Positions 1-64,000 of a DNA stretch of 64,000 nt are shown in pieces. Location of the stretch: assembly GCA_964588165.1 (NCBI GenBank), contig CAZPMS010000001.1, positions 164,722-228,721 of the forward strand, written 5' to 3'. A model generated the notes under the pieces. It was given only the letters and a program-made list of their open reading frames with translations. It had not been told where the DNA came from and did not search any database. The DNA comes from an uncultured Gammaproteobacteria bacterium. Its GTDB lineage: Bacteria > Patescibacteriota > Patescibacteriia > UBA1558 > UBA10009. The translations under genes and the position numbers were made by a program. Positions within the stretch are counted from its first letter, which is position 1. Each line of letters opens with the position of its first letter.

Positions 1-1780
1 AATCATAAAAACTATCACTATAAACTAATTTCTTTTCTTTAATTGCTTTAACGCTGATGTTTATCGGATCATCAAGCGGAACTTTAAATTTACTGGGGTC
101 ATCGGGCAACATAGAAATAACTTTCTGAATTTTAGTGGTGTTAGAAATCGCCCCTACGCTTATGGTATTATCTTCAAAATTTATAAAACTTAAAATACCC
201 CCTATAAAACCCAGTTCTTTGCTTATTCCATCGGCAATGGTTTGCATAACTTTTTTAAAATCCAAAGACCTAGTAATTACATTTATTAAAGTCTGTAAGG
301 CGGTTAAATACTTATTCCTTTCTTCTAAATCCGCTGTTCGCTGCTCTACTAAAACTTCTAAATTGGTTTTAGCCAGCTGGACTTCTTCAAACAATTTAGA
401 TTTTTCTAAAGCCGTGGCCACCTGCGGTTCTAAAACTTCAAAAAAGTCTAAATCTGCTTGAGTAAATGGGCTTCCTGAAAGCTTATTTTCTATCAAAAAA
501 ATGCCCATCAATCCTTCTTCAGAAAATATCGGCACCACTAAAGAAATTTTTAAATCATCTAACCTTTTCTCCAACCTTTCTAAAACTTCAACTTTATCCC
601 TATTTTTTTTATCACTTTTTTTTCTGGAAATTTCTTCAGTAACCACTATCTCTTGATGCATTTTAAAAAATTCAAAAATAGTATCATCAGCTGGAAGTTC
701 CAATTTATTTTGCTCGTCTAAATTTTCATAACTTTTACCGTCATTTTTCAAAATTAAAAATGTAACTTTATGAAGCTTAATTCTCTCCTCTAATTTTATA
801 GTTAACGAAGATAATAATTTTTCAAGATCCAACTCTTTGGCTAAAATTTGGCCGGTTTCCCTTAATGCATCCTGATAATCTATCTTAGCTTTAAAGAAAA
901 ATTTATCTGTTAAGCTGGAAAGTAATTTTTTTAGAGGATCTAAGCCAATAACTATAATAAGTGAAACAAATAAAGTTACCCAAATCTGCCCTTGGCCTTC
1001 AAAAAACTGGGCTGATGAGAAGGTTATGAAAGTAAATGAAAGAGCAACAGTAAGAATTAAGATGAAATATAAAATACTTCTGGAAATAACAAACCGAATA
1101 TCCATGAGACGGTATTTTATTATTGCATATGAAATTAATATTGGATATATCGGGATAATAAAATTTCCATAAGGAGGAATTAAAATATCAAACCAAAGAA
1201 AAAAATTAAAAAAACCACCCGTTAACGCAATTAGACAAGCTATAGTTACATACTTTATTTGACTTTTTAAGTAACCCGATGTTTTTCCATAATAATTAAT
1301 CAATAAAATACCTGCATATACTGTAAGTAATAAATAATATAAAATATAAAATTTATATAACGGCCCAGCATTGGGCCAAAATGTAAAAAATAATTTTTGC
1401 TGAACACTTTCAACTAATAGAGGAGTGAAAAAATTAAAAAATGTAAATACTACTGCAACAATATATGAAATAACAAAAATCAACCTATTAAATTTTTTAA
1501 TTACTAAACCTTTAAAAATCAATGAAATCCATTGAACAAATAATACAGGTATCCAAATTGAGCCAATTGTTAAAAACTTTAACCAAAAAATTGCATTATC
1601 ATAATTATCATATTCTAATAACCACCTCCAATAACCAAACGACCAAAAAGCTGTGCAGAATGTTAACAACGAAAAAATTATATTAGAAAAATTCTTTCGT
1701 TTAACTAAAACAAAAATACTTATAAATAAAAAAACAATAAAGTTAATTAAACCCGAAACTGCAAAAATAAATTGATTCAT
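1..1780 (-). CDS. Membrane sensor protein, partial (C-terminus beyond window start). It has about 7 N-terminal TM helices followed by GAF-like and coiled-coil regions, so it is likely the N-terminal part of a sensor histidine kinase.
   Basis: By-eye translation of the minus strand from the ATG at 1780 gives MNQFIFAVSGLINFIVF... and a long stop-free frame running to position 1. It is absent from the ORF track because it is truncated at the window edge. There is a hydrophobic N-terminal third, then hydrophilic domains. Confidence 0.5.
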   Translation of the reverse strand, partial: MNQFIFAVSGLINFIVFLFISIFVLVKRKNFSNIIFSLLTFCTAFWSFGYWRWLLEYDNYDNAIFWLKFLTIGSIWIPVLFVQWISLIFKGLVIKKFNRLIFVISYIVAVVFTFFNFFTPLLVESVQQKLFFTFWPNAGPLYKFYILYYLLLTVYAGILLINYYGKTSGYLKSQIKYVTIACLIALTGGFFNFFLWFDILIPPYGNFIIPIYPILISYAIIKYRLMDIRFVISRSILYFILILTVALSFTFITFSSAQFFEGQGQIWVTLFVSLIIVIGLDPLKKLLSSLTDKFFFKAKIDYQDALRETGQILAKELDLEKLLSSLTIKLEERIKLHKVTFLILKNDGKSYENLDEQNKLELPADDTIFEFFKMHQEIVVTEEISRKKSDKKNRDKVEVLERLEKRLDDLKISLVVPIFSEEGLMGIFLIENKLSGSPFTQADLDFFEVLEPQVATALEKSKLFEEVQLAKTNLEVLVEQRTADLEERNKYLTALQTLINVITRSLDFKKVMQTIADGISKELGFIGGILSFINFEDNTISVGAISNTTKIQKVISMLPDDPSKFKVPLDDPINISVKAIKEKKLVYSDSFYD

Positions 1781-1784
1781 ATTT

Positions 1785-2561
1785 TTACTTAACACCGCTT
1801 ATAAGATAAGCCTGTTTTGCAAAAACCCTTTTAATTTTTACATCTCTAAAGCCAACCTCACTCATTAATTTATACAATAATTCTTTACTTAGAAAATGGT
1901 AAATTCCTTTTTTACCATTTAGTTGAATCTTGTTCGCATAATTTAATATCCTTGGACCAAAATAAATATATTGTGGGGTTAAAGGATTAAGTAATTCCCT
2001 CCAAGAAGCGATAAAAACTTTATAAAATTTTACGTTGTCGATAGGTGTTGTCCAAATTATAGTACCATCATTTTTTAATACTCTATACATTTCTTTTAAT
2101 GCCATCTTTAATGCCTCGTTTCCAACAAATCTATTTTCAAAAATAATTATATAAGATAAAACTAAATTTGCTATAACACCATCAAAATAACTATCAAAAA
2201 AAGTTAATTTATGCGATAAATCAACGTGTTTAATCTCAACATTCGCTCTTTTTTTCATTCTTTGAGTGGCCTGATCTAACATAACACCGTCAAAATCAAT
2301 ACCATAAACCTTGTAAACTTCCCTTTGATTCTTTAACAGTAAATCTATCATTGTACCTGGTCCGCAACCAGCATCAAGCCAAATTTTACGATTTTCTTGC
2401 GAAACAATGATACTTATTTCTTCTAGCATTTTTTTATATGGAGTGGCACCCTCTAAATACTTATAAATTTTTCCATAACTATTCCAAAATTTAGCTTCTT
2501 TCTCCCAAAAGCTTTTATTCTCATTTTTTATTGTTTTATCCTTATCTAAAAATAGTTCCAT
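1785..2561 (-). CDS. Class I SAM-dependent methyltransferase
   Basis: LDAGCGPGT glycine-rich SAM-binding motif (motif I), about 258 aa; immediately upstream of the sensor gene on the same strand. Confidence 0.7.
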   Translation of the reverse strand: MELFLDKDKTIKNENKSFWEKEAKFWNSYGKIYKYLEGATPYKKMLEEISIIVSQENRKIWLDAGCGPGTMIDLLLKNQREVYKVYGIDFDGVMLDQATQRMKKRANVEIKHVDLSHKLTFFDSYFDGVIANLVLSYIIIFENRFVGNEALKMALKEMYRVLKNDGTIIWTTPIDNVKFYKVFIASWRELLNPLTPQYIYFGPRILNYANKIQLNGKKGIYHFLSKELLYKLMSEVGFRDVKIKRVFAKQAYLISGVK

Positions 2562-2648
2562 ATTTCCTTAATTCTACCAAAAAAAGGGGTTTTCAGCAAA
2601 ATAAAAAACCAGCAACCTCTGCTGGTAAATTATCTAAATAATTTTAAC

Positions 2649-3419
2649 TTAAACTGATTGGATAAACTCATTAATTTTATTAAATATTATATCCTTTCTT
2701 TTAGAAGTAAGCGGGTTGTGGTTAACATCATCCAACATTAAAAGTTCTTTTTCAGAAGAATTAATTTTATCGTAGACAAATTGGGAACTCAAGGGATGGG
2801 TAATAGAATCATCCCGTGAATGGATTATAAGTGAAGGCATTTCTATTTTATGCAATTCTCTTTTAGTATAATTATTTATAAAGCTATAAAAATCATAAAC
2901 ATTTTTTGTTGGCACCATAACATAACAACCGCTATCTTCATATTCATACAAATATTCTTTTTTTACGTATTTTTTCTTATATTTTTTTATAAAAAGGTGG
3001 AAAAATGGCATTGCCATCTTAATTAATAATTCCTTCCTTAAAAAAACCGAAACCCCCATAGTGGTTATACCATCAACAATATCAGGATATCTGGCTGCCA
3101 AATCTAAAGACAAATTACCGCCAAAAGAATAACCAACTAAAAAAATTTTTTTAAATCTTTTGGAAGAATTTTTTAATTCATTTTCAACTGTTTCCCACCA
3201 GTCAAAATAAGAAGTTTTTTCCAGCTGGGTCCAATGGGAACCATGGCCAGCTAAAAGTGGCACTTTTACTGAAATGCCTTTAGAAACTAAAAATTCCGCT
3301 AATTCTTTCATATCATAAGGGCTCCCGGTAAAACCATGGACTAAAATAGCTAAGGTACCTGAGCCTGCATCAATAAAAAAAGGCTTAGCTTTCTCTCTAA
3401 TTTTGGTATTACTCTGCAT
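2649..3419 (-). CDS. Alpha/beta-hydrolase fold esterase/lipase
   Basis: HGFTGSP oxyanion region and GYSFGG (G-x-S-x-G nucleophile elbow) motifs. Confidence 0.7.
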   Translation of the reverse strand: MQSNTKIREKAKPFFIDAGSGTLAILVHGFTGSPYDMKELAEFLVSKGISVKVPLLAGHGSHWTQLEKTSYFDWWETVENELKNSSKRFKKIFLVGYSFGGNLSLDLAARYPDIVDGITTMGVSVFLRKELLIKMAMPFFHLFIKKYKKKYVKKEYLYEYEDSGCYVMVPTKNVYDFYSFINNYTKRELHKIEMPSLIIHSRDDSITHPLSSQFVYDKINSSEKELLMLDDVNHNPLTSKRKDIIFNKINEFIQSV

Positions 3420-3463
3420 AATTTACCTAAAATTAGCAAAAAAACAAAACTTTGTCAATATAT

Positions 3464-3718
3464 TTATTTTTCTTTTTTAGGCTTTTTTAAATGGCTTTGA
3501 TATTCTTTATCTTTAGTAATAGCCTCATCTATCATTTTTCTTAAAAAATCAGCTTTACTTAGCTTTTTTTGAAAAGCTTTTTGTTCCAACCATCGATTCA
3601 TAGTTTTTGAAATCCTTAGCGTATATTTAACGTGTGCGCCTAAAATCACTTTTTCTTTTGGTAAATACTCATCAACTATTTTTTTTATTTTTAATATTGC
3701 AATATCTATTTTATCCAT
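3464..3718 (-). CDS. Small basic hypothetical protein; possible DNA-binding accessory protein of the adjacent recombinase
   Basis: 84-aa ORF, Lys-rich, directly downstream of the serine recombinase gene; no recognisable motif. Confidence 0.3.
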   Translation of the reverse strand: MDKIDIAILKIKKIVDEYLPKEKVILGAHVKYTLRISKTMNRWLEQKAFQKKLSKADFLRKMIDEAITKDKEYQSHLKKPKKEK

Positions 3719-3890
3719 AATAATTCTTAATAATAAGGCAGTTTAGTATAGTTCGACGACCCTAAAATTACCATAGCCTCTTTTTTTTATTATGTCAATT
3801 TTTACTCCCATTCAAACCTAATTGAAATTACGATATTAACTGATGGGAAATTATCATTTTTTACTCGTTCTGACGATTTTACCCAGTTGC

Positions 3891-5663
3891 TTATTTTTCA
3901 AACATAATACAACTATTATTATAAGAATTCATTATCTTTGCTCCAATATTATCAAAATCTTTAATATTTCTAACAGGATTTCTGACCCAAACACCATTTT
4001 CTCTATAATTTACCCATAATTTAAATACATTAAACTCAATCTCAAGAAAAGAATATTTAGTTTTATAAATAACCCTTTTCTTCGTAATTACTTCTTCAAC
4101 ATCTTTTATGCCTAATAAAAACCTTCTTATATTACCGAATAAATTATGAACTTCCATAATAACTCTTCTGTTAATTAATTCACCAAGCACATATTGGTCG
4201 CCGATTTTCCTCTTTAATAGTTTTCCTTTATTGATTAATCTTGAATTTACGTTAAAATTTATTTTTTCATACTTTAAATCAAAATTAAACTTAATATATC
4301 TAATTGACTCCGAATTTGAATCTAAACTTTGATTATTAAACTCATTTTTATTAATTGCAGGAATAGAACAGTATAACTTTAAATAATTTTTATAAACAAT
4401 AACTTTTTCAATAATTGACCTTATTATTTCCCTTTTTTGTTTAAAACTTAAACAGCTTAAAGAATTTTTATACTCAACTAATAATAATTTGTGAAAATTA
4501 TAACTTTTAAAATACAAATCCTTATCAATATAGCTATAAAGTGACTCTGGTCTAGTTAATAACTCTTTAACCTTATACCAAACAACATCATCAAGTATAC
4601 ATGTTCTAATTTGTATAGCTGGACATAATTTATCAGTTTTAAATTTTCTCTTATTAGTGCAAATATAATATTTAGTTCGATAAAAATGTTTTTTCTTAAA
4701 ATGGTTTTGTATTGATCTTGTATACGCGCGCCCACAAATGCCACATTTTAAAATTGAACGCAATAATGAATCACTAACTTTTTTAAAATTTTCTCTACTT
4801 TTAAATCTGCTATCTCTTATACTCTCTGCTCTAATAAAAACTTTTTTATCAATAATTTTGGGAACATTAATTTTTATCCAGTCTTCTTTCGGTCTTAAAA
4901 TTTTTCTAGCTCTAAATTTACTCCTGTCAGCATATTTCCTAAAATAAGTTTCACCAGTATACGCCTCATTTCTTAGTACGTGGTATATTGTATTCTGATC
5001 CCAAAATATTTTTTTATTTTTTTTCTTATGCGTACGCCTGTATGCATATTTTGTAGAAATTTTCATACCAATAATTGTTTTTTGTATTCTTCCTACGCCC
5101 ATACCTTTATTAATAAATAAATGATAAATTAGTTTTACTATCTCTGCTTCCTTTTTATTTATTATTAAATTTTTATTTTTTCTGTTGTAACCAAATGGGA
5201 CACTTCCGAACCAAGTACCTTTGTTCATAGATTTAATCATGCCGCCCACATTTCTTTCTTTGATAAGATTGCGTTCAAATTCAGCAAATGCTGATAATGT
5301 TGAAATAATTAATTTTCCAGTAGTTGTAGCTACTTCAAACGGCTCACTTACACTCCTTACTTCTATTCCTAAATTATTTAACTCGGCGATTAAATTTAAA
5401 AACATTATTTGATTCCGGGCTAATCTATCAATTCTATAAAAAACAAGGGCATCAAATTTTTTTTCTCTTGCTTCTTTTATTAATTGAGTTAATTGCGTTC
5501 TTTTTAATACATAGCCGCTCTCACCTTCCTCTCTAAATAATTTATAAAACTCCCAACCTTTTAATTCAATAAATTTTTTACAACTTTCAAACTGATTTTC
5601 TAAAGAAAATCCCTTAATTTGTTCGTCTGAGCTAACGCGGGTATATATTGCTGCTTTTTTCAT
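3891..5663 (-). CDS. Large serine recombinase (resolvase/invertase N-terminal catalytic domain plus recombinase domain and Cys-rich zinc ribbon)
   Basis: N-terminus MKKAAIYTRVSSDEQ carries the catalytic Ser motif of serine recombinases. 590 aa with Cys pairs (CGICG...C...C) typical of large serine recombinases/phage integrases. Confidence 0.85.
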   Translation of the reverse strand: MKKAAIYTRVSSDEQIKGFSLENQFESCKKFIELKGWEFYKLFREEGESGYVLKRTQLTQLIKEAREKKFDALVFYRIDRLARNQIMFLNLIAELNNLGIEVRSVSEPFEVATTTGKLIISTLSAFAEFERNLIKERNVGGMIKSMNKGTWFGSVPFGYNRKNKNLIINKKEAEIVKLIYHLFINKGMGVGRIQKTIIGMKISTKYAYRRTHKKKNKKIFWDQNTIYHVLRNEAYTGETYFRKYADRSKFRARKILRPKEDWIKINVPKIIDKKVFIRAESIRDSRFKSRENFKKVSDSLLRSILKCGICGRAYTRSIQNHFKKKHFYRTKYYICTNKRKFKTDKLCPAIQIRTCILDDVVWYKVKELLTRPESLYSYIDKDLYFKSYNFHKLLLVEYKNSLSCLSFKQKREIIRSIIEKVIVYKNYLKLYCSIPAINKNEFNNQSLDSNSESIRYIKFNFDLKYEKINFNVNSRLINKGKLLKRKIGDQYVLGELINRRVIMEVHNLFGNIRRFLLGIKDVEEVITKKRVIYKTKYSFLEIEFNVFKLWVNYRENGVWVRNPVRNIKDFDNIGAKIMNSYNNSCIMFEK

Positions 5664-5949
5664 ATTTTTTTTGTTAAAAAAATTTTTAAATATTTCAATG
5701 ATCCTTTCTAAAAGTATATTTTTTATTAAAATTTAACACAATAAAAAAGGTGAGGTTAAGAAGCTACTCGAGCTCTTACCTCACCCTATATTTGGCTTTT
5801 TTAGCCAAAATACTACTCGAGAAAAATTTTCTAAATTTTTAGGCGAAATATATTATTTTATACCCAACATTTAGAAAAGAAGTTTAAGTGGTCAAAACAG
5901 GGTCGGATTGGATTATTCTAGTCTAGCCCTGTTTTTTTATTATATCAAT

Positions 5950-5990
5950 CAAAAAACCGCCTATAAAATAAAAGCGGTTTTTAAAAAAAT
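5950..5990. terminator. Bidirectional intrinsic terminator (aaccgc...gcggtt flanked by A/T runs) downstream of gap
   Basis: Perfect 6-bp GC stem with a T-run on one side and an A-run on the other. Confidence 0.6.
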
Positions 5991-6070
5991 TTTTTTTATA
6001 ACTTCCACCATTTCCACCCCTCGGCTTTGCTCAGGGTCTTCACTATAATATCAAATAAAACTAAACAGTA

Positions 6071-7069
6071 TTAACTTACTACGGAAATCATCTCAACCAA
6101 TCTATTGGCATAACCCCATTCGTTATCATACCAAGAAATAATCTTCAATAAATCACCATCTACAACTTGGGTAAGTGATAAATCAACTATTGATGAATGC
6201 GAATTGCCGATAATATCAGAAGAAACAATCGGCTCTTCGGTAACTTCCAAAACATTTTTATAAAGCGGCATTTTGGCTGCGGCCTTAAAAGCTTCTATAA
6301 CTTCTTCTCTGGTGGTGGATTTTTCTAAAACAATAGTAAAATCGGAAAGTGAACCGGTTGGAGTAGGTACTCTAACTGACATGCCGTCAAATTTATTTTC
6401 CAGTTCCGGAATTGTTTCGGCTGTGGCTTTAGCTGCTCCGGTTGTGGTAGGAATAATATTAATTGCTGCGGCCCTGGCCCTTCTTAAATCCTTATGGGGT
6501 GAATCTACTATTCTCTGGTCAGCCGTATAAGAATGGATGGTGGTCATTAAAGCTTTTTTAATCCCCCACTTCCCCATTACCACAGCCATTACAGGAGCTA
6601 CGCAGTTGGTAGTACAAGAAGCATTATCTATAATTTCTTCACCATTATATTCTTTATCATTAACACCTAAAACTAAGGTTTTGGTTTCATTATCTTTAGA
6701 AGGTGCAGACATTATTACTTTTTTAGCGCCAGCCGTAAGGTGGGCACTAGCTGTTTCCTTGGTCCTAAAAACGCCGGTACATTCCAAAACAACATCAACT
6801 TCCAAATCCTTCCAAGGGAGCTTTGCCGGCTCTTTTATGGTTAGCGATTTTATTTTTTTGCCATCGACAATTAAATACTCTTTATCAGCTCCTATTGATT
6901 TGGCAAATTTGCCGTAAACAGAATCATACTTTAATAAATGAGCTAAGGTGTTATTATCAGTTAAATCATTAATGGCTACAACTTCTAAATTTTTATTTTC
7001 TACAGCTATTTTAAAGGCGGCTCGGCCAATACGGCCAAATCCGTTAATAGCTACTTTAATTTTTGCCAT
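6071..7069 (-). CDS. gap: Glyceraldehyde-3-phosphate dehydrogenase (type I)
   Basis: MAKIKVAINGFGRIGR NAD-binding N-terminus, catalytic SCTTNC region, 332 aa. Confidence 0.95.
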   Translation of the reverse strand: MAKIKVAINGFGRIGRAAFKIAVENKNLEVVAINDLTDNNTLAHLLKYDSVYGKFAKSIGADKEYLIVDGKKIKSLTIKEPAKLPWKDLEVDVVLECTGVFRTKETASAHLTAGAKKVIMSAPSKDNETKTLVLGVNDKEYNGEEIIDNASCTTNCVAPVMAVVMGKWGIKKALMTTIHSYTADQRIVDSPHKDLRRARAAAINIIPTTTGAAKATAETIPELENKFDGMSVRVPTPTGSLSDFTIVLEKSTTREEVIEAFKAAAKMPLYKNVLEVTEEPIVSSDIIGNSHSSIVDLSLTQVVDGDLLKIISWYDNEWGYANRLVEMISVVS

Positions 7070-7104
7070 AAATATAAAAAGTTAATTTTCTTACTATTAT
7101 TATA

Positions 7105-7911
7105 TTACTTAATAGGAACTTCCACAATATTATAGTTTTTTTCATCGCCAATATTAACATCTATAGTACCCTTTAAAGTATGCCAGGAAACAACTACGCC
7201 AGCGCCTTTTTCGGTTTTAACGGTTGTGCCTAGTGCCGGAAATTTTTTAGCCAGCTCTTCATATATTGGCTGTTCATACCTAAGGCAACATTTTAACCTG
7301 TCACAAACTCCAGAAAGCCTTTCTGACCCCCGATGGGCCACCTGCTGGCATTTAGCAAAATCGGTGGTAACATTGCCCAGCTCTTTAAGATGAGTTCTGC
7401 AACAAAGAGTTTTTCCGCATTGGCCGATATCTCCCCTAAATTTTGCTTCATCCCTTACGCCTATTTGCTGCATCCGGATTGTTATGGAATATTTTCTGGT
7501 TAGTTCTTTAACTAGCTCCCTAAAATCTATTCTGCCATCAGCAATAAAAGCAAAAACCAATCTTTGATTATCAAAAGAAGTGTGGACATCAACTAGCTTC
7601 ATATCCATCTTATATTTTTTAATTAAACTACGGCAAAATTCTATTTTTTCCAACCTGTTTTTATTTAATTCTAAATACTTTAATTGGTCAGCGGCTGTGG
7701 CCTTTCTAATAACCGGCTTAATTTCATCTATTCCTTCCGGTTTTTGACTAAGCTCGCCCGCAGCCTTTACTTTGCCTAAATCTGTTCCTACGGTTGTTTT
7801 AAGGATAACTTCATCCCCCTTTTTTAAATCTAAAAGCCTGCCCTCACTATCCTCGGGTTTAAAATAATAACTTTGATCCCAAGGAGTAAATTGTACTTCT
7901 ATAATCTGCAT
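7105..7911 (-). CDS. PSP1/RicT (YaaT)-like Cys-rich regulatory protein
   Basis: 268 aa with a conserved Cys cluster (GQCGKTLCCRTH...CDRLKCCLRYE) resembling the PSP1 C-terminal domain of RicT-family proteins. Confidence 0.45.
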   Translation of the reverse strand: MQIIEVQFTPWDQSYYFKPEDSEGRLLDLKKGDEVILKTTVGTDLGKVKAAGELSQKPEGIDEIKPVIRKATAADQLKYLELNKNRLEKIEFCRSLIKKYKMDMKLVDVHTSFDNQRLVFAFIADGRIDFRELVKELTRKYSITIRMQQIGVRDEAKFRGDIGQCGKTLCCRTHLKELGNVTTDFAKCQQVAHRGSERLSGVCDRLKCCLRYEQPIYEELAKKFPALGTTVKTEKGAGVVVSWHTLKGTIDVNIGDEKNYNIVEVPIK

Positions 7912-7967
7912 ATATTAACAAATAAAAATTGATGAATAATGATTGATTAATTTTTAATTATTATTTT

Positions 7968-8663
7968 TTAATCATTAATAATACTTCCTAAATTCTTACC
8001 ATTTATTAATTTGACCAAATTATCTTGTTCCCATTTAATAATTCTAATCGGCAGTTTATTCTCACGGGCTAACGAAACTGCCGTAGTATCAATTACTTTA
8101 AGATCTTTCTCCAAATATTTTTGATATGAAATTTGTTTGATTTTTTTTGCTGACTTATTTTTTACTGGGTCAGCCGTATAAATGCCGTCTACTTTAGTTG
8201 CTTTTATAAAAACTTCGGCACCAACTTCTAAAGCCCGCAAAATTGCGGCCGTATCAGTTGTGAAGAAAGGATGGCCGGTTCCGCCGCCAAAAATTAAAAC
8301 TTTATTTTTCTGCCAGTCTTTTTTTACTTTGGCATAATTAAAAATAGGATATTTTGACTTTATAGAAAAGCTGGTATAAACCTGGACAGGAATTTTTGAT
8401 TTTTTTAAAAATTTTTCTAAAGGATATACATTCTTTAAAGTACCTTTTATTCCTTTTATATCCACTTCTACCCTATCCCCCTTTTTAGTATCTTTCCACC
8501 GGCTTACATTTCCGCCACCGCAAACAACGGCAACTTTAACTTTTGACTTTCTTAATTGCTTTATTTCGTCCACTATTTTTTGGACACCGGCTGAATCTAT
8601 TTTTTTACCCTTTTTTCCAAAGGATTCACCGGAAAATTTTATGAGAACTTTTTTATATTTCAT
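7968..8663 (-). CDS. pyrH: Uridylate (UMP) kinase
   Basis: KVLIKFSGESF...VAVVCGGGN amino-acid-kinase family motifs; position downstream of tsf. Confidence 0.9.
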   Translation of the reverse strand: MKYKKVLIKFSGESFGKKGKKIDSAGVQKIVDEIKQLRKSKVKVAVVCGGGNVSRWKDTKKGDRVEVDIKGIKGTLKNVYPLEKFLKKSKIPVQVYTSFSIKSKYPIFNYAKVKKDWQKNKVLIFGGGTGHPFFTTDTAAILRALEVGAEVFIKATKVDGIYTADPVKNKSAKKIKQISYQKYLEKDLKVIDTTAVSLARENKLPIRIIKWEQDNLVKLINGKNLGSIIND

Positions 8664-8679
8664 ATGGCACTAATAACCC

Positions 8680-8790
8680 ACCGATCTATCACTGATGAAG
8701 CGCTGATTAATCACTGATATTAATATCGGTGAGCCATCTGTGATATATCCGTGATAGCTCAGCGTATATCCGTGATTTATCCGTGGTACT
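8680..8790. repeat. Interspersed palindromic repeat element, copy A (inverted relative to copies B and C)
   Basis: Reverse complement of 8680-8765 is near-identical to 13270-13352 (gagctatcac(a/g)gatata...ctcaccgatattaatatcagtgattaatcagcgcttcatcagtgatagatcggtgg). The internal palindromes caccgat/atcggtg, tgattaatca and atattaatat, and three ~10-bp tatccgtgat sub-repeats, are all seen directly in the sequence. Confidence 0.8.
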
Positions 8791-8863
8791 TTAATTCATT
8801 TTAGCAATAAAACACTAATCTGACTATTACTTAAAAGACCCGCCGATGAGGCGGGCCTCCTTA

Positions 8864-9643
8864 TTATAAACTAATTCTGATAAATCGTTCAACTTTTGCT
8901 TCACCCAAATATTTTTCTATTGTTAGCTTATCATCCTTTATATACTGTTGTTTTATTAAACAAACTTCGGCGTAAAATTTTTGGACCTTTCCTTCAAGAA
9001 TTTTTTCCAGCATTTCTTCGGGTTTATCTTCCTTCTTTAATTGTTCCCTGTAAATTTCTTTTTCCTTTTCTAAAACGTCTGCCGGAACATCTTCTGGTTT
9101 TAAGTAGGTTGGGTTCATAGCAGCTACATGCATAGCTACATCTTTGGCTTTTTCTTCGTCACCGCCAGTTAAAACAACTACAGAAGCGATTTTATTATTG
9201 GCATGCAAATAGCTTCCTATAATCTCTCCAGCTGAGCTGGATTCAATAATATCAAAACCGCCCAACTTTATATTTTCACCTATTTTAACAATTAAATTAT
9301 TCTGGATTTCTGCCTCGGCCCATTTGGCAAATTCATCTTTGCCAACTTCCAAAAGTTTTTTAGAAAATATATCTACGGCCGAAATAAAATTTTCGTTTCT
9401 GGCTACAAAATCCGTTTCACAAGCTAAAGCCACCACTGCAATTTTATTTCCTTCTTGATGCATAGCCACCAAACCTTCATTAGTGGAACGTTCGGCTTTT
9501 TTGGCTGCAATTTTTTGGCCAGATTTTCTTAAAATTTCTACGGCACCAGTTTCGTCTCCGCCAGCTTCATCCAAAGCCTTTTTAATATCTCCAATGCCAG
9601 CGCCGGTTTCGTCTCTTAATTTTTTTATAATTTCTAATGACAT
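8864..9643 (-). CDS. tsf: Elongation factor Ts
   Basis: N-terminal UBA-like MSLEIIKKLRDETGAGIGDIKKAL; rpsB-tsf-pyrH synteny. Confidence 0.9.
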   Translation of the reverse strand: MSLEIIKKLRDETGAGIGDIKKALDEAGGDETGAVEILRKSGQKIAAKKAERSTNEGLVAMHQEGNKIAVVALACETDFVARNENFISAVDIFSKKLLEVGKDEFAKWAEAEIQNNLIVKIGENIKLGGFDIIESSSAGEIIGSYLHANNKIASVVVLTGGDEEKAKDVAMHVAAMNPTYLKPEDVPADVLEKEKEIYREQLKKEDKPEEMLEKILEGKVQKFYAEVCLIKQQYIKDDKLTIEKYLGEAKVERFIRISL

Positions 9644-9661
9644 TTGATTATTGATTATGGC

Positions 9662-10357
9662 TTATTGATTATTGATTTCTGCTTTCCCCTCATTTACAGC
9701 CTCGGCAACTGAATTAGTGATTAAATTAATAGATTTCACAGCATCATCATTGGCTGGAATAGGATACTTGATATCTTTTGGATTAACGTTGGTATCAACC
9801 ATAGCCAGCATAGGCACTTTCTTTTTAGCTGCCTCGGCTACTGCGCTTTTATCTTTTTTAATATCTACCACAAACATGGCTTCCGGCAATCTGGACATTT
9901 CTTTAATGCCACCAACTAAATCATTAAGTTTGGTAATTTCTCTGGTAAAATCCAGCTGTTCTTTCTTTGTATATTTTTCCAATTCACCAGTCCGCTTTTT
10001 TTCTTCCAATTCTTTAAGCCTTTTAGTTAATTTAATGATGTTGGTAAAATTAGTAAATGTTCCGCCCAGCCATCTGGAATTAATATAAGGCATGCCACAG
10101 CTTTCTGCAGCCGTTTTAATTATTTCTTTAGCTTGTTTTTTTGAAGAAATAAAAAGGACTACTCCGCCTTTGGAAGCAATCTCTTTAACAAAATCTAAAG
10201 CCTCTTTCAGCTTTTCTGCTGTCTGCTCTAGATCAATGATACTTATCCTGTTACGGGTGGTATGAACATACTTGCCCATTTTAGGATATTTTTTTGAAGA
10301 TTGATGGCCAAAATGCACACCGGCCTTAAGCATCTCCAATAATTCTGGGGTTTTCAT
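9662..10357 (-). CDS. rpsB: 30S ribosomal protein S2
   Basis: MKTPELLEMLKAGVHFGHQ, the conserved S2 N-terminus. Confidence 0.95.
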   Translation of the reverse strand: MKTPELLEMLKAGVHFGHQSSKKYPKMGKYVHTTRNRISIIDLEQTAEKLKEALDFVKEIASKGGVVLFISSKKQAKEIIKTAAESCGMPYINSRWLGGTFTNFTNIIKLTKRLKELEEKKRTGELEKYTKKEQLDFTREITKLNDLVGGIKEMSRLPEAMFVVDIKKDKSAVAEAAKKKVPMLAMVDTNVNPKDIKYPIPANDDAVKSINLITNSVAEAVNEGKAEINNQ

Positions 10358-10646
10358 AATTTTTTCCTTTCTATCAAGCTAAGCTTGATACCTCCATTCC
10401 CGCTTTCGTTCTAATGAACGCAAGGAAAATATGGGAATGTGAGAGATAGTTAATAATCATGTATCGTATATCGTTTTTCGTATATCCTTATTTTTATTGA
10501 ACTTTATGGATACACTATACACAAAATACGTTACATGAAAAGATTTTAACACAATAGCCTATTTTTGGCAAGGCTATAACCTTAGGGATTGACAAAACAA
10601 CCTTCATTTAATAACCTAAGGGCGAAAGATAAAAGCTCATTCACAT

Positions 10647-11087
10647 TTGGAGTTACAAATGATCAAGAAATTGATAGTCAGCCTTGGCTGCCTAATACTC
10701 GTTGGCCTGCTGGTAAGCCTTTTTTTCGGCTCACAAATAGAAGGAATGTATAAATTTGTAACTACTTGCTATAGCTACTTTGACGCCGAAATGCAAACCG
10801 TAATAAATGACATGGTAATCTTTGGCGCCTCAATAGCATTAATATTTGCGGCAGTAATGGCATTTATTGGTAAAATGATTAAAGGAATTATCCCTCTTGG
10901 CTACTTTTTGATTTCGACAGCCATGATATGTTTCTCTTCTGTGTTTTTAAAAGTACCCGGAGGTTCGCTGGTGATGGTCGTACTTTTGGCCTCCTTTGGT
11001 ATTTCCAGTGTTATTTCCTTCTTATTGTTCTACCTAATATTTAGAACAATACCCAAACATAAACACCAATTATTCTACCCCGCTTGA
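10647..11087 (+). CDS. Small integral membrane protein (4 predicted TM), paralog 1 of a tandem family
   Basis: 146 aa, four hydrophobic segments, C-terminal KHKHQ...P motif shared with paralogs 2 and 3; followed by a hairpin terminator. Confidence 0.5.
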   Translation: MELQMIKKLIVSLGCLILVGLLVSLFFGSQIEGMYKFVTTCYSYFDAEMQTVINDMVIFGASIALIFAAVMAFIGKMIKGIIPLGYFLISTAMICFSSVFLKVPGGSLVMVVLLASFGISSVISFLLFYLIFRTIPKHKHQLFYPA

Positions 11088-11195
11088 AACAAAACGGGGT
11101 TTTTTCTTTGTTAAATAATTGACAAAATAATCAATTATAAACTAATATACTATATAAGCATAGAACATTCACAAGATAGATAAGGAGAAGTAAAG

Positions 11196-11636
11196 ATGAG
11201 GAAACAATGGTTTAAATTCGCCTTCGTCCTTGGGATACTGGTTATAATCGGATACTTTGTGTTCTCTCCAGTCATGGAGTGGTACAATGGTTTCAGTCAA
11301 TACAAACAAACATCTGCAATTCTTATCTTAACCTCTGCGTGTATTTCTGGCTTGATCATGGGTATAATCGTCGGCCTGAACACTAAGCAAAGTGAATTCT
11401 TAAAACCTGATAAATTGATTGCTAAACTTTTTATCTGGGAAGTGTTCGGTCTTGCGATTAGCTTTATTATTATTACTGGTTTTCTTTTTTTTGTAGATCG
11501 GATTAGCGGAGCTATTGAAATAGATATTATTCACATTTCCAGCTTTTCCATTATCTACTTAACCACTTCCTCCCTGGTCTATTTGATTAAGGAAACAATG
11601 TCAAAACATCACCAACCAATACTTGACCCTGTCTGA
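11196..11636 (+). CDS. Small integral membrane protein, paralog 2
   Basis: 146 aa, same architecture, C-terminal SKHHQPILDPV. GGAGAAG RBS. Its upstream roughly 100-bp promoter/UTR is near-identical to that of paralog 3. Confidence 0.5.
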   Translation: MRKQWFKFAFVLGILVIIGYFVFSPVMEWYNGFSQYKQTSAILILTSACISGLIMGIIVGLNTKQSEFLKPDKLIAKLFIWEVFGLAISFIIITGFLFFVDRISGAIEIDIIHISSFSIIYLTTSSLVYLIKETMSKHHQPILDPV

Positions 11637-11771
11637 TCTTTTCTATCCACAAATCCCCCCGTTTGGAAATTCAAGCGGGGTTTTTTCTTTGTTAAATAAT
11701 TGACAATATAAATTTTTTATAGTTAACTATCAATATAGAACATTCACAAACGTAGTGAGAAGGAGAAAACC

Positions 11772-12191
11772 ATGTTGATCAAATGGATTATCTACTTAGC
11801 TAGCCTTTTTGCTTTATTCCTATTCAAAGATCCCATATCATCTTTTGTAATAGATTCGTATGGTGATCTTAATCAAGTAGAACAAAAATTCATAACTGAT
11901 GGTTTTATATTTTGTGCGATCATTGGCATATTTAGTGCTACACTCACCGGTTTAGCACTTATTAAACCTCTAATTGATGTAAAAAGATGCCTTTATGCTG
12001 GAATAATACTGGGCTTAATATTTGGCTTCAGCCTTGGCATGACTTTTATCTCGTCCAAACAAAGCTTTAATATTGGTTTAACCGCTGGTTCAATATATCT
12101 TATAAGCCATTTAATTATTTTCTTCTCTATTTATTTAATAAATGAAACGGTAAAACACTATCGCCATAAGGCCCAGCCATTCCTAGTCTGA
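11772..12191 (+). CDS. Small integral membrane protein, paralog 3
   Basis: 139 aa, C-terminal VKHYRHKAQPFLV; AGGAGAA RBS; own promoter and terminator. Confidence 0.5.
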   Translation: MLIKWIIYLASLFALFLFKDPISSFVIDSYGDLNQVEQKFITDGFIFCAIIGIFSATLTGLALIKPLIDVKRCLYAGIILGLIFGFSLGMTFISSKQSFNIGLTAGSIYLISHLIIFFSIYLINETVKHYRHKAQPFLV

Positions 12192-12285
12192 AAGCAGTTC
12201 TATCCACTTACAACACCCTAAGTTATACAAAACTTGGGGGTTTTTCTTTTTAAAAAAATTAAATAAGTGATATAATGAATTTTGT

Positions 12286-12681
12286 ATGAAACAATCTTTT
12301 TGGCAAAATTTGCCCATTTTAAGATTTTTAGCCGGCTTTTGGGGCTGGGTTACCATGCTCCTGTTTATTGTTGATTTTTTTAGCCACCATCTGCTTTCTG
12401 AAGGTATAACTACGGCAGCTGTAATTTATGGCGCTATTTTAGCTATGTACGCAGGCTCTAAAGAATACAAGCGTTGGCAACAAAAAAAGAACTATAAATC
12501 CGACCATTTTGGTGAACTATATATTATTACCTGGACCCTGGTAATGGTAATCTTTGTGGCTTTAACCTTTTTACTTAGCGGTTACTACAAAATCCCCGGT
12601 GAATTTCCAGCTGTTTATTTAACAGTTTTATCAGTTTTTATCCTTTCCAGGGAATCCAAATCATTTATTGCTAAAAGTTAA
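12286..12681 (+). CDS. Small integral membrane protein, a divergent fourth member of the array
   Basis: 131 aa, 3-4 TM segments, preceded by a hairpin plus T-run terminator of the previous unit. Confidence 0.4.
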   Translation: MKQSFWQNLPILRFLAGFWGWVTMLLFIVDFFSHHLLSEGITTAAVIYGAILAMYAGSKEYKRWQQKKNYKSDHFGELYIITWTLVMVIFVALTFLLSGYYKIPGEFPAVYLTVLSVFILSRESKSFIAKS

Positions 12682-12690
12682 TTATCAATA

Positions 12691-12765
12691 GCTCACCGAT
12701 ATTAATATCAGTGATTAATCAGCGCTTCATCAGTGATAGATCGGTGGTTTATCAGTGACTATAGT
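12691..12765. repeat. Interspersed palindromic repeat element, copy B (direct with copy C)
   Basis: gctcaccgatattaatatcagtgattaatcagcgcttcatcagtgatagatcggtggtttatcagt, identical over about 70 bp to 13290-13358. Confidence 0.8.
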
Positions 12766-12821
12766 TTGACTCATAGTAAATAATTGATTAAAATCAAATA
12801 AATAATTAATCAAAAGCGATT

Positions 12822-13247
12822 ATGATGTCTAAAAACAAGCCTCTTTTTTTGTTGGAGGAAAAATTAACTTACAAATTAAGAGGGATTTTTATTGAAATTA
12901 GTAAACAACATGGTTGTTTATTTAAAGAAAAGGTCTATCAAAAAATAATTATTGATGAATTTCAAAATAAAAACGTTAAATTTGAATCCCAGCCAAGAAT
13001 TTCTATATATAACTTAATTACAGGTAAAGAAATTGGTTACTATTCCCCAGATTTTCTAGTAGAAAATAAAGTAATTGTCGAAATAAAAGCTCAGGGTCAA
13101 ATCTATAATAGTCATATTAATCAACTGATTAAATACTTAAATTCTACAAAATTTGAAATTGGACTAATAGTGAACTTCGGAACTCCAATGGTTCAAATTA
13201 TTAGAAAAATATTTACAAACGACAAAAAATCATTTATTCACAAATAA
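12822..13247 (+). CDS. GxxExxY-family / PD-(D/E)XK nuclease-like small protein
   Basis: HGCLFKEKVYQK (G..E..Y-like) motif plus PDFLVENKVIVEIKA (D...E.K) typical of the GxxExxY PD-(D/E)XK family. 141 aa. Flanked by direct repeat copies B and C. Confidence 0.5.
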   Translation: MMSKNKPLFLLEEKLTYKLRGIFIEISKQHGCLFKEKVYQKIIIDEFQNKNVKFESQPRISIYNLITGKEIGYYSPDFLVENKVIVEIKAQGQIYNSHINQLIKYLNSTKFEIGLIVNFGTPMVQIIRKIFTNDKKSFIHK

Positions 13248-13358
13248 ATCACAGATATTCACGGAGCTATCACAGATATACCACAGATGGCTCACCGATA
13301 TTAATATCAGTGATTAATCAGCGCTTCATCAGTGATAGATCGGTGGTTTATCAGTAGT
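13247..13358. repeat. Interspersed palindromic repeat element, copy C. It includes three atcacagata sub-repeats and lies just 5' of the rpmE promoter.
   Basis: Sequence identity to copy B and to the reverse complement of copy A. A TTGACA-17-TAGAAT promoter for rpmE follows at about 13355-13385. Confidence 0.8.
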
Positions 13359-13399
13359 TACTTGACAAAAAATACTATTTAAACTAGAATGTAAGCCAT

Positions 13400-13708
13400 A
13401 TGAAAAAAGAAATCCATCCAGAATACCATAAAGATGCCAACATAAAATGTGCTTGTGGCAATGTTTTTAAGGTTGGTTCAACCCAAAAAGAAATAGAAGT
13501 GGAAATCTGTTCTGCTTGCCATCCTTTTTATACTGGCAAACAAAAATTGGTTGATACGGCCGGTATGGTTGATAAATTTAAAGCCAGGGCCGCTAAGCAA
13601 GAAAAAGTTGCTTCCAGCAGAAAAGGCAAAAAAGTTAAAAAAGCCAAAGCCAAGGCGAAAAAAGACGCTGACGCCAAAGCTTCTGACAAAAAAAAGGATA
13701 AAAAATAA
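13400..13708 (+). CDS. rpmE: 50S ribosomal protein L31 (Zn-ribbon type) with a Lys/Ala-rich C-terminal extension
   Basis: [10 protein letters not shown]...CACGN...[13 protein letters not shown] matches L31. The tail [23 protein letters not shown] is an extension. Confidence 0.9.
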
Positions 13709-13851
13709 CAGTTTATTTTTAATAAAAAGTTCTTGTAATTCAGGAACTTTTTTGTATTTTATGATAGAATAATAATTGATGACTAATAATTAATAACTGA
13801 TTAAATCTGTGAAATACCTTTGCGATTTTATCATTTTGCGTTTTTGCGATT

Positions 13852-14907
13852 ATGGATAAATTCAAACAAAAAATTGAAGAATTAAAAAGTAAATTTGATA
13901 CTTTAGAAAGAGACCTCCAAGACGGAGAGGTTGTTTCTGATCCTAAAAAATTGCAGAAAATTTCCAAAGAATATAACGAAATTAAAGAAATATTAAATTT
14001 AAATAATAAATTAGAAAAAATTGAATTAGAAACAGTGGATTTAAAAAATATTATTAAGGATGAAACGGAAAAAGAATTAACCCAAATGAGCGAAGAAGAA
14101 CTCAATAAACTTAATAAAGAAAAAGAAGCCCTGGAAAAAGAACTAACAGAAGCTTTAAATCCGGCTGATCCGATGGATAAAAAAGATATTATTATGGAAA
14201 TAAGAGCAGGCACCGGCGGCGATGAGTCTGCCTTGTTTGCCGCTGACCTTTTTAGAATGTATTCCAGATACGCTGAAGCTAAAGGTTGGAAAATAAAAAT
14301 TATTTCCCAAAACAGAATTTCTATCGGCGGCTTTAAAGAAATTATTTTTGAAATAACCGGCAAAAACGTTTATAAAGATTTAAAATACGAAAGTGGAGTC
14401 CACCGGGTCCAGCGGGTGCCGGAAACGGAAAAATCCGGCCGGATCCATACTTCGGCTGCCACTGTGGCCGTAATGCCGGAAGCGGAAGAAATAGATTTAA
14501 CCATTGATCCTAAAGATTTAAGGATAGATACTTTTTGTGCCTCCGGCCACGGCGGACAAAGCGTTAATACTACCTACTCAGCCATTAGAATTACCCATTT
14601 GCCAACTAATTTGGTTGTTTCCTGCCAAGACGAAAAATCACAGCTGCAAAATAAAGAAAAAGCCATGCAGGTTTTACGGTCCAGGTTACTGGCTTATGAA
14701 CAAGAAAAAAAAGCTAAAGAAGAGGCAGCCAACAGGAAAAGCCAAATAGGCACCGGTGATAGGTCAGAAAAAATCAGGACTTATAACTTCCCCCAAGATA
14801 GGATGACTGACCACCGCATAAAATTAACTCTGCATAATTTAGATAAAATTTTAAACGGTGATATTAATGAAATTATTGAAGCCATAAGAAAAGTAGATCT
14901 TGAATAA
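13852..14907 (+). CDS. prfA: Peptide chain release factor 1
   Basis: GGQ motif ([10 protein letters not shown]) and RF1-type PxT tripeptide (RVPETE); followed by prmC. Confidence 0.9.
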
Positions 14908-15035
14908 ATTCTAAATTTTAAGTTACAAATTTTAATTGAAACTCTAATTTTAAATTTTAAAACTATATTCTCATTAAACTACCTGGCAAAAAAAATTTGA
15001 AATTTTGACTTTAAAATTCTTTTAAAATTTATAAT

Positions 15036-15815
15036 TTGAAATTAATATATATGACTATAAATACCGCCCTAAACTGGGCTTTAAAAAAAATTGAAAAAAA
15101 ATACCCTAACTCGGCCTCCCTTGACGCCGAGATTTTATTATCTTTTGTTTTTAAAAGACCAAAAGAATTCTTATATACCTATCCCGAAAAAAAATTAAAT
15201 TTTTTACAAAAGCTTAAACTAGCTAAACTGATTAAAAAAAGGTTGGATAACTTCCCTATTGCTTATTTGACCCATCAAAAAGAATTTTACGATTATAATT
15301 TTTTTGTTAATAAACATGTTTTAGTGCCCAGACCTTTAACCGAACAAATGGTTGATTTAGCCCTCCGAGAGATAAAAAAACGTCACTCGTCACTCGTCAC
15401 TCGTCACACGATTTGCGACGTAGGCACAGGCAGCGGCAATATCATCATCAGCTTAGCTAAAGAACTTCAAAAAAAATATAGCATTGACGATTTTAAACTT
15501 TACGGACTGGATATTTCCGGTAAAGCTTTAAAAGTTGCCAAAAAAAATGCCAAACTTAATAAGGTTGATAAACATATTACTTTTTTAAAAAGTGACCTGC
15601 TTAATACGGTAGTTGATAAACAAATTGACTTAATTTTAGCTAATCTCCCCTATCTTGAGGCTGACGACCTCAAGGAACAATCAATTACCAAGGAACCTAA
15701 ACTGGCCTTAGTTGGAGATTACCAAAAACTTTTTAAACAAATTGATTCTCTAAAAAATAAGCCGATAGTTATTTACGAAGATAAAAACGGCATAAATTTA
15801 AAATCTCTTAAATAA
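15036..15815 (+). CDS. prmC: Release-factor glutamine N5-methyltransferase PrmC/HemK
   Basis: DVGTGSGNI SAM motif and NLPY (NPPY-type) motif; immediately downstream of prfA. The start may be the internal Met at 15051. Contains a (cgtcact)x4 heptamer repeat at 15381-15408. Confidence 0.8.
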   Translation: MKLIYMTINTALNWALKKIEKKYPNSASLDAEILLSFVFKRPKEFLYTYPEKKLNFLQKLKLAKLIKKRLDNFPIAYLTHQKEFYDYNFFVNKHVLVPRPLTEQMVDLALREIKKRHSSLVTRHTICDVGTGSGNIIISLAKELQKKYSIDDFKLYGLDISGKALKVAKKNAKLNKVDKHITFLKSDLLNTVVDKQIDLILANLPYLEADDLKEQSITKEPKLALVGDYQKLFKQIDSLKNKPIVIYEDKNGINLKSLK

Positions 15816-15820
15816 AATAA

Positions 15821-15850
15821 GCTCCTGTTAGAAAATGTTTTAACAGGAGC
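15821..15850. terminator. Intrinsic terminator hairpin (gctcctgtta/taacaggagc) between convergent prmC and a 73-aa ORF
   Basis: Perfect 10-bp inverted repeat, with a T-run on the minus-strand side. Confidence 0.6.
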
Positions 15851-15866
15851 TAGGTGGTAGTGGATT

Positions 15867-16088
15867 TTAAGTAGCTTGGCCTGCTACTCTTTCGAATATT
15901 GCATCGATTAGTTTGGCAAATCGTGCAGCTAAACATAGCAACTCCTCCCTCAATTCACTTTTAGTGATATTCTCATCTTGGAAAGCTTTTATAAGCTTTT
16001 CCGCTTCCCCCGCTGCTTCAGGTGATAAAAAAGCTATGTTTTCGAGCAATATATCGCTCACCTGACTATGAATGCCTTGCTTAGCCAT
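15867..16088 (-). CDS. Hypothetical small acidic protein
   Basis: 73-aa ORF with a strong GGAGG Shine-Dalgarno 8 nt upstream; helical, no known motif. Confidence 0.4.
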   Translation of the reverse strand: MAKQGIHSQVSDILLENIAFLSPEAAGEAEKLIKAFQDENITKSELREELLCLAARFAKLIDAIFERVAGQAT

Positions 16089-16124
16089 TTTAGTTTCCTC
16101 CTTTCTTGAAGTAGGTTAACATGG

Positions 16125-16622
16125 CTATTCTTCACTAAACCAGGTAAAGCCCTCAGGTGCCAGGTTTACCCAGTCCATGTCCGGACAACTGCCGCTGCCG
16201 GGATTGTTGTTTTTGGTTTCAAAACTGAAAATTTGAAACACCGCAAAAGAACGACTGCAGCCAAAATCGCCTCGGTTAAATTTTTGGTATCTATAAAAAT
16301 GCGTTTCATTGTTTTTGGGATCAAATATCAAGCTTGGTAATAAACCTACTTTGGATAAAGTTTCTAAAAAAGTCCTTTGGTCTTCTTCATTGCTCATATC
16401 CCAGCCTTCACCGTCATCATCTAAATTTTCCGGATATTCTCCAAATTGAACATTATAAAAATCCAAAGCTTTAACTATTGATTTAGCATCTGCCTGCCGC
16501 CTGATATCCCTAATTTTAGCCCAGCGCTTATTTAAATAAATTGTTGAAGATATTAAAAGGCCCGCTATGAATATTACCAATAATACTTTACCTATTGTAT
16601 TTCTGAATATTTCCTTGTTCAT
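16125..16622 (-). CDS. Type IV pilin-like / pseudopilin-like protein lacking a canonical prepilin cleavage motif
   Basis: N-terminal TM helix, then IRDIRRQADAKSIVKALDFYNVQFGEYP. This matches the R-D-x-x-R-x-x-D...A-L-x-x-Y...G-x-YP pattern of pilin and GspG-like N-domains. No G-F-T-L-I-E was seen. Confidence 0.4.
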   Translation of the reverse strand: MNKEIFRNTIGKVLLVIFIAGLLISSTIYLNKRWAKIRDIRRQADAKSIVKALDFYNVQFGEYPENLDDDGEGWDMSNEEDQRTFLETLSKVGLLPSLIFDPKNNETHFYRYQKFNRGDFGCSRSFAVFQIFSFETKNNNPGSGSCPDMDWVNLAPEGFTWFSEE

Positions 16623-16688
16623 TTTATAAAATTAAAACTACCCCTATTTCTAAGGGTAGCAAAATTTTTAGCTATTTTCAAGAAATAA

Positions 16689-17438
16689 TTATTTTTCTTT
16701 TTTATCATCCGATTTGCCCTCTGAAAATTTATCGGAAGAGGGAACCTCAGTGGAAGATGATTCTTTCTTTCCTTCGCCTTCTTTAGCATCGCCAGGGCCG
16801 GCAGAAGTTTCTTCACCTTCTTCTTTGGCCTCTTCACCTTCTTCTCCTTCAGCTATTTCAGTTTCTACAGGCTCTTCTTTAACCTTAACCGGTACCACAG
16901 TGGCGATATTTTTTTCTAAGTCGGTTAAAATTTTAATTGTTTCCGGAACTTTTAAATCAGAAACTTTAATAACCACATCAAAAGATTCCAAAACATTGAT
17001 ATCAACCTCTATGCTGGAAATTAAATCTTTCGGCAAACAGGAAATTTCTATTTCTTCCAAAGATTTAACAAAAATACCATTAAGCTCTTTAACTGCTTTG
17101 GATTCACCAACAAAAACCAAAGGCACAACAGTTTGCAGTTCCTGGCCCATTTTAATCTTATAGAAATCAAGGTGGATTATTTCATCAGTGACCGGATCTC
17201 TCTGGATATCTTTAATTAAAACTGTTATCGGATCAGCGCCATCCACTTCTAAATCAATCAGGTTGCTTTCTTCAGCTTTTCTGTATATTTTATCAAGATC
17301 TTTTTTTTCTACGAATAAATGGATGTTTTCCTCTGTTTGTCCATAAACTTCAGCAGGAACCCTGCCTTGTTTTCTGGTCTGATTTTTTTCAGCTGTCGGC
17401 ACCTGGCGGACGCTGGCATTTAATTTTATTGCTTTCAT
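16689..17438 (-). CDS. rplY: 50S ribosomal protein L25 / general stress protein Ctc, with an acidic low-complexity C-terminal tail
   Basis: MKAIKLNASVRQ...GRVPAEVYG...EIIHLDFY matches L25/Ctc. The C-terminus EEGEEAKEEGEE...SDDKKEK is a low-complexity extension. Confidence 0.8.
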   Translation of the reverse strand: MKAIKLNASVRQVPTAEKNQTRKQGRVPAEVYGQTEENIHLFVEKKDLDKIYRKAEESNLIDLEVDGADPITVLIKDIQRDPVTDEIIHLDFYKIKMGQELQTVVPLVFVGESKAVKELNGIFVKSLEEIEISCLPKDLISSIEVDINVLESFDVVIKVSDLKVPETIKILTDLEKNIATVVPVKVKEEPVETEIAEGEEGEEAKEEGEETSAGPGDAKEGEGKKESSSTEVPSSDKFSEGKSDDKKEK

Positions 17439-17547
17439 ATGTAACTTAATTTAAGAATTGTTAGATAATATTTTACTAAACCTTAATTACTTTGTCAAGT
17501 AAGTTATTCCTTAGAAAAATTGATAAAAATATGGAAAAAATTCCCGG

Positions 17548-18675
17548 TTAAAGCTCTTTTTCTGAGGCGAACATAGAGCTTCTGCTCTTAATATGTATAT
17601 TTAACACTATTCCAAGGGCTATTAAAACCGAAAGTAGCGAGCTGCCGCCATAGCTAACCAATGGCAAAGGAATGCCCGTTACCGGCGCAATGCCCATATT
17701 CATGCCAATATTTATGAATGTTTGGATGGTTAAATAAATTATAATTCCCATAGCCAGTAAATTGCCAAAATTATCCCTTATTTCCCGCGAAATTTTGTAA
17801 ATTCTTAAAAACAGGCTTAAAAACAAAACTAAAACTAAGCCCGCCCCTACAAAACCCAGCTCTTCGGCAATAACAGCAAAAATAAAATCAGTTTCCTGCT
17901 CAGGTAAAAAATTGAGCTGGCTTTGGGATCCTACAGCAAGCCCCCGGCCAATTAACTGGCCCGAGCCCACAGCCACTACCGATTGCCGGACATTGTAGCC
18001 GGAACCTAAAGGGTCACGCTGTGGTTGGATAAAAGTTAATAATCTTTCCTTTTGATAATCTTTTAAGAAAAACAGCCAAGCACTAGCGGCTAAAACTAAA
18101 ATGATCAAAAAAATTATAAAAAAAGTTTTTTTCTTAATTGGAAGCAGTAAAACCATTATCAGCCAGGTTAAAAAAAGTATCATGGCCGAACCCAAATCCG
18201 GCTGCAACATTACCAATAATATTAAAACGCCCGTAATTAATCCCGAAATAAAAACATCCGTGATTAACCTGGGCTCTTTTCCACGAGCTGTAAAAAATTT
18301 AGCTAAAAATATTACTAAGACAATTTTTGCCAGCTCTACAGGTTGAAAGGTTTGGCCAAAAAATTCCAGCCAGCCTGTTGTTCCCCTGATATTTATTCCG
18401 GCAATTAACACTATTAATAACAACAAGCAAACAATAACTAAAACCATTTTATAATAATCTCCCCAAACCCTAAAGCTAATATGGCTAATTAAAAAAAACA
18501 AAACCAAACCAATCCCCACAAAAGTAAGTTGGCGGTTTAAAAAGAAAAAATTCGGTTCCAAAACATTAATTTGCAGGCTATACAAGGCAGCCAAACCAAA
18601 AATCATCAATAGTATTATATTGATGACTAAATACCAATCGTATAGTCTGGTCCAAATAAATAATCTTTTAAACAT
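17548..18675 (-). CDS. SEDS-family peptidoglycan glycosyltransferase (FtsW/RodA)
   Basis: 375 aa, about 10 TM segments, conserved SEDS regions (PDLGSA, YGGSSLL-like C-terminus). Confidence 0.85.
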   Translation of the reverse strand: MFKRLFIWTRLYDWYLVINIILLMIFGLAALYSLQINVLEPNFFFLNRQLTFVGIGLVLFFLISHISFRVWGDYYKMVLVIVCLLLLIVLIAGINIRGTTGWLEFFGQTFQPVELAKIVLVIFLAKFFTARGKEPRLITDVFISGLITGVLILLVMLQPDLGSAMILFLTWLIMVLLLPIKKKTFFIIFLIILVLAASAWLFFLKDYQKERLLTFIQPQRDPLGSGYNVRQSVVAVGSGQLIGRGLAVGSQSQLNFLPEQETDFIFAVIAEELGFVGAGLVLVLFLSLFLRIYKISREIRDNFGNLLAMGIIIYLTIQTFINIGMNMGIAPVTGIPLPLVSYGGSSLLSVLIALGIVLNIHIKSRSSMFASEKEL

Positions 18676-18679
18676 GTTT

Positions 18680-19534
18680 TTAAAAATCTACCGCCTGGGA
18701 AGGGATTTCAAATAAATTTTCTGGATTGTAAATATCAACTATTGGCACAACTTCGGCTTGGCTTACCCTGGGCAAACGTTCAAACCAGCTTATTTCCACT
18801 TCCCTTTCTTGATTTGATAAAAACTCTTCTAAAGTAATTTGGTTAACGCCCACAATCTTATTGCCGGAAAATAAAATAGCTTGGAAATCCACTTGCCAAA
18901 AATTTTCTATGCTTATATTGGCGGCGGTAAAATTAACAGATGAGCGGAATTTTTCTAAACTTGTTTTAAAAACCGGCTCGCTGATTTCAAAAGGTTGGTA
19001 TAAATACTCCAGCCTACTTCTTAAATCCTGCCACTTTATATCCATTATCTTTAAAGTTGGGGCTGCCAGCCGGCTTGCGCTTTGGTTGGCCAATGAAAGC
19101 AAATAAACTGTCTGGTTGGGTAAAATGGATAGGCTGCTGGTAGGAGTTATGTAATCACCGGAAATAAACTGATAACTTATGTTAACCACTCCTCTGGCTT
19201 GATTAGGATTTGTAACACGGGCTACAAAATCATATTTATTGGCACCTGTGTAAATTACTTGGGCCTGGGTGATTCTTAAATCTTTGGGCTTATTTTCTTC
19301 AATAAAGCTCCTATAATCTATAACTGCCGATGCCATGCTATTTATTATCTGTTTATCTTGGGGAAATTCAATAAAATAAACTACCAGGCCGTATATTGGC
19401 GCAATCCAAATAGCCACACATAAAAAAATTAAGAGCCCTAATAAAACTTTTTTAATTTTTTGCTTATTGGTAACCATCCAATAACCGAACTTTAATTCGG
19501 AATCGGTTACATCATTTACTTTATATTCCTCCAT
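18680..19534 (-). CDS. Hypothetical membrane-anchored protein co-oriented with the SEDS gene
   Basis: 284 aa, single N-terminal TM; 4-nt gap to the SEDS gene suggests co-transcription. Confidence 0.4.
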   Translation of the reverse strand: MEEYKVNDVTDSELKFGYWMVTNKQKIKKVLLGLLIFLCVAIWIAPIYGLVVYFIEFPQDKQIINSMASAVIDYRSFIEENKPKDLRITQAQVIYTGANKYDFVARVTNPNQARGVVNISYQFISGDYITPTSSLSILPNQTVYLLSLANQSASRLAAPTLKIMDIKWQDLRSRLEYLYQPFEISEPVFKTSLEKFRSSVNFTAANISIENFWQVDFQAILFSGNKIVGVNQITLEEFLSNQEREVEISWFERLPRVSQAEVVPIVDIYNPENLFEIPSQAVDF

Positions 19535-19646
19535 ATGCTTTATTTTAGCATAGTTAACTGTTTTTTTGAATTGTGGTATAATTATAAATGATAAACAAAA
19601 TATTAGGAATATTAACAGCCATTATTTAATATTTAAATTTTATATT

Positions 19647-19943
19647 ATGTTAGAAACATCAAAAGACCTTTTATACATCGTAATAGCTTTTTGTGTTTTA
19701 TGGTTTACTATTTTCATCTGCTGGATGATTTATTATGTGGCCATGATTTTAAAACGAGTCCATATTGTTATGGAAACTTTTACCAAAACTCTGGAAGCAG
19801 TTAGAGGTTTTTTTAACCACGCCAAAGATAAAGTAAACAATATAGGTTCTACCATTACCACAGCTGTAGAAGTTGGCAAAAAAGTAGCTGATTATGTGGG
19901 TGAAAAAAAATCTACCAAAACCACACGCAAAAAGAAAAAATAA
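19647..19943 (+). CDS. Hypothetical small membrane protein (likely start at the internal Met of ORF 19566..19943)
   Basis: MLETSKDLLYIVIAFCVLWFTIFICW... one or two TM segments, basic C-terminal tail; hairpin plus T-run terminator at about 19960-19995. Confidence 0.35.
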   Translation: MLETSKDLLYIVIAFCVLWFTIFICWMIYYVAMILKRVHIVMETFTKTLEAVRGFFNHAKDKVNNIGSTITTAVEVGKKVADYVGEKKSTKTTRKKKK

Positions 19944-19994
19944 ATATTTTTTTAAAAAAAATAAACTCCATCTTTTTAGACGGAGTTTTTTGAT

Positions 19995-20285
19995 TTAGCT
20001 GACTTGTTCACACAAATCATGGACTCTGAAACCATTTTCGCTGAGTATTCGATGTTGCCTATCGGTTAAACAAATTGGCACACAGGGTTTTTGGTTATCC
20101 AGGTAGCACTGATTGAATCTTCTTCCAAAAACCCGAAAATATCCATAACCGTCTAGCTTCTGCCTAATTTCCATTATAAGTAATGAAGAATCTGTTATAC
20201 CATTTGTACTGGATACTAAATAAAGATGTGTATGTAAAACATCACTGGAATTTCTTGCCGCTATAGGCCCCCTCCTCCTACCCAT
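19995..20285 (-). CDS. Hypothetical protein in a GC-richer segment upstream of dnaE
   Basis: 96-aa ORF with an AAGGGGG Shine-Dalgarno 4-5 nt before the ATG; local GC is clearly above genome background. Confidence 0.35.
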   Translation of the reverse strand: MGRRRGPIAARNSSDVLHTHLYLVSSTNGITDSSLLIMEIRQKLDGYGYFRVFGRRFNQCYLDNQKPCVPICLTDRQHRILSENGFRVHDLCEQVS

Positions 20286-20501
20286 AAATCCCCCTTTTTA
20301 TGGTTGAAAAAAAGACTTAACTTTTTAAATTACAATTTTAAAACCTTAAAACAAATTTATAAATTAGTCAATAATCCTAACCTTGCCAAAAACCCTAATT
20401 TCAGGCAAAATACCCGTGAAGTATAACTCCCCTTCGGCATGCTCAGGGTCGTTAACTTCAGGGTATTCAAATAATCCATCAACCTATCAGTCAAATAACA
20501 A

Positions 20502-23500
20502 ATGTTCATTCATCTACATACTCATAGCCATTATTCTTTACTTGATGGCCTTTCTAAAATTCCGGAACTGGTGGCCAAGGCTAAAGAATTTAAAATGCCT
20601 GCTTTGGCTTTAACAGACCATGGCTCTATGTACGGCTCAATTGAATTTTACCAGGAGTGTAAAAAACAGGGTGTAAAGCCAATTATCGGCGTAGAAGTTT
20701 ATTTAGCCCAAACCAGCAGGTTTGATAAGCAGGGAAAAATAGATAGCGAACCTTACCACTTGGTACTTTTGGCTAAAAATAAAACCGGTTACCAAAACCT
20801 TCTTAAACTTATAACTCTTGCCCATCTAGAAGGTTTTTATTATAAGCCCAGAGTAGATTGGGAGCTTTTAGAAAAATATAACGAGGGCTTGATTGCCTTA
20901 ACTGCTTGCCTGCAAGGCGAAGTGCCGCGGACAATTTTGGCAGGCGATATAAATAAGGCTAAAGAGCTGGCAAAAAAATATAAAAAAACCTTTGGCCAAG
21001 AAAATTTTTATTTAGAACTCCAGCACAATCCAAACATTCCTAAGCAAGAAATTATTAACAACCAATTAATAAAATTCTCCGAAGAGCTAAATATCCCACT
21101 TGTAGCTACTAATGACGCCCACTATTTAAATCCGGAAGATGCCGAAGCCCAAGATATCCTACTGTGCATCCAAACAAAAAAGAAACAATCGGATACAGAA
21201 AGAATGACCATGATGGGAGAAGATTTTTCTTTTTCCTCTCCAGAAAAAATGAAGGCCGCCTTTTCTCATTTGCCATCTGCTCTGGAAAATACCCAAAAAA
21301 TTGCTGACCTATGCAATTTAGAAATTGAACTGGATAAAGTACTGCTACCTCACTTCCAAGTCCCAGCAGGCGAAACGCCCGATAGCCATCTAAAAAAGCT
21401 TTGCCAAAAAGGCTTAGAAAAAAGATTCAAAAATAAAATAACTCCACAAATCCAAAAAAGGCTGGATTATGAACTTTCGGTAATTGCCAAAACCGGTTTT
21501 GCCTCATATTTTTTAATTGTCCAGGATTTTGTTAACTGGTCCAAACAAAACGGAATCGTGGTAGGGCCCGGCCGTGGCAGTGCTGCCGGCAGCTTGGTTT
21601 CTTATCTTTCTAATATAACTAATATTGATCCTTTAAAATTTGAGCTTATTTTTGAAAGATTTTTAAACCCCGATCGTGTATCTATGCCTGATATAGATCT
21701 GGATTTTGCCGATATCAGGCGAGATGAAGTTATTGACTATGTATCTGAAAAATACGGCCAAAACCAAGTAGCCCAGATTATTACTTTTGGAACCATGGCC
21801 GCCCGTGCTGCCATTAGGGATGTGGGGCGGGTATTGGGCCTTTCTTACTCTTATTGCGATAGAATTGCCAAAATGATACCAATGTTTATGAGTTTGGATG
21901 ATTCTTTAAAAAAAGTTCCTGAGCTTAAAGAAGTTTATGCCGAAGATCCCGAAGCCAAAAATTTAATAGACTTTGCCAAAAAATTGGAAGGCGTAGCCAG
22001 GCATTCTTCTACCCATGCCTGCGGCGTTTTAATAACTCCAGATAGCCTGGATAACCACGTACCTGTCCAGCATGCCTCTACTGATGACCAAAATATGGTT
22101 TCTCAATATTCACTCCACCCCATTGAATCTTTAGGGCTTTTAAAAATGGATTTTTTGGGCCTTAAAAATTTAACCATTGTAGAAACGGCTCTAGAAGTTA
22201 TATCTAAAACAACCGGCGATAAAATTGATATAGATAATATCCCGCTTGATAACCAAAAAGCTTTCCAGCTTCTTAAAAAAGGCCAAACCATTGGAGTCTT
22301 CCAGTTGGAATCCTCTGGCATGAAACGTTATTTGATCCAGCTGGAACCCAGCAATATTGAAGATATTATTGTGATGATTTCCTTATATAGGCCCGGGCCT
22401 ATGGAGCTTATTCCGGATTATATTTCCGGTAAAAAGGGGCTTCGCAATATTACTTATCTTCACCCTAAACTAAAACCGATTTTAGAAAAAACTTTTGGCA
22501 TTGCTGTTTACCAAGAACAAATAATGGAAATCGCCCGCGAGCTGGCCGGTTTTTCTTATTCTGATGCCGATGTTTTAAGAAAAGCCGTTGGTAAAAAAAT
22601 AAAATCCCTACTGATTAAACAAGAAGAAAAAATGGTTCAGGGCATGATAAAAAATGGAGTTAACGAAAGGGTGGCTAAAAAAATCTGGGAATATATTCTG
22701 CCTTTTGCCCGTTACGGTTTTAACAGGGCTCATGCCGCCTCTTATGCCATGATTTCTTACCAAACGGCTTATTTAAAAGCTAACTACCCTACCCAATTTA
22801 TGGCAGCTCTCTTAACGGCCGACCGGGAAAATACCGAAAGGGTAGCTTTAGAAATTGCCGAATGTGAAAAAATGGGCATCCAGGTATTGCCACCGGATAT
22901 AAACGAAAGTTATACAATTTTTACCATGGTTGTTTCGGATGAAACTAAAGATAGTCCAAGGATCCGCTTTGGCCTGCAGGCCATTAAAAATGTTGGTAAA
23001 AATATAACCAAAGTTATCATCCATGAAAGAAAAGAAAATGGGCCATACAAAAATTTGGAGGATTTTTTATTAAGGATCCAAGATAAAGATTTGAATAAAA
23101 AATCTTTAGAGAGCCTGATAAAATCCGGATCTTTAGATAAATTCGGTTCCAGGAACCAGATGCTCCATAATATAGACAAGCTTTTAAAATTTTCCAAAAA
23201 AGAAAACGGCAACAAAAACCAACCAAATCTTTTTGACGCCTCTGGAATAAAAACCAAGCCAACGCTAAAACTGGATGAAATTAATGAGGATGAAAAACAA
23301 GACAGACTGGCATGGGAGAAAAAACTTTTAGGAGTTTATATTTCCGCCCATCCCATGAAAGAAATTTCTAATTTTTTACCGACTGATGTAACTAAAATCG
23401 CCAAACTTGATAATATTCCAAACGGCAAACGGATAAAAATAGCCGGTGTTATAAATAATATACATAAAGTAATTACCAGAAACGGCAAGCCCATGATGTT

Positions 23501-23894
23501 CGTTACCCTAGAAGATGAAACAGGCAATGTAGAAACTTTGGTTTTTCCAAATATCTTAGAGCAAACTCGCGACTTATGGGAGGAAGATAAAATAATTATT
23601 GTTGAGGGTAAAATGTCTGATAAAGACGGCACGCCAAAAGTAATTTGTGATATTGTTAAAAATCTTGATCCTTCAAAAAAACAGCTTCAAAAATTAATTA
23701 TTTCGATAGCAGAAGAAAAAAAACATATCGTGCCAAAGCTTAAAGACATTTTTGCCAAATATGCCGGGTCCAGTTCTATTTATTTAAACATTAGCGGCCA
23801 AAAAATAAAGTTAACTCAAAAAGTTTCTATTTATCAAAAACTTGTTGATGAGCTAACAGGGCTTATTGGTGAAGAAAATATTAAAGTTGAATAA
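20502..23894 (+). CDS. dnaE: DNA polymerase III alpha subunit
   Basis: PHP-domain N-terminus FIHLHTHSHYSLLDG, 1130 aa, polymerase core motifs (PDIDLDF, GLLKMDFLGL), OB fold near the C-terminus. Confidence 0.95.
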   Translation: MFIHLHTHSHYSLLDGLSKIPELVAKAKEFKMPALALTDHGSMYGSIEFYQECKKQGVKPIIGVEVYLAQTSRFDKQGKIDSEPYHLVLLAKNKTGYQNLLKLITLAHLEGFYYKPRVDWELLEKYNEGLIALTACLQGEVPRTILAGDINKAKELAKKYKKTFGQENFYLELQHNPNIPKQEIINNQLIKFSEELNIPLVATNDAHYLNPEDAEAQDILLCIQTKKKQSDTERMTMMGEDFSFSSPEKMKAAFSHLPSALENTQKIADLCNLEIELDKVLLPHFQVPAGETPDSHLKKLCQKGLEKRFKNKITPQIQKRLDYELSVIAKTGFASYFLIVQDFVNWSKQNGIVVGPGRGSAAGSLVSYLSNITNIDPLKFELIFERFLNPDRVSMPDIDLDFADIRRDEVIDYVSEKYGQNQVAQIITFGTMAARAAIRDVGRVLGLSYSYCDRIAKMIPMFMSLDDSLKKVPELKEVYAEDPEAKNLIDFAKKLEGVARHSSTHACGVLITPDSLDNHVPVQHASTDDQNMVSQYSLHPIESLGLLKMDFLGLKNLTIVETALEVISKTTGDKIDIDNIPLDNQKAFQLLKKGQTIGVFQLESSGMKRYLIQLEPSNIEDIIVMISLYRPGPMELIPDYISGKKGLRNITYLHPKLKPILEKTFGIAVYQEQIMEIARELAGFSYSDADVLRKAVGKKIKSLLIKQEEKMVQGMIKNGVNERVAKKIWEYILPFARYGFNRAHAASYAMISYQTAYLKANYPTQFMAALLTADRENTERVALEIAECEKMGIQVLPPDINESYTIFTMVVSDETKDSPRIRFGLQAIKNVGKNITKVIIHERKENGPYKNLEDFLLRIQDKDLNKKSLESLIKSGSLDKFGSRNQMLHNIDKLLKFSKKENGNKNQPNLFDASGIKTKPTLKLDEINEDEKQDRLAWEKKLLGVYISAHPMKEISNFLPTDVTKIAKLDNIPNGKRIKIAGVINNIHKVITRNGKPMMFVTLEDETGNVETLVFPNILEQTRDLWEEDKIIIVEGKMSDKDGTPKVICDIVKNLDPSKKQLQKLIISIAEEKKHIVPKLKDIFAKYAGSSSIYLNISGQKIKLTQKVSIYQKLVDELTGLIGEENIKVE

Positions 23895-23897
23895 TTT

Positions 23898-24326
23898 ATG
23901 AATTCTAAAAAATATAATTGGGTTGTTGCAATTGTCTACTTAGATGAAAACCCAAAAATGTTTGCTGTTTCTCAAAATAAACGTGGATATTCTTTACCAG
24001 GCGGCAGTATTGAAAATGAAGAATCATTAGAAACTGCAATCTGTCGGGAAATAGAAGAAGAATTAGGTTTATTACCGGAAAATATTCAACTTACAAAAAC
24101 TGATCTAGAAGAAACATTTGTTTATGATTCAAAAAAAATTGGCAGAGAAAATAAACAAACAGTTAGAAAAATATTTTTGGCAAAATCAAATAAAAAAGAA
24201 TTAAAACCAAATGATAAAGAGGTATTAAAATCTGATTGGTATAATTTTGATGAAGCTATCAGTATTTTAACCTGGCCAAATGCCAAAGAAACCTTAAAAG
24301 AAGCTTCAAAATTAATCATAAATTAA
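23898..24326 (+). CDS. NUDIX hydrolase
   Basis: Nudix box GGSIENEESLETAICREIEEELGL (G-x5-E-x7-REUxEExGU). Confidence 0.8.
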   Translation: MNSKKYNWVVAIVYLDENPKMFAVSQNKRGYSLPGGSIENEESLETAICREIEEELGLLPENIQLTKTDLEETFVYDSKKIGRENKQTVRKIFLAKSNKKELKPNDKEVLKSDWYNFDEAISILTWPNAKETLKEASKLIIN

Positions 24327-24409
24327 TATTACCCTACTAGCTACTTACCTACCTGCTACTAGCTAATTAACATAGACACAACTCAACTAATTTTATATAC
24401 TTCAAACAT

Positions 24410-25555
24410 ATGATGAATGAACCCCTAAAACCGGTTTCTAAAATAAAATCCAGCTATCAAAATCTGATTGTTGTTTTTATAATATTGGCCATTATTTTAA
24501 TTGGCGTGATTCTTTATTTCGCCCTTTCTCAGGCAACTGTAAATATTACTCCTTTTTACAACCAGCAAAGGGTCGGTTTTGCCATCCAAATTGTTGATAA
24601 AAATAATTTATCTCCCAATGAAAATTTTGTAGAAAAATTACCGGGTGAAATTTTAGAGATAGCCATAGAAGACAGCCAAACTTTTAAAGCTACAATTTAT
24701 GAAGAAACACAGAGCAAGGCTTCCGGTTTGGTAACAATTTATAATACCCATAATAGCAATCAAAAATTAGTAGCTACCACTAGGCTACTCACCGCCGATG
24801 GTAAACTTTATAGAATTACTGATTTTGTAGAAGTACCAGCCGGTGGACAAGTAACAGTGCTGGCTGTGGCTGATCAAGAAGGCGGCAAATTTGAAATCGG
24901 TTCGGCCAAGCTAACAATCCCCGGCTTATGGGAACCCCTCCAAGAAAAAATTTACGCCCAAACCAAAGGCTTTAAAATCCAGAGTATTACTAAATACAAA
25001 ATTGACCAGCCAGTTATAGATAACGCCCGCCTAGAGCTGACTAAAAAAATTAGTGAAGCTGCCATTGTTGAGCTATCTGAACTATTGCCGCCCGGCCAAA
25101 AAATTTCGGAACAGGCTTTAGTTTTTGAAACCATTAAATACTCAACTGATGCCGAGCTTGATTCAACAGCTAAAGAGTTTAATATGACATTAGGCTTAGG
25201 TGTAAAAGCTGTTATTTTTGACGAGGCAGAGCTTAAAAAAATCGCCTCCTCTAATCTTCCAGAAATTTTTATAACCAACAACGCCTTGGTTAATGTTGAT
25301 CCTGAAAGTTTTATTTATGAAATAATTTTACTTGATGAAAATTCCGAAAATCTTATTGCCCAAATAAAAGGCGATTACGTAATTGAAATTTCTAATGTAA
25401 AGATTGATCCTTCGGAACTTACCGGCCTTTCTAAAACTGAAGCTAAAAAATATTTAGAAAATTTAAGCGATGTTAAAGAGGCTTCTATTTCTTTACCTTT
25501 TTGGACAAAATTTTTACCGCCACTTACAGATAAAATTAACATTGAAATTAAGTAA
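24410..25555 (+). CDS. Hypothetical membrane-anchored extracytoplasmic protein
   Basis: 381 aa, single N-terminal TM (LIVVFIILAIILIGVILYFAL), no recognised motif. Confidence 0.4.
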   Translation: MMNEPLKPVSKIKSSYQNLIVVFIILAIILIGVILYFALSQATVNITPFYNQQRVGFAIQIVDKNNLSPNENFVEKLPGEILEIAIEDSQTFKATIYEETQSKASGLVTIYNTHNSNQKLVATTRLLTADGKLYRITDFVEVPAGGQVTVLAVADQEGGKFEIGSAKLTIPGLWEPLQEKIYAQTKGFKIQSITKYKIDQPVIDNARLELTKKISEAAIVELSELLPPGQKISEQALVFETIKYSTDAELDSTAKEFNMTLGLGVKAVIFDEAELKKIASSNLPEIFITNNALVNVDPESFIYEIILLDENSENLIAQIKGDYVIEISNVKIDPSELTGLSKTEAKKYLENLSDVKEASISLPFWTKFLPPLTDKINIEIK

Positions 25556-25678
25556 TAATAATTAAAAACTGATGATTAATAAATCGTCAGTTTTTTTATA
25601 AAAGAAAAAAGGTGCCCTAGTTATAAAAACTTGAACACCTTGGATTGTTACTTTCTAACTCAAAGAACTAAACGGAAA

Positions 25679-26317
25679 CTACTCTGGATGAGAAAAAACA
25701 GCTTCATAACTGTCTAATCCAGACCAATTATCATCTTCTATACTAACAGCGCTCAAACACCAGCCACCCTGCTCAAAAAACAATATTACCCAAAATTTGG
25801 ATTCTTCAAGGGTGATCAAAAATTTATTCTGTAATCCGTCAACCAACAATATTCCTGATTCCCCTTCTGGCTGTTGTTCCATTAAAAAATAAATCTCTGA
25901 TAGTGACACTCTTGCAATATCCTCACCGCCCAAATCTTCAACAACGGATATTCCAAGCATGTGACCTAGAGACTTAGAACAATGAATAGTTGAAGCCTCG
26001 CAAGCTTCTTCAGGGTAAGAACTTAATAAACTCATAAAGCTACCATTAACACGGTTGATACTCACCCCAGATTCGGGATGAACACCGGGCACAAACCAAT
26101 CCTGAGGTTTAAACATTCCATCACGCTTTGGAATATCTGTAAACTCAACAAACCTGAGGTTGAAAGGATTTTCCTTGCGCAAAAATTTACCCAAGTCTTT
26201 AAACCACCTCTTGGCATTCTTGCCACGAAGCTTTTCAACCAGGTCATACAATGTACCCAAATATTCTTTGGGTAATGGCACGAGCAGGCGAACAACAGAA
26301 CCGAGCATGTCTTTCAT
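25679..26317 (-). CDS. Hypothetical protein in a GC-richer islet
   Basis: 212 aa; AAGGAA RBS; codon usage and GC differ from neighbours. Confidence 0.4.
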   Translation of the reverse strand: MKDMLGSVVRLLVPLPKEYLGTLYDLVEKLRGKNAKRWFKDLGKFLRKENPFNLRFVEFTDIPKRDGMFKPQDWFVPGVHPESGVSINRVNGSFMSLLSSYPEEACEASTIHCSKSLGHMLGISVVEDLGGEDIARVSLSEIYFLMEQQPEGESGILLVDGLQNKFLITLEESKFWVILFFEQGGWCLSAVSIEDDNWSGLDSYEAVFSHPE

Positions 26318-26406
26318 GGTCAGTTTCCTTCGTTACTTTTTTTACCGTCTTTTTGGCAGACGATCAGCCTTTGTAAATGAGCTACTTTATGTAATAAACT
26401 AGTATA

Positions 26407-26694
26407 TCATTTTATTAAATTCTCGTCAATATTATAGTTTTTATAAAAAACACCCATACCATGAAAATTCATGATACGGGTTTTTGATTCCTCCGGTATT
26501 TGTTGTAATTGTTTTGGTGAAGATACCGGCGATAGCTCTTGTTCGAGCTCATGGGAAGATGGGACATTCAAAGCAACACAAAGTGCAATGACAATCACCG
26601 AAATAATTATTATAATGCCAGTATACTTTGCAGCCCGATCCCAACGCCTTGGATCATCCTTTGGCCTATCTAAGGCCCATGAATTTCTATTCAT
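26407..26694 (-). CDS. Hypothetical small membrane protein in a GC-richer islet
   Basis: 95 aa, one TM (GIIIIISVIVIALCVAL); GGAGG Shine-Dalgarno 6 nt upstream of the ATG. Confidence 0.4.
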   Translation of the reverse strand: MNRNSWALDRPKDDPRRWDRAAKYTGIIIIISVIVIALCVALNVPSSHELEQELSPVSSPKQLQQIPEESKTRIMNFHGMGVFYKNYNIDENLIK

Positions 26695-26768
26695 AACAAC
26701 CTCCGGTTAAAAAATTCTATTTCGCGAGTTTTTTAGAATACCATATCTTAAAATCTTTGTCAATATTA

Positions 26769-27165
26769 TTGCTTTTCATTCAAAAATAATCTATAATTAT
26801 ACTTACCTAAATGATTGAGTAGTTTACCAACCTGCGTCCCGATGTTCGCTAACAGCGAAATCGGGTCCGAGGACTCCGATGAGTCTCGGACTCCATCGGA
26901 GATCCCGACTTTACATCGGGACTAAGTTTAGGTGACAATTTAAATAAGAGGGTTGATATTTTATCAAAAAATCTTTTAATCAACTAATCTTCCTATCTTT
27001 GATTTTTCAATGGAAGACTAAATGACTAAAAGATTAAATGATTATATTAAGAATTAGTATGATAATTATCAATCAAGTCAGGTGGAACCGCGGAAAGTTT
27101 ATACTTAAACCTTTCGTCCTGAGAATATCAAAATTGGTATTTTAAGGATGAGGGGTTTTTAAATT
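26769..27165 (+). promoter_or_regulatory. T-box riboswitch leader of thrS. Components: a TTGCTT-17-TATAAT promoter at 26769-26797, a GC-rich multi-hairpin Stem I candidate at 26836-26922, the T-box sequence at 27078-27093, and a terminator hairpin plus U5 at 27110-27160.
   Basis: Seen directly: ucAGGUGGAACCGCGG fits the conserved T-box motif AGGGUGGNACCGCGG. The downstream CCUUUCGUCCU...AGGAUGAGGGG helix (GU wobbles allowed) followed by UUUUU is an alternative terminator. The roughly 430-nt leader directly precedes thrS, a classic T-box-regulated gene. Confidence 0.55.
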
Positions 27166-27234
27166 GATTATTAATGAATGATGACTGATGATTAGCAATT
27201 AATCATTGATCATCAATTATTAATTTTTAACATT

Positions 27235-29043
27235 ATGAAAAATAATACACAAATAGAAAATCAAGCTCAGCTAGAAAAAGTCAGGCACTCCATATCTCAT
27301 TTAATGAGCATGGCGATAATTGAACTTTATCCTAAAACCGGCCTTGGCGTCGGACCTTTTATTGAAAATGGTTTTTATCAAGACTATGATTTGTCTGAAC
27401 CAATTTCTGAAGAAATCCTGCCCAAGCTGGAAAAAAGAATCAAAGAGTTAATTAAACAAGATATTAAATTTGAACAGCATGCCATGGATTTTAAAGAAGC
27501 CTTAAAAGAATATAAACATGATCCGTATAAAACTGAGATGATTGAAAATTTAAAAAAAGACGGAGAAAAAAACGTAAGTTTTTATAAATCCGATTGGTTT
27601 GAAAATTTATGCAAAGGCCCCCACGTAAAATCTACCAAAGAAATTGACCCCAGGGCTTTTAAACTTACCTCCATTGCAGGAGCTTATTGGCGTGGTGATG
27701 AAAAAAATAAAATGCTTACCCGAATTTACGGTGTTGCCTTTGAATCAAAAAATAAACTTAATGACTATTTAAAAATGGTAGAAGAAGCCAAAAAACGCGA
27801 CCACCGGAAAATCGGCAAAGATCTGGATTTATTCACTTTTTCCGAAACTGTAGGTAAAGGCTTGCCACTCTGGACCGAAAAAGGCGCCGTTATAAAACGC
27901 GAACTGGAAAATTTTATAATAAACGAAGAATTAAAACGCGGCTATAAACATGTAGTAACTCCAGATATGGCCAGGGTGGCTCTTTATAAAAAATCAGGCC
28001 ACTATCCTTACTATAAAGATTCCATGTATCCGCCAATTAAACTGGATGAAGAAGAATTCATGCTAAGGCCCATGGCTTGTCCTCACCATTTTGAGCTTTA
28101 TTTAAGCAAACCCCGCAGTTACCGCGATCTGCCACTTAGAATCGCCGAGTTGGCTAAGCTATACCGTTACGAAAAATCTGGTGAACTGACCGGCCTAATG
28201 AGAGTAAGAAATTTCTGTTTGGCTGATTCGCATATAATTTGCGCAGATAGCAAACAGGCCAAAGACGAAATAAATAATGTTTTAAATTTAATAGAATATG
28301 TGGCCGGAGTTTTTGGACTAAAATCAGGCAAAGATTATTCTTACAGATTTTCTTTAGGTGATAGAAAAAATGATAAAAAATATTACAAAGATAATAAAGC
28401 TTGGGATAGCGCCGAAAAAAACCTTAAAGCTGTTTTAGATAAAAGAAAAAGTAAATATGTAATAGCTCCAGATGAAGCGGCCTTTTACGGCCCTAAGGTT
28501 GATATCCAGATGAAAAACGTCATGGGCAAGGAAGACACCGCCTTTACTGTACAGTACGATTTTGTAATGCCAAAAAGATTCAACCTAACCTATACCAATA
28601 AAAAGGGAGATAATCAGGAGGCTATTGTTATCCACCGCTCTTCTATTGGCGCCATAGAAAGAAGCGTAGCCTTTTTAATTGAACATTTTGCCGGCAACTT
28701 CCCGTTATGGCTCTGCCCTATCCAAGTTAAAATAATTTCGGTTGGCTCGGACCATAAAAAGTTCTGCCAGAAATTAGCTAATAAATTAATAGCAGAAGGC
28801 TTGCGCGTAGAAACTGACTTGATAAATGAAACTGTTGGTAAAAAAATCAGAAATGCTTCTAAAGAAAAAATTCCTTACACCTTGGTAATTGGTGATAAAG
28901 AACTAAAATCCCTGCCTGCTGGCAGGCAAGGTGATAAGTTGGCTGTAAGAGTTAGGGGCGAAGAAAAACTATTGGAAATTGATTATGCTAAATTCGTTAA
29001 GAAGCTAAAGAAACTGATATCTGAAAAATCTCTTGGATTATGA
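27235..29043 (+). CDS. thrS: Threonyl-tRNA synthetase
   Basis: Class II aaRS motifs (FRNFCLADSH, HRSSIGAIER), anticodon-binding C-terminus; 602 aa, so a short form lacking part of the N-terminal extension. Confidence 0.95.
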   Translation: MKNNTQIENQAQLEKVRHSISHLMSMAIIELYPKTGLGVGPFIENGFYQDYDLSEPISEEILPKLEKRIKELIKQDIKFEQHAMDFKEALKEYKHDPYKTEMIENLKKDGEKNVSFYKSDWFENLCKGPHVKSTKEIDPRAFKLTSIAGAYWRGDEKNKMLTRIYGVAFESKNKLNDYLKMVEEAKKRDHRKIGKDLDLFTFSETVGKGLPLWTEKGAVIKRELENFIINEELKRGYKHVVTPDMARVALYKKSGHYPYYKDSMYPPIKLDEEEFMLRPMACPHHFELYLSKPRSYRDLPLRIAELAKLYRYEKSGELTGLMRVRNFCLADSHIICADSKQAKDEINNVLNLIEYVAGVFGLKSGKDYSYRFSLGDRKNDKKYYKDNKAWDSAEKNLKAVLDKRKSKYVIAPDEAAFYGPKVDIQMKNVMGKEDTAFTVQYDFVMPKRFNLTYTNKKGDNQEAIVIHRSSIGAIERSVAFLIEHFAGNFPLWLCPIQVKIISVGSDHKKFCQKLANKLIAEGLRVETDLINETVGKKIRNASKEKIPYTLVIGDKELKSLPAGRQGDKLAVRVRGEEKLLEIDYAKFVKKLKKLISEKSLGL

Positions 29044-29375
29044 CCAAACAACTTAAATATTATATCTGGGCGCTGGGTTGCGCCATGAATAAAGCAGATG
29101 GCGAACGTATCGCCACTGTTTTAGATTCTGCAGATTACATTCAGGTTGATTCTGAAAACAAAGCTGATTTTATTATGGTAGTAGCTTGCTCTGTTAGGCA
29201 ATCAGGAATTGATAGAATCTTGGGTAAATTTAATGTATGGAAAAAGAAAGGCATTAAAACAATAATAACCGGTTGCGTTTTAGATTTAGATAGGCCTAAA
29301 ATGGAAAAACTATTTGATTTGGTTTTTGATATTAAAGATTTAGAAAAACTACCAAATTTGATTAAAAATTTATAA
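29040..29375 (+). CDS. miaB: MiaB-like methylthiotransferase, N-terminal MTTase domain fragment (split gene or pseudogene)
   Basis: YYIWALGCAMNKADGE matches the MTTase N-domain (ETLGCQMN-type). Ends at a TAA that is in frame with the following radical-SAM ORF. Confidence 0.6.
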   Translation: MTKQLKYYIWALGCAMNKADGERIATVLDSADYIQVDSENKADFIMVVACSVRQSGIDRILGKFNVWKKKGIKTIITGCVLDLDRPKMEKLFDLVFDIKDLEKLPNLIKNL

Positions 29376-29429
29376 TATCTGCGAAATATCCGCGGGTCAT
29401 CCGCGGGTCATCCGCGGGTCATCCGCGAT

Positions 29430-30341
29430 ATGAATAAAATAGAATACCTAGAAATAAATCCAAAACACTCTTCAAAATATAAAGCCAACGTGCCAATTTC
29501 TTTTGGGTGTAATAATTTTTGCACTTACTGCGCCGTGCCTTATACCCGCGGTAAAGAAATCTCCAGGCCTTCAGCAAAAATTATTGAAGAATGCAAAAAA
29601 TTAATAAATGACGGTTATAAAGAAATTACTTTGCTGGGCCAAAATGTAAATAGCTATGGTTTAGATTTAGATGACGAGATCAAATTTCCTGAATTATTAA
29701 AAGGAGTTGATGAAATTGAAGGTGATTTTTGGATCCGCTATACCTCTCCCCACCCTAAAGATATGAGTGATAAATTAATACAAATCATGGCCAAAGGCAA
29801 GCATATCTGCAAACAATTGAATCTGCCAATGCAGTCTGGCGATGATGAAATTTTAAAACGCATGAACCGGACTTACACTAGTCAGCATTATTTAGATCTG
29901 GTTGCTAAAATCAAACAAGCCATGCCAAATATTTTTCTATCTACCGATATTATTGTAGGTTTTCCCGGTGAAACTAAAAAACAGTTTAATAATACAGCCA
30001 AACTGTTTAAACAAGTCGGTTTTAGCATGGCCTATGTTGCCCAGTTCTCTCCCCGTCCGGGAACCCCAGCCGCCAAAATGCCGGATAATGTAACTAAAGC
30101 AGAAAAAAAACGCCGTGAAGAAAAACTGAATAAAATTTTAAAAAAATCAGCTTTAAAAATTAACAAAAAATTATTAAATAAAAAAATTTTAGTTTTAGTT
30201 GATGGGCGCGGTATTGGACGAAACGAATTTTTAACCAAAGTTACCTTTAAAGGTTCCCATGATTTAATCGGTCAGTTTTTAAAGATAAAAATAACCAAAG
30301 CTAAAAGCTTTGGTTTAGAAGGATCGATCGCTGAAAACTGA
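29430..30341 (+). CDS. miaB: MiaB-like methylthiotransferase, radical SAM plus TRAM domains
   Basis: CNNFCTYCAVPYTRG (CxxxCxxC radical SAM), C-terminal TRAM-like region; same frame as 29040..29375. Confidence 0.7.
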   Translation: MNKIEYLEINPKHSSKYKANVPISFGCNNFCTYCAVPYTRGKEISRPSAKIIEECKKLINDGYKEITLLGQNVNSYGLDLDDEIKFPELLKGVDEIEGDFWIRYTSPHPKDMSDKLIQIMAKGKHICKQLNLPMQSGDDEILKRMNRTYTSQHYLDLVAKIKQAMPNIFLSTDIIVGFPGETKKQFNNTAKLFKQVGFSMAYVAQFSPRPGTPAAKMPDNVTKAEKKRREEKLNKILKKSALKINKKLLNKKILVLVDGRGIGRNEFLTKVTFKGSHDLIGQFLKIKITKAKSFGLEGSIAEN

Positions 30342-30342
30342 T

Positions 30343-30786
30343 CTATTTATCAACTCCCAGTAAATCGAAAAGTTGTTCTCGGGTAAAAGGCTTGGGCAGG
30401 GTACCGCCTATACCATCTTCGATTCTTTCTTTTACAACGCGTAGGCCATCTGCCTTGTCAATAAACTTGCCGCTCATCATGAAAATATTTTCTTTGTCCA
30501 TTCCGGCTTTCAACGCTGCTAAGACAACATCAAAGCCTTCGTTCCGTTCCGGAATATGCCTATCTGTTAGTAATAAGTCCGGTAATGTATCATTAATTTC
30601 TTGGATAGCATAATGAGCAGAGGTGATAAAAACCATCTCCAATGGCTCTCCATTGATGGTTTTATTTTCAATAAATCGACCTATTAAATCTCTGAAATAG
30701 GGCTTGTCGTCAACTACAAGAAGTCTGATCATGATCTTCTCCTTGAAAGGAATAACTGCTTGGTTTTTTTGTATGTACGGTTTCAA
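30343..30786 (-). CDS. Stand-alone response-regulator receiver (CheY-like) protein
   Basis: IRLLVVDDKPYFRDL...LLLTD...K receiver signature. The start is possibly the internal Met at 30733. Confidence 0.6.
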   Translation of the reverse strand: MKPYIQKNQAVIPFKEKIMIRLLVVDDKPYFRDLIGRFIENKTINGEPLEMVFITSAHYAIQEINDTLPDLLLTDRHIPERNEGFDVVLAALKAGMDKENIFMMSGKFIDKADGLRVVKERIEDGIGGTLPKPFTREQLFDLLGVDK

Positions 30787-30872
30787 ATAACCTTATCATA
30801 TAGTAAAATTTGAGTCAATATTTTGGTAAAAAGAAAAAGCTGACCCGATGTGTCTTGGGTCAGCTTGAAATG

Positions 30873-31274
30873 TTAAGCTGCTTGTTTTGCCAATGCTTGA
30901 ACGGCTTTGGCAATTTCAATCGTTTGATGAGGCTTGACAAAGACATTGCCTTTGCCCGCGAGTCGCTCAATATCGGCAATTTTACCTTCGCCCGTGAAAA
31001 CAAAAATCGTTTTCACTTTTTTCTGAGCTGCCTTTACTACGGCTGCCCCACCTTCATTAAAACCTTCAGGGAATCTTTCAGCATCAATATCTACTACCGG
31101 CATATGCCAATCAGTAACAACAACATCCCATCCGCCTTGAGACAACTTATCAATGGCTTCTGGGGCTGCCAGGCCACCATAGCAATAATCAACCCGGTGG
31201 CCTAAATATTCCAGCATCTTAACTAAAGGTTTAGAATGATTATGATGGTCATCAGCTACCAATATTTTCATCAT
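30873..31274 (-). CDS. Stand-alone response-regulator receiver (CheY-like) protein, GC-richer
   Basis: MMKILVADDH...VVVTDWHMP...K receiver motifs; 133 aa. The + strand ORF 30810..31205 is its antisense artefact. Confidence 0.6.
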   Translation of the reverse strand: MMKILVADDHHNHSKPLVKMLEYLGHRVDYCYGGLAAPEAIDKLSQGGWDVVVTDWHMPVVDIDAERFPEGFNEGGAAVVKAAQKKVKTIFVFTGEGKIADIERLAGKGNVFVKPHQTIEIAKAVQALAKQAA

Positions 31275-31421
31275 CCCTCCAAGAAATGTACAAAATTAAC
31301 GAATGTTAGCAATGAATTCAATTATAGCATAAATATCAATATAAGTCAATAATTACTAGTAAGCATTTCTTTTAAATACAGTTTCCTGTTAAAATATATA
31401 AGTAAATTAATTTAAAAAATA

Positions 31422-31595
31422 ATGACCAATCCTATTCAAACTAAAGCTGAAAAGCGACAAAAAAAATCAGACAAATCAAAAAAAGCCCCTAAAGGTGCTA
31501 AATTTTCCGGACAGGTTGTAAAAATGAAAACTTCTAAAAACTATACCGGTAAATCGCCTCGACGGCGATCTATCAAGGAGGCAGAAAAACGATGA
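31422..31595 (+). CDS. Small Lys/Arg-rich hypothetical protein upstream of miaA (below the ORF-track size cutoff)
   Basis: By-eye translation: MTNPIQTKAEKRQKKSDKSKKAPKGAKFSGQVVKMKTSKNYTGKSPRRRSIKEAEKR, with stop at 31593-31595. Confidence 0.25.
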   Translation: MTNPIQTKAEKRQKKSDKSKKAPKGAKFSGQVVKMKTSKNYTGKSPRRRSIKEAEKR

Positions 31596-31598
31596 TTT

Positions 31599-32483
31599 AT
31601 GAACCATAAACAATTACCAAAATTAATAGTTGTCCTAGGGCCTACTTCTGCTGGTAAAACCGGCTTAGCTGTAAAACTGGCTAAGCAGTTTAATGGTGAA
31701 ATTGTTTCGGCCGATAGCAGGCAGGTCTATATTGGCATGGATATTGGCACTGGTAAAGATCTCAATGAATATGGCAATATCCCCCATCATTTAATTGATG
31801 TGGTAAAGCCAAAATTTCAATTTAGTTTGGCTAAATTCCAAAAACTGGCTTACAAAGCTATTGATGACGTTATTAAACGAGGCAGAACTCCTTTTTTGGT
31901 TGGCGGCAGTGGACTTTATTTGCAATCAATCATTGATGGTTACCAGTTGGCCAAAATAAAACCTAAAAAGCACTTGAGATTGTTTTTAAATTTTTTAAAT
32001 ACCAGCCAACTTCAACGGCTGGCTAAAAAACAAGGTCTTAAATTAAATGAATCTGACTTTAATAATAAACGCAGGTTAATCAGACAAATTGAAATTTCTC
32101 AGAAAAAAAATAAATTTAAACCATCCGATTTGCCAAAATATGACTGTTTACAAATTGGATTAGCCCTTACTAAAGATGAGCTGGATAAACGAATTGATGC
32201 CAGGCTAAAACATCGTTTAGAAAAAGAGGGTTTAATTGAGGAAGTTAAAAAACTCCAACAAGACGGCGTTAGTTGGAAAAGGTTGAATGATTTTGGTTTA
32301 GAATATAGGTTTGTTTCAAAATATTTGCAAAACGAGCTTTCTTATGAGGAAATGTTTGAAAAATTAAGAACAGCTATTCATCAATTTGCCAAAAGGCAGA
32401 TGACTTGGTTTAAAAGAGATAACCGGATTAATTGGATAAATAACTATCTTGAGGCTGAAAAAATAACTAAAAATTTTATATAA
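31599..32483 (+). CDS. miaA: tRNA dimethylallyltransferase
   Basis: LIVVLGPTSAGKTGLA P-loop and ADSRQVYIGMDIGTGK motifs. Confidence 0.9.
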   Translation: MNHKQLPKLIVVLGPTSAGKTGLAVKLAKQFNGEIVSADSRQVYIGMDIGTGKDLNEYGNIPHHLIDVVKPKFQFSLAKFQKLAYKAIDDVIKRGRTPFLVGGSGLYLQSIIDGYQLAKIKPKKHLRLFLNFLNTSQLQRLAKKQGLKLNESDFNNKRRLIRQIEISQKKNKFKPSDLPKYDCLQIGLALTKDELDKRIDARLKHRLEKEGLIEEVKKLQQDGVSWKRLNDFGLEYRFVSKYLQNELSYEEMFEKLRTAIHQFAKRQMTWFKRDNRINWINNYLEAEKITKNFI

Positions 32484-32600
32484 TTTTCCTGTAAGCCTTT
32501 AAAAATTCAGCTGGAATTTGACGAGTCTAAACCCTCGTCTTAACATTAAATTTTTGTTCATACGTTTAGCGGAGGGTTTAGCCTCCGTGTAAGTTAAAAT

Positions 32601-33593
32601 TTAAATAATTGCGGCTTTGTTAGAAGGAAAAGTAACTGCCTCTCTAATATCAGTTGCGCCCATTATCCACTGGATAATTCTGGCCATGCCAAAACCACAA
32701 CCAGCATGAGGCACGCTCCCCTGCTTAAGCTGTTCAATATACCAGCTAAAATCATTAATACTGCCGCCCATTTTCTCCAAACGTTTAAACATTTTGGAGT
32801 TTTTTAATCGGCTTACCATTTCATCAGCCATATGGACCCTAGCTGCCGAACCAACTGCTTCTCCTCCGTAAGGCAGAATTAAATCACTGGATAAAACCCG
32901 ACCTGGATTTTCTTTATCAGGCAACATGTTAAAAAACTTTTCTACTTCGATTTCTTTGCCAAAATCATACATTGGATCCGGATAACGGGTTATAAATATA
33001 GGCTGATTGCCAAAATATTCTACCAAAATTTTTTCTCTGGCTGAACTTATGTCATCCCCCCATTCAATTTTTTCGCCTAACTCCTTAAGTTTTTCAATTG
33101 CCTCATCGTAAGTAACCTTAGTGAAAATCTTGGGGCAACTAGAAAGCCTTTTTAAATTTTCATCAGAAATCCCCAAATCCTTTTCCTTGGAAACAGCCAC
33201 AACGCTTTCGGCGATATCTTTGACAAAAAATTCAATTTCAGCGAGTAGATTATCAAAGTCGCCGGCAAATTCAATTTCCATCATCATAAACTCAGTTAAA
33301 TGGCGGTTATCAACCGAACCCTCGGCTCTAAAAGAAGGGCCACAGCAATAAACTCTTTCCAATTTTGGCACATAAGCTTCTAAATAAAGCTGTCCGGTTT
33401 GTGCCAGATAAGCCTGGCTGTTAAAAAAATTAAAATCTTTGTTAACTGCCACCTCAAAAAGGGTATTAACATTTTCACAAGCTCCGGTAGCCCTTACAAT
33501 TCTGGGCACTACCATTTCTGTATAACCTCTTTTTTCTAAGCTTTCTCTCCCTGCTTTAAGGATTTGAGAGATAAGAGTAACCTTTTTTTCCAT
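32601..33593 (-). CDS. Class II aaRS-like catalytic-core protein, asparagine synthetase A (AsnA)-type
   Basis: 330 aa with no anticodon-binding domain. C-terminal GCGFGMARI resembles class II motif 3 as found in AsnA (GGGIGQSRL); PYGGEAVGSAARVH region. Confidence 0.45.
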   Translation of the reverse strand: MEKKVTLISQILKAGRESLEKRGYTEMVVPRIVRATGACENVNTLFEVAVNKDFNFFNSQAYLAQTGQLYLEAYVPKLERVYCCGPSFRAEGSVDNRHLTEFMMMEIEFAGDFDNLLAEIEFFVKDIAESVVAVSKEKDLGISDENLKRLSSCPKIFTKVTYDEAIEKLKELGEKIEWGDDISSAREKILVEYFGNQPIFITRYPDPMYDFGKEIEVEKFFNMLPDKENPGRVLSSDLILPYGGEAVGSAARVHMADEMVSRLKNSKMFKRLEKMGGSINDFSWYIEQLKQGSVPHAGCGFGMARIIQWIMGATDIREAVTFPSNKAAII

Positions 33594-33841
33594 AGTTATT
33601 TAGTTAATTATTAATGGATAAAAAAATAACCCCATTTCTGGGGCTATAAATTCAAAAATTTAAACAGTTGTGTTGATATTGGATCTTTCCAGTGTATTAT
33701 ATTCAGCATACTGCACTTTATTATACACCTTAAAACAATCATTCTCAATAATACTTTTCCACATGTATAAATACCTCAAATCTCCACACTGTTTGCAATC
33801 ACTCACAATAAATTAAAGTATAAGGTTGGTATTTTTAAACT

Positions 33842-35578
33842 TTATTTTTTAATAATTTTTTTCTTAGGCAACTTTACTTTATTACGCTTTTTAATCTTCT
33901 TTTGTTTAAGGGACAACTTTCTTACAATCTTAAGTTCCTTTTTAGTTAATTCTTTTTTAGCTTTAATTTTTTCTAAAAGCTCCACTCTTTCTTGAATATC
34001 GTTCTTTAATAAGAAAATAGTACCGTTTAATTCTTTTTTAATAGTATCCATATCTTCAAAAAAACGTTTATTGTAAGGTCTTAATCTATATTTACGTGAA
34101 CTGAATAACAATAGTAAAATTGCCAGAATTATTATAAACAAGGATAAGGCTATTTTAAAATCAGTCGGCCAGCTGGTAAAATTAAATATATTTTCTCTTT
34201 CCACCAAAATAGAATATTTTACTGTTGGCAGGCTTTTAGCGCCACGAGTATCAATTATTTCTACCCACATTTTATAGGTCCCACTAGACATTTCCTTATC
34301 AGAAATAAAAATAAACTCACCTGTAGAGTCACTAACTACATAATAATTTATTGCCTCTTCGCCTTTCTTTTGCAGCCAAATGTCCACTTTGCTATCAGGG
34401 TAAGTTGAGCCTTTAATTACTAAATGGTCCTCGGTGGTAAGATGCTTAGTGTATTTAGTAATAATCGGTGTATCTAATGGTTTAATTGTAAAATCAATTG
34501 ACTTTAAAAGGAAATTACCGGCTTTATCCAAGGCTTTAATGGCCGCCACATATTCTCCCGGAGCTAAAACTTCTGACTGGTACTTATGGCTGCCATCATC
34601 CTGCCAGGCAAGCCACTCTCCCCCGTTAAATTGAATTTCATAATGATTTATTCCGGAAGTTTCATCCTCGGCCTCCAGATTGAATTTAATTTGAGGCTCT
34701 GTTAAATCAATTCTTTCTTCCAAAGTAACTTTTAAAAACTCAGGTTCTTTAGTATCTATCTGAAATTTATAGTGGGCAATATTACCCCAACCCTCATTGT
34801 TTTTAAACCTAGCATGCAAATACCAAGTGCCATCGCTTACTTCATCCAGTTCTTTATAATTTATGGGTGGGCTATAATTAACAGAAGGCGCATCTTGAGC
34901 GCTACTGCTAAGCAATAATCTAAGCCCGCTAGCACCTGCGGGTACTGGCCAGCTGAATTTAGGGTTAGTGTTGTTGTACCATTTGTTTTGATCAGGATGG
35001 GTAGTTGAACTTATCTGAGGTTCAAAGGGAACTCGGGTAGTATCGAGAAGTTCTGCTGCCATGGCTGAATCTGTTATCACATCCGATAAATGAAAGGTGG
35101 CGCCGCTCATGCCAGTTAATATATTGGTGCCTAAGCCGTCATTCGCCAATACAGAGCCGGAGGTAAGCCTTACTTCGGCCGAACCCACTGCTTTAACTTT
35201 AAAAGACAAGCTGATTATTTTTCCACCGGTGCCAATAAAGCCAGGATTTAAAACAATGCCTTCAAAATTCATTATTCCGGTACTATTAGAGTAAGAAGGT
35301 TCTTCTATCCAAAAATTTATAATAGTATCACCCTTAGATAGAGATAATAATTCCAACTTATTTTGGGGAAAGGAAATTGTGCCAGAGATAGCGTTTAAAG
35401 CTTCCTGTGGAGTGCTAACATAAACAGCTACCGAAAATGTTTTTCCTAAATTATAAGAACCAGAAGCAGGAGACATATACAAACCAGCCGCTGAAGCACT
35501 TGAACTTCCAATACCAAAAAACATCCAGCAGACAAAAATAGCTGTGGAAATTATTACTATTTTTTTTGCTTTGGGCAT
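33842..35578 (-). CDS. Cell-surface protein. It has a signal peptide, a cohesin/Ig-like beta-rich ectodomain, a single C-terminal TM anchor and a Lys-rich cytoplasmic coiled-coil tail.
   Basis: N-terminal signal (IVIISTAIFVCWMFFGIGSSSASA), beta-rich repeats, TM LSLFIIILAILLLLF near residue 470, then a KKELK-rich tail. Confidence 0.45.
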   Translation of the reverse strand: MPKAKKIVIISTAIFVCWMFFGIGSSSASAAGLYMSPASGSYNLGKTFSVAVYVSTPQEALNAISGTISFPQNKLELLSLSKGDTIINFWIEEPSYSNSTGIMNFEGIVLNPGFIGTGGKIISLSFKVKAVGSAEVRLTSGSVLANDGLGTNILTGMSGATFHLSDVITDSAMAAELLDTTRVPFEPQISSTTHPDQNKWYNNTNPKFSWPVPAGASGLRLLLSSSAQDAPSVNYSPPINYKELDEVSDGTWYLHARFKNNEGWGNIAHYKFQIDTKEPEFLKVTLEERIDLTEPQIKFNLEAEDETSGINHYEIQFNGGEWLAWQDDGSHKYQSEVLAPGEYVAAIKALDKAGNFLLKSIDFTIKPLDTPIITKYTKHLTTEDHLVIKGSTYPDSKVDIWLQKKGEEAINYYVVSDSTGEFIFISDKEMSSGTYKMWVEIIDTRGAKSLPTVKYSILVERENIFNFTSWPTDFKIALSLFIIILAILLLLFSSRKYRLRPYNKRFFEDMDTIKKELNGTIFLLKNDIQERVELLEKIKAKKELTKKELKIVRKLSLKQKKIKKRNKVKLPKKKIIKK

Positions 35579-35688
35579 ATTTAGCTCCTCCCTAACCTTT
35601 TATAAGGATTAAAATCAGCTAATATAATAACCTTACTATTATATCAAACAATTACATTTTAAAAAATACCCATTTAAAAAGATAGATT

Positions 35689-36432
35689 TTAATAAATAAC
35701 CACCGGTGTGCCAATATCTGCCCAGTTATACAAAAATTCTGCCGGTCCTATGCCTAACCTAACACAACCATGAGAAGCTGCTTTCCCTAAATGATCCTCC
35801 CCCTCTCTGTAACCATTGGGCCAATAAGGCAGCTCATGCAGGCCATAAGCCCCGCTGGGAGTAAAGGCCATCCAATAAGGCATCCATAGGCCGGCCATAT
35901 TAGACCAGGCATTGGCAAACTTATTATATATTTGGAACGTGCCTTTCGGCGTCTCCCATCCGGGAAGGCCGGCCGAAATAGGAAATGATCCAATTAAAAT
36001 ATTATTAACTAAATAACTTAATTCTTGGCGCTCTAAGCTTATTTCTATCTTTTTAGGCAACTTAACTGATTCATGACCGAGCGGATTATAGGCTTTTAAA
36101 ACTTCATCGCCGTCTAAATAGCCATCGCCATCGGAATCAGGATTTTGCATATCAGTGCCAAATTTAAGTTCCAAAATATCGTTTAAGCCGTCCTTATCCC
36201 AATCCAGCTGATGCATCATCCACTCACCTGCCCTATGAGGCGAATAGCCGTTTTCTATTTCTATTTTATCATTATAGCCATCACCGTCAGTATCGGCCTT
36301 ATCCGGAAAAGTATAATAAATATTTATTTCCTCTTCATCCGTTAAACCGTCGCCGTCGGTATCAACAGCTTCGGCCGATGCAAAAAATGGTGTTAACAAT
36401 AAAACTGAAAAAATTAAAAATTTTTTAGCCAT
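35689..36432 (-). CDS. L,D-transpeptidase (YkuD domain) with N-terminal calcium-binding DxDGDG repeats
   Basis: Catalytic HGCVRL motif; signal peptide; DTDGDGLTD / DTDGDGYND / DSDGDGYLD thrombospondin-type-3-like repeats. Confidence 0.7.
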   Translation of the reverse strand: MAKKFLIFSVLLLTPFFASAEAVDTDGDGLTDEEEINIYYTFPDKADTDGDGYNDKIEIENGYSPHRAGEWMMHQLDWDKDGLNDILELKFGTDMQNPDSDGDGYLDGDEVLKAYNPLGHESVKLPKKIEISLERQELSYLVNNILIGSFPISAGLPGWETPKGTFQIYNKFANAWSNMAGLWMPYWMAFTPSGAYGLHELPYWPNGYREGEDHLGKAASHGCVRLGIGPAEFLYNWADIGTPVVIY

Positions 36433-37927
36433 CGCCTAATTTCTCTTTAAATAATTTTGCCAAGGTTTCTGGATCAGCCTTGCCCTTGGTTTCCATCATG
36501 CCTTTGCCGATAAAAAATTTAATTAATGGAATTTTACCTTTTTTATACTCATCTACCTGTTGTGGATTTTCCTTAATAATTTTTTCTACTACCTCTGATA
36601 TTTGGCTTTCATCTTCCACTTGGACTAAATCTTCCTCCTCCATAATTTGTGAAGGATCACCGCCGGTTTGATACATCTTTCTTAACAAAACCTGAGCTGC
36701 TGAAGAATTAACTTTTCGTTTATAAACGATGGAAATAAATTCCGCAAAATTTTCCGGCGTAATTTTAATATCCAAAATTGACTTACTTTCCTCTTTTAAT
36801 AATTTAAATAATTCCGAAAGCAGCCAGCCGGTAACCAGCTTGGTTAATCTCTGGCGGTTAAGTTGCCAAATTTCTTCAGATGTTCCCATTGGATCGCCCA
36901 TTGATTCCAGCCAAGCCCTGGCCTCTGTTAAAACCTGTTCAAAATAGTCAGCCACATTTTCATCCTCAACCAAAATTTTTGCGTCAACTGAATTAACCAA
37001 ATATTCTTTTTCCAAACGGACTCGCTTATCTCTGGGCAGTTCCGGCAATTTTTGCTGAATTTGGTCAATAGCTTCCTTGGTAAAAATTAAAGGCGGCAAA
37101 TCCGGTTCCGGAAAATACTGGTAATCAGCTGACTCTTCTTTATCCCTTTGTTCTTCTGTTTTTAATAATTTTTCATTCCAACCCCTGGTTGATTGATAAT
37201 TAGGAGGCGTACCCTGGTTCCATAAATCGGTTTGCCTTTTAATTTCATATTCTAAAGCCCGTTCTACAGATTTAAAAGAGTTTAGATTTTTAATTTCCGT
37301 TTTAGGATATAATTTAGTTTCACCCGGCTTTCTTAAAGAAATATTGGCATCACATCTTAAGTGGCCCTTTTCCATATCGGCGCTGGAAACCTTTAAATAC
37401 CTGGCCATCAATCTAAGTTCCTGCAAAAAAGCTTTGGCCTGGGCCGGAGTTTTAAAATCAGGATTGGTTACAATCTCCATTAAAGGGGTTCCACCACGGT
37501 TATAATCTACTAAAGTTTTTTCTTTGGAATGAAAATTTTTAGCGGCATCTTCTTCTAAATGCAGCCGTTCTATGCCTATTCTTGATTCCTCTTTATTGGC
37601 CAAAACAGTTAAATGGCCTTCAATAGCCAGTGGCTCTTCGAACTGGGAAATCTGATAGCCTTTAGGAAGATCGGGATAAAAATAATTTTTTCTGGCCCAA
37701 ATTGATTTTTTATTAATCTGGCAATTTAAAGCCAGGGCCATCATTAGGCCAAACTCCACCGCTTTTTTATTAGCTACCGGCAATGTTCCGGGATGGCCTA
37801 GACAAATAGGACAAACAGTGGTGTTAGGCTTTTGATTCTCACCATCATTAGAGCAATCACAAAACATCTTAGACTTGGTCCTTGTTTGAATGTGTATTTC
37901 TAAACCAATGACGGGTTCTAAATTCAT
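36425..37927 (-). CDS. gatB: Asp/Glu-tRNA(Asn/Gln) amidotransferase subunit B
   Basis: N-terminus VIGLEIHIQ...FCDCS...CPICLGHPG; 500 aa. Confidence 0.95.
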   Translation of the reverse strand: MNLEPVIGLEIHIQTRTKSKMFCDCSNDGENQKPNTTVCPICLGHPGTLPVANKKAVEFGLMMALALNCQINKKSIWARKNYFYPDLPKGYQISQFEEPLAIEGHLTVLANKEESRIGIERLHLEEDAAKNFHSKEKTLVDYNRGGTPLMEIVTNPDFKTPAQAKAFLQELRLMARYLKVSSADMEKGHLRCDANISLRKPGETKLYPKTEIKNLNSFKSVERALEYEIKRQTDLWNQGTPPNYQSTRGWNEKLLKTEEQRDKEESADYQYFPEPDLPPLIFTKEAIDQIQQKLPELPRDKRVRLEKEYLVNSVDAKILVEDENVADYFEQVLTEARAWLESMGDPMGTSEEIWQLNRQRLTKLVTGWLLSELFKLLKEESKSILDIKITPENFAEFISIVYKRKVNSSAAQVLLRKMYQTGGDPSQIMEEEDLVQVEDESQISEVVEKIIKENPQQVDEYKKGKIPLIKFFIGKGMMETKGKADPETLAKLFKEKLGDG

Positions 37928-38457
37928 AGATTAATAATTCTTTCTAAAAATTTTATTCTATCCTCAAAAGGCAAACACATATCTAAATGTTGGTAAGGAA
38001 ATTTAAACTGGTCGGCCAATTTTTTATGGTTGTCTGGGAAAACCCTTTTTAACCTCCTCTCAAAAGCGGGCTGGCCCATGTCCCTGCTGCCGTCTGCCGT
38101 AATTCTTTGCTGATGTCGGTTCGCACACTCCTCAATATCCAACTCGCAGAAAACTAAATTGATTTTAAACTTTTTTGCCAGTTCTTTTAAATTATCAAAA
38201 TTAAACTGATGATGATTGGTGCCAAGCTCCAATATAATACTTTGGTCTTCTTTAAAAATTTCCTTATACATATCCTGATAAGCTTTTAAAGTAAACTTTT
38301 CGGGAACAACGGTGGTGTCTTTTGGTTTATACTGTTTTAAAAAATTATAAACATCAAAAAATTTAAATTTTTGATTCTTGCTTAAAAATTTTTCAATCAA
38401 AGTGCTTTTACCACATCCCGGCCGACCTACTAAAACCAATAATTTATTTTTATTCAT
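37924..38457 (-). CDS. P-loop NTPase / putative (deoxy)nucleotide kinase
   Basis: Walker A GRPGCGKST; 177 aa; overlaps the gatB start by 4 nt. Confidence 0.45.
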   Translation of the reverse strand: MNKNKLLVLVGRPGCGKSTLIEKFLSKNQKFKFFDVYNFLKQYKPKDTTVVPEKFTLKAYQDMYKEIFKEDQSIILELGTNHHQFNFDNLKELAKKFKINLVFCELDIEECANRHQQRITADGSRDMGQPAFERRLKRVFPDNHKKLADQFKFPYQHLDMCLPFEDRIKFLERIINL

Positions 38458-38468
38458 AGATAAATAAC

Positions 38469-39071
38469 CTAATTACCTAATTCCTTAACTTTCTTTTCAA
38501 TTATCTTTAAAATGTCTTGATGGACATCTTCTTGCTCTTGATTGGCATTAACCACTTCCCAGCCAAAACGGGCTGCCAATTCCAAATGGTTCTTACGGCA
38601 CAGTTCCATCAGTTCATCGTTTGACTCGTGCTGATGGTTTTCTTCTTTGCCGGATAAAAAACGCTCGCCATCTAATAAAATTTCTATATCCGGTTTTACC
38701 AAACCTTTATTTGATTCTATTAATTTTTCCAAATCAGCGCCCTTAGTTAGACCCCAAGCAATACCGGTGCCAATATAATCTTCGGCAATAATATTTACGC
38801 CCTCGGTAATTTTTTTGCACAATTGTGGCTGGAAATCCCGGCGGTTTTTAGTGTATAGAGCCTGAAAATCCTCTTCAGAAATTTCTTGGTCACCATTACT
38901 TCTTAAAATTTTATTTATCTGTTCACCAGTCGGTTTTAAGCTATAAATTGGGTACTTTAAATACTCCGCTTTTAAAGCGGACTTTTCTAAGGCATCCACC
39001 AACATGGCCGCCTGGGTAGACTTGCCTAAATTATTAGTGCCGTAAATTACGATAAATAAACCTTCTTTCAT
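38469..39071 (-). CDS. tmk: Thymidylate kinase-like P-loop kinase
   Basis: FIVIYGTNNLGKSTQAAML resembles the dTMP kinase N-terminus (FIxxEGxxGxGKTTQ); 200 aa. Confidence 0.5.
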   Translation of the reverse strand: MKEGLFIVIYGTNNLGKSTQAAMLVDALEKSALKAEYLKYPIYSLKPTGEQINKILRSNGDQEISEEDFQALYTKNRRDFQPQLCKKITEGVNIIAEDYIGTGIAWGLTKGADLEKLIESNKGLVKPDIEILLDGERFLSGKEENHQHESNDELMELCRKNHLELAARFGWEVVNANQEQEDVHQDILKIIEKKVKELGN

Positions 39072-39236
39072 AATAAACCTATTTTACCCTTTTTTACCCT
39101 TTTTTTCAATCAAATTTTTAAAAATTTTGTTTTTTTGATATACTAATATAACCTATATAACCTAACTAAATAATTAGGATGCTAGAATGCCAGTTTTATT
39201 ACCTCCTTACATTCTAGCCTCCTTACATTCTAATTT

Positions 39237-40052
39237 ATGAAACAATATTTATCACTTCTTCAAGAAATTTTGGATAGCGGACAAACAAGGGATGACAGAA
39301 CCGGCGTGGGTACAATTTCCATGTTTGGTGCCCAAAGAAGATATAATCTGGCCGAAGGCTTTCCATTAGTTACCACAAAAAAAGTTCATTTAAAATCAAT
39401 TATTTATGAACTACTATGGTTTTTAAAAGGTGAAACAAACATTAAATATTTGAATGATAACGGCGTAACTATTTGGGATGAATGGGCTGATGACAAAGGT
39501 GACCTAGGGCCAATCTACGGTAAGCAATGGACTGCCTGGCAAGGTTATGACGGTGAAACTATAAACCAGATTGAGTACGCAGTTGATCAAATAAAAAATA
39601 ATCCTAAGTCCAGAAGAATTATAGTTTCCGGCTGGAATGTGGCCGATTTGCAAACTTTAATTGCCGGCCAAAAATCTGCTCCGCCTCCTTGTCACACGAT
39701 GTTCCAATTTTATGTATCAGGTGATAAAAAACTTTCCTGCCAGTTGTATCAAAGAAGTGCTGATGTATTTTTAGGTGTGCCGTTTAATATTGCCTCTTAC
39801 GCTCTGCTGACCATGATGATGGCACAAGTTACCGGACTTGGTTTGGGTGATTTTGTCCATACTTTTGGTGATGTCCATATCTATAAAAACCATACTGAGC
39901 AAGTTAATAAACAACTGGCCAGAAAACCAAAAAAACTCCCGGTTATGAAGCTTAATCCGGAAGTAAAAAATATTTTTGATTTTAAATTTGAAGACTTCAC
40001 CCTGGAAGGTTACGACCCGTATCCGGGAATTAAAGCGCCGATAGCAATTTAA
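39237..40052 (+). CDS. thyA: Thymidylate synthase
   Basis: [16 protein letters not shown]...RTGVGT...; catalytic Cys region PPCH; 271 aa. Confidence 0.95.
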
Positions 40053-40069
40053 AAAACCAAATTTTTAAC

Positions 40070-40162
40070 GACGTCATTCTGAGCTTTAGCGAAGAATCCC
40101 ATTAAACAGGCAACGTCGCTAAACAATGGGATCCTTCGGTTGTCCCTCCCTCAGGATGACAT
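40070..40162. repeat. Long imperfect palindrome, family GTCATTSYGAG...CTCRSAATGAC (copy 1)
   Basis: cgtcattctgagc...gaagaatcccatt | aatgggatccttcg...ctcaggatgac, with arms that are reverse complements of each other. Related copies at 43709-43795 and 46952-47075. Confidence 0.7.
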
Positions 40163-40192
40163 TGAAAAATTTGGGTTTCAAAAAATAAAAAT

Positions 40193-40714
40193 ATGAAAAA
40201 TTTCTCCCACATCGTGGCCCTAGACCAAAAACACGGTATTGGCATAAACAATAAAATGCCTTGGCTAATTAAAGCCGATTTTAAATTTTTTACAGATACT
40301 ACCACCGGTAATAATCCTGATAAAAATAATGTGGTTATAATGGGACGCAAAACCTGGGATTCAATTCCTAAACATCATCAGCCGTTATCAAACCGGCTAA
40401 ATGTTGTTTTATCCAGGCAAAAAAACCTGGATCTGCCTAAAGGTGTTTTGCATTATACTTCTTTTGACCAAGCTCTTGAAGAACTGGCCAAAAATGATAA
40501 TATTGGTGAAGTTTTTAATATCGGCGGCGGCAAACTTTATGCCGAAACCATTAACCATCCAAACTGCAACAAATTATATATCACAAAAATTGAACGGACT
40601 TTTAACTGTGATACATTTTATCCGCCTATACCAAGTAAGTTTAAAAAAGTTGAAGAAAGTAAAATTTTTGAAGAAAACAATATTAAATTTAAGTTTGTAG
40701 TTTATAAAAGGTAA
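40193..40714 (+). CDS. folA: Dihydrofolate reductase
   Basis: IVALDQKHGIGINNKMPW...VIMGRKTWDSIP matches the DHFR signature. Confidence 0.9.
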   Translation: MKNFSHIVALDQKHGIGINNKMPWLIKADFKFFTDTTTGNNPDKNNVVIMGRKTWDSIPKHHQPLSNRLNVVLSRQKNLDLPKGVLHYTSFDQALEELAKNDNIGEVFNIGGGKLYAETINHPNCNKLYITKIERTFNCDTFYPPIPSKFKKVEESKIFEENNIKFKFVVYKR

Positions 40715-40737
40715 GGTTAATATAAAATACTTGTTAA

Positions 40738-40768
40738 GCCGACGGTTTTACACCGTCGGTTCTTTTTT
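40738..40768 (+). terminator. Intrinsic terminator of folA (gccgacggtttt aca ccgtcgg + T6)
   Basis: 8-bp GC-rich stem followed by TTCTTTTTT. Confidence 0.7.
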
Positions 40769-40794
40769 ACAAAAATAAATTATAAAAAAGACAA

Positions 40795-41140
40795 GCCCGC
40801 AACTTTTCTTTGGATGACCAGGGGGTTATCCATTGAAGTTTGCGGGCTTTTTTGCTGCTTATAGGCGCTGTGTGTCACTTGTTATTAGAAGTAGCCTCCT
40901 CGTGAGGCACATGTGATGTCACACAGAACTTAATGAACCTGTTCGCAGCAACTGCAGCGCTTCCTGACTTTCTCAGCCCCGTAGAGTTCCTCTCCTAAGG
41001 AGAGGTTCTGATTGTCGGTGGAACTTTTGGCCATTGAGGCGGTACAGGCTTTTGCCTGTAAAAGTGTGGAAGCTGCTCGGAAATAAATAATTCCATAGAG
41101 ACGTATGATTCGTCTCTTAAATAAGCAATATAATGATCGG
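40795..41140 (-). ncRNA. Candidate ncRNA transcription unit A, minus strand, about 350 nt. It has a TTGACA-16-TATAGT promoter at 41148-41180 and a nested hairpin plus U-run terminator at 40790-40855.
   Basis: No ORF of 60 aa or more in any frame. GC well above background. Multiple local hairpins (cctctcc/ggagagg, acaggc/gcctgt, agagacg/cgtctct). Identity unknown; no tmRNA or RNase P signatures were seen by eye. Confidence 0.35.
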
Positions 41141-41196
41141 GGATATTTACTATAGCATACTTAAATTATTTGTCAACCCTTTATTTTAAGTAAAAA

Positions 41197-41770
41197 AAGA
41201 CCGCCGTTTTTCCTAAGAAAAACGGCGGCTTCGCGGGCTGGCTGGTATACCGTACTTTTGGCCACGTCGCCTCTAATGGGCGGCGAAATGCCTGTATCGG
41301 CTACCTGTTGTGTATCGGCTGTGTGCCGAATTTGCGATCTTTGCCGATCCGATTTCCGGAACTTTCGCCAGGATTGTGCTTTCCCTGGCGGATAGATCGC
41401 TGTAAACCAGCATCGCTGTTGTACTTGCCGTCACTGTTTTAACGGCTCCCTTTCTGGCCTAGTTCCACTAACGTTTTCGTCATTGTCATAAATGACAAAT
41501 CATTGATAACGCAGTGACTTCTGGCAATTTGCGGTTGAACGCCTACGCGTTTTTTTCATGGATTTAACCATGTGCCAACAGTGACAACTACCGGTGTTCA
41601 TCCGGTCAGAAGAGGATCAACGCCTTTTCTGAATGTTCCGGAACGATGATTGGAAAGCATAGCTCTCCCGTCTCGATTTCGCACTCCCTAAGGAGTGGTA
41701 CCCAAACGTCCTTCGCGGACTGGGATTTTCAAATAACAATATTGCAGTGTATCACAATATTAAAATATTG
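41197..41770 (-). ncRNA. Candidate ncRNA transcription unit B, minus strand, about 550 nt. It has a TTGACA-17-TACACT promoter at about 41765-41795 and a 12-bp-stem terminator (gccgccgttttt/aaaaacggcggc + U-run) at 41197-41240.
   Basis: ORF-free, GC-elevated and hairpin-dense (gtcc-gcgaa-ggac, cactcc-ttag-ggagtg, ccagg...cctgg, aacgc-gtag-gcgtt). Might alternatively be a structured 3' UTR of the kinase gene. Confidence 0.3.
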
Positions 41771-41831
41771 TCAAGGGCTAATTTATGAATAAATATTACT
41801 TTTGCCTAATATTAGCCAAATTTAATTAATT

Positions 41832-42392
41832 CTATTCTTTAATTTCAGCTAATATTTCTTCAACCTTTTTATATAAATCATCCAAAGATCCATCGTTATT
41901 AAAAATGAATTTTGCCTCGTTGGCCACCTCCTCAATAAGGCTTTCTGCCTCTGCTGACTCATTTTTTTGGAATTGTTCAAAAGTCAACTCATCCTTTCCC
42001 TCCCCGGGATTCTGGCCACGGCCCATTATACGTTCATATCTTAATTTTTGATCAGCCTCTACACTAATTAAATAAAAATTTTTCAGCTTCTTTAAAAATT
42101 CTATATCTTTCGGCCTTCTAACTCCATCCACGCAAACTATCTTAGCTTGGGAGTTCTCAGCGTCTTTGGCTAAAACTTTGGCTAAAACTTCCTGCCCCAA
42201 AGCTTCACGTAATCCTTGAGAAACCTGTTGAAGATTTTCTCTGGAATGTGGCAAATAAAATCTATCTAAAACATCTCTTAGGGGTTTAGAAAAACCAAAA
42301 ATCTCTGCCTGATAATTTTCTACCAAATATTTACAAAAGGTAGTTTTTCCAGAACCAATTTTACCAACAAAACCAAAAATTATTTTATTCAT
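41832..42392 (-). CDS. P-loop nucleoside-monophosphate kinase-like protein (dNMP kinase / dephospho-CoA-kinase fold)
   Basis: Walker A GKIGSGKTT; 186 aa; immediately downstream of dCMP deaminase with a 1-nt gap. Confidence 0.45.
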   Translation of the reverse strand: MNKIIFGFVGKIGSGKTTFCKYLVENYQAEIFGFSKPLRDVLDRFYLPHSRENLQQVSQGLREALGQEVLAKVLAKDAENSQAKIVCVDGVRRPKDIEFLKKLKNFYLISVEADQKLRYERIMGRGQNPGEGKDELTFEQFQKNESAEAESLIEEVANEAKFIFNNDGSLDDLYKKVEEILAEIKE

Positions 42393-42393
42393 A

Positions 42394-42909
42394 CTAATTA
42401 CTTTTTTCAGTTTTAACTGCCGAGCTAAAATTTTTCAAATCATAATCAATTATGGTTGGCGGCATAGGCAATTTATCTATTTTAACCCCAGCTTTGGAAT
42501 AAAATTCAGTAGCTTTGGTATCATGAAAATCTGTAAAAACTACTACTCTTATTATACCCGCCGCAATCAATGCCTTAGCGCAGGTTGTACAAGACATATT
42601 TGTAACATAGGCAGTAGCGCCTTCTATATTATCACCTTGGTTAGCAGCTTGGACCAAGGCGTTCATTTCCGCATGATTGGTTCTAATACAATGATTATTT
42701 TCCACCATACAGCCCACATCTTCGCAATGCTCCTCCCCTGGGATAGAACCATTGTAACCAGTGGCTAAAACATGGTTATTTTTAACAAAAACACAGCCAC
42801 AATGCATTCTAAGGCAAGTTGATCGTTCCGAAGCCAACATAGCTAATTTTAAAAAGTATTCATCCCAGTTAGGACGAGGTTGAGTTCTGCCTGATGGTAA
42901 TTGAGTCAT
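42394..42909 (-). CDS. Deoxycytidylate (dCMP) deaminase, ComEB-type
   Basis: HAEMNAL (H-A-E) and SCTTCAKAL (P-C-x-x-C) zinc-binding motifs of the CDA superfamily; 171 aa. Confidence 0.8.
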   Translation of the reverse strand: MTQLPSGRTQPRPNWDEYFLKLAMLASERSTCLRMHCGCVFVKNNHVLATGYNGSIPGEEHCEDVGCMVENNHCIRTNHAEMNALVQAANQGDNIEGATAYVTNMSCTTCAKALIAAGIIRVVVFTDFHDTKATEFYSKAGVKIDKLPMPPTIIDYDLKNFSSAVKTEKSN

Positions 42910-42972
42910 ATTTAAAAAAATTAATAATAAATATTTGCTATTTTAGCAAAAATAAAATTTTAAAACAACTTG

Positions 42973-43263
42973 TTAGTTAGCCGAAATTCTGGTTCCACCG
43001 CCTTTGCCGACTTTCCTTACGCCCGCCCTATAACTCATAGAACCAGAATCATAAGTTTGAGTGTCTCGGACTAATTTCCGCTGCCTGTTTCTCGCTGCTT
43101 CTTTTGGATAGGTTTTTTTAACATCAGCTTTACGAACCAATTCACTATTAACAACCTCCTCTGCCTCCTTTAACATTTGTCTATATTTTCTTACTGGCAT
43201 ATTGGCAGCAGCAGCCAGTTCCTGGATTGAAGGCTCCTCATTTTTTACAGTTTCGTATCCCAT
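42973..43263 (-). CDS. Hypothetical small basic protein, possibly helix-turn-helix
   Basis: 96 aa; the IQELAAAANMPVRKYRQMLKEAE region looks HTH-like; low confidence. Confidence 0.3.
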   Translation of the reverse strand: MGYETVKNEEPSIQELAAAANMPVRKYRQMLKEAEEVVNSELVRKADVKKTYPKEAARNRQRKLVRDTQTYDSGSMSYRAGVRKVGKGGGTRISAN

Positions 43264-43427
43264 ATTTTTTAAATTAATTATAGGCTTAGCTTAGCAAAAT
43301 TAATAATTTTAGACAAATCAAAAACCCATCATTTTTTTATAATGAAAATATTCATTTTAAAGTCTTGATCTATTTCCTAAAATATGCTATTATATGGCAT
43401 TAACGTAAATTCAAAAAGGAGGCAGAT

Positions 43428-43670
43428 GTGTATCCCCTTTCGGTTGTTGAGCACGTTTTTAAAATAGTAACCGCGCTTGATAATAGCCGAGAAGTGTACT
43501 GGGCCGTTATGACCTTATTCCAGGTTCAGGCCTTTTACCAACACGCGAAGTTTATCAAATTAGAAAAATCAAACAATCGGGGCTTTATTTCCTTTAAACA
43601 TACTTTTGAATTTAGAGGGAAAACAATCATTACCAGAACCCATTGCGGGTTAACAAAAATAAACCAGTGA
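43428..43670 (+). CDS. Hypothetical protein (GTG start)
   Basis: 80-aa ORF with an AAGGAGG Shine-Dalgarno 7 nt upstream of the GTG. Confidence 0.35.
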   Translation: MYPLSVVEHVFKIVTALDNSREVYWAVMTLFQVQAFYQHAKFIKLEKSNNRGFISFKHTFEFRGKTIITRTHCGLTKINQ

Positions 43671-43708
43671 GTAAGCTCGCTGGTTTTTCATTTAAAAAAT
43701 CTTACACT

Positions 43709-43795
43709 TTCGTCATTCCGAGCAAGGCCGAGGAATCCCGTAATTAATATCGTACATAAGTAATGGGATCCTTCGACTCCGCTCAGGATGACAAG
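43709..43795. repeat. Long imperfect palindrome, family GTCATTSYGAG (copy 2)
   Basis: cgtcattccgagc...gaggaatcccgt | aatgggatccttcg...ctcaggatgaca. The arms are conserved with copy 1 while the central loop differs. Confidence 0.7.
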
Positions 43796-43824
43796 TTGGG
43801 AGTAAGATTTTTTTATTTAGAGAA

Positions 43825-44505
43825 TTAAACTTGGACTTTTATTCCCGGGCCCATACTGGAGCTTAGAGTAACTGATTTAAGGTAAGTGCCTTTAAAGGTA
43901 TCTGGTTTAGCTTTTTTAATAACATCAATAAAAGCTGTAATATTTTCTTTAAGCTGTTCCTCTGTAAATGATGTTTTGCCAACCATAATATGGACGTTGG
44001 CCGAATCATCATTTTTAAAATCAACTTTGCCTTTTTTTATTTCCTCAATGGCTTTTTTAACATCTTTAGTAACTGTACCAACTTTAGGATTTGGCATTAA
44101 GCCTTTTTGACCCAAGGTTTTGGCAATTACCGCTAAATCTCTCATTATTTCCGGCATGGCTACAGCAACTTCAAAATCACATTTACCGTCTTTTTTAATT
44201 TTATCAATCAATTCTTTGCCGCCCACAATTTCTGCTCCGGCTTCTTTGGCCTCTTTTTCCTTCTCCGGTGTTACAAAAGCAGCTATCTTTTTTACTTTAC
44301 CGGTACCATGAGGCACGGTAACTGAAGCTCTGACCACTTGGTCGCCTTTTTTAGGGTCTATGCCTAATTTGATATGAACTTCAACCGAAGCATCAAATTT
44401 AGTGCCAGAAGTTTCTTTTACTAACTTTACAGCTTCATTAAGGCTATAAGTTTGATCTATGCCAATTTTTTCCTTAGCCTGTTTATATCTTTTTGATCTT
44501 TGCAT
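43825..44505 (-). CDS. rplA: 50S ribosomal protein L1. The ORF extends to 44562, but the likely start is the internal Met giving [15 protein letters not shown]...
   Basis: [12 protein letters not shown]...[16 protein letters not shown]...VPHGTGK matches L1. Confidence 0.9.
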
Positions 44506-44577
44506 TTCTTTACACTTTCTTTTCGAGGTAATGATGCATGATTTATCATCACGCTCCCTCAATTAATTTATTAGTAA

Positions 44578-45012
44578 TTAAGCAATTTTATTATCTTCTT
44601 TTTTTCTATCTCTCTTAATTAGACTCCAGTGGATCCAATAAATTGGGAAGCCAACTAAAATCATAGCTACTGCCTGGGCTGCCTGGCGCTCTCGTTGAGC
44701 CCTTTTACGATCCATATTTTTTTCACTTTCTACAGTTTCCTGATAATCTGCTATCCAATTTTTAATCTTTTGTTTATCATCCTCTGTTAATTCATCACAT
44801 GTTTTTAAAGCCTCGGCTTGATCTAAATTATTAACTAAACGGACTGCCGTTGGCTTTTCTGCATAAAAATCTGTGTCTGCCTGGGTGAAAATAAAAACCT
44901 TAAGCCCAATGTTAATAAGTGATACAGCACCGATAATAAATACCACCAGGCCAATGCCTGTCATTAAATAAAGGTAAACCAGCCTGATCCAAGAATATTT
45001 TTTTGTCTCCAT
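44578..45012 (-). CDS. Hypothetical membrane protein inserted between rplK and rplA
   Basis: 144 aa, two TM segments flanking a charged central region. Confidence 0.4.
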   Translation of the reverse strand: METKKYSWIRLVYLYLMTGIGLVVFIIGAVSLINIGLKVFIFTQADTDFYAEKPTAVRLVNNLDQAEALKTCDELTEDDKQKIKNWIADYQETVESEKNMDRKRAQRERQAAQAVAMILVGFPIYWIHWSLIKRDRKKEDNKIA

Positions 45013-45092
45013 GCTTTTTTACTTTCTAGGATGCGAGAAGGTTAGTATGCCAGTTTCCTGACATTCTGACATTCTGACATTCTTAATTTTAT

Positions 45093-45515
45093 TTACTCAA
45101 CCACCAAGCCCATTTGCCTGGCCGTGCCTTCAATAATTTTCATAGCACCTTCTATATCGTTGGCGTTTAGATCTTCCATTTTCTTTTCGGCAATTTCCTT
45201 TACCTGGGTTTTGGTTACTTTACCTACTTTTTCGGTATTAGGCGTGCCCGAACCTTTTTTTAAACCAGCTGCCTTTTTTAAAAGTTCAGCTGCCGGCGGA
45301 GTTTTTAATTTAAAGTCGTATGATTTATCTTCATAAACAGAAATTTCTACAGGAATAATATCGCCGCCTTTATCTTTTGTGGCATCATTAAACTTAGTAC
45401 AGAATTCCTGGATGTTTAAACCATGCTGTCCTAAGGCAGGACCAACCGGAGGAGCCGGATTAGCAGCACCTGCTTTAATTTGTAGTTTAATTACAGTAGT
45501 TACTTTCTTTGCCAT
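45093..45515 (-). CDS. rplK: 50S ribosomal protein L11
   Basis: [30 protein letters not shown] matches the conserved L11 region. Confidence 0.95.
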
Positions 45516-45548
45516 ATTATTTGATAATTAATAAATGATAATTGATAG

Positions 45549-46094
45549 TTATATTTTTTTAATCTGAAGTGAATCAAGCTCAACCGGTGTTTCACGGCCA
45601 AACATGGTAACCAATACTTTAATTTTACCTTTAGATTCATCAACTTCAGAAACTTTACCCTCAAAATCTTTAAAAGGTCCGTCAATAATTTTAACTGGCG
45701 AACCAACAGAAACATCCACTTTATAAGTTGGCTCTTCTACGCCCATTCTTCTTTGCAGTTCGGCTACTTCTTCTTCAGAAATAGGTGTTGGAGTTGTTCC
45801 AGAGCCTACAAAGCCTGTAACGTTAGGCGTGTTCCTTACTACATACCAAGAATCATCAGTTACAATCATATTAACTAAAACATAACCGGGAAAGATCTTT
45901 TCTCTAACTGTGCTCCTTTTTCCGTTCCTGATTTTAATTTTAGTTTCGGTTGGCACTAAAACATCAAAGATTTTATCTTCCATATCCATAGATTCAATAC
46001 GCTGTTTTAAATTTCTGGTTACATTTTCTTCATAGCCGGAATAAGTATGTAAAACATACCAGCGTTTTCCTTGTTGTAAAGTTTGCTTTGGCAT
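45549..46094 (-). CDS. nusG: Transcription termination/antitermination factor NusG
   Basis: WYVLHTYSGYEENV NGN domain and C-terminal KOW; 181 aa; secE-nusG-rplK order. Confidence 0.9.
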   Translation of the reverse strand: MPKQTLQQGKRWYVLHTYSGYEENVTRNLKQRIESMDMEDKIFDVLVPTETKIKIRNGKRSTVREKIFPGYVLVNMIVTDDSWYVVRNTPNVTGFVGSGTTPTPISEEEVAELQRRMGVEEPTYKVDVSVGSPVKIIDGPFKDFEGKVSEVDESKGKIKVLVTMFGRETPVELDSLQIKKI

Positions 46095-46164
46095 AATAAT
46101 TATTACTAAAAATTGAAAATTAATGATTAATTAACTAATTTATAAATCATTATTCATCATTAAA

Positions 46165-46350
46165 TTAGTATACGAAAATTTCTAAAATTTTATTTAGTAT
46201 ATAGTCTACCGCACCCAAAAAAGCGGCTACCGCAATAGAAATGCCGATAACCATAATGGTGTGATTTCTGGTCTGTTTTTTAGTTGGCCAGACAACTTTT
46301 TTAAGTTCTGCCCGGGAATCTTTAATGTAAGCTCCTAATTTTTTAATCAT
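46165..46350 (-). CDS. secE: Preprotein translocase subunit SecE
   Basis: 61 aa, single TM, KKVVWPTKKQ motif; directly upstream of nusG. Confidence 0.8.
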   Translation of the reverse strand: MIKKLGAYIKDSRAELKKVVWPTKKQTRNHTIMVIGISIAVAAFLGAVDYILNKILEIFVY

Positions 46351-46552
46351 ATTTTTAGTGTTACCCTGAACCTGGCAAAATCATAGTTTAGGGCTAATAT
46401 TAGCGATTTTTGAGATTTTTAAAAAGCCCTTTCTGGGCTGATGTAAGAAATATACCATATTAATTTAAATATGGCAATACTTTTCCACAGTTCCCTCTTG
46501 ACGATATTACTAGTTATGTTATTATTTAGATAGTTGTCTAAATATCTAAATA

Positions 46553-46656
46553 CTACAAATTACTAATCTATACAAATATACTAATAATTCCAATTCGTAT
46601 ATTTAGTAACTATTGGTAGATTAGTATATTAGTAATAATTCGTAATTAGTAATTGT
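46553..46656. repeat. TACTAAT/ATTCGTAT-rich intergenic element, copy 1 (immediately 5' of the ArsR-family gene)
   Basis: attactaatctatacaaatatactaataatt..aattcgtatatttagtaa...agtaataattcgtaattagtaat. Closely related to 49566-49640 and 56053-56132. Confidence 0.75.
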
Positions 46657-46947
46657 ATGACATTAAATAATACTTTTAAGGCTTTATCTGACCCTACCCG
46701 CAGGAAAATCTTGGAACTTCTGAAAAAAAAAGATATGTCGGCCGGCGCTATTGCCGAGCATTTTAAGATTACCCTACCCTCTTTAACCCACCATTTTAAT
46801 ATTTTAAAGCAGGCTGATTTAATTACCCAAGAAAGGCAGGGCCAACAAATAATCTATTCACTAAACTTAACTGTTTTAGATGAATTAATTGATAAATATT
46901 TTAATTTGTTTTCCGCCAAAGGCGGATCGGCCTCTGGTCGAAAATAA
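46657..46947 (+). CDS. ArsR/SmtB-family transcriptional regulator (SdpR-like)
   Basis: LSDPTRRKILELL...AIAEHFKITLPSLTHHFNILKQADL winged-HTH signature. Confidence 0.75.
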   Translation: MTLNNTFKALSDPTRRKILELLKKKDMSAGAIAEHFKITLPSLTHHFNILKQADLITQERQGQQIIYSLNLTVLDELIDKYFNLFSAKGGSASGRK

Positions 46948-46951
46948 TAAA

Positions 46952-47075
46952 AGCCTTGCCCCACTGTCATTGCGAGGAGCACTAGCGACGAAGCAATCTC
47001 ACACATTTCTAGCTAAAACAAATTAGATTGCCACACTCCTTTCAGTCGCTCGCAATGACCGCTAGGCAAGGCTTA
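46952..47075. repeat. Long imperfect palindrome related to the GTCATTSYGAG family (copy 3)
   Basis: gccttgcc..tgtcattgcgag... | ...ctcgcaatgacc..ggcaaggc; about 120 bp of dyad symmetry between the regulator and the SdpI-like gene. Confidence 0.6.
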
Positions 47076-47091
47076 CCTAACAACTAACTAT

Positions 47092-47739
47092 ATGAAATTC
47101 ACATTCAAAACCGAAATTATTCCCATTCTAATTATTTTAATTTCAATTGGACTGGGGTTCTATTTCTATTCTGCCTTCCCTGATACTGTCCCTGTTCATT
47201 GGGGCGTAAATGGTGAAGTTGATAGATGGGGATCTAAATTTGAAGGAGCCTGGCTAATGCCGATGATTGCAGTTGGCATGTATGTTTTATTTTTGGTGCT
47301 GCCACTGATTGACCCGAAAAAAGAAAAATACCAGCAATTTTTTAAAGTCTATTTGATGTTTAGGACGTTGATACTGTTGATGATGTTCGGCATCTACTTA
47401 ATAGCTTCCTTAAACACTTTAGGCTACAACGTTAGGGTAGAGGTTTGGATACCGGTAGCGATTGGACTTTTGTTTTTGATAATGGGCAACTACATGGGCA
47501 AACTTAAAGCCAATTGGTTTATGGGCATTAGAACTCCTTGGACCTTATCTTCTGATGAAGTTTGGAATAAAACCCATAGGCTTGGCGGCAAAATGTTTAT
47601 GATCCTTGGTGTGTTGTTGATGATCACTCCCCTTCTGCCTTACAGTAATATATTTTTGACTGTGGTAATGCCGGTTTTAATTGTAGGGCTGGTGCCGGTT
47701 GTTTATTCTTTTGTTCTCTATAAAAAAATTAAGAAATAA
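47092..47739 (+). CDS. SdpI/YhfL-family membrane protein (DUF1648 plus SdpI immunity-like domain)
   Basis: VPVHWGVNGEVDRWGSK matches the DUF1648 motif; 6 TM segments; paired with an ArsR-type regulator as in sdpR-sdpI. Confidence 0.6.
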   Translation: MKFTFKTEIIPILIILISIGLGFYFYSAFPDTVPVHWGVNGEVDRWGSKFEGAWLMPMIAVGMYVLFLVLPLIDPKKEKYQQFFKVYLMFRTLILLMMFGIYLIASLNTLGYNVRVEVWIPVAIGLLFLIMGNYMGKLKANWFMGIRTPWTLSSDEVWNKTHRLGGKMFMILGVLLMITPLLPYSNIFLTVVMPVLIVGLVPVVYSFVLYKKIKK

Positions 47740-47796
47740 AAAACCACCTCCATATTGATTGAAGGTGGAACATCTTGTCATAGAATGAGACATTTG

Positions 47797-47869
47797 CGGG
47801 GACAGAGGGACTTGAACCCCCGACTTCCTGCATTCCATGCAGGCGCTCTACCAGCTGAGCTATGGCCCC
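47797..47869 (-). tRNA. tRNA with anticodon GGA on a class-I (short variable arm) body; identity ambiguous
   Basis: Cloverleaf read by eye: acceptor GGGGCCA/UGUCCCC (one C-U mismatch), D arm GCUC-AGCUGGUA-GAGC, anticodon arm CCUGC-AUGGAAU-GCAGG, T arm GGGGG-UUCAAGU-CCCUC, discriminator G. The scaffold resembles tRNA-Ala(GGC) but lacks G3:U70. Confidence 0.55.
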
Positions 47870-47876
47870 TATTTTG

Positions 47877-47951
47877 AGCGAGAAACCGGACTCGAACCGG
47901 TGACAACCTCCTTTGGAAAGGGAGATGCTCTACCAACTGAGCTATTCTCGC
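47877..47951 (-). tRNA. tRNA-Gly-like gene with a predicted 9-nt anticodon loop (CUUUCCAAA)
   Basis: Near-identical scaffold to E. coli tRNA-Gly (GCGAGAA-UA-GCUC-AGUUGGUA-GAGC..., T arm ACCGG-UUCGAGU-CCGGU, U73). The anticodon stem UCUCC/GGAGG encloses 9 nt, and the gene is 75 nt from position 1 to the discriminator (position 73), two more than standard. Confidence 0.5.
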
Positions 47952-47958
47952 TATTTTG

Positions 47959-48033
47959 GGCCGCTGATCGGGATTTGAACCGACGACCGCCGGAATCACA
48001 CTCCGGACCTCTACCAACTGAGCTACAGCGACC
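47959..48033 (-). tRNA. tRNA-His (GUG) with G-1 and a probable 8-nt T-loop
   Basis: Extra 5' G pairing with C73, anticodon loop GUGUGAU (U33, GUG, A37). The T region GUCGG-UUCAAAUC-CCGAU has one extra nucleotide, and there is a G10:G25 mismatch in the D stem. Confidence 0.6.
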
Positions 48034-48065
48034 ATAAAGAACAAACGTAATAAAAAAATATTAGA

Positions 48066-48095
48066 TTATAATTAAATTTTTGTCAAATAAAAAAG
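48066..48095 (-). promoter_or_regulatory. Putative promoter of the tRNA cluster (minus strand: TTGACA-17-TAATAT); duplicated at 48549-48582
   Basis: The reverse complement of tataattaaatttttgtcaaataaaaaag gives TTGACA ... TAATAT. An approximately 30-bp near-identical copy lies upstream of the 130-aa gene. Confidence 0.45.
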
Positions 48096-48102
48096 CCCTG
48101 AC

Positions 48103-48495
48103 TTAATTATAGCAGGGCTCTCCTTGCGGAAAAATGTCACCAAGCGAATAGCTCTCGGTAATGGAAGATCCGTCGGCCTGGACTAAAACTCCCGGCATAC
48201 GGAAAGGTTTTATTGTTAACATATCAAAGAAGTCTTCGGCGAAGTCTTCTTCTTCCCAGGCCTGACGAGTTTTCAGATCAAAATTTCCGTCGGCCTCAAT
48301 ATCCAAATAATTCTGAAGGTTGCGTACTGAATAGGCAGTAACTTCTTCATAAATAGCATTAACCTGCTGGTCTTCATCGGCATGACCAAATGCTATGAGC
48401 AACATTTGCAACACTGCAACTGGCAAACCGGAAGAACCTATGCCGTTATGGTCTTGGGGTCCATCACAGGAATGATCTCCAAATAACTGTTTCAT
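48103..48495 (-). CDS. Hypothetical acidic protein, GC-richer than the genome, flanked by duplicated promoter-like segments
   Basis: 130 aa; TAGGAGGA Shine-Dalgarno; hairpin terminator (agccctg...cagggct) at 48095-48120. Confidence 0.45.
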   Translation of the reverse strand: MKQLFGDHSCDGPQDHNGIGSSGLPVAVLQMLLIAFGHADEDQQVNAIYEEVTAYSVRNLQNYLDIEADGNFDLKTRQAWEEEDFAEDFFDMLTIKPFRMPGVLVQADGSSITESYSLGDIFPQGEPCYN

Positions 48496-48548
48496 TTGAA
48501 TATCCTCCTAAATGTTTGAATTTTGAATAATACGAGGTTTTAAAACCT

Positions 48549-48582
48549 TATAATTAAACATTATTTTTGTCAAATAAAAAAC
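48549..48582 (-). promoter_or_regulatory. Putative promoter of the 130-aa gene (duplicate of the tRNA-cluster promoter segment)
   Basis: tataattaaacattatttttgtcaaataaaaaac versus tataattaaatttttgtcaaataaaaaag at 48066-48095. Confidence 0.45.
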
Positions 48583-48640
48583 CGTCGAGTTTAGCTCAAG
48601 CGGTACCCACTAACTACAGGTTACTAACCTGCCTCATCGG

Positions 48641-49558
48641 CTAAATTATATCTTTCCTATTTAGATAAATAAAAATGCCTAAAATAGCTACTGCCAAACC
48701 GCCAAAAATATACCAAACTAAATTCTCATTATGAATTAAAGGCAATGACTGTAAATTCATGCCATAAAGTCCGGTTAGTAAAGTAAGCGGCAGCATGGAC
48801 ACGGAAAAAACAGTTAAAATTTTAATTACCCTGTTTAAACGATGGCTGGATAAAGATTCATTGGTTTCGTGAAGTCCGTCTATAAGTTCCTTGCTGGTTA
48901 TAAGCAAGCCAAAAATTCTTTCTACATAATCGGCAATATCATCAAAATAGTTTGCTAAATCGCCGCTTAAATAATCTTTCTTTAAGTTAACTAAAGTTCT
49001 AATAACCAACCGCTGTGGATCTATAATACCCTTAAAAGTTAAAACGTTCCTTCTAACCAAGGCTAAATTTTTAACGGCCTGCTTGGTTTCTTCTTCATAA
49101 ACTTGCTGTTCTATCTTATTAATTTCCTTTAATTGCCAATCGGTTAACGGCATGGTTTTGCGGTACATTTCTTCTAAAACATGGTAAAGCAGTAAAGCCG
49201 CCTTGCCTTTAAAAATTTCGTTCTGTAATTTTTTATTGTTGGCGATTTTATAAAAATACTGGTTTAGGGTTTTAATTTTCTTTTTTTGAATGGTAACTAA
49301 ATAATCTTTACCTAAAAAAATATCCAGTTCATGGCTGCCAATTAAATTATTGGTTTTGTAAGTAATGGGAAAACGTAAAATTAAAAAAGCGTAGTTGGCA
49401 TAAACATCTATTTTAGAGCGTTGAGCTTCGCCTTCTACGTCTTTTACATCCAGGGGATGGAATTTAAATTTATCTTTTAAGTATCTTAAATCTTCATTGT
49501 TAGGCTCTACAATGTTAATCCAAGTTATGTTGTTGTACTTCTTAATCTTAGTCGCCAT
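48641..49558 (-). CDS. corA: CorA-family magnesium/cobalt transporter
   Basis: C-terminal two TM segments with the LYGMNL (GMN) signature; 305 aa. Confidence 0.8.
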   Translation of the reverse strand: MATKIKKYNNITWINIVEPNNEDLRYLKDKFKFHPLDVKDVEGEAQRSKIDVYANYAFLILRFPITYKTNNLIGSHELDIFLGKDYLVTIQKKKIKTLNQYFYKIANNKKLQNEIFKGKAALLLYHVLEEMYRKTMPLTDWQLKEINKIEQQVYEEETKQAVKNLALVRRNVLTFKGIIDPQRLVIRTLVNLKKDYLSGDLANYFDDIADYVERIFGLLITSKELIDGLHETNESLSSHRLNRVIKILTVFSVSMLPLTLLTGLYGMNLQSLPLIHNENLVWYIFGGLAVAILGIFIYLNRKDII

Positions 49559-49565
49559 ATCTTTT

Positions 49566-49638
49566 CTACAAATTACTAATTACTACTAATATACAAATAA
49601 TTCGTATATTTGTACAGATTCATAACTAGTAGTAATAA

Positions 49639-49640
<2 letters not shown>
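49566..49640. repeat. TACTAAT/ATTCGTAT-rich intergenic element, copy 2 (immediately 5' of corA, 3' of gyrB)
   Basis: caaattactaattactactaatatacaaataattcgtatatttgtaca...agtagtaataatt. Confidence 0.7.
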
Positions 49641-51735
<2,095 letters not shown>

Positions 51736-51820
51736 CTAAGATTAGCCATTTATTATACATATATATTATCATAAAAAAGGCTTTTTTGCAAGCCCTTTTT
51801 ACCTATAAAAAACTTTAAAT

Positions 51821-53032
51821 TTAGCTATTTTTCACCCACTTATTTTTAGGTAATCCGAACCTAATAAAAATAAAATAAGCGGCCATTAGTATAATAAAAC
51901 TCACACCTCCAAAATACATATAACCTAGTGAGTATAAATATCTGCCTATTAAAAATGCTATTATTAAATTTGTAAAAAAGGCAAATAAATTTAATGAAAG
52001 ACCTCCTATTGATAACAATGTGGCTTTAAAATGACTTGTTTTTATATAATCTAACTTATAATGATCAAATAAAGAGGTTGATCCCCACAAAGATCCAACT
52101 AATATAATAAAGGCAGTAACCACATACCAAATATTTTGAATGTAGCCGATGCTAAATATAATTAATGAATAAACAATAATGATAATAAGTAAGTATGCTT
52201 GAGCTGATAGTTTATGGTAAATTTTATAAATATATCGGCTGGTGGCTGAAGAAATCAAACGCGATAAAGCCATAAAAATTCCCAAATAAATTATATTTAT
52301 TCCTAAAAACTGTTGATATACATCTCTATAGGCACCGCAACTTATTATAATAGAAGTAATGAGGCCCATTACAATTGCTATCGGGTAAAATCTTAGTACT
52401 CTACCCTCTTTAAAAACTGCTTTAAAATTTGTTTTATTTATTTCTTCAACTTGAAATTTAGTTTGCCTGGGTACTACAAAAGATAAAGTAATTAGTAACC
52501 CAATGAAATCAAAAAATAAAGCGATAATAAAAGGCAGTTTAAAATTAATAGCTACAGTAAAAGGCAAGGCTGCCAATAATATTGCTGAAACAATAAATGA
52601 TTTGGAGCGAATAGAGCCGATAATTTTTGAATACTGGTGGTCTTTCTTTAAAGCCGATAAAACTTCGTGGGTGAAAGCGCCAAAAGTTCCGCTGTTAAAA
52701 GCAAAGCCAGCAGTAAATAATATTGCTCCCAAAGAAAAAATATAAACATTGCCTCCGATAACAAACAAAGTTGTTGAAGCTAACAATAATATTTTAGATA
52801 ATATCAAGGCTTGTTTATGTCCGATTTTGTCGGAAATATAACCACTGGGGATTTCAAAAATAAAGCCGCCTATTTGGCCGATAGCTAAAAATAAACCAAC
52901 TTGTTGGGCAGTATTATCTGGGAATGATAAAAAATAAACGGTTAAAAGAGGCCAATATATTCTGCGGTGGGTAATGTAATATAAACTGAATTTCCAAATA
53001 TTAGATTGTAGCTTCTTTTGCTGATTAACCAT
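51821..53032 (-). CDS. Polytopic membrane transporter, probably major facilitator superfamily
   Basis: 403 aa, about 12 predicted TM helices arranged as two 6-TM halves. Confidence 0.45.
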   Translation of the reverse strand: MVNQQKKLQSNIWKFSLYYITHRRIYWPLLTVYFLSFPDNTAQQVGLFLAIGQIGGFIFEIPSGYISDKIGHKQALILSKILLLASTTLFVIGGNVYIFSLGAILFTAGFAFNSGTFGAFTHEVLSALKKDHQYSKIIGSIRSKSFIVSAILLAALPFTVAINFKLPFIIALFFDFIGLLITLSFVVPRQTKFQVEEINKTNFKAVFKEGRVLRFYPIAIVMGLITSIIISCGAYRDVYQQFLGINIIYLGIFMALSRLISSATSRYIYKIYHKLSAQAYLLIIIIVYSLIIFSIGYIQNIWYVVTAFIILVGSLWGSTSLFDHYKLDYIKTSHFKATLLSIGGLSLNLFAFFTNLIIAFLIGRYLYSLGYMYFGGVSFIILMAAYFIFIRFGLPKNKWVKNS

Positions 53033-53100
53033 AGATTAATAAGTTGACCTGTTAAAAATAAAACACCCGAATTAAAAAAGGTGTTTTAAAAACATTCAAT

Positions 53101-53574
53101 TTAAGAGCTTAAAAAATTAGGGTTTGAATCTGAATAATTATCATCTTTTTTAGATTCTTTTTTACCAGATGATATGCCTTTATTAATAATGTTATCTATT
53201 TCTTGCTGGGGATTCTTTGGCTTTTTTGATTTAAATAAAGTTCCTTTTACTTCTATTTCTTCCCAGCCAATGCCGCCAACAATAGAGGCGGCCAAATTAT
53301 AAAGCCATCCTAAAATAGCTCCTAAAATAAAACTTATAGAGCCAACCAAAAGCGCCACTAAAAAAGTTGCCAATAAACCGGAGCCAAAGCCCAATACATC
53401 AAAATCTTTAAAAGCAGGTATCCCAAACAATAACACCATTATATTTATAAAAACGCCGGCCACTAAATAAACACCGCCAAATAAAATACCGGAAATTTTA
53501 GCTGCGGACAAAATGTTAATTTTTATAATTACTTTCATATTTATTTTCCCCCAAAGAAATCCACTATAATTCAT
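53101..53574 (-). CDS. Hypothetical membrane protein
   Basis: 157 aa, 3 TM segments, Lys/Ser-rich C-terminal tail. Confidence 0.35.
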   Translation of the reverse strand: MNYSGFLWGKINMKVIIKINILSAAKISGILFGGVYLVAGVFINIMVLLFGIPAFKDFDVLGFGSGLLATFLVALLVGSISFILGAILGWLYNLAASIVGGIGWEEIEVKGTLFKSKKPKNPQQEIDNIINKGISSGKKESKKDDNYSDSNPNFLSS

Positions 53575-53590
53575 GATGCGCGATTCATGA

Positions 53591-56047
53591 CTAACGGACT
53601 TCTATTTTAAATTTCTTTTTTAAAATATCAATAATTTTATCCCTTAAGTTATCTGCCTCTTCTGAAGTTAAGGTCTTTTTTTCATCCAAAAAATCTACAT
53701 GGAAAGCTAAAGATTTTTTATCGGTTCCGAATTTGCCTTTTTGGTAAATATCAAATAGCTCTACCCGCTTAATTAATTTACTTACATCCATAACTTCTTT
53801 CCTTATGTCTGCCCAAGCTGTTTTAGAAGGCACCAAAATTGAAAAATCGTAAATTATGCCGGGGTACTTTGGCAACTGTTGATACTTTTTACTTTCATGA
53901 GTATATTTTAGTAAACCAGCTGAATTTAATTGCCAAACCGCTACCGATTTTTTAACATCTAATTTGGATAAAACTTTATTATTTAATTCTGCCAGCCAGC
54001 CTAAAACTTCGTCGCCTGCTTTTATTTCTAGATAACTTTTATTATCTAACCAGTTAATCTGGCATTTGGACTGATTGTTGTAACTATAATTAATTTCTAA
54101 ATTGGCAAGCAATAATTCAACTAAGCCTTTAGCCTGTAAAAATACATTTTCATCATTAACTATTAAGCCGGCCAGCATTTTTGGCTGGCGTCCTAAAAAT
54201 TCCTTACTATCTTTTTTTGCCTGATGCTCCCCTTTTTCTTTTAGATAGACCCTGCCCAGTTCAAAAATATTAAATTCACCATAAAATCTTAAATTATCTT
54301 CTAAGTTTATGGTTAAATTTTCAAATAAAGTTGTTCGCAAAAATTTTTGGTGTTCGGAAAAATAATTTTGCAATTGATAATGGTCGCCGGCAGATGTTCC
54401 TAAAATATCCAAATTTTTCTGGCCGGTAAAGGAATAGTTATAAATCTCAGTAGAACCGCCTGCCAGAGTTAAAATTTGCCTTATTTTGCGGTCTAAAGCC
54501 TGATCTAGGTTATCTGCAGGCGGCTCCATGGAAATAAAAGGCATAAGCGGCTTTATATTATCAAAGCCGTAAATCCTGACTACTTCTTCCACTAAATCTT
54601 CTTGAATGGAAATACTTTTATTGGTTCTAAAATCGGGCCTTTCAACCAATAATTTTTCGCCTTTATCTTTAACCTTAAATGACAAACTTTCTAAAATTTT
54701 TATAACTTCTTTTTTAGGAATCTCCTGGCCGATGCGCCTGTTTAAAAAATCGAGATCCAATTCAATTTCTTTTTTTAAATCTTCATCAAAGTTTACATCA
54801 ACAACTTTGCTGATTAATTTAGCTTCCGGAATTAATTCAAAAATTAAAGTAATAATTCTATCAAGGCCCAGTTTGGCCAAAGAAGGAGCTAAACCCTTTT
54901 CAAACCTGGCAGCAGCATCGGTTCTAAGGCCCAAGGCAGTTGAGGTTTTTCTGATATTTGTCGAATTGAAATTTGCCAGCTCTAATAAAATTTCAGTTGT
55001 GTCTTCCTTTACTTCGGAATTTTCACCGCCCATAATGCCCCCTAGATCAATCGGCCTTTTGGCATCACAAACTAAACACATATTTGAAGTTAATTTTCTT
55101 TCCTGCCCATCTAAAGTTTTAAATTTTTCTCCCTGTTTGGCTTTCCTGATAATTATAGTATCCCTCTCCACGTCTCTTCTATCAAAAACATGTGAAGGCC
55201 GGCCAAGTTCTAACATTACATAATTGGTAATATCTACAATATTATTTATTGGTCTTACGCCAACGGCCTTTAATAAATTTTGCATCCATAAAGGCGAGGG
55301 TCCGATCTTTATATCTCCAACTAGCGCGCCAATATATCTTGTGCAGTTTTCTTTATCTTCAATTTTTATTTTCAAATCTGCTCCTTTGCCCTCTTTATAA
55401 TTTTTAAATTCCAAATCTTTTGCTTTGGTTCCTAAAATGGCAGCTACTTCTCTGGCCATGCCATGGTGGCCCCATAAATCTGAACGATGGGTAATGGATT
55501 TATTGTCTATATCAAAAATAACGTCATCCAAGCCCAATGCCTCAACTGCCGGCTGACCAGATTTAGCTTCATCACCTAAATCGATCACCCCCTCTTCCTT
55601 GCCCGCCATAGCCTTGGCAAAGGAGGGCTCATTAAATTCATCAGACACTAAAGCAACTTCTGAGGGCGCACAAAGCATACCATTGGATTCTACTCCCCTT
55701 ATCTTTGTTTTTTCTAGCTTAACTAAATCACCCTGTCCGTGCCATTTAACTAAAGCCCCTGATAAGGCTAAAACGCCTTTCATGCCTTTATAAATATTAT
55801 CTGCCCCGCAAATAACCTGATATTCTTCTTTACCAGCTTTAACTTTGCAAACTTTAAGCTTATCGGCGTTGGGATGATCCACAATATTAACTATTTCACC
55901 AACAACCATATTTTTATATTGACTTTTTTGGTCAATAACTTCTTCTACTTCTACTGTAGACATGGTCAATTTTAAGGCCAGCTCCTCGGGTGAGAGATCT
56001 TTAGGAATATCTACATATTGTTTTAACCAATTAAGTGAAATTTTCAT
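53591..56047 (-). CDS. pheT: Phenylalanyl-tRNA synthetase beta subunit
   Basis: 818 aa; N-terminal tRNA-binding domain (MKISLNWLKQYVDIP), B3/4 and B5 domains; downstream of pheS. Confidence 0.95.
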   Translation of the reverse strand: MKISLNWLKQYVDIPKDLSPEELALKLTMSTVEVEEVIDQKSQYKNMVVGEIVNIVDHPNADKLKVCKVKAGKEEYQVICGADNIYKGMKGVLALSGALVKWHGQGDLVKLEKTKIRGVESNGMLCAPSEVALVSDEFNEPSFAKAMAGKEEGVIDLGDEAKSGQPAVEALGLDDVIFDIDNKSITHRSDLWGHHGMAREVAAILGTKAKDLEFKNYKEGKGADLKIKIEDKENCTRYIGALVGDIKIGPSPLWMQNLLKAVGVRPINNIVDITNYVMLELGRPSHVFDRRDVERDTIIIRKAKQGEKFKTLDGQERKLTSNMCLVCDAKRPIDLGGIMGGENSEVKEDTTEILLELANFNSTNIRKTSTALGLRTDAAARFEKGLAPSLAKLGLDRIITLIFELIPEAKLISKVVDVNFDEDLKKEIELDLDFLNRRIGQEIPKKEVIKILESLSFKVKDKGEKLLVERPDFRTNKSISIQEDLVEEVVRIYGFDNIKPLMPFISMEPPADNLDQALDRKIRQILTLAGGSTEIYNYSFTGQKNLDILGTSAGDHYQLQNYFSEHQKFLRTTLFENLTINLEDNLRFYGEFNIFELGRVYLKEKGEHQAKKDSKEFLGRQPKMLAGLIVNDENVFLQAKGLVELLLANLEINYSYNNQSKCQINWLDNKSYLEIKAGDEVLGWLAELNNKVLSKLDVKKSVAVWQLNSAGLLKYTHESKKYQQLPKYPGIIYDFSILVPSKTAWADIRKEVMDVSKLIKRVELFDIYQKGKFGTDKKSLAFHVDFLDEKKTLTSEEADNLRDKIIDILKKKFKIEVR

Positions 56048-56052
56048 AATAA

Positions 56053-56132
56053 GTCTACGAATTACTAATCTATACGAATATACTAATAATTTGTAATTCG
56101 TATATTAGTAATTATTCGTACATTAGTAGTAA
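56053..56132. repeat. TACTAAT/ATTCGTAT-rich intergenic element, copy 3 (fills the 85-bp pheS-pheT spacer)
   Basis: ctacgaattactaatctatacgaatatactaataatttgtaattcgtatattagtaattattcgtacattagtagtaat. Confidence 0.75.
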
Positions 56133-57149
56133 TCAAAATTGTTTTAAAAATCTTAAATCGCCGGATAAAAACAGGCGGATATCATTAATGCCGTATTTCA
56201 TCATGGCCAGCCTGGTTAAACCTAAGCCAAAAGCAAAACCGGAATATTCTTTGGGATCCAAACCCCCGTATTCCAAAACTTTTGGATGAACCAAGCCGCT
56301 ACCTATCATCTCTATCCAGCCGGTTTGTTTACAAACGCTACAGCCTTGACCATTGCAAAAAATACAGCTGCAATCCATTTCAAAACCGGGCTCTACAAAA
56401 GGAAAATAACCTGGCCTAAGCCTTACTTTTATATCTTTCTTAAAAATACCTTTTAACATTTCTTTCATGGTGGCTACTAAATTTGCCACCGAAATATCTT
56501 TACCTATCATTAGGCCTTCCAATTGATAAAAGGTTGTATCATGAGAAGTATCTGTGGCCTCGTATCTATAAACCCTGCCGGGAAAAACAACCCTTAGCGG
56601 TGCGCCATATTTTTCTATAGCCCTAACTTGTTGATTAGAAGTATGGGTTCGCATAACCCAACTTGGCTTATCTTTAATATAAAAAGTATCCATTGTATCA
56701 CGAGCCGGATGAGTTGCCGGAATATTTAAAGCTTCAAAATTATAATACTCTGATTCCAATTCCGGGCCTTCTATAACCATAAAGCCCATCTTGGCAAAAA
56801 CATCCTCCAATTGCTCTTTTACAACGGTAATTGGGTGCAAGCTACCAACATCTTTTTTAATTCCGGGCAAAGTTACATCTAACTGAACACCGGACTTGCC
56901 GGTGCTTTGGCCCAGTTCTAACTTAACCTGATCCACAAAATTTTCCAAATCAGTTTTAATTTCGTTAGCCAGCTGGCCGATCTTTGGTTTTTCTTCTTTA
57001 GCCAAATCTTTAAGCCCACGTAAAACTTTGGTCAACTCCCCTTTCCTACCCAAATACTTGCTCTCAAGTTTTTTGAGTTCTTCGGAAGACTTTATTTTTT
57101 TGAATTCAGCTAAAGCTTTTTCTTTTAATTTTTTTATTTGTTGCTCCAT
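56133..57149 (-). CDS. pheS: Phenylalanyl-tRNA synthetase alpha subunit
   Basis: Class II motifs (FPGRVYRYEA, GLGLTRLAMM); 338 aa. Confidence 0.95.
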   Translation of the reverse strand: MEQQIKKLKEKALAEFKKIKSSEELKKLESKYLGRKGELTKVLRGLKDLAKEEKPKIGQLANEIKTDLENFVDQVKLELGQSTGKSGVQLDVTLPGIKKDVGSLHPITVVKEQLEDVFAKMGFMVIEGPELESEYYNFEALNIPATHPARDTMDTFYIKDKPSWVMRTHTSNQQVRAIEKYGAPLRVVFPGRVYRYEATDTSHDTTFYQLEGLMIGKDISVANLVATMKEMLKGIFKKDIKVRLRPGYFPFVEPGFEMDCSCIFCNGQGCSVCKQTGWIEMIGSGLVHPKVLEYGGLDPKEYSGFAFGLGLTRLAMMKYGINDIRLFLSGDLRFLKQF

Positions 57150-57197
57150 GTTTTAAAATTGTGACGGTATAAAACCGTCACCTTAACGGTTTATAAA

Positions 57198-57626
57198 TTA
57201 TTTAACCTGCTGTTCAGCCGACGGTTTTATACCGTCGGGTTGACCACCGGTATCTCTCTTCAACGATATTATTAAAAATTCTACAAAAGTTACCAAAGCA
57301 ACTAACAAAATAGTGTTAAACCAGCTAAGTAATTTATTGGCCTGCAAAAAAAACGAGCCGGTAATAACTATTGAAAAAAATATTGCCTGCCGAAAAGAAA
57401 TTTGCACGCCTTCGGCCTTGGTATATCTTCTGGTAAAAATAAATCTTAAAAAATAACTCATTAGCGCCAGCGTGCCCACTAGGGCAAAAAATAAACTGGC
57501 GTAGAATAAAAAGAATCCCAAAAAATTTGTAGATTCCGGATTAACTAAAAACAATACTAAAAGCCATCCTCCCCAGCACAAAATAGTACATGTTACCATT
57601 AGCCATAAATACTGTTTTATTGTCAT
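57198..57626 (-). CDS. Hypothetical 4-TM membrane protein
   Basis: 142 aa; the 3' end of the ORF contains the hairpin gccgacggttttataccgtcggg, near-identical to the folA terminator. Confidence 0.4.
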   Translation of the reverse strand: MTIKQYLWLMVTCTILCWGGWLLVLFLVNPESTNFLGFFLFYASLFFALVGTLALMSYFLRFIFTRRYTKAEGVQISFRQAIFFSIVITGSFFLQANKLLSWFNTILLVALVTFVEFLIISLKRDTGGQPDGIKPSAEQQVK

Positions 57627-57707
57627 AAACTGGTTATTTTATGGCCTAATTTTACCAGTTTTTTATGAATTTGACAAATAAAAAACGTGCAAAAAATTTG
57701 CACGCTA

Positions 57708-57998
57708 TTAACTGTTTGATGTCCAGGTGTTGCCGCAATCTTGGCATTCGTAATAATAACGAAAACCGTTGCTTGGCATTAAAATACTAACGGCCGACTT
57801 TTGACCCACCGGATTAATTAGATAGCATCGCGAGCTACATTCTGGACAAACTGGCTTTGTTGCTGCAACCTGCTTTTTGATTTCCGACTTAGGTAATATC
57901 GGAACTAAAAAAAGGCAAATAATCATTAATGGATTGATAGTTAAAGCAAAAAAAATTATCATACCCACTGCCTGAAAACGGCTCATGACTTCCTCCAA
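57708..57998 (-). CDS. Small membrane-anchored zinc-ribbon protein
   Basis: TM segment followed by CPECS...CQDCG (two CxxC pairs). Confidence 0.35.
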   Translation of the reverse strand: MEEVMSRFQAVGMIIFFALTINPLMIICLFLVPILPKSEIKKQVAATKPVCPECSSRCYLINPVGQKSAVSILMPSNGFRYYYECQDCGNTWTSNS

Positions 57999-58076
57999 AT
58001 AATTATTGAATGATCAATTTTTTTCAGCTTAGCAAAAAAATTTTTTAATGTCAAACACTATCTTATATCTTAAAAA

Positions 58077-61076
58077 CTAAATTATATCTTTACAAAAGAA
58101 ACAATCAGGCTTATGATTTTTTAATTCTTTTTCCCAATCACAATTTTTAATTTCCTCAATTGTTTTAACTATAAACTCTTCTGTTTCTTTAATATCTTCC
58201 TTGGAGGCCACAAAAGACATATCAATATTATCAATTTCATTCTCTAAATAATAATAAGATAACTCTTTAATTTTACCATCGAGGAATGTATTTGCAGCCA
58301 TTTGATATAAAATTAGCTGTCTTTTATCCTCCAGCCTTAATTTATCTTTAGGTTTGCCGGTTTTATAATCTATTATTTTATAACCATCTTTAAATTCATC
58401 AATTCTATCTATCTTACCTGTTACCATATATTTTTGAATTTTTATTCCAAATCCTTTTTCTAAATAAGCTGGTAAGGACCGGTCTATAAAATCGCTTTCA
58501 TAAAATCTTTTTAGAATATCTTTACCTTTTTTAAAATAACTATTCTTATCACTAACTGATTCATACCAATCGTCTATCCAGACCTCTTGATAAATGTTAA
58601 GCAAATAATCAAGACTTACTAAATCTCTAATGGTTTTTGATTTCTTACCTTTTCGGTCTGTCCCGAGCGAAGCCGAGGGACCCCTTAGTTTTGAATCCGT
58701 CTGGTCAAAAAGACCAACTTGACTAGAGCCTTGTCTGCGTTTAACTTCTTCATAAAATTTCTGCAGCGCTAGATGAATTGTTGAACCAAAACTAAAGCGA
58801 AAATTACCTTTTGAAGGAACCTTTAATATTGTGTTATAAAAATAAGCTCGTTTACATAGTTTAAAACTGGACAGTTGCGAAAATGAAAATCTAGTCGGTA
58901 ATGGATATTTATAGGTTGTAGGTTGTAGATTGTAGGTTGTAGGTTTAATTTTTTCAATTGACTCAAGTTTCTCATTTTTAGAAGATTTTTGTTTTGATTG
59001 ACTGAATCTTAAATCATCTAGGAAAACTGAAATTTTCTTGTTCCTTACACCGCCATAATCTTCGGCTGAAGTAAAATACAGGCCTTCCTTGGCACGCGTC
59101 ATGCCTACATAAAACAACCGCCTTTCTTCTTGTAAATGAATATTGCCTTCCGGGATAATTTCCTTAACCAAACTATCTGGCAATAAAATTGGATCTTTCC
59201 TTTCTGAAGTTGGGAAGCGCCTATCTACCATATTCACTAAAAAAACATGTTTAAATTCCAAACCTTTAGCTCCATGAACTGTCATCACTTTTACCATTTC
59301 TGGACTCTCATCTTCTGTTAACGGCTGGATATCACCTTGTTCGCCCGATTCTATTTCTAAACCTAACTGCTTTAAAAAGTTTTTTACTGATTTATCGTCG
59401 TTTAATTCTTCAAAAACCTTTATTCGCCTATAAAATTGGCCCAGGTATGAAAATTGCTGCCTTTTATTAAATTCATCTAAAGAATCAACATATTTTAGAT
59501 AACCTGACTCATTTAAAAAATCAAAAATAATTCTGCTGGTTTTGGCATTCTTGGCCTGGCTAATAAATTTTTCTAATAAACGGACTGACTTATCTAACTC
59601 AGCCTGGCTCACATCTGATAATCTGATCAATGCCCGGGCCTGCCTGGCCACTTCGTACAAATTCCATCTTTTTTTATAAGCTTGATGGGTAATTTTTATT
59701 ATTTCTTCCTGCTCCATTTTAAAAATCGGCATAGTTAAATACCTATACATGGCATCTGATTCATGGAAATCATCAAGTAACTTTAAAAAGGCTACCAAAT
59801 TTAAAATGACCGGTTTTGCATAAAGGCCTTTAGAGGCCACGAATTGATAAGGAATTCCGGCCCGTTCCAAACCTTCAATAAACGGCTTAGCCTGGTTATT
59901 GGCCCTTACCAATATTGCGAAATTTGACCAATTATTTTTTAGTGGATCTTTTTTGTAAAGTGAGCCGATTTTATTTATTACTTTTGCCACCTCTTCGTCA
60001 GCAGTAGGCAAATGCAAATGTTCAATGGTGCCTTTAGATTTTGAAGGTGACTTTAATTCCTTGGAAAGTTTTTTATTGCCTATTTTAAGCTGGGCTTCCA
60101 AACGGTTAGGATTATTGAGCTGAATGAATTTATAGGCTAAATCTAAAATATTCTGCTTGGTTCGGTAATTGATACTTAAATAAACTTCTGCAGATTTTGG
60201 AAAATCTTTTTTAAATTCTAAAATGTTTGAAATTGATGCTCCGCGGAATTTATAGATTGACTGATCATCATCCCCTACCACAGTGATGTTGTTTTGAGGC
60301 AGGGCTAAAAGTTTAATTAATTGATACTGGGCATAATTAGTATCCTGAAATTCATCAACCAAAACATATTTAAATTGATTTTGGTATTGTTTTAAAATCT
60401 TAGGCCGTTTTTGGAAAAGTTCATAACAATAATTTATTAAATCACCAAAATCCAAATAATCATTATCCAATAGCAGTTGCTGATACACATGATAAGCATT
60501 GGCTACTTCTTCTAATCTTTTAACTTCAAGAGCTGCGTCTTCATCTTTCCTTAAATCATTATCCAAACGATATGATTCGGCATATTTAAGATAATCTTTT
60601 GGTTCTACCATTTCGTCTTTGGCTTTGGAAAAATGTTTTAGCAAGGCATGAATAAATTTATTAGGATTGCCAAGGGGCTTATAATAATCCAGATCAAACT
60701 TATTTAAATTATTCCTAACCAACAACCAGGCTGCTGTTTGGTCTAAAACTTTAAATTCCGTGGTTAAACCGACTTCCAAACCGTGCTTTTTTAAAATCCG
60801 TTCAGCAAAAGCATGGAAAGTGGAAATCCATAAATCCACATAACCCATTGGTAAAGCCCTATCCACCCGCTCCTCCATTTCTGCGGCCGCCTTTTCCGTA
60901 AAAGTTAAAGCCAATACTTCTTCCGGCTGGATTTTTTGCTTGGTAATAAGCCAGTTTATCCTTTCGGTAATAACGGTGGTTTTACCGGTACCGGCGCCGG
61001 CCACAATTAAAAGCGGCCCCTTTGCATGTTGAACCGCCTTTTTCTGCTCTGGATTTAACTTGTCTGCATAACTCAT
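58077..61076 (-). CDS. UvrD/PcrA-family superfamily-1 helicase fused to a C-terminal PD-(D/E)XK (RecB/AddA-like) nuclease domain with a 4-Cys cluster
   Basis: Walker A AGAGTGKTT at the N-terminus and UvrD motifs. The C-terminal region has ...DYKTGKPKDK and CDWEKELKNHKPDCFFCKD Cys residues. 999 aa. Contains an (aggttgt)x5 heptamer repeat at 58913-58946. Confidence 0.8.
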   Translation of the reverse strand: MSYADKLNPEQKKAVQHAKGPLLIVAGAGTGKTTVITERINWLITKQKIQPEEVLALTFTEKAAAEMEERVDRALPMGYVDLWISTFHAFAERILKKHGLEVGLTTEFKVLDQTAAWLLVRNNLNKFDLDYYKPLGNPNKFIHALLKHFSKAKDEMVEPKDYLKYAESYRLDNDLRKDEDAALEVKRLEEVANAYHVYQQLLLDNDYLDFGDLINYCYELFQKRPKILKQYQNQFKYVLVDEFQDTNYAQYQLIKLLALPQNNITVVGDDDQSIYKFRGASISNILEFKKDFPKSAEVYLSINYRTKQNILDLAYKFIQLNNPNRLEAQLKIGNKKLSKELKSPSKSKGTIEHLHLPTADEEVAKVINKIGSLYKKDPLKNNWSNFAILVRANNQAKPFIEGLERAGIPYQFVASKGLYAKPVILNLVAFLKLLDDFHESDAMYRYLTMPIFKMEQEEIIKITHQAYKKRWNLYEVARQARALIRLSDVSQAELDKSVRLLEKFISQAKNAKTSRIIFDFLNESGYLKYVDSLDEFNKRQQFSYLGQFYRRIKVFEELNDDKSVKNFLKQLGLEIESGEQGDIQPLTEDESPEMVKVMTVHGAKGLEFKHVFLVNMVDRRFPTSERKDPILLPDSLVKEIIPEGNIHLQEERRLFYVGMTRAKEGLYFTSAEDYGGVRNKKISVFLDDLRFSQSKQKSSKNEKLESIEKIKPTTYNLQPTTYKYPLPTRFSFSQLSSFKLCKRAYFYNTILKVPSKGNFRFSFGSTIHLALQKFYEEVKRRQGSSQVGLFDQTDSKLRGPSASLGTDRKGKKSKTIRDLVSLDYLLNIYQEVWIDDWYESVSDKNSYFKKGKDILKRFYESDFIDRSLPAYLEKGFGIKIQKYMVTGKIDRIDEFKDGYKIIDYKTGKPKDKLRLEDKRQLILYQMAANTFLDGKIKELSYYYLENEIDNIDMSFVASKEDIKETEEFIVKTIEEIKNCDWEKELKNHKPDCFFCKDII

Positions 61077-61206
61077 ATAGCCCTATTTTAGCATAAAAAC
61101 CTTTTATTCAAAACTATTCTAATACTTGACATAAATCCAATTTTTTGATAATTTAACTTATTAAAAGAACATTTAAAGCCAACGATATCCTAGTGGGAGA
61201 AAAAAA

Positions 61207-61623
61207 ATGAGGATTACAATTTTTTACCAAGGTGGGCAAGACGACACTCAACGATTCAATGGTAAAGACACGCCATTTAACCCGGAAAAAACAGTTGTAG
61301 CAAACATATTTGCTATACTGAAAACTATTCACCGGGAAAAGAAAAAGGGGAAATACAGAGGGAAACAATCAAGTTACCATATCGCCTTTACTGATAAAGA
61401 TATGAGATATATCTTTCATCAATTTGAAAGTATAACCGGTTATTTGCCGGAATGGTCACGTAATGTTCACTCTCTTTTTGAATTAATATTGGGGTATTTA
61501 AAAGTTCAAGAAAACTACCATGAGTTAAATATCTCGATCTTGGAGTTAGCTGCTATACCGGCCGAAGGAGTAATGGTAGCGTCTGAATCATCACTTCATT
61601 GTCTTAATGTTAAATTTGGCTAA
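61207..61623 (+). CDS. Hypothetical protein (GC-richer)
   Basis: 138 aa; GGGAGA RBS; hairpin terminator at about 61640-61675. Confidence 0.4.
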   Translation: MRITIFYQGGQDDTQRFNGKDTPFNPEKTVVANIFAILKTIHREKKKGKYRGKQSSYHIAFTDKDMRYIFHQFESITGYLPEWSRNVHSLFELILGYLKVQENYHELNISILELAAIPAEGVMVASESSLHCLNVKFG

Positions 61624-61684
61624 ATCGTCAATCTAGCTTTCCAACTCCGGACACCAGTCTGGAGTTTTTCTTTATATTGACATA

Positions 61685-61881
61685 TTGACAAAAAAAGCAT
61701 AATCATTTAATATGGCCTTATAATCGTAATTTTGGGACAGGCCGTTGCTAAGTAAACGGTTTACTCGGCAAGCTAGCTATTATTGCTTCCAATGGCCTGT
61801 CCTCGTTTTTCCCCCACGGCATGGGACAAAAGTCTCATGCCACCCCTGATCCCGCTTCTACAGTTGAGGCGGGATTTTTTT
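61685..61881 (+). ncRNA. Candidate stand-alone sRNA, about 160 nt. It has a TTGACA-17-TAATAT promoter at 61685-61713 and an intrinsic terminator (cccgc...gcggg + U7) at 61851-61881.
   Basis: Two strong internal helices (gggacaggcc...ggcctgtcc enclosing about 65 nt, and ggcatg...catgcc); GC-rich; no + strand coding gene downstream. Confidence 0.4.
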
Positions 61882-61916
61882 GTTTAAAAAAACGCCTCTT
61901 TTTTTAAAAGAGACGT

Positions 61917-62378
61917 TTAGAGAACATGCTTTGTGTATTCTCTTACTTTAGGCGTAGTCAAATCCAACAGAATAATCTCCTCAGCTGCCTGCGGTGTTAC
62001 CAAATCTAGATAAATTTCGGGCAAGTTACCGTTGGCTTGGCTAATTATTTCAGCTGCCTGCTTTGGGCTATATTTCCCAAAAATTATCAGCCAGCCAAAG
62101 CCATGCCAAATGCTCCATTCATCAAAAATTTCCTCTTCGCACCTTAATGAGCTAATTACTTCCCAGGGGGTTTGCCTTAAAAACATTTTGTGCCATAACT
62201 GATGAGGCGGCTGGTCTAGCCTGATTTTATTCCATCCTTGGCCATTAGGCTTCATGCCAAAAAAATTAGAAGCATCTCTAATAGCCTCAGGCCGACTCCT
62301 GGGAATACAATGATGAATTGAAATACCCCGATCAAGCCTCCCAGACCAATCTCTGTAAACTAAAAAGGGGTCCTCCAT
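61917..62378 (-). CDS. HNH-like endonuclease domain protein (putative), GC-richer
   Basis: ISIHHCIPRS...N...LDQPPHQLWH resembles an HNH core (HH...N...H) but without the Cys zinc finger; 153 aa. Confidence 0.3.
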   Translation of the reverse strand: MEDPFLVYRDWSGRLDRGISIHHCIPRSRPEAIRDASNFFGMKPNGQGWNKIRLDQPPHQLWHKMFLRQTPWEVISSLRCEEEIFDEWSIWHGFGWLIIFGKYSPKQAAEIISQANGNLPEIYLDLVTPQAAEEIILLDLTTPKVREYTKHVL

Positions 62379-62513
62379 TTTGAACCTCCTCTTGTTAAAT
62401 TAAATGTTCAGTTTTCTTTATTTAATCTTAATATTTTTACTAGATTTTGACTAGTGGATATTTAAAAAACCGCTCCAAATTGAAACGGTTTTTTTATATT
62501 CTATTAGCTTATT

Positions 62514-64000
62514 TTAACTTGCGAATCCGGAAACCAATGATACAGCTTTATTCTGGCCATTAGCAATAGCTAACTTGGCATCCTCCACAGCGGGCTTGGA
62601 ACAATCCATAAAGAGCTGTTTATCTTGCCTGCGGATAGTTACTATTTTTGCCTTATCATCATCATGAGCAAGTTCTATAATTCTGTCTTCTGATTCTGAT
62701 CTCAAAACATTATAGTTCATGTCAGCAAAAGCCGTAATTAAATTTTCCTGAAATAAATCCAAAGCTTTCTCTGAATTTTGCCAATTAAAGAATGGTTCCA
62801 GTTCAGTTTGTGGCACAACTGTTGATTCTTCACCCTTTAAGCCGGATTTATTATTTTTGAATAGCGGAACCAAAACTAATGGCGCCATTAAAGTTGTAAT
62901 AACTGTCATCATAATTGCTACACCAAAAATTTCTTGGTTAATAATTCCGGCAGCAAGCCCTACGCCGGCAACAATTAAAGCAACTTCTCCCCTGGGCAAC
63001 ATGCCAAAACCGATTCTAAGCGAGCCTAAAAAATTAAAGCCGCTGAATAAAGCTGGGAGTCCGGAACCAACAACTTTACCTATAATAGCAAATACAGTTA
63101 TTACCAATCCAAATACTACAGCAGACATCATAGCTTTAAAGTCAACTAACATTCCCATAACTGCAAAAAAGACCGGGACGATAATATGTGAAGCCCAAAC
63201 TAATTTTTCTTCCACTTCATGGCCAAGTTTAGTAACTGATAAAATTATACCAGCCAGGTATGCACCGATAATCATAGCCAAACCAAATTCTTCGGCCAAA
63301 GCTGCAACTAAGAAACATAAACCTGCTGTAATTGCTAAATAAGTTTTACCTTGGAACTTAAGCAATAAGTTAGATAATTTTTTAGCAAACAACATCCCTA
63401 GAATTAATAGGACGCCAATAAAGCCGATAGCTTTAACTCCTATCATTCCCAGTGCGCCTAAAGAGACATCTCCGCCGCTTGTGCCAAGAGAAATAACTAC
63501 GGCTAAAACTAAAATTCCTAAAATGTCATCAATAACTGCGGCCGCCAAAATTGATACACCTTCCGAAGTATCTAATTTATAAATATCTGATAAGACCCGA
63601 GCCGTAATACCAACTGAAGTGGCCACCATTACGGCACCCATAAATAAGGCTGGCACAGCAAACATAGAATCAGCAAAACCGAATAATACTGTTCCCCAAG
63701 CGCCTAAAAAGAATGGCAAAACAACACCGCCAATGGCAACACCTAAAGCTTTAACGCCATATTTCATAAACATCTTGGCGTCTGTTTCCAAGCCGACCAA
63801 AAATAATAAAATAATTGCGCCAATTTGAGCGAAAACATATAGTTCCGGCGAAACCGGAATAGCGGCAGCGTGCCCGTCTAAACCGTGAGGTATAGGAAAC
63901 AGCTGTCCAAAAAACGGCAGGTTTAGGGCGCCTAAAGCGTAGGGTCCAATTACCATACCGGCGATCAGTTCACCCAAAACGGATGACTGGCCCATTCTTT
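62514..64000 (-). CDS. Cation/proton antiporter (CPA2, KefB/NapA-like) with a C-terminal regulatory domain; partial, N-terminus beyond window end
   Basis: Ten or more TM helices with SVLGELIAGMVIGP at the N-terminal region of the ORF. The ORF runs to the window edge. Confidence 0.7.
   Translation of the reverse strand, partial: RMGQSSVLGELIAGMVIGPYALGALNLPFFGQLFPIPHGLDGHAAAIPVSPELYVFAQIGAIILLFLVGLETDAKMFMKYGVKALGVAIGGVVLPFFLGAWGTVLFGFADSMFAVPALFMGAVMVATSVGITARVLSDIYKLDTSEGVSILAAAVIDDILGILVLAVVISLGTSGGDVSLGALGMIGVKAIGFIGVLLILGMLFAKKLSNLLLKFQGKTYLAITAGLCFLVAALAEEFGLAMIIGAYLAGIILSVTKLGHEVEEKLVWASHIIVPVFFAVMGMLVDFKAMMSAVVFGLVITVFAIIGKVVGSGLPALFSGFNFLGSLRIGFGMLPRGEVALIVAGVGLAAGIINQEIFGVAIMMTVITTLMAPLVLVPLFKNNKSGLKGEESTVVPQTELEPFFNWQNSEKALDLFQENLITAFADMNYNVLRSESEDRIIELAHDDDKAKIVTIRRQDKQLFMDCSKPAVEDAKLAIANGQNKAVSLVSGFAS

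Follow-up and report, generated by a model that had tools for sequence, protein, structure and literature searches.

Genomes of uncultured ultra-small bacteria hold many small, unannotated membrane proteins, and which of them matter is rarely clear. A locus from an uncultured, low-GC groundwater bacterium raises this question in compact form: why do several small membrane-protein genes of divergent sequence stand head to tail, each inside regulatory DNA that is better conserved than the genes themselves? In the window, by which we mean the whole 64 kb stretch that was analysed, four consecutive + strand ORFs (g1 to g4) encode proteins of 142 aa (146 with a TTG start), 146, 139 and 131 aa. A first-pass annotation of the same DNA had described four consecutive genes of 131-146 aa; the ORFs lie where it placed them, and the public gene calls are the same. 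It had also taken all four for paralogues arrayed in tandem, and here only part of the description stood: g1, g2 and g3 are homologous and make up the array, but g4 is unrelated and lies outside it.

Each of the three units contains a TTGACA promoter, a leader with CATTCACA, a GGAG ribosome-binding site, a coding region for a protein with four transmembrane (TM) segments and an intrinsic terminator. The units span approximately 10589-11118, 11119-11699 and 11700-12265 (Table 1), and the neighbouring genes are rpsB, tsf, pyrH, g4, a GxxExxY gene, rpmE and prfA. For g1, the ATG start with GGAG 6 nt upstream was preferred over the TTG at 10647.

Table 1. Features of the array and of its two borders (positions in the window).
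Feature	Position	Strand	Basis
rpsB promoter-like site (TTGCCA, 17 nt, TG-n-TAAAAT)	10543-10571	-	Consensus scan; left edge of the putative ancestral divergent promoter gap holding the array
Unit 1 promoter and leader	10589-10658	+	-35 TTGACA 10589-10594; CATTCACA 10638-10645; GGAG 10649-10652
g1, 142 aa, 4-TM, WYNG/YLIKET orphan family	10659-11087	+	ORF, paralogy, profile, topology
Terminator T1	11077-11105	+	Hairpin 11077-11100 and U-tract; dG -10.3 kcal/mol, z -3.1
Conserved block A, copy 1: terminator 3' arm, T-run, CTTTGTTAAATAA, -35 TTGACA (11119-11124)	11092-11130	+	37/39 identical to 11673-11711
Unit 2 candidate -10 hexamer TAATAT, 18 nt after TTGACA	11143-11148	+	Consensus scan, 10/12 matches
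Leader box B, copy 1, ATAGAACATTCACAA	11160-11174	+	15/15 identical to 11735-11749
g2, 146 aa, 4-TM family member, GGAG at 11184-11187	11196-11636	+	ORF, paralogy, AF2 model, topology
3' box TTCTATCCAC, copy 1, begins 5 nt past g2 stop	11641-11650	+	Two copies per 64 kb
Terminator T2	11657-11686	+	Hairpin 11657-11680 and U-tract; dG -15.8 kcal/mol, z -3.5
Conserved block A, copy 2, -35 TTGACA 11700-11705	11673-11711	+	Match to copy 1
Leader box B, copy 2, ATAGAACATTCACAA	11735-11749	+	Match to copy 1
g3, 139 aa, 4-TM family member, AAGGAGAA at 11760-11767	11772-12191	+	ORF, paralogy, topology
3' box TTCTATCCAC, copy 2, begins 7 nt past g3 stop	12198-12207	+	Two copies per 64 kb
Terminator T3 (hairpin 12212-12242, U-tract), then A/T-rich tail	12212-12265	+	dG -13.6 kcal/mol, z -3.6; right end of triplicated unit
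g4 extended -10 promoter TGATATAAT, 9 nt before ATG	12268-12276	+	Consensus scan and conservation in relatives
g4, 131 aa, 4-helix membrane protein, outside the array	12286-12681	+	Orthologues, synteny, hhalign, AF2

Three paralogues and their family

The three proteins are 22-31% identical (22% for g2 and g3), in line with the 25% or so first reported, and their pairwise Smith-Waterman scores (z 3.3-3.9) were reached by 0-1 of 300 shuffles, so that the paralogy is real, though weak. Each has four hydrophobic segments, which bears out the claim of four TM helices, with a distribution of K+R that fits an N-in/C-in topology, and the AF2 model of g2 (pLDDT 68) consists of four long helices. The predicted external loops are short, about 10-28 residues. 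The better-conserved motifs are W-Y-N/H-G after TM1, which sits in the first external loop, and Y-L-I-K/R-E-T ending TM4, which together with a tail that is basic or rich in His lies on the cytoplasmic side of that helix. The C-terminal tails read PKHKH..P, SKHHQP and VKHYRHK..P; a shared K-H-x-H...P tail had been proposed, and KH-containing tails are indeed present in g1-g3, but they are not a feature of the whole family, the distant homologues P0014 and P0016 having none.

This family, which we define here as the WYNG/YLIKET orphan family, comprises g1, g2, g3, P0014, P0015 and P0016. They are the six proteins found at E<=1e-3 by a profile search among 1.84 billion representatives, the three outside homologues scoring E 2e-5 to 1e-4, and the homologues occur in at least two other lineages. 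The family pattern found is four TM segments, N-in/C-in topology, W-Y-N/H-G, and Y/W-L-I-x-E/R-T/I followed by a basic tail, the WYNG motif being degenerate in g1 (CYSY) and g3 (SYGD). Among 5.8 billion proteins, a word-indexed search recovered nothing beyond P0016 and the genes of the window itself; scanning GTDB representative genomes, JGI metagenomes and IMG/VR with patterns yielded no confirmed relatives, and tblastn gave no match in plasmids and phages. Nor did any known family come forward. The best Pfam match of g1-g3 had an E of 0.046, all matches being under the gathering scores, and NCBIfam gave E 0.019 or worse; for g1-g4 and the distant homologues alike, nothing in PHROG, PADLOC, Pfam or NCBIfam stood above threshold. 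Foldseek of the g2 and g4 models against the PDB found nothing at E<=0.001, and a PDB profile search was also empty. The characterised small 4-TM families (SMR/EmrE, LrgA, PnuC, ECF S-components and similar) gave no significant profile match to g1-g3, and no family of housekeeping or otherwise characterised proteins was matched in Pfam, NCBIfam, PHROG or PADLOC. The family is very rare and uncharacterised, yet real, with conserved motifs.

The fourth gene and the insertion site

The pairwise scores of g4 were z -0.6 with g1, 0.8 with g3 and a marginal 3.0 with g2, reached by 4/300 shuffles. Profile-profile comparison with the g1-g3 family (hhalign) gave a probability of 0.1%, and a search with the family HMM, unfiltered and allowing E values up to 10, did not find g4. 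It has orthologues of its own, 54-70% identical, and its AF2 model is a four-helix bundle (pLDDT 77). The hhalign and HMM results, these orthologues and the synteny described below rule out both that g4 is a fourth paralogue and that the array arose from it. Going by the g4 orthologue alone, the closest named relative of the organism is a Candidatus Komeilibacteria MAG.

In the relatives, counted where the g4 orthologue lies on a contig long enough for both flanks, the gene order is rpsB (- strand), g4, rpmE with nothing between, the exception being one distant Komeilibacteria MAG. The conserved g4 promoter there adjoins that of rpsB: TTTTGGCAAG is kept upstream of the orthologues, and TG(A/G)TATAAT precedes the ATG by 7 nt in 8/10 of the orthologous loci. 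The g4 mRNA is predicted to be leaderless in most relatives and, with the 9-nt spacing found here, leaderless or near-leaderless in the window. It had been claimed that all four genes carry a promoter and terminator of their own. Hairpins with U-tracts do follow g1, g2 and g3, but g4 has a different promoter and is without a canonical terminator. By this comparative evidence g4 is the ancestral syntenic gene between rpsB and rpmE, and since the order rpsB-g4-rpmE is the ancestral one, the g1-g3 block must have been inserted, in this lineage, into what was a short gap between divergent promoters.

In GC content the array does not differ from the genome mean and so is not a recent foreign insertion; recent horizontal acquisition, considered on composition, was rejected for this lack of any GC anomaly. 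Twelve extra public contigs of the organism, at 99.8-100% identity, have the same sequence and content. They show no variation in unit number or content, and a single strain-level variant carries 3 SNPs. The breaks of several contigs at the repeated intergenic block were rejected as strain variation: they are an effect of assembly, not biology.

Conserved flanks and diverged coding regions

The 64 kb contain the pattern TTGACA-N35-45-CATTCACA three times and no more, once before each of g1, g2 and g3, where chance predicts 0 copies; this supports the shared TTGACA -35 and shared 5' UTR element of the first-pass annotation. An A/T-rich, UP-element-like stretch precedes TTGACA in these promoters, which look sigma-70-type; the -10 elements of units 1 and 3 are poor or ambiguous. 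The leaders are about 45-60 nt long, unstructured, and carry CATTCACA and GGAG. With the other units, g1 has in common upstream just the core promoter and the 8-nt CATTCACA, and the core promoters of units 1 and 2 align with z 4.6 (0/500 shuffles).

Units 2 and 3 are far closer to each other. The longest exact match in their upstream DNA runs to 31 nt, where shuffled sequences reach at most 10, and the 20-mer CTTTGTTAAATAATTGACAA within block A has only two copies in 64 kb (0.02 expected). The 3' box TTCTATCCAC likewise occurs twice (0.11 expected), both times shortly past the g2 and g3 stops, and box B has no third exact copy in the window; neither block A nor box B occurs elsewhere in the 64 kb, so no wider regulon is seen there. 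The T3 module, over its whole length, is homologous to the T1 and T2 modules, aligning at z 6.1 and 4.7 with the DNA upstream in units 2 and 3, and the 5' arm of the T1 hairpin overlaps the last g1 codons and the stop codon. The "near-identical 100 bp" once described upstream of paralogues 2 and 3 has to be redrawn: the blocks of 37/39 and 15/15 identical positions and the 31-nt match uphold it, but the similarity is a mosaic, in which conserved blocks are split by unconserved spacers of 22-28 nt. Nor is it limited to the terminator of the preceding unit, extending as it does through the -35 to the separate 15-nt leader box.

The flank blocks reach about 95% nucleotide identity versus 42-47% for the coding regions, whose third positions (34-43% identical) are near saturation. 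In having the whole unit copied head to tail, with the base composition of the host, the array is like an ordinary tandem duplication; it is unlike one in that non-coding regulatory DNA outconserves the coding sequence, the reverse of the usual. The coding regions have diverged to synonymous near-saturation, and we suggest that either purifying selection or short-patch gene conversion kept the regulatory blocks almost unchanged. Against a diversifying array, relaxed constraint on small helical membrane proteins, which would then diverge fast, would yield the same coding pattern without an arms race.

Since each unit has its own promoter and terminator, we infer that g1, g2 and g3 are transcribed separately, and they are probably co-regulated through their identical cis-elements. 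The first-pass annotation had offered the conserved UTR block as a regulator or RNA binding site. The leaders are no more structured than shuffled sequences (MFE z +1.6 for g2 and +0.4 for g3), and Rfam scans at gathering scores and at E<=1 had no match in them; these results rule out a structured cis-regulatory RNA in the leader and weaken the RNA-binding option. A protein-binding operator in the leaders is possible.

Possible functions and rival explanations

Our explanation is that one complete, autonomous transcription unit would have been triplicated in tandem in this lineage, between rpsB and g4, and that the paralogues may be diversified versions of one membrane-embedded function, each protein most plausibly protecting against, or binding, a different variant of a membrane-acting partner, as in strings of immunity paralogues. 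We hold its anatomical and evolutionary part to be very probable. An immunity-like function of g1-g3, argued by analogy, is a tentative suggestion about which we are more doubtful than confident, and the whole, that is triplicated, co-regulated, diversifying units for immunity-like membrane proteins, we give about an even chance. The cassette-like reading first proposed, of conserved regulatory flanks around divergent small membrane-protein ORFs, holds for three genes; its extension to immunity or variable-surface cassettes is still an analogy, with no linked toxin, bacteriocin, secretion or recombinase partner, and with predicted external loops whose shortness disfavours a variable surface antigen. 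Toxin and bacteriocin genes, for which a search had been advised, and secretion genes were absent both next to the array and in the Pfam lists covering about 1.2-21.6, 25.8-43.6 and 45.6-63.6 kb, most of the window; the same lists hold no recombinase linked to the array. No homology of g1-g3 to known immunity, defence, holin or transporter families was detected.

The analogy rests on systems described elsewhere. In Firmicutes, esaG, tsaI and tipC form strings of non-identical immunity paralogues, next to or near T7SS toxin genes and in 2-16 copies that vary between strains, and the intergenic regions of esaG strings closely resemble one another in sequence and are of similar length (Garrett et al. 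2022, PMC9484751). Like these strings, g1-g3 are tandem divergent paralogues with conserved intergenic DNA; unlike them, they are three copies with no toxin or secretion system in the window and no strain variation, and neither DUF443/TsaI nor any Pfam family is related to them in sequence. The small membrane immunity protein PmiA has about 137 aa and four TM helices; its periplasmic stretches are short, and its C-terminus lies in the cytoplasm. Its genes pair with a colicin M-like bacteriocin gene, and the small membrane families of bacteriocin immunity (PmiA, BmiA) show no sequence relationship with one another (Ghequire et al. 2017, PMC5277000). The same size and N-in/C-in 4-TM topology in g1-g3 are a resemblance of shape only, and in the window there is neither a bacteriocin partner nor, with PmiA or BmiA, detectable homology.

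An unlikely alternative would make g1-g3 the subunits of one hetero-oligomeric membrane complex (a small channel, a transporter or an anchoring device), whose identical promoters balance expression and whose divergence reflects subfunctionalisation. It would account for the likeness of the three in topology, size and cis-elements, for motifs conserved on both membrane faces, and for an array that is invariant in all sampled contigs with no toxin partner nearby. Subunits of a complex are, however, usually co-transcribed, whereas here each gene has its own terminator; the distant homologues are single or possibly paired, with no fixed trio, and no transporter or channel family or fold was matched.

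The conservation of the flanks might also be without regulatory meaning, the product of recent gene conversion or unequal crossing-over in an old, drifting duplication of a dispensable membrane protein, which we think improbable. A 31-nt identical run does exceed typical selective footprints, and the flank of unit 1 has diverged far beyond the flanks of the other two units. Against this, the conserved blocks coincide with a terminator arm, U-tract, -35, leader box, Shine-Dalgarno and 3' box while the spacers are not conserved, even unit 1, for all its divergence, keeps CATTCACA about as far from TTGACA, and the proteins retain family-wide motifs common to the distant homologues.

In another, integron-like or rAID-like reading, which seems to us highly improbable, site-specific recombination would capture or exchange the units as mobile cassettes, with the flanks as recombination scaffolds and more than regulatory DNA. 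The rAID-1 clusters (recombinase-associated acquired interbacterial defence) are arrays of small genes with repetitive intergenic sequences (Ross et al., bioRxiv 10.1101/471110), and the likeness extends to a distant homologue at the edge of such an array: P0014 (locus L033) ends a series of unrelated genes split by 186-nt and other repeated junction elements, which adjoins a "tyrosine recombinase/integron integrase" of XerA type (248 bits with NF040815, whose cut-off is 220). Moreover, the coding regions of g2 and g3 lie between a 5' box ATAGAA-CATTCAC and a 3' box, TTCTAT-CCAC, which contain a 6-nt inverted repeat, and GTTAAAT in block A fits the integron core GTTRRRY. No tyrosine recombinase lies near the g1-g3 array, however, and in particular no IntI-type enzyme with attI; the only recombinase of the window, a large serine recombinase (3891-5663) that scores below every NCBIfam cut-off, is about 5 kb off, across core genes syntenic in relatives. 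The hairpins are GC stems with U-tracts, GTTAAAT standing 3' of the hairpin without a complementary RYYYAAC; attC sites and promoterless cassettes are absent, and terminators and TTGACA promoters, one set to each unit, take their place. Population variation is absent too, and all three cargos are paralogous, as expected from duplication, not capture. A holin-like or membrane-permeabilising role under tight control of the shared leader box can be set aside as extremely improbable: small size, four TM segments, a charged C-terminal tail and a weak match of P0016 to the holin PHROG phrog_198 (E 0.048) speak for it, but that match is not significant, g1-g3 have no PHROG match, there are no adjacent endolysin or phage genes and no matches in phage or viral collections, and three copies beside ribosomal-protein genes are unlike a lysis cassette.

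The locus is a clean case of a real family expanded as whole transcription units in which cis-blocks outconserve the coding sequence. It offers the testable hypothesis that a small repertoire of diversified, possibly protective membrane proteins is driven by a single strong promoter together with one regulator box (CATTCACA). If the immunity-like reading is true, it would point to membrane-targeting antagonism in, or against, these organisms; otherwise the locus is a well-documented tandem duplication with regulatory DNA outlasting coding sequence. The pattern is moderately interesting and has precedents, and the finding is incremental, without a new principle.

A broader proposal, which we regard as speculative and clearly improbable, is that g1-g3 and their three homologues represent an undescribed class of promoter-to-terminator membrane-protein cassettes in ultra-small (CPR-like) bacteria. 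The flanks, besides being regulatory DNA common to the units, would act as scaffolds for homology or recombination, by which divergent coding alleles could be duplicated, swapped or captured (the XerA-type array of L033 being an example), giving cell-attached organisms a diversifiable repertoire for membrane immunity or partner recognition. The three distant homologues are single genes on contigs, two of them very short, or possibly a pair, and two of the three show conserved flanks around a divergent coding region. Searches of IMG/VR and JGI metagenomes for the flank motifs returned only the contig already known. Between lineages, the upstream region of g2 aligns with that of L016 (z 4.4), those of g3 and g1 giving z 1.2 and 0.6 (15 comparisons, mononucleotide shuffles), so that a promoter and leader conserved across lineages would be only a lead. 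In support of the triplicated-unit explanation, the architecture is seen again at loci L016 and L017: about 240 nt of upstream flank are about 88% identical and the downstream flank is shared, with coding regions only 33% identical, and the ends of these contigs are compatible with a tandem arrangement.

Three paralogues of a rare membrane-protein family

The window originates from groundwater-type metagenome assemblies and has a GC content of 35%; its closest named relative, on the basis of the g4 orthologue only, is a Candidatus Komeilibacteria MAG. The small membrane-protein genes g1, g2 and g3 and the gene that follows them, g4, are located between rpsB, tsf and pyrH, encoded upstream on the minus strand, and a GxxExxY/PD-(D/E)XK gene, rpmE, prfA and prmC downstream. 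For g1 the ATG was chosen as the start, as it has GGAG 6 nt upstream and agrees with the public gene call, the alternative in the ORF list being a TTG at 10647.

Coordinates of the array in the window, and of the repeats and recombinase of L033, a public contig carrying a distant homologue
Feature	Position	Strand	Description
Unit 1	~10589-11118	+	promoter, leader, coding region, terminator
g1	10659-11087	+	142 aa, ATG start
Unit 2	~11119-11699	+	promoter, leader, coding region, terminator
g2	11196-11636	+	146 aa
Unit 3	~11700-12265	+	promoter, leader, coding region, terminator
g3	11772-12191	+	139 aa
g4	12286-12681	+	131 aa
L033 186-nt repeats	814-999, 2588-2773, 7481-7666		90-96% identical
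L033 XerA-type tyrosine recombinase	7726-8595	divergent from gene run	NF040815

The g1, g2 and g3 proteins align end to end with 22-31% identity, and their local alignment scores were matched by 0-1/300 composition-preserving shuffles. The first-pass annotation had described a cassette-like array of four paralogues: the array is real, but it contains three of them, and its supposed fourth member is an unrelated neighbour. The pairwise scores of g4 with g1 and g3 are at chance level and that with g2 is marginal (z 3.0, reached by 4/300 shuffles), while profile-profile comparison of the two families gave a probability of 0.1%. Moreover, a g1-g3 family HMM, applied without filters to all 444 ORFs of the window and three other loci, recovered the six family members and no others, g4 being absent even at E<10. 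Together, these results rule out g4 as a paralogue.

The g1-g3 proteins each present four hydrophobic segments, and their Lys and Arg residues cluster at the N-terminus, in the middle loop and in the C-terminal tail, a pattern that predicts both termini inside (N-in/C-in) and two short loops on the outer face. The AF2 model of g2 shows four long helices with modest confidence (pLDDT 68). Nothing above threshold was found for these proteins in Pfam, NCBIfam, PHROGs or PADLOC, and the family had no match in the PDB, by sequence or by fold, or in plasmid and phage collections. When 1.84 billion representative proteins were searched exhaustively with HMMER, just three outside homologues emerged (E 2e-5 to 1e-4). 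Two motifs are common to the homologues: W-Y-N/H-G right after TM1, and Y/W-L-I-K/R-E-T/I closing TM4 ahead of a basic tail; as all three outside proteins share both, the family is genuine, though extremely rare. No further members were added by pattern scans covering 185,579 species-representative genomes, JGI metagenomes and IMG/VR. We conclude that g1-g3 belong to a new, rare family of orphan membrane proteins that has been expanded by copying whole transcription units.

The ancestral gene g4 and insertions around it

g4 has orthologues with 54-70% identity, and on all of their contigs spanning both flanks the gene order is rpsB (minus strand), g4, rpmE and prfA with nothing intervening, with the exception of one distant Komeilibacteria MAG with a different context. 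In these relatives only ~10-35 nt separate the rpsB -35 element from the g4 promoter, whereas in the window the same gap holds ~1.7 kb with g1-g3. g4 is the ancestral gene and the g1-g3 array is an insertion. An extended -10 element, TG(A/G)TATAAT, is found 7 nt before the ATG in 8/10 loci orthologous to g4, and the window carries TGATATAAT 9 nt before the ATG of g4. The mRNA of g4 and its orthologues is predicted to be leaderless because this element lies 7-9 nt before the ATG, with no Shine-Dalgarno sequence, in the window (12268-12288) and in L004, L008, L009 and L011-L015. g4 has no hairpin and U-tract terminator of the type that follows g1-g3. In the relatives, rpmE has an upstream TTGACA promoter, which either overlaps the stop codon of g4 or directly adjoins it.

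The GxxExxY/PD-(D/E)XK gene (12822-13247; TIGR04256, 96 bits) lies between g4 and rpmE and is flanked by 69-nt direct repeats (12688-12756 and 13287-13355, 99% identical), of which an inverted copy of 117 nt (91%) is present at 8669-8785, between pyrH and tsf. Since rpmE directly follows g4 in relatives, this gene is a second insertion specific to the lineage and is carried on a MITE-like repeat. At 3891-5663 on the minus strand, a large serine recombinase (590 aa) has Resolvase, Recombinase and zinc-ribbon domains and is CcrB/XisF-like, yet falls under all NCBIfam cut-offs; as it adjoins hydrolase and methyltransferase genes, the region upstream of the gene gap may contain an integrated element.

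Anatomy and conservation of the repeated unit

The composite TTGACA-N35-45-CATTCACA, of which no copy is expected by chance, occurs three times in 64 kb, directly 5' of g1, g2 and g3. Upstream of g2 and g3, 37/39 positions are identical in block A (11092-11130 vs 11673-11711), which contains a terminator 3' arm, a T-run, CTTTGTTAAATAA and TTGACA, and 15/15 in box B, ATAGAACATTCACAA. The upstream near-identity noticed in the first-pass annotation thus holds as a similarity but takes the form of a mosaic, the 22-28 nt between the two blocks showing no conservation. The g2 and g3 intergenic regions share exact matches of up to 31 nt, and none of 500 shuffles exceeded 10 nt. The core promoters of units 1 and 2 align with a z of 4.6, and the terminator of g3 (T3) with the next ~20 nt aligns with the modules of T1 and T2, the terminators of g1 and g2, with a z of 4.7-6.1. 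T1, T2 and T3 form hairpins with U-tracts of -10.3, -15.8 and -13.6 kcal/mol, respectively (z -3.1 to -3.6 vs shuffled sequence), and the 10-mer TTCTATCCAC has just two copies in the window, which begin 5 nt downstream of the stop codon of g2 and 7 nt downstream of that of g3. Non-coding homology is common to all three units, and the array is therefore a head-to-tail triplication of one full promoter-leader-coding-terminator unit, with an uncertain assignment of the -10 hexamer for units 1 and 3.

Given this anatomy, g1-g3 are most likely three separately transcribed, probably co-regulated genes encoding diversified versions of one membrane-embedded function. A serious rival is that they form a fixed hetero-oligomeric complex; the array shows no copy-number variation among public contigs, all 99.8-100% identical. 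A holin-like function, which small proteins with four hydrophobic segments might suggest, is less likely.

The codon-aligned coding regions of g1-g3 have 42-47% nucleotide identity, and the third-position identity (34-43%) is little above the expectation from base composition alone. Neutral intergenic DNA of equal age could not retain 31 identical bases, so selection, short-tract gene conversion or the two together must maintain the conserved blocks. Gene conversion alone, with no regulatory role for the blocks, is the less likely explanation: the blocks match the terminator arm, U-tract, UP-element position, -35, leader box, Shine-Dalgarno and 3' box, with unconserved spacers between them, and this pattern looks like the footprint of a function. 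Because the leaders of g2 and g3 are unstructured (z +1.6 and +0.4) and have no match in Rfam, box B, if a regulatory site, is more likely to bind a protein than to act as an RNA element. Such conservation of flanks over coding regions is unusual, yet has precedents.

The 5' boxes of g2 and g3 start with ATAGAA and their 3' boxes with TTCTAT, the exact reverse complement (11160-11165 with 11641-11646 for g2; 11735-11740 with 12198-12203 for g3), and both continue with a (T/C)CAC motif. This arrangement could reflect base pairing between the 5' and 3' parts of the mRNA, a protein-binding site present twice or a scar left by recombination. The sole strain variant found, L021 (SUTE22-1), has three differences (11596, 11598 and 11699): two cause the adjacent non-synonymous changes T134R and M135L of g2, directly after the YLIKET motif, and the third directly precedes the TTGACA of unit 3.

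Distant homologues and known analogues

Two of the outside homologues, P0016 (on contig L016) and P0014 (on L017 and L033, the same contig, JGI Ga0208375_1005592), are 33% identical, and their genes have in common ~240 nt of upstream DNA (~88% identity) made up of a TTGACA-17-TATATT promoter and a long leader, as well as a conserved downstream flank. The 3' end of L016 is the sequence found at the 5' start of L017/L033; the two units are thus possibly tandem neighbours in a single genome. In L033, a series of unrelated genes (restriction-modification, NUDIX, DUF2726, aldo-keto reductase, queuosine salvage) has P0014 at its end. These genes are separated by the 186-nt repeats and other shared junction blocks, and next to them lies the recombinase, which passes NF040815, 'site-specific tyrosine recombinase/integron integrase' (248 bits vs a cut-off of 220). 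This sequence context suggests that the g1-g3 family may travel as a cassette. For the g1-g3 units themselves, site-specific cassette capture is less likely; no recombinase adjoins the array and no attC-like sites were found there. Positions 1-9230 of L033 form an integron-like or rAID-like array, in which near-identical flanks surround the DUF2726 and NUDIX genes and the junctions carry CTAAC and GTTGGG motifs similar to integron core sites. Compared with L033 (1-36 and 819-1005), L016 (895-934) has an 'empty site', CACCTAAC|TGTCCAGCG, where L033 holds the GC-rich 186-nt repeat, suggesting that this repeat is an insertable element in its own right.

The closest known analogues are the esaG, tsaI and tipC strings of non-identical immunity paralogues, in which intergenic DNA is conserved (PMC9484751), the rAID-1 arrays with their repetitive intergenic sequences (10.1101/471110) and PmiA, a small 4-TM bacteriocin immunity protein (PMC5277000). 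Membership in none of them is established: g1-g3 have no sequence relationship to these families, no toxin or secretion partner was found in the Pfam tables spanning most of the window, and the array shows neither an adjacent recombinase nor attC-like sites nor, among public contigs, a change in copy number. A DUF1648 and SdpI-domain membrane protein (215 aa) adjoining an ArsR/HTH_5 regulator (~46657-47739) resembles the SdpI/SdpR immunity-signalling pair and lies ~35 kb from the array; no link between this pair and g1-g3 was found. Finally, many short public contigs end (L026, L028, L031 and L032, at their 3' ends) or start (L022 and L024, at their 5' ends) inside block A; these breaks, which arise because the repeat disrupts assembly, could pass for structural variation.

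Follow-up and report, generated by a model that had tools for sequence, protein, structure and literature searches.

The 430-nt leader of the threonyl-tRNA synthetase gene thrS, within the 540-nt gap that separates this gene from a divergent 95-aa ORF (26407-26694, minus strand), raises two questions: whether a T-box controls this gene and, if so, which part of the leader would read the tRNA. The leader was analysed within a window of 64,000 nt (the whole stretch of DNA under study), which is AT-rich at ~35% GC. With its observed sequence elements, alternative folds, conservation, covariation and linkage to thrS, it is very probably a transcription attenuator of the T-box family, by which thrS expression would follow the charging of tRNA-Thr, with a decoding domain in the form of a non-canonical P1-P2-P3-P4 junction. 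The features of the locus are listed here, with the basis for each in parentheses.

26769-26797, plus strand: sigma-70-like promoter, with -35 TTGCTT at 26769-26774, a 17-nt spacer and -10 TATAAT at 26792-26797 (sequence; position kept in relatives)
26805-26818, plus strand: 5' strand of the basal helix, comprising P1a ACCUAAAU at 26805-26812, a GA bulge at 26813-26814 and P1b UUGA at 26815-26818 (RNAfold; covariation)
26819-26835, plus strand: candidate specifier hairpin P2, with stem GUAG/CUGC and loop UUUACCAAC (covariation; covariance model)
26836-26922, plus strand: GC-rich probable expansion of 87 nt at the P3/P4 arm position (fold; position compared with relatives)
26922-26933, plus strand: 3' strand of the basal helix, comprising CUAA (P1b, 26922-26925) and GUUUAGGU (P1a, 26926-26933) (RNAfold; covariation)
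26934-26950, plus strand: linker GACAAUUUAAAUAAGAG (leaders compared; Rfam consensus)
26951-27074, plus strand: putative expanded Stem III, in which GGUUGAUA at 26951-26958 and UAUCAAUC at 27067-27074 enclose a 108-nt AT-rich insert with several hairpins (position; minimum free energy, MFE)
27078-27122, plus strand: antiterminator with the T-box sequence AGGUGGAACCGCGG (Rfam alignment; RNAfold; covariation)
27107-27160, plus strand: intrinsic terminator, a 23-bp hairpin with its core at 27110-27155, followed by UUUUU at 27156-27160 (RNAfold; near-identical in L107)
27170-27228, plus strand: second AT-rich hairpin (27170-27224), then a U run at 27224-27228, 6 nt upstream of the ATG (fold -21.1 kcal/mol, z = -4.9)
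27235-29043, plus strand: thrS, threonyl-tRNA synthetase, 602 aa, the gene predicted to be under control (Pfam tRNA_SAD, tRNA-synt_2b and HGTP_anticodon)

The nearest ThrRS relatives all belong to the Patescibacteria/CPR (64-70% identity), namely Komeilibacteria, Falkowbacteria, Buchananbacteria and Magasanikbacteria, and the window shares the gene order ftsW, dnaE, thrS, miaB, miaA, gatB, tmk, thyA and DHFR with a 21.8-kb stretch of one relative. For comparison, 117 thrS-centred loci (cited here by L numbers) were retrieved. CPR/Patescibacteria form a huge, poorly understood radiation with few known regulators. A tRNA-Thr gene was not detected in the window (where the tRNAs are Ser, Gly and His only), in ~55-56 loci or in the 21.8-kb syntenic stretch. 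The neighbouring miaB carries a GC-rich tandem repeat that breaks the gene in frame. In nearly all Firmicutes, thrS is under T-box control (PMC2494555).

The 3' half of the leader encodes two alternative structures. The T-box core AGGUGGAACCGCGG, at 27080-27093, matches the conserved T-box sequence AGGGUGGNACCGCG of the Rfam model RF00230 and aligns to that model with a posterior of ~1. It lies in an antiterminator (MFE -13.4 kcal/mol in RNAfold, with the 3' strand of the terminator left out) whose two helices, A1 (27078-82/27118-22) and A2 (27090-97/27110-17), flank the canonical 7-nt bulge UGGAACC (27083-27089); the UGGA of this bulge is expected to pair with the 3' UCCA of the tRNA. Pairing of CCUUUCGUCCU (27110-27120) with AGGAUGAGGGG (27145-27155) forms the core of the terminator, which RNAfold extends to 27107-27158 at -26.7 kcal/mol and whose end lies 75 nt from the thrS ATG. 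The two structures are mutually exclusive, sharing 27107-27122, and the 5' strand of the terminator is the 3' strand of the antiterminator. An earlier note on this DNA had proposed a T-box consensus match followed by a competing terminator helix with UUUUU. Both are borne out by the folds and the Rfam alignment; the matching 20-mer lies at 27078-27097 rather than 27076-27097, and all strings quoted in that note are present, with coordinates off by 1-2 nt. Two further GGTGGAACC strings, at 37487 and 42991 of the window, fall in coding sequence (gatB and a 96-aa ORF) and were discarded as T-boxes; a T-box core was not found at pheST. Whether the second, terminator-like hairpin at 27170-27228 belongs to the T-box is uncertain. 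A shorter hairpin occupies the same site in L107.

The promoter proposed in the same note, TTGCTT-17-TATAAT, is also present, and a consensus promoter scan does not return it because its -35 matches at only 3 of 6 positions. Its position is conserved in 14 related leaders, in which a TTGACA-like/TATAAT-like pair ends 20-27 nt upstream of the specifier loop (26 nt in the window). Transcription would be expected to start at ~26804-26805, at the first base of P1.

Related thrS loci carry the same 3' elements. At ~20 distinct CPR loci, GGUGGAACC precedes thrS, or a two-gene operon with thrS as its last gene, by 70-200 nt, and a T-box core precedes thrS in roughly half of the sampled CPR thrS loci; three loci (L113, L114 and L115) are without any leader. 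UGGA is present in every sampled thrS T-box, those of Firmicutes and Chloroflexi included, which lends indirect support to pairing of its A with a predicted discriminator U73 of tRNA-Thr. L006 carries GAUGGAACC with a matching UCC on the opposite strand. Unconstrained folds, the only ones relied on here, give a 7-nt-bulge antiterminator with an overlapping terminator in most of these CPR thrS leaders (>11). Across 17 distinct leaders, A1/A2 around the invariant UGGAACC are 94.8% paired, with compensatory changes in 7 of 9 pairs, and 0 of 500 shuffles reach this result. Comparison with the thrS leaders of relatives, which the earlier note had suggested, thus finds the antiterminator/terminator alternative conserved, so the core match is not isolated.

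The standard model does not report these leaders at its threshold. At the gathering threshold, Rfam yields only three tRNAs in the window. A sensitive Rfam scan of the intergenic region (the note had advised a scan with RF00230) does return the T-box as its top match (25.2 bits, E = 0.0013), but under the gathering score of 93; the score is this low because all of Stem I is deleted (90 model positions). The Stem II columns of the model fall on AT-rich insert sequence with posteriors of 0.2-0.6. None of 20 CPR thrS loci reaches the gathering threshold (tRNAs only), and in E-value mode CPR leaders score 23-48 bits or give no match, compared with 99.9 bits for a Firmicute control (the thrS leader L009). 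Canonical Stem I is absent from the leader, in which no K-turn, internal specifier loop with S-turn, AG bulge or distal-loop platform was detected, nor any AGAGA or distal-loop motif. Stem II with its S-turn and the IIA/B pseudoknot were likewise not found in the leader, and relatives have a short linker only.

The 5' part of the leader forms a different decoding domain. RNAfold pairs 26805-26812 with 26926-26933, and the helices of the resulting junction covary among relatives. Across 10 leaders, P1a shows compensatory changes in 6 of 8 pairs; A-UUG and the facing C-AA are invariant, and the U in between is kept in 9 of 10. In P2, all five stem pairs (5/5) show compensatory changes and ACC is invariant (10 aligned leaders). 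The alignments were hand-trimmed around the proposed helices, a procedure that biases them towards the structure, although GAUUG and ACC, both invariant, act as anchors and limit such freedom strongly. In these alignments P1/P2 of the 10 leaders are 85% paired, and compensatory changes are seen in 12 of 17 pairs; none of 500 shuffles reaches the observed value, and sliding partners by one column makes the signal collapse. Hand-trimmed modules replaced a MAFFT whole-leader alignment (window, L107 and L116), in which the inserts had thrown the 5' half out of register. A covariance model of the P1-5'/P2 module, built from nine relatives only with the window left out, finds a single significant match on the two strands of the 64-kb window, at 26805-26835 (27.1 bits, E = 7.5e-4; next 12 bits). 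Elsewhere among the loci it finds two further sites, L108 and L112, which head NUDIX-thrS and GNAT-thrS operons, each ~100 nt upstream of GGUGGAACC and a terminator. Since these matches precede a T-box core and terminator, they independently confirm that the 5' module and the T-box go together.

The P2 loop presents the codon. It reads Y-Y-ACC-R-N in 14 leaders, and ACC is the only Thr codon conserved across relatives. From this conservation we infer that ACC at 26826-26828 is the threonine specifier, with A26829 as the conserved purine; canonical T-boxes also keep a purine 3' of the specifier. Like an anticodon loop, the P2 loop runs pyrimidine, U, three bases, purine, A, which by analogy suggests loop-to-loop pairing with the GGU anticodon. 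In all sequence compared, P1-P2 junctions occur only as thrS/ACC cases, with none carrying another codon ahead of another synthetase gene. A K-turn reading of GAUUGA/CUAA was rejected by eye, as the 3' strand has AA/AG rather than GA beside P1; the bulge is UA in place of GA in two relatives, which also counts against a K-turn.

The same 5' module is common to at least 12 CPR leaders (the window, L107, L083, L086, L116, L109, L001, L101, L093, L010, L108 and L112). Its order is promoter, P1a, 2-nt bulge (GA/UA), P1b UUGR/CUAA, P2, P3 plus P4, and the P1 return strand, and unconstrained MFE structures form a four-way junction in most relatives. P3 and P4 are two short hairpins of variable sequence, 21-37 nt together, with arms of 3-8 bp. 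The GAA...AGUA motif of the Stem II S-turn was not found in the P3/P4 loops of the 12 leaders, and these loops are not conserved. Leaders of relatives are short (~200 nt). Other designs also occur: in L111 a K-turn and 4 bp lead to the 7-nt loop CCACCAA, corresponding to an 'ultrashort Stem I' design, and L110, L090 and L091 come, by eye, nearer to the long form of the canonical Stem I and carry ACC-A on its 3' side.

The window departs from its relatives in two places. The first is the stretch from P2 to the CUAA of P1b, which spans 87 nt compared with 21-37 nt in relatives, where it holds two short variable hairpins. It is filled by the GC-rich element that the earlier note had described, exactly at 26836-26922 and with five CCGAU/AUCGG copies (two CCGAU and three AUCGG), closed by the 10-bp outer helix GUCCCGAUGU/ACAUCGGGAC. 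Two folds are available, a single closed element or three serial hairpins (-54.2 versus -53.8 kcal/mol). The serial fold comprises H1 (26838-26865), H2 (within 26866-26901) and H3 (26903-21), and the H3 loop, CUUUACA, resembles in position and loop the UUUACA loop of P4 in L107. This closest leader has a near-identical terminator and a 31-nt P3/P4, and lacks both inserts of the window. A second copy of the element was not found in the 64-kb window or 116 related loci by exact and 1-mismatch seeds, a repeat finder or blastn-short, and a reading as a repeated palindromic or miniature mobile element was dropped on this ground. Having neither another copy nor a conserved triplet, the element is therefore read as an expansion of the P3/P4 arms and not as Stem I or a specifier; in itself the block is probably a local expansion only.

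That the element instead has a role of its own in the T-box, for example as a rigid arm replacing the elbow-binding platform or as a protein-binding or stabilizing module, is unlikely. It is the most stable local structure of the leader (fold -47 kcal/mol, z = -5.3), has ~58% GC in a genome of 35% GC and sits in the arms adjoining the codon-presenting hairpin, and GC-rich hairpin inserts at peripheral loops are also found in other CPR leaders (L083, L001, L110 in the antiterminator loop and L022 in Stem I), all of which would suit such a role. However, the element has no homologue in relatives and hence no support from conservation or covariation, contains no T-loop or AG-bulge motif, and folds into a heterogeneous ensemble (MFE frequency 0.03) with two architectures within 0.4 kcal/mol, and relatives function with arms of 3-8 bp. 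A local arm expansion thus remains the preferred reading of the block.

The second departure is the region between the junction and the T-box. Here the linker GACAAUUUAAAUAAGAG has its counterparts in the GACAAUU...GAGUG found ahead of Stem III in relatives and in the AGUG of the Rfam consensus. The following helix and insert would be an expanded Stem III, an assignment made by position (relatives have an 18-30 nt hairpin there) and not by covariation; the region 26934-27079 has an MFE of -28.1 kcal/mol (z about -3.3). Because of both expansions, the 87-nt block and the Stem III insert, the distance from specifier to T-box is 257 nt, compared with 68-110 nt in relatives, and the leader is ~150 nt longer than that of any relative. 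This extra length could impair folding, and the leader might on such grounds be seen as decaying or constitutive, that is, an ancestral T-box in which two large insertions have disabled tRNA sensing, leaving a long 5' untranslated region with a leaky terminator. The changed spacing fits this scenario, as do the in-frame GC-rich tandem repeat of miaB, by which the genome is seen to tolerate such insertions, and the leaderless thrS loci of several relatives (L113, L114 and L115). We consider it improbable nonetheless, given that the core is intact throughout (P1, P2 with ACC-A, T-box, A1/A2, and terminator with U run), that the sites of both insertions, hairpin arms and the loop of Stem III, are variable among relatives too, and that the terminator barely differs from that of L107; a strong unregulated terminator before an essential single-copy gene would, moreover, be harmful. 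Both expansions are peripheral and lineage-specific, and they leave the T-box core intact.

The reading advanced by the earlier note, which equates the 87-nt GC-rich multi-hairpin with the Stem I of a canonical T-box and places an ACU or ACA specifier inside it, is highly improbable. The element does lie between promoter and T-box, is strongly structured and contains both ACU and ACA triplets. It is, however, missing from every related leader, where 21-37 nt variable hairpins stand in its position, and the hairpin with ACC adjoins it on the 5' side. None of its triplets is conserved, in contrast to the invariant ACC plus purine of P2, which leaves ACC at 26826-26828 as the only conserved Thr codon in place of ACU/ACA. 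Rfam deletes Stem I rather than aligning the element to it, and neither an AGAGA bulge nor a distal-loop motif is present. What stands of that proposal is a T-box leader of thrS with its promoter, core, UGGA bulge and terminator; the Stem I interpretation does not. An operator of the E. coli thrS type, in which ThrRS would bind an anticodon-arm mimic in its own leader and repress while the T-box-like string is coincidental, can in practice be set aside: a 7-nt anticodon-loop-like hairpin loop does lie upstream of thrS, but its ACC is the complement of the tRNA-Thr anticodon and not a mimic, P2 lies ~400 nt from the start codon and not beside the ribosome-binding site, and T-box, antiterminator and terminator are conserved and covary.

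For the preferred reading, a tRNA-Thr-sensing attenuator with a P1-P2-P3-P4 decoding junction, both the binding of tRNA and the resulting regulation are inferred from knowledge of the T-box family (PMC7583486), and the mechanism may be sketched as follows. Transcription would begin at ~26805, and the first 130 nt would fold into the junction closed by P1, the first arm of which, P2, would display ACC in its anticodon-loop-like loop. This ACC would pair with the GGU anticodon of tRNA-Thr. About 250 nt further 3', the T-box sequence would form the antiterminator, and its UGGA bulge would pair with the 3' end (UCCA) of uncharged tRNA-Thr. Although the terminator is the more stable of the two structures (about -23 to -27 kcal/mol, compared with -13.4 kcal/mol for the antiterminator), the UGGA-UCCA contact would keep the antiterminator in place, and RNA polymerase would therefore read into thrS. 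Charged tRNA would make no such contact, and transcription would stop at UUUUU (27156-27160).

By mechanism and by its 3' half, the leader is a T-box; it is also a structural variant of the T-box that occurs in many CPR relatives and is missed by current models. We propose more tentatively, as something close to an even chance but short of it, that the Patescibacteria thrS leaders form a distinct T-box class of the terminator type, with a cloverleaf-like four-way junction and an anticodon-stem-loop-shaped arm (7-nt loop Y-U-ACC-R-A) reading the tRNA-Thr anticodon, and with no K-turn, platform or Stem II. No RNA-RNA sensing switch is better understood than the T-box, which is known from Firmicutes, Actinobacteria, Chloroflexi, Deinococcus-Thermus and a few Proteobacteria, CPR not being among them (PMC2494555). 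The T-box database TBDB was built with the Rfam model plus a class II model based on Actinobacteria only (PMC7778990). A literature search combining T-boxes with CPR, Patescibacteria, Parcubacteria or Saccharibacteria found no paper linking them, with coverage that was incomplete, so an earlier description is possible. The expectation that a thrS T-box would be notable in a CPR-like genome thus needs recasting: such leaders are common there (about half of the sampled loci), but they score below the Rfam gathering threshold and a literature link to CPR was not found. The present results add CPR/Patescibacteria to the range of T-boxes, with leaders that the standard Rfam model misses entirely at threshold.

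Transcriptional T-boxes generally require a long Stem I platform, and truncated Stem I binds tRNA poorly without Stem II (PMC7583486); as that review calls the platform essential in transcriptional T-boxes, the combination of a terminator with no platform is unexpected. The elbow-binding platform is held to give co-transcriptional T-boxes their fast tRNA capture, with Stem II needed where it is missing (PMC7583486). If the Patescibacteria leaders are indeed a distinct class, they would run counter to the view that transcriptional T-boxes depend on this long Stem I platform, and they would bring the CPR into the range of T-boxes. The mechanistic question is then whether a four-way junction with an anticodon-loop-like arm suffices for co-transcriptional tRNA capture or whether an additional contact exists. 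A practical outcome would be a covariance model with which to annotate the regulation of aminoacyl-tRNA synthetases in CPR genomes.

Among known systems, the class I transcriptional T-boxes (RF00230; Bacillus subtilis thrS/thrZ and the Firmicute L009) share with this leader the regulated gene thrS, the T-box with its 7-nt UGGA bulge, the order AGUG, Stem III, AAAxxA and T-box, the terminator/antiterminator switch with U run, and a Thr codon plus purine as candidate specifier. Unlike them, the leader has no K-turn, internal specifier loop, AG bulge or distal platform, Stem II or IIA/B pseudoknot, and its codon, on the 5' side, is carried by the terminal loop of a hairpin within a multi-helix junction closed by P1. 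T-boxes of the glyQS type have no Stem II or IIA/B but keep a long canonical Stem I with platform. They resemble the leaders of relatives in passing from a decoding domain through a short linker to Stem III and the antiterminator, whereas the leader lacks the long Stem I and platform, and in the window Stem III carries the 108-nt insert. Extra hairpins at peripheral loops of a conserved T-box are also exemplified by stem Sa of staphylococcal glyS (PMC9177973), although the inserts of the window lie in P3/P4 and Stem III and not in the terminator/antiterminator, and the GC-rich one stands in an AT-rich genome and is found in this genome only. The ultrashort-Stem-I T-boxes of actinobacterial ileS (Sherwood et al. 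2015, as summarised in PMC7583486; TBDB class II, PMC7778990) are translational and, like this leader, present the specifier from the terminal loop of a short hairpin and have no platform. They act by Shine-Dalgarno sequestration and depend on Stem II and IIA/B, whereas the leader uses an intrinsic terminator, is without the Stem II S-turn (GAA/AGUA) and has two further arms beside the specifier hairpin in the junction closed by P1.

The thrS leader in the window is bounded by further sequence features on both sides of the T-box, and these are as follows.
25679-26694, minus strand: two ORFs of 212 and 95 aa, between a 381-aa gene and thrS.
27170-27228: another AT-rich hairpin, also strong (-21.1 kcal/mol, z = -4.9).
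29040-30341: a miaB-like methylthiotransferase gene directly downstream of thrS, with an in-frame interruption.

Neither the 212-aa nor the 95-aa ORF matched Pfam, and in the syntenic relative L117 the homologues of the 381-aa gene and thrS are separated only by a 247-nt T-box leader. The second hairpin lies downstream of the T-box terminator, and the U run that closes it is 6 nt from the thrS ATG; L107, the locus with the closest leader, has a shorter hairpin at the equivalent position. Beyond thrS, the UPF0004-domain ORF of the miaB-like gene ends at a TAA (29373-29375), and the Radical_SAM and TRAM portion begins with a fresh ATG at 29430. The 54 nt between them contain a perfect 11-nt tandem repeat, ATCCGCGGGTC, in 3.6 copies (29388-29427). 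This interruption is a further GC-rich insertion within the AT-rich genome. Relatives carry a single uninterrupted gene at the matching place. Possible readings of the interrupted gene are a split gene, a pseudogene or an error in the assembly.

Repeats and two other gene regions were also mapped in the window.
7912-7950, 13750-13801, 25542-25595, 27158-27242 and 46087-46134: AT-rich sequences of the AATTGATGAnTAATGATTAAT type (repeat families D2, D10, I4, I5 and I7).
46553-46589, 49566-49602 and 56055-56091: three copies (86-95% identity) of a 37-nt AT-rich repeat, CTACAAATTACTAATCTATACAAATATACTAATAATT.
3891-5663: a large serine recombinase with Resolvase, Recombinase and zinc-ribbon domains, near long inverted repeats.
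53591-57149: pheT (818 aa) and an adjoining 338-aa ORF.

Sequences of the AATTGATGAnTAATGATTAAT form are related to one another and occupy several intergenic regions in both orientations, frequently near gene starts. Copies of the 37-nt repeat are likewise intergenic, adjoining nusG, gyrB and pheS/pheT; inverted counterparts of the repeat lie at 46620-46664 and 56110-56150. Inverted repeats near the recombinase fall within 8668-13355 (8669-8785 versus 13239-13355, 117 nt, 91%; further sequence at 12688-12757) and are composed of tandem units of 11 nt and 22 nt (ATCACTGATGA, ATCCGTGATAT); together with the recombinase they may represent an integrated or invertible element. The 338-aa ORF next to pheT is presumably pheS. 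T-box regulation of pheST is common in Firmicutes; a search for a T-box core near these two genes (53591-57149) found none.

Threonine T-box leaders themselves vary among CPR relatives. In some, the leader heads a two-gene operon rather than thrS itself, namely NUDIX-thrS, GNAT acetyltransferase-thrS or other ORF-thrS (leaders at L108 150-470, L112 40-350 and L090 about 600-930). In L006, another relative's thrS locus, the T-box core (1376-1400) reads GAUGGAACC in place of GGUGGAACC, and CC on the opposite strand becomes UC; the paired change is compensatory, within an outer antiterminator helix (A1) that is otherwise invariant. A second leader type lies upstream of thrS in L110, L090, L091, L089 and L022, with a longer stem, ACC-A on its 3' side and a T-box of the form GGUGGAACCGUCC. 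These five leaders had no match in Rfam, even at E < 1, and that of L110 carries AGAGA and GUUGAGA motifs, recalling the canonical elbow-binding platform of long Stem I in textbook T-boxes.

Follow-up and report, generated by a model that had tools for sequence, protein, structure and literature searches.

The window, which is the whole 64-kb stretch of DNA analysed here, carries a run of three genes on the forward strand. The first is thrS, encoding threonyl-tRNA synthetase (27235..29043; Pfam tRNA_SAD, tRNA-synt_2b, and HGTP_anticodon). Its stop codon overlaps the start of the following ORF in an ATGA, as read directly. This second gene, the miaB N-half (29040..29375), runs from ATG to TAA and encodes a stand-alone UPF0004 MTTase N-terminal domain of 111 aa. 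The third, the miaB C-half (29430..30341), has its own ATG and encodes a polypeptide of 303 aa with radical-SAM and TRAM domains. Further along the same strand lies miaA (31599..32483; Pfam IPPT, 1.5e-57), the gene of the tRNA isopentenyltransferase. Its product is i6A37, the substrate of MiaB.

Both miaB halves are in the same frame (29430-29040 = 390 = 130x3). The TAA at 29373..29375, followed by a T, is the sole in-frame stop between them. A spacer of 54 nt (29376-29429) separates the halves and reads as YLRNIRGSSAGHPRVIRD in the miaB frame. The coordinates agree with the first-pass annotation, which described a shared frame with one TAA as the only obstacle.

The same annotation assigned the first ORF to the MTTase N-domain and the second to the radical-SAM/TRAM part of the enzyme, and the profile searches bear this out. 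The N-half matches PF00919 (UPF0004, E 2.6e-16). The C-half matches PF04055 (Radical_SAM, E 7.4e-29) and PF01938 (TRAM, E 8.2e-06, 26.0 bits against a cut-off of 21). On the MiaB/RimO profile TIGR00089, the N-half covers positions 1-110 and the C-half positions 131-429. The best profile for the C-half is that of MiaB (TIGR01574, 348.5 bits, positions 137-436), compared with 260.5 bits for MtaB and 211.2 for RimO. Neither ORF alone reaches the TIGR01574 equivalog cut-off of 355.3 (the N-half scores 55.8 bits). The catalytic motifs are intact, as was first claimed. The N-domain keeps its three cysteines for the auxiliary [4Fe-4S] cluster (LGCAMN, VACSVR, and TGCVL), and the C-half keeps the radical-SAM motif CNNFCTYC. 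In the alignment of fused proteins, the invariant cysteines are C50 and C79 in the N-domain and C138, C142, and C145 in CxxxCxxC.

The spacer holds an array with an 11-bp period, made of five ATCNGYG units (29377..29427, forward strand) and detected by TRF and pattern enrichment. A degenerate unit, ATCTGCGAAAT, is followed by three perfect copies of ATCCGCGGGTC and a partial fifth unit of 7 nt, ATCCGCG. TRF reports (ATCCGCGGGTC)x3.6 at 29388-29427, with 100% matches and a score of 80. Eight of the 11 bases of the unit are G or C, against a G+C of 0.26-0.40 in the window. The repeat therefore stands as first described, GC-rich in an AT-rich genome. The array is predicted to fold into an RNA hairpin (29386..29431, forward strand; MFE -28.7 kcal/mol, z -3.2, with 1 of 200 shuffles as stable). 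This hairpin begins 10 nt past the stop of the N-half, and two bases of the C-half AUG, A and U, are paired in it. Rfam gave no relevant match in 28000-31000.

A gene split by one stop codon and a tandem repeat could be an artefact of sequencing or assembly, with a wrong TAA or repeat copy number in a gene that is really continuous. Tandem repeats are error-prone. Besides, a number of short contigs break off roughly 100 nt beyond the N-half, and some sister contigs carry indels in thrS. Against this, 130 nt across the junction are identical, base by base, in all 11 contigs fetched (ENA SCRA20-1 and SUTE22-1 series; JGI 3300009106). These contigs come from independent samples and pipelines in several projects, which rules out an assembly error. 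The relatives described below are also independently split. We give this explanation practically no credence.

Reassignment of TAA as a sense codon was also discarded. In the window, 46 of 64 ORFs end in TAA, more than in any other stop codon, and the RF1 gene, prfA, is present (13852-14907). No Shine-Dalgarno sequence precedes the C-half. This carries no weight, because only 11 of the 64 genes of the window have one and 53 do not. A promoter scan of the spacer found no plus-strand sigma-70-like site. The idea of an inserted promoter was dropped, as the TATAAT at 29371-29376 has no acceptable -35 element. Likewise, no halves of a split intein were found. Pfam showed no extra domains in the two ORFs. 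The N-half corresponds entirely to MiaB profile positions 1-110, and only nine residues of the C-half precede profile position 131.

The relatives clarify the age of the split. In all six relatives found (62-83% identity), miaB is in two pieces, and the N-half homologues have 98-120 aa. The three closest homologues of the C-half (77, 63, and 62% identity) have 312-314 aa and no UPF0004 domain, whereas those at 61% identity and below are fused proteins of about 420 aa. Placed among the 45 closest fused homologues, the split lineages form one clade (NJ, bootstrap 99/100). They share a five-residue deletion and the motif GCAMNKADGE. All of them keep the three N-domain cysteines and CxxxCxxC. The order thrS-miaBN-miaBC is also found in L012, L017, L098, and L100, and miaA lies nearby in relatives too (seen in L012 and L013). 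A contig scan of genomes with the C-half gave no close relative, and generic MiaB of Firmicutes and others swamped the CNNFCTYC pattern. The metagenome contig scan with the N-half gave no relatives. The exhaustive representative search with the N-half returned many short UPF0004-only proteins. These are indistinguishable from ORFs cut by contig ends, so we make no claim of independent splits elsewhere.

The junction itself differs among lineages. L098, the closest relative by N-half identity (83%), and L099 have a 4-nt ATGA overlap with no spacer, and the halves of L098 stand in frame -1. L012 and L102-L105 present a 14-nt overlap, with frame +1 in L012, identical in four datasets. Deleting one A from the A6 run of this junction would fuse the halves. 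By itself, this junction would pass for a frameshift, but the four datasets agree on it. In L017, the N-half ends with an in-frame TAG followed by 27 nt, and the frame relation is 0, as in the window. Finally, L013-L016 and L100 have a GIY-YIG gene between the halves or directly after the N-half. It is complete in L013, with GC-rich hairpins (PF01541, 1.6e-15). L100 shows the beginning of this gene after the N-half, where the contig ends.

The first-pass annotation had named uniformly two-gene orthologues with a conserved ribosome-binding site as grounds against its own reading. The orthologues essentially answer to this description: the two-gene arrangement is found in six of six relatives, although the ribosome-binding site is not conserved. 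Across the aligned junctions, the conserved feature is instead the ATG and the stop/start overlap. The C-half begins with Met in every split lineage, whereas the fused homologues have other residues at this place.

With these junctions, programmed recoding can be weighed. This would be a readthrough of the UAA, or a bypass of the 54 nt as in T4 gene 60 and the mitochondrial byps, with the hairpin as stimulatory element and a fused MiaB as the product. In the window, the ORFs share a frame, the spacer has no further stop, and a stable predicted hairpin lies 10 nt after the stop. The stop of L017 is also in-frame. Nevertheless, the halves are in other frames in L098 and L012, and a whole gene lies between them in L013. 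The second half must there be translated separately, and fusion cannot be the conserved mode. Because the frame relation differs by lineage, the shared frame in the window is a one-in-three coincidence. In every lineage, the C-half has an ATG of its own. Most ORFs of the window stop at TAA, an RF1 gene is present, and in E. coli a UAA with a U after it terminates strongly. A bypass would take off from UUA, and there is no landing codon (no TTA, TTG, or TT in 29376-29440). If translated, the spacer would make the linker 18 residues longer than that of the fused homologues, and no Rfam element matches. The readthrough or recoding first suggested is thus argued against, and we regard it as very improbable.

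Another reading is that miaB is a recent pseudogene, inactivated only just now by a nonsense mutation, by the arrival of the repeat, or by the two together, with too little time for its motifs to decay. The three identical 11-mers suggest that the present spacer is young, and the predicted hairpin occludes part of the C-half start codon. The contigs of the population are almost clonal (0-1 SNPs). They give no power to test selection after the insertion, and no polymorphism within the population shows that selection continues. However, the stop of the N-half did not arise recently. It has the same position in all the relatives at 62-83% identity, among which synonymous sites are saturated.

We compared substitutions in both halves against the relatives. 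The pN values are 0.09-0.27, against a saturated pS of 0.54-0.90. Where dS could be estimated, the dN/dS ratio is 0.06-0.26 for the N-half, with 0.06-0.17 against relatives, and 0.06-0.19 for the C-half. The two halves diverge at similar rates, and these values indicate that both are under strong purifying selection. Ratios of 0.06-0.19 in both halves speak against pseudogenisation, as do the intact miaA nearby and an array of the same type 4 nt from the start of pyrH, a gene that we take to be essential. The pseudogenisation proposed in the first-pass annotation is therefore argued against by the relatives and by dN/dS, and we consider it improbable.

The insertion is a separate event. The first-pass annotation held that the UAA and the repeat had split miaB. 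The split is older than both, given six split relatives and no spacer in L098. The junction array is absent from L098 and is surplus to the linker of the fused homologues; by this polarity, it is a secondary insertion, later than the split. In the lineage of the window, the predicted hairpin could lower the translation of the C-half. We do not propose that the terminating ribosome couples the halves by melting this hairpin, because it begins 10 nt past the stop, at the edge of the ribosome footprint.

How the split arose is a different question. A homing endonuclease could have broken miaB at the linker and later been lost from most lineages, leaving the array as its footprint. This rival bears only on the origin and does not conflict with a two-subunit enzyme. 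The GIY-YIG gene between the halves of L013, and its start after the N-half of L100, fit this idea. So does the flanking of GxxExxY nuclease genes by the array family of the spacer in five lineages. There is also a precedent: in Aeromonas phage Aeh1, the ribonucleotide reductase gene nrdA is split by the homing endonuclease gene mobE (PMC3045599). The enzyme is there encoded by two adjacent ORFs whose products must reassemble, as those of miaB presumably do, and in L013 and L100 the GIY-YIG gene lies between the miaB pieces. In contrast, the gap in the window is only 54 nt and holds an array, with no free-standing endonuclease gene. The split miaB also has no added interaction domains, with the N-half ending at profile position 110 and nine unaligned residues in the C-half. 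Furthermore, L012 and L101, of the L013/L100 subclade, share the N-half tail MLKKI... and have no nuclease gene. The insert of L013 and L100 replaces this tail, so the GIY-YIG insertion looks secondary. The ATGA and A-run overlap junctions look like plain frameshifts in the linker. For these reasons, we find a nuclease origin unlikely.

The structural comparison is consistent with two pieces of one enzyme. A single-chain model of the concatenated halves reached a pLDDT of 90.6 and a pTM of 0.89, with a TM of 0.90-0.92 to solved MiaB structures (0.92 for 7MJW). The N-half aligns to residues 19-101 of MiaB 7MJZ and the C-half to residues 164-453, including the TRAM domain. Canonical MiaB, the tRNA i6A37 methylthiotransferase (TIGR01574; Bacteroides uniformis 7MJV-7MJZ), agrees in its three domains and their order, including TRAM, and in the six cluster cysteines. 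It differs in being one polypeptide of about 420-450 aa, against two ORFs of 111 and 303 aa here. The 304-residue radical-SAM and TRAM part of Thermotoga maritima RimO (2QGQ) matches the C-half alone (query 19-300, chain 6-295). This part can thus fold without the N-domain. However, 2QGQ is an engineered truncation of a fused RimO from another subfamily, not a natural two-gene arrangement.

Since all the relatives are split, form one clade, and have both halves under selection, the split is ancient. The third option of the first-pass annotation, a genuine two-piece enzyme, is supported by this conservation. As a whole, we think it very probable that a conserved gene fission gave a two-subunit MiaB and that the repeat was inserted later. 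The fission would have taken place at the linker between the MTTase N-domain and the radical-SAM domain, in the common ancestor of a small Patescibacteria clade, and both pieces would have been retained since. The two ORFs probably share a transcript with thrS, upstream of them, and each probably yields its own polypeptide. In the relatives, the second ORF would be coupled to the first by the overlapping stop and start codons. The 111-aa piece would carry the auxiliary [4Fe-4S] cluster, and the 303-aa piece the radical-SAM cluster and the TRAM RNA-binding domain. Judging from the sequences, the two would most likely join non-covalently as subunits of one MiaB. The assembled enzyme would convert i6A37, made by the neighbouring miaA, to ms2i6A37. 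Beyond the 64-kb window, the genome may encode a second, fused MTTase.

In this genome, a segment of 54-58 nt was later inserted exactly at the junction. It is a one-armed copy of the ATCNGYG array family, with its middle units made identical. By chance, the insertion leaves the ORFs in the same frame, with a stable predicted hairpin abutting the start codon of the second half.

The array belongs to a dispersed family. Allowing at most one mismatch, ATCNGYG-N4-ATCNGYG occurs 25 times in the 64-kb window, against 0.14 expected, at four loci. All four are intergenic, with fold z from -2.8 to -3.8. A full palindromic copy lies on the reverse strand in the gap between tsf and pyrH (8668..8785; fold -40.1 kcal/mol, z -3.8; flanking genes EF_TS and AA_kinase by Pfam). 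Its two arms of ATCNGYG 11-mers diverge, and it stops 4 nt short of the ATG of pyrH, a gene that resembles the C-half in having such an array at its start. On the forward strand, a half-copy (right arm, 12688..12756) lies upstream of a GxxExxY gene and is 99% identical to 13287-13355. This small nuclease-family gene (12822..13247, forward strand; PD-(D/E)XK, PDDEXK_3, PF13366 1.4e-27, TIGR04256 1.6e-27) is thus bracketed by arrays. Downstream of it, and upstream of rpmE-prfA (L31 and RF1 identified), is another full palindromic copy on the forward strand (13239..13356; fold -30.3 kcal/mol, z -2.8).

Arrays flank the GxxExxY genes in five of five lineages (the window, L106, L107, L108-113, and L234), and none of the distant phage PDDEXK_3 genes (L235-L243) has them. 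The four-unit pattern occurs in at least 120 metagenome stretches, mostly of high GC, and most of these matches are probably unrelated tandem repeats. A GxxExxY ORF was found in 0 of 120 array-bearing metagenome loci, so the association holds only from gene to array. No pair of occupied and empty sites was seen for the family. GxxExxY is listed as a family of unknown function (PMC3424549). These arrays, which abut start codons and bracket GxxExxY genes, may merit their own study.

The elements resemble known repeats in part. Repeats of the REP/BIME type and REPtrons are short, dispersed, and hairpin-forming, and are associated with the RAYT Y1 transposase. The ATCNGYG elements are likewise intergenic among co-oriented operon genes (tsf-pyrH, upstream of rpmE, and the miaB junction). 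As in a REPtron, copies of the element stand on both sides of a gene, here a small one of a nuclease family. They differ in being 11-bp-period direct repeats in one or two arms, with a PD-(D/E)XK GxxExxY partner. Tentatively, the junction array may have another source than random slippage and be a solo copy of an undescribed, 11-bp-period, hairpin-forming ATCNGYG class that serves as ends or landing sites for selfish GxxExxY cassettes in Patescibacteria. The split-miaB junction would then be a tolerated landing pad for two nuclease systems, a reading that we hold as possible but doubtful. Its users would be the array, in the window and L017, and the GIY-YIG cassette, in L013 and L100. Were the hairpin also to gate translation of the C-half, the ratio of the two subunits of a split radical-SAM enzyme would be under the control of a co-opted mobile repeat.

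Fission of this kind recalls Nanoarchaeum equitans, in which housekeeping genes are split and many halves are unlinked. Both cases involve fission of conserved information-processing enzymes at domain boundaries in an ultra-small, host-dependent organism. The miaB pieces of the window differ in being adjacent and in order. A literature search on split MiaB, GxxExxY, PDDEXK_3, and gene fission in Patescibacteria found no prior description. To our knowledge, MiaB, RimO, and MtaB have always been described as single three-domain polypeptides. For annotation, an in-frame stop between domains in Patescibacteria can be an old fission and not a pseudogene or a recoding site. Comparison with relatives quickly settles which of these applies.

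In the current mechanism of MTTases, the auxiliary cluster of the N-domain passes sulfur to a radical made in the neighbouring domain. A naturally split MiaB under selection across a clade would demonstrate that the domain with the auxiliary cluster can work when provided in trans, and would offer a ready-made system for the study of domain docking and cluster repair.

The miaB locus consists of two ORFs. The N-half (29040-29375, 111 aa) ends with a TAA stop at 29373-29375, and the C-half (29430-30341, 303 aa) starts with an ATG at 29430. The offset between the two starts (29430-29040 = 390) places them in a common frame, and no further stop occurs within the 54-nt spacer. The coordinates and the sequence, read again, agree with the two ORFs, one frame and single TAA described in the first-pass annotation. 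Pfam finds UPF0004 in the N-half, and Radical_SAM and TRAM in the C-half. On the NCBIfam MiaB/RimO profile, the N-half covers positions 1-110 and the C-half 131-429. MiaB is the best equivalog, and neither ORF reaches the equivalog cut-off on its own. In the alignment with the solved MiaB 7MJZ, the N-half corresponds to residues 19-101 and the C-half to 164-453. Together, these results bear out the proposed MTTase N-domain and radical-SAM/TRAM parts. The catalytic motifs, claimed to be intact in both halves, are found: three N-domain cysteines and CNNFCTYC keep the cluster residues. So the initial observation on miaB is confirmed. The two-polypeptide reading predicts the peptides MNKIEYLEINPK (N-terminal) and ...LPNLIKNL (C-terminal), and peptides from the in-frame translation of the spacer, YLRNIRGSSAGHPRVIRD, would speak for readthrough.

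An assembly artefact at the junction is very unlikely. Exact-sequence look-ups of both ORFs led to contigs of several independent assemblies, and the 130 nt spanning the junction are identical in 11/11 contigs. A changed genetic code, with TAA as a sense codon, is rejected. TAA is a normal stop here (46 of the 64 long ORFs in the window, with TGA and TAG ending 9 each), and a gene for RF1 is present at 13852-14907. The C-half has no Shine-Dalgarno motif, which is the rule in the window, since 53 of 64 genes equally lack one.

We compared the junction among relatives. In the C-half search, the top three relatives, at 77, 63 and 62% identity, have lengths of 312-314 aa and no UPF0004. All matches at 61% identity or less are fused, of about 400-460 aa, and annotated as Patescibacteria MiaB. 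The N-half search gave six proteins only, all of 98-120 aa. The junctions differ. Loci L098/L099 (N-half 83%) have a stop/start overlap ATGA without spacer, AAATTATGAATAAA, with the C-half in frame -1. L017 (C-half 77%) presents TAG, 27 nt and ATG, in frame, and its spacer contains degenerate TTCGYG units at 11-bp spacing. L012 and L102-L105 (C-half 63%) show a 14-nt overlap, ATGTTAAAAAATAA, with the C-half in frame +1; this junction is base-identical in four datasets. In L013-L016 (C-half 62%), a 121-aa GIY-YIG gene and GC-rich hairpins lie between the halves; both halves are visible in L013 only, and L014-L016 match its upstream flank. L100 (N-half 68%) has the N-half followed by the start of the L013-type GIY-YIG gene, and the contig ends before any C-half. 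L101 ends in sequencing adapter and was left out as uninformative. In this comparison of orthologues, proposed in the first-pass annotation, every relative locus showing both sides of the junction has two ORFs.

The GIY-YIG gene is YhbQ-like (L013 141-670; L100 2290-2388) and has GC-rich flanking hairpins, such as TCCCGCGAAAGCGGGA. In both loci, the flanking hairpin sequence is translated as a new C-terminal tail of the N-half.

The split C-halves form one clade with 99/100 bootstraps in a neighbour-joining tree with the 45 closest fused homologues. Moreover, the split N-halves have in common a 5-residue deletion and the motif GCAMNKADGE. Given the monophyly and these common characters, one fission in the common ancestor of the split lineages is the economical reading. 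The first-pass interpretation thus holds in part: the gene in two pieces is genuine, one of its three options, and not very recent, since the split relatives show the fission to be ancient. Nor did the UAA and the repeat cause the split, which is older and is kept in relatives with other junctions.

Selection estimates point to both pieces being functional genes. Between relatives, pN is 0.09-0.27 vs a saturated pS of 0.54-0.90 (Nei-Gojobori). In the comparisons with an estimable dS, dN/dS comes to 0.06-0.26 (N-half) and 0.06-0.19 (C-half). N- and C-halves have diverged at comparable rates (e.g. 83% vs 80% identity to L098; 62% vs 63% to L012), and all cluster cysteines are conserved in both across relatives. 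Methionine opens every C-half, and fused homologues carry other residues at that position. In L013 a whole gene lies between the halves, so the second half there must initiate independently. In L098 and L012 the stop and start codons overlap, an arrangement that usually marks translational coupling. The concatenated N+C model, aligned with fused homologues, reaches pLDDT 90.6 and pTM 0.89 and superposes on MiaB structures with TM 0.90-0.92. The solved RimO fragment 2QGQ is the counterpart of the C-half alone. The halves are compatible with the MiaB fold, although the model does not prove assembly in trans. Functionally, the split pair is probably MiaB.

The window spacer is an insertion later than the split. 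In L098 the halves abut like a normal linker, and the alignment with fused homologues gives about 18 surplus codons in the window. Compared with L098, 58 additional nt stand between GATTAAAAA and ATGAATAAAATAGA, and they turn the L098-type -1 overlap into an in-frame gap. The lineages show frames 0, -1 and +1, so the in-frame state of the window halves is a coincidence. Readthrough of the UAA and bypassing of the spacer fail, as the frame is not conserved among relatives. Besides these variable frames, the UAA is followed by U, no TTA/TTG landing codon exists for a UUA take-off codon, and Rfam has no matching element at the junction; on these grounds the suggested programmed readthrough or recoding site is not borne out.

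Tandem Repeats Finder recovers the GC-rich 11-bp repeat reported for the spacer, (ATCCGCGGGTC)x3.6 at 29388-29427 (100% matches), preceded by a degenerate additional unit that begins at 29377. The unit has a G+C of 8/11 vs 0.26-0.40 in the window. We defined the family by two consecutive units, ATCNGYG-N4-ATCNGYG, with one mismatch at most. The window has 25 matches vs 0.14 expected, confined to four loci, except for a lone one-mismatch match at 4188. The locus at 8668-8785 (fold z -3.8) is palindromic, with tsf on one side and pyrH on the other, and its end is 4 nt away from the ATG of pyrH. The second is at 12707-12757. The third, 13239-13356 (fold z -2.8), is palindromic and upstream of rpmE-prfA. 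The fourth is the miaB spacer, 29377-29427. In the palindromic copies, two 11-mer arms diverge from a ATATTAATAT centre, and in every copy the ATCNGYG strand aims at the downstream gene. By manual alignment, the miaB spacer begins TAATATCTGCGA, comparable to the centre-right TAATATCAGTGA of the palindromic elements; its identity to a right arm is about 63%. The best description is a one-armed copy with middle units made identical. In a predicted RNA hairpin at 29386-29431 (-28.7 kcal/mol, z -3.2), A and U of the C-half AUG are paired, and this hairpin may lower or gate translation of the C-half. A similar array stands beside pyrH, which we take to be essential, so such arrays are compatible with expression.

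Related elements were seen elsewhere. In L100, between thrS and the N-half (1840-1965), CACGAA, CACGAAT and CACGGA precede seven ATTCGTG units. This element has a 10-11-bp period, folds at -38 kcal/mol (z -3.0), and is another sequence flavour of the array type. The low-GC metagenome loci L223, L232 and L117/L167 have very long 11-bp-period arrays of ATCTGTG or ATCAGTG/ATCGGTG, some broken up by spacers of about 45-50 nt. The ATCNGYG-class motif appears widespread beyond the lineage of the window.

Other insertions and repeats occur in the window. The gene thrS, presumably essential, contains an in-frame 21-nt GC-rich hairpin insert at 28905-28931, CCTGCCTGCTGGCAGG, translated LPAGRQG. It is absent from thrS of L017 and L012, and is similar to palindromic mini-insertions inside genes of other reduced genomes. 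In the otherwise near-identical strain contigs L003, L006 and L007 (variants of 27235-29043), indels break thrS into two ORFs; the alternatives are errors of assembly and frameshifts at strain level. At 10647-12681, four ORFs of about 131-146 aa, without Pfam match, lie in tandem. A 39-nt repeat, AAACGGGGTTTTTTCTTTGTTAAATAATTGACAA..., comes after each of the first three and resembles a terminator plus promoter. Further short perfect or near-perfect tandem repeats are CGTCACT x3.9 (15381-15407), CTGACATT x3.2 (45058-45083) and TAGGTTG x4.9 (58912-58945).

A single polypeptide is a feature of the MiaB family, and the window version departs from it as two ORFs. Nanoarchaeum equitans has split genes, which are among the nearest precedents. 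Another is the phage Aeh1 NrdA, a case of genes in pieces (PMC3045599). REP/BIME elements are the nearest precedent for the repeat. Neither a split MiaB nor such 11-bp arrays turned up in our literature search, which is absence of evidence only. We infer that miaB here is a genuine, ancient two-piece gene, neither produced by this UAA and repeat nor a recoding site.

Array copies of 69 nt in direct repeat (12688-12756 and 13287-13355, 99% identical) stand on either side of the sole GxxExxY gene (PDDEXK_3, TIGR04256) of the window at 12822-13247. The function of the GxxExxY family is listed as unknown (PMC3424549). GxxExxY homologues of four further lineages also have flanking ATCNGYG or ATCNGCG arrays: L106 (71% identity), L107 (63%), L108-L113 (58%, with a 55-nt flanking duplication) and L234 (36%, period about 10 bp). 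Among their units, ATCTGTGGGTC and ATCCGCGGG are similar to that of miaB. None of 80 unrelated control loci (516 kb in total) has the pattern, and arrays are also lacking at the more distant PDDEXK_3 genes of phages. In the reverse test, at least 120 metagenome stretches match a four-unit pattern, many of them high-GC and heterogeneous, and none has a GxxExxY ORF; the arrays are thus commoner than the genes. The GxxExxY genes may target the arrays or carry them as ends. The 55-69-nt direct duplications on both sides, in two lineages, suggest a cassette that targets or carries arrays. This association of repeat and nuclease cassette is unproven and, if true, would be the more interesting possibility.

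Follow-up and report, generated by a model that had tools for sequence, protein, structure and literature searches.

Two orphan structured RNA genes, matching no known family, are probably encoded in tandem on the minus strand of a 1.1-kb block of DNA (40715-41831) in the genome of a Paceibacteria (CPR) species. The whole stretch of DNA that was analysed, 64 kb of a 254-kb NCBI contig, is referred to here as the window. The block extends between the stop codons of two neighbours, folA and a P-loop kinase gene, which are intact and give full-length Pfam matches, and the genes thyA, tmk and dCMP deaminase are located close to it. The window belongs to a cellular genome, as it contains DnaE, GyrB, PheT, ThrRS, GatB, L1/L11, FtsW and DUF5671, and the named homologues of the kinase carry a Paceibacterota/Parcubacteria annotation. 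A part of a histidine-kinase gene (462-1784), which extends past the edge of the window, was also observed.

Composition of the block

The block had been singled out in a preliminary description as free of ORFs and far above the local background in GC content, and both statements held. The largest ORF overlapping the block in any frame has 53 aa, and between 13 and 23 stop codons are found per frame. The GC content of the block is 0.432 (43.2%), compared with 0.358 (35.8%) for coding DNA and mostly 0.22-0.32 for the other intergenic regions of at least 150 nt in the window, four of which reach 0.355-0.41. The 200-nt GC maximum of the block (41222-41421, 0.56) is exceeded in the window only by the tRNA cluster (0.565), and the nearest tRNAs detected by ARAGORN are 6 kb away. 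Islands of high GC in an AT-rich genome are the signature that has been exploited by GC-IGR screens for large ncRNAs (PMC11109978).

Another orphan insertion, bearing an orphan ORF of 96 aa, was observed 1 kb from the block. No homologues were found when this ORF was used to seek related loci.

Two promoter-to-terminator units on the minus strand

The minus strand of the block contains two tandem promoter-to-terminator units, A and B, which are co-oriented and do not overlap. Their predicted lengths, about 545 nt (A) and 355 nt (B), agree with the 550 and 350 nt initially estimated. The features of the region are as follows:

40193-40714, plus strand, folA (DHFR_1), neighbour of the block
40736..40761, plus strand, intrinsic terminator of folA, 10-bp stem and T-run (consensus scan), outside units A and B
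40784..40849, minus strand, terminator of unit B, 10-bp outer stem (40849-40840/40802-40793) round an inner hairpin (MEA helix, P=0.91)
40785..41142, minus strand, unit B, predicted structured RNA (promoter/terminator and folding)
41176..41149, minus strand, promoter of unit B, TTGACA-16-TATAGT with TG-extended -10 (consensus scan, 11/12)
41192..41229, minus strand, terminator of unit A, perfect 12-bp stem, UUAG loop and U7 (P=1.00)
41192..41739, minus strand, unit A, predicted structured RNA (promoter/terminator and folding)
41774..41746, minus strand, promoter of unit A, TTGACA-17-TACACT with TG-extended -10 (consensus scan, 10/12)
41775..41831, minus strand, AT-rich spacer of 57 nt from the kinase stop codon to the -35 of unit A (sequence)
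41832-42392, minus strand, P-loop kinase (AAA_18/AAA_17, weak DNMK), neighbour of the block

From the position of the promoters, transcription would start at about 41739 for unit A and at about 41142 for unit B. The two promoters had already been proposed; that of unit B was recovered as described, while that of unit A exists but had been placed about 20 nt too far to the right. A perfect TTGACA combined with a TG-extended -10 is present at only three sites on both strands of the window, and two of the three are the promoters of A and B. The tRNA operon of the window is driven by the same type of promoter (TTGACA-17-TAATAT, 48086..48058), which indicates that the organism itself uses promoters of this kind. 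The mere number of promoter-like sites in the block region does not reach significance (7 vs 4.6±2.1 in shuffles); what makes the two promoters significant is their quality, their shared orientation and their pairing with terminators.

The two intrinsic terminators of the preliminary description were also found. That of unit A is formed by the stem CCGCCGUUUUUC/GAAAAACGGCGG, located by the consensus scan at 41229..41200 with 12-13 bp, and is followed by U7 at 41198-41192; it acts on the minus strand only. In unit B, the terminator stem is followed on its 3' side by GUC and then by U6 (40789-40784). This nested hairpin (40793-40849) does not appear in the list of the consensus scan, since its loop exceeds the 8-nt limit of the scan, and it is supported by folding. 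The terminator of unit B may be bidirectional, judging from the T6 that also follows the hairpin on the plus strand. A near-identical copy (26/28 nt) of the folA terminator hairpin was observed at 57211-57238.

The gap from the U-tract of unit A to unit B is 16 nt. No minus-strand terminator was detected by the consensus scan in the 57-nt spacer between the kinase gene and unit A, so transcription of the dCMP-deaminase/kinase operon probably continues into unit A, and the terminator of this unit probably also ends the operon. The idea that the block is a long 3' UTR of this operon was thus right only in part: read-through into A is likely, but A has a near-consensus promoter of its own.

Predicted folding of units A and B

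The predicted fold of unit A comprises three 5' hairpins, a large central domain, a 3' domain (434-495) and the terminator. The central domain is closed by the helix UCCGGAAC/GUUCCGGA (RNA positions 97-104/377-384) and contains a long-range helix of 15 bp (151-165/293-312). Unit B is predicted to fold into two 5' hairpins, a multibranch domain of 115 nt (RNA positions 69-183), a domain of 100 nt (191-290) and the terminator; its long-range helices are 69-82/170-183 and 216-229/264-274.

The fold z-scores of the whole units, compared with shuffles, were -6.7 for A and -7.3 for B, and those of the cores, after removal of the terminators, were -4.8 and -5.7, respectively. Three coding regions used as controls gave values from -0.2 to +0.5, and the tRNA cluster gave -3.3. 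The normalised ensemble diversity was 0.10 in unit A (0.229±0.046 in shuffles) and 0.115 in unit B (0.235±0.053 in shuffles); none of 25 shuffles was as low, and the coding controls were equal to their own shuffles. Nevertheless, several ordinary intergenic regions of the same genome, which contain terminators and palindromes, reach z-scores of -4 to -7.6, and hence the z-scores alone are not distinctive of the block. What sets the block apart is its length, its GC content and the pairing of promoters with terminators.

The plus strand of the block folds with an equally good energy, and the assignment of the units to the minus strand is based on the promoter and terminator signals and on base composition. 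The unpaired positions are 44-47% A on the minus strand, while the loops of the plus strand would be U-rich, and an excess of A at unpaired positions is the usual bias of structured RNAs. The pairing of promoters with terminators, a GC content similar to that of tRNAs, the defined folds and the A-rich loops together indicate that the sequences of A and B are shaped as RNA genes, unlike neutral or junk DNA.

No GNRA or UNCG tetraloop on a stem of at least 4 bp was found in the predicted folds of the two units. This is unusual for large tertiary-folded RNAs and argues against a classic "ornate" tertiary architecture. Additionally, the relationship between the two units was analyzed: they are not paralogues (alignment z=1.3), and a pairing duo was rejected as well, their complementarity not being unusual (z=0.7).

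Distribution of the block and its possible foreign origin

Exact-protein look-ups revealed that the block is fixed in at least 13 contigs of the same species, obtained from different metagenomes. These copies are identical except for one substitution, found in one of the loci (L010). Samples linked to the organism include ENA ERZ23499079, ERZ23498905 and ERZ23499059, JGI 3300009374, 3300009375, 3300009405 and 3300009106, and SRA SRR8062331 and SRR9166048. The divergence between strains of the species is 0.1-0.6%, and with so few SNPs it is too low to show purifying selection on the block.

The syntenic relatives used for comparison were those that keep the order L1 / dCMP deaminase / kinase / folA / thyA / tmk / gatB. 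The junction between kinase and folA in these relatives is as follows:

Loci L027/28, kinase 74% identical: 51 nt from the kinase to a convergent folA-like gene, no block
Loci L015-18, kinase 70% identical: 38 nt between kinase and folA, with a single bidirectional terminator hairpin
Loci L019-22, kinase 61% identical: kinase and folA overlap by 4 nt
Loci L023-26, kinase 58% identical: a dUTPase gene between kinase and folA

The block is missing in every syntenic relative examined, and it is therefore a species-specific insertion, gained in this lineage. Whether related genomes keep the block had been put forward in the preliminary description as a check, and its absence from all of the relatives examined (kinase 58-74% identical) is the outcome that had been counted there against an RNA gene and in favour of a random insertion. 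In our view, this absence does not make the block junk, since drift cannot produce the fold signal or the pairing of promoters with terminators.

Homologues of the block were also sought beyond these loci. A blastn comparison of the block with phage and plasmid collections gave none, nor did six-seed pseudo-translation scans, run with both units on collections of viruses, species-representative genomes and metagenomes; the seeds of A and of B gave no match among 185,579 species genomes. The source species is absent from these large collections, and the sensitivity of the scans corresponds to an identity of about 85% or higher over 24-nt seeds. Patterns with exact loops and R/Y-coded stems (mixed) gave 0 matches, and nhmmer detected no homologue in 59 kb of the relatives' loci, elsewhere in the window or in a further 18 kb of this genome. 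As no homologues of A or B were found, the folds have no support from covariation.

This distribution would also be expected if the block were a foreign relic, that is, two RNA genes from a donor (plasmid, phage or other bacterium) that entered the terminator spacer by illegitimate recombination or natural transformation and are carried without function in the host. The structure and the signals would then be real but inherited, and, had the acquisition been recent, the signals would still be intact regardless of any use of the RNAs to the host. Such an origin is consistent with the species-specific character of the block, at a spot where relatives show only a terminator hairpin, with the absence of a homologue in the host's clade, with the second orphan insertion nearby and with a GC content well above the host background. 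The last feature is equally predicted by RNA-structure constraint, however, given that the host tRNAs have 53-63% GC. Furthermore, no donor sequence appeared in the phage, plasmid, viral, genome or metagenome collections, and the promoters match the host's own in type and strength. CPR genomes are streamlined, and 1.1 kb of useless DNA should be short-lived in them, which also counts against a relic. We therefore regard it as unlikely, while giving it more weight than any of the alternatives considered below to a pair of RNA genes that serve this host.

Tests against known RNA families

The 4,227 families of Rfam 15 were searched in the whole window at gathering scores, and in the block and each core separately at E<=10. 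Only three tRNAs, at 47.8-48.0 kb, were recovered from the whole window, and the block and the cores gave nothing but terminator-like noise at E<=10, even with the laxest filters. The same E-value mode detected a divergent T-box, below the gathering threshold, upstream of thrS in the window (25 bits, E=0.0014). This detection is a positive control, which shows that the Rfam search can see known families even in divergent CPR forms.

The absence of tmRNA, RNase P, SRP, 6S and group II signatures, which had been noted by eye, was thus confirmed by Rfam at E<=10. For tmRNA, ARAGORN gave no hit in the block with default parameters and only low-quality calls with relaxed ones, and no T-arm/acceptor pair with CCA could be recognised by eye in either unit; a relaxed "tRNA-Thr" call inside unit B was dismissed for its poor fold. 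No RNase P model, including RNaseP_bact_a and RNaseP_bact_b, matched at E<=10, and the motif nearest to P4 (GAAAGUUCCGG) pairs with an upstream partner instead of a downstream one, which is the wrong topology. SRP RNA was rejected for want of an Rfam match and of a GNRA-capped domain IV. 6S RNA was rejected likewise, as it gave no Rfam match and the folds of A and B are multibranched, not a long rod with a central bubble. Group I and group II introns had no Rfam match either, and the neighbouring genes are uninterrupted.

The large RNAs OLE, ROOL, GOLLD, raiA and HEARO (which we take to be Rfam accessions RF01071, RF03087, RF01998, RF03072 and RF02033, respectively) gave no covariance-model match at the gathering score or at E<=10. 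The neighbours of the block (folA, thyA, tmk, the P-loop kinase and dCMP deaminase) are not those of OLE, ROOL or GOLLD genes, and the suggestion of an OLE/ROOL/GOLLD-like RNA was abandoned. Finally, there is no ORF downstream of A or B on the minus strand, so the units cannot be riboswitches, T-boxes, ribosomal leaders or other cis-acting leaders. Of the original proposal of one or two large ncRNAs, what stands is two predicted minus-strand units that are noncoding and structured; the family candidates failed.

An extremely divergent housekeeping RNA (RNase P RNA, tmRNA, SRP RNA or 6S RNA) relocated to this site would fit the sizes of 355 and 545 nt and the tRNA-like strength of the promoters, both suited to stable housekeeping RNAs. 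None of the genes rnpB, ssrA, ffs and ssrS was seen in the approximately 82 kb of the genome that were scanned, and the position of these genes is not conserved from one CPR species to another, which would make the absence in relatives unremarkable. The negative results of the Rfam search, in a mode sensitive enough for the divergent T-box, and of ARAGORN speak against it, as do the lack by eye of a CCA T-arm/acceptor, an ordered P4 or a GNRA-capped SRP domain IV and the failure of seeds from both units to match anything in the species genomes. We consider a relocated housekeeping RNA highly improbable, and the two units are better read as RNA genes of no known family.

DNA-level elements and decayed genes

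The strand symmetry of the fold energy would also be expected of an element acting at the level of DNA, such as a vestigial replication or transfer origin, a rolling-circle single-strand origin or a cluster of protein-binding palindromes. The block does contain perfect DNA palindromes, namely TTGTCATTTATGACAA, and TTCCGGAAC in two copies 280 nt apart. On the other hand, no Rep, relaxase, integrase or partition gene adjoins the block, no iterons or tandem repeats were found in it, and a DNA element leaves the two promoter-terminator pairs and the strand-specific excess of unpaired A unexplained. This explanation is therefore given almost no weight.

Protein-coding potential was also analyzed. 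The period-3 power of the block was 0.47, compared with 5.6-8.8 in the flanking genes, and no small ORF with a convincing ribosome-binding site was found in the block. The six-frame stop-free pieces of the block (1,098 aa) gave nothing at E<=10 in a word-seeded search of 5.8 billion proteins, and the longest open piece, compared exhaustively with 1.84 billion cluster representatives by HMMER, had no match. The neighbouring genes of the relatives, including the dUTPase and the IS110 transposase, left no trace in the block by tblastn; a frame-shifted protein remnant, which had been named earlier as a point to check, was accordingly not found by either route. The hallmarks of IS and MITE elements were missing as well, with no terminal inverted repeats at the ends of the block and no transposase remnant, and only one copy of the block was found in about 82 kb of genome sequence (the 64-kb window and 18 kb of additional sequence). 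The decayed mobile element considered in the preliminary description was discarded on these grounds.

A decayed protein-coding gene or mobile element (IS, MITE) would account for the block being an insertion relative to the relatives, one of which (L020) has an IS110 transposase beside the kinase gene and another a dUTPase at the junction, but with the folding, the A-rich unpaired positions, the lack of codon periodicity, the stops in every frame and the lack of any protein relative, tblastn remnant, terminal repeat or second copy, it is very unlikely and close to refuted.

Interpretation of the two units

The best explanation of these data, to which we give slightly better than even chances, is that A and B are two unrelated, tandem, independently transcribed structured ncRNA genes of the minus strand. 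Each would be expressed from its near-consensus sigma-70 promoter with extended -10 and would end at its own intrinsic terminator, and unit A would also supply the kinase operon with its 3' end. The pair would represent a species-specific gain at a spot where, in relatives, no more than one bidirectional terminator hairpin separates the kinase gene from the convergent folA. We infer that both RNAs are transcribed in vivo and stable, and that they would act in trans as folded molecules to the benefit of the host. A role in protein binding or as a scaffold would be likelier than base pairing through short seeds, in view of the length, the dense helices and the A-rich loops of A and B. That the shaping of the two sequences as RNA genes serves the present host, and not only a former one, is a conclusion towards which we lean only a little. 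It is a more tentative idea, and on balance a doubtful one, that A and B establish two new classes of large structured ncRNAs in Paceibacteria, of which they would so far be the only examples.

To our knowledge, very few bacterial ncRNAs longer than 300 nt have been described, and those that have been (RNase P, tmRNA, OLE, ROOL and GOLLD) are all biochemically remarkable; the CPR, as far as we know, combine minimal genomes with an essentially unexplored RNA repertoire. A search of the literature on large or unusual RNAs in CPR/Patescibacteria returned nothing relevant. If expressed and functional, A and B would indicate that genome reduction has not stopped such organisms from gaining and retaining large structured RNAs and would offer two new folds for structural study, as new RNA classes of a known general kind. 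If they do found two new classes, they would rank with the earliest large stand-alone ncRNAs to be reported from the CPR, expressed from promoters of tRNA strength and, in the case of unit A (about 545 nt), within the size range of OLE and ROOL, which belong to the rare "giant" bacterial RNAs; they would also exemplify a large RNA gene that was gained recently or moves horizontally. Both units are apparently restricted to one uncultivated species and could equally be passengers from a donor. This restriction places comparative validation, the usual route to function, out of reach at present.

Comparison with known systems

Like cis-regulatory leaders (riboswitches and T-boxes), the units are structured, elevated in GC and closed by an intrinsic terminator. 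They differ from such leaders in what follows, which is the promoter of B after unit A and the 3' end of the convergent folA after unit B.

A and B resemble the housekeeping RNAs (RNase P RNA, tmRNA, SRP RNA and 6S RNA) in their size, in having a strong promoter like that of tRNAs, in ending at an intrinsic terminator and in their intergenic position between convergent genes. In contrast, all of the family tests on A and B were negative, and no conserved core motif was recognisable in them.

Horizontally acquired genes for trans-acting sRNAs on genomic islets, such as those of islands and prophages in enterobacteria, are likewise species-restricted, self-contained promoter-to-terminator units in intergenic DNA, and close relatives have no homologues of them. 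Nevertheless, A and B exceed the usual length of base-pairing sRNAs (50-250 nt) by a factor of 2-5, genes of mobile elements do not adjoin them and no Hfq- or ProQ-type seed was found in them.

Regarding OLE, ROOL, GOLLD and raiA, the two units are similarly long (350-550 nt, compared with about 610 for OLE and 580 for ROOL), stand-alone, provided with their own promoter and terminator, GC-rich in an AT-rich genome, densely helical and without an obvious target gene. In this they work in the manner of the stand-alone large ncRNAs that screens of GC-rich IGRs have detected (PMC11109978). Unlike these families, A and B are confined to one species instead of being clade-wide, match no covariance model and lack detected GNRA tetraloops. 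The block lies beside thyA, folA, the kinase and dCMP deaminase genes and not beside a gene for the OLE-associated protein (OAP), nor does it have the phage and tRNA surroundings that have been reported for ROOL and GOLLD. The resemblance of A and B to OLE and ROOL is thus one of size class only.

Insertions at the Borders of the Nucleotide-Metabolism Cluster

In a relative whose kinase is 61% identical to that of the window (locus L020), a gene for an IS110-family transposase (L020, 441-1466) was found directly upstream of the kinase gene, and in a different relative a dUTPase gene was present between the kinase gene and folA. Judging by these two arrangements, the borders of the nucleotide-metabolism cluster appear to be an insertion hot spot.

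Another species-specific insertion was located at 42910-43824, 1 kb from the ORF-free block between folA and the kinase gene. The spacing from rplA to the dCMP deaminase gene was about 900 nt in this genome, whereas it was only about 100 nt in the relatives. Two ORFs were found within this insertion:

42973-43263, minus strand: orphan ORF of 96 aa with a sigma-70 region-3-like helix-turn-helix
within 42910-43824, plus strand: ORF of 80 aa

The search for homologues of the 96-aa ORF gave none among 5.8 billion proteins. Furthermore, an imperfect palindrome, GTCATCCTGAGCGGAGTCGAAGGATC...GGATTCCTCGGCCTTGCTCGGAATGAC (minus strand), was observed downstream of rplA at 43712-43792, and the intergenic region (IGR) containing it, 43671-43824, had a folding-energy z-score against shuffled sequence of z=-5.4. 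This palindrome may resemble a repeat element common across environmental bacteria.

Leader of thrS and a Candidate RNA Gene

The thrS gene (27235-29043) was preceded by a 540-nt AT-rich leader (26695-27234, plus strand) with a folding z=-8.8. Inside it, at 26990-27124, Rfam returned a T-box match that was sub-threshold, scoring 25 bits (E=0.0014) where the gathering score is 93. In all probability the leader is a divergent T-box riboswitch that belongs to a CPR gene for threonyl-tRNA synthetase.

Additionally, a candidate self-contained RNA gene, the third in the window besides the two predicted RNA units A and B of the ORF-free block, was noted on the plus strand at 61685-61881, in the convergent gap formed by IGR 61624-61916. 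It was delimited by the following elements:

61685-61713, plus strand: promoter TTGACA-17-TAATAT
61851-61881, plus strand: terminator CCCGCTTCTACAGTTGAGGCGGG followed by T7

The structured part of the candidate was about 160 nt long and had a GC content of 41%, and the IGR gave a folding z=-7.6 on the plus strand. In the comparison with Rfam, only noise was obtained at E<=1, with no family match.

Other Coding Stretches

The interval 462-1784 was rejected as a second large gene-free gap, since the sole reason for its lack of a listed ORF is that it forms the 3' portion of a gene running off the window. This gene, at 1-1784 and extending past the left end, encodes a histidine kinase of 919 aa (HisKA_7TM/GAF/HATPase). 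At 10647-13708 (plus strand), six small ORFs of 102-146 aa were arranged in tandem on the same strand, separated by spacers of 94-152 nt, several of them with TTGACA-type promoters; the homologous genes called in L033, another locus, had no recorded Pfam match.

Repeated Hairpins and 9-mers

The terminator hairpin of folA, AGCCGACGGTTTTACACCGTCGG (40736-40761), had a near-identical second copy (26/28 nt) at 57211-57238, adjoined by a related hairpin at 57163-57187. This folA-type hairpin (40736-40761 and 57163-57238) appears to be a terminator repeated in this genome, or else a REP-like element.

Finally, the GC-elevated IGR 8664-8863 (41%), which carried a terminator at its end and had a folding z=-4.3 to -5.3, contained a cluster of related 9-mers: ATCACTGAT and ATCCGTGAT, each present twice, ATCCGTGGT and ATCTGTGAT. 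These 9-mers may constitute an array of protein-binding sites, and they bear a loose likeness to DnaA boxes.
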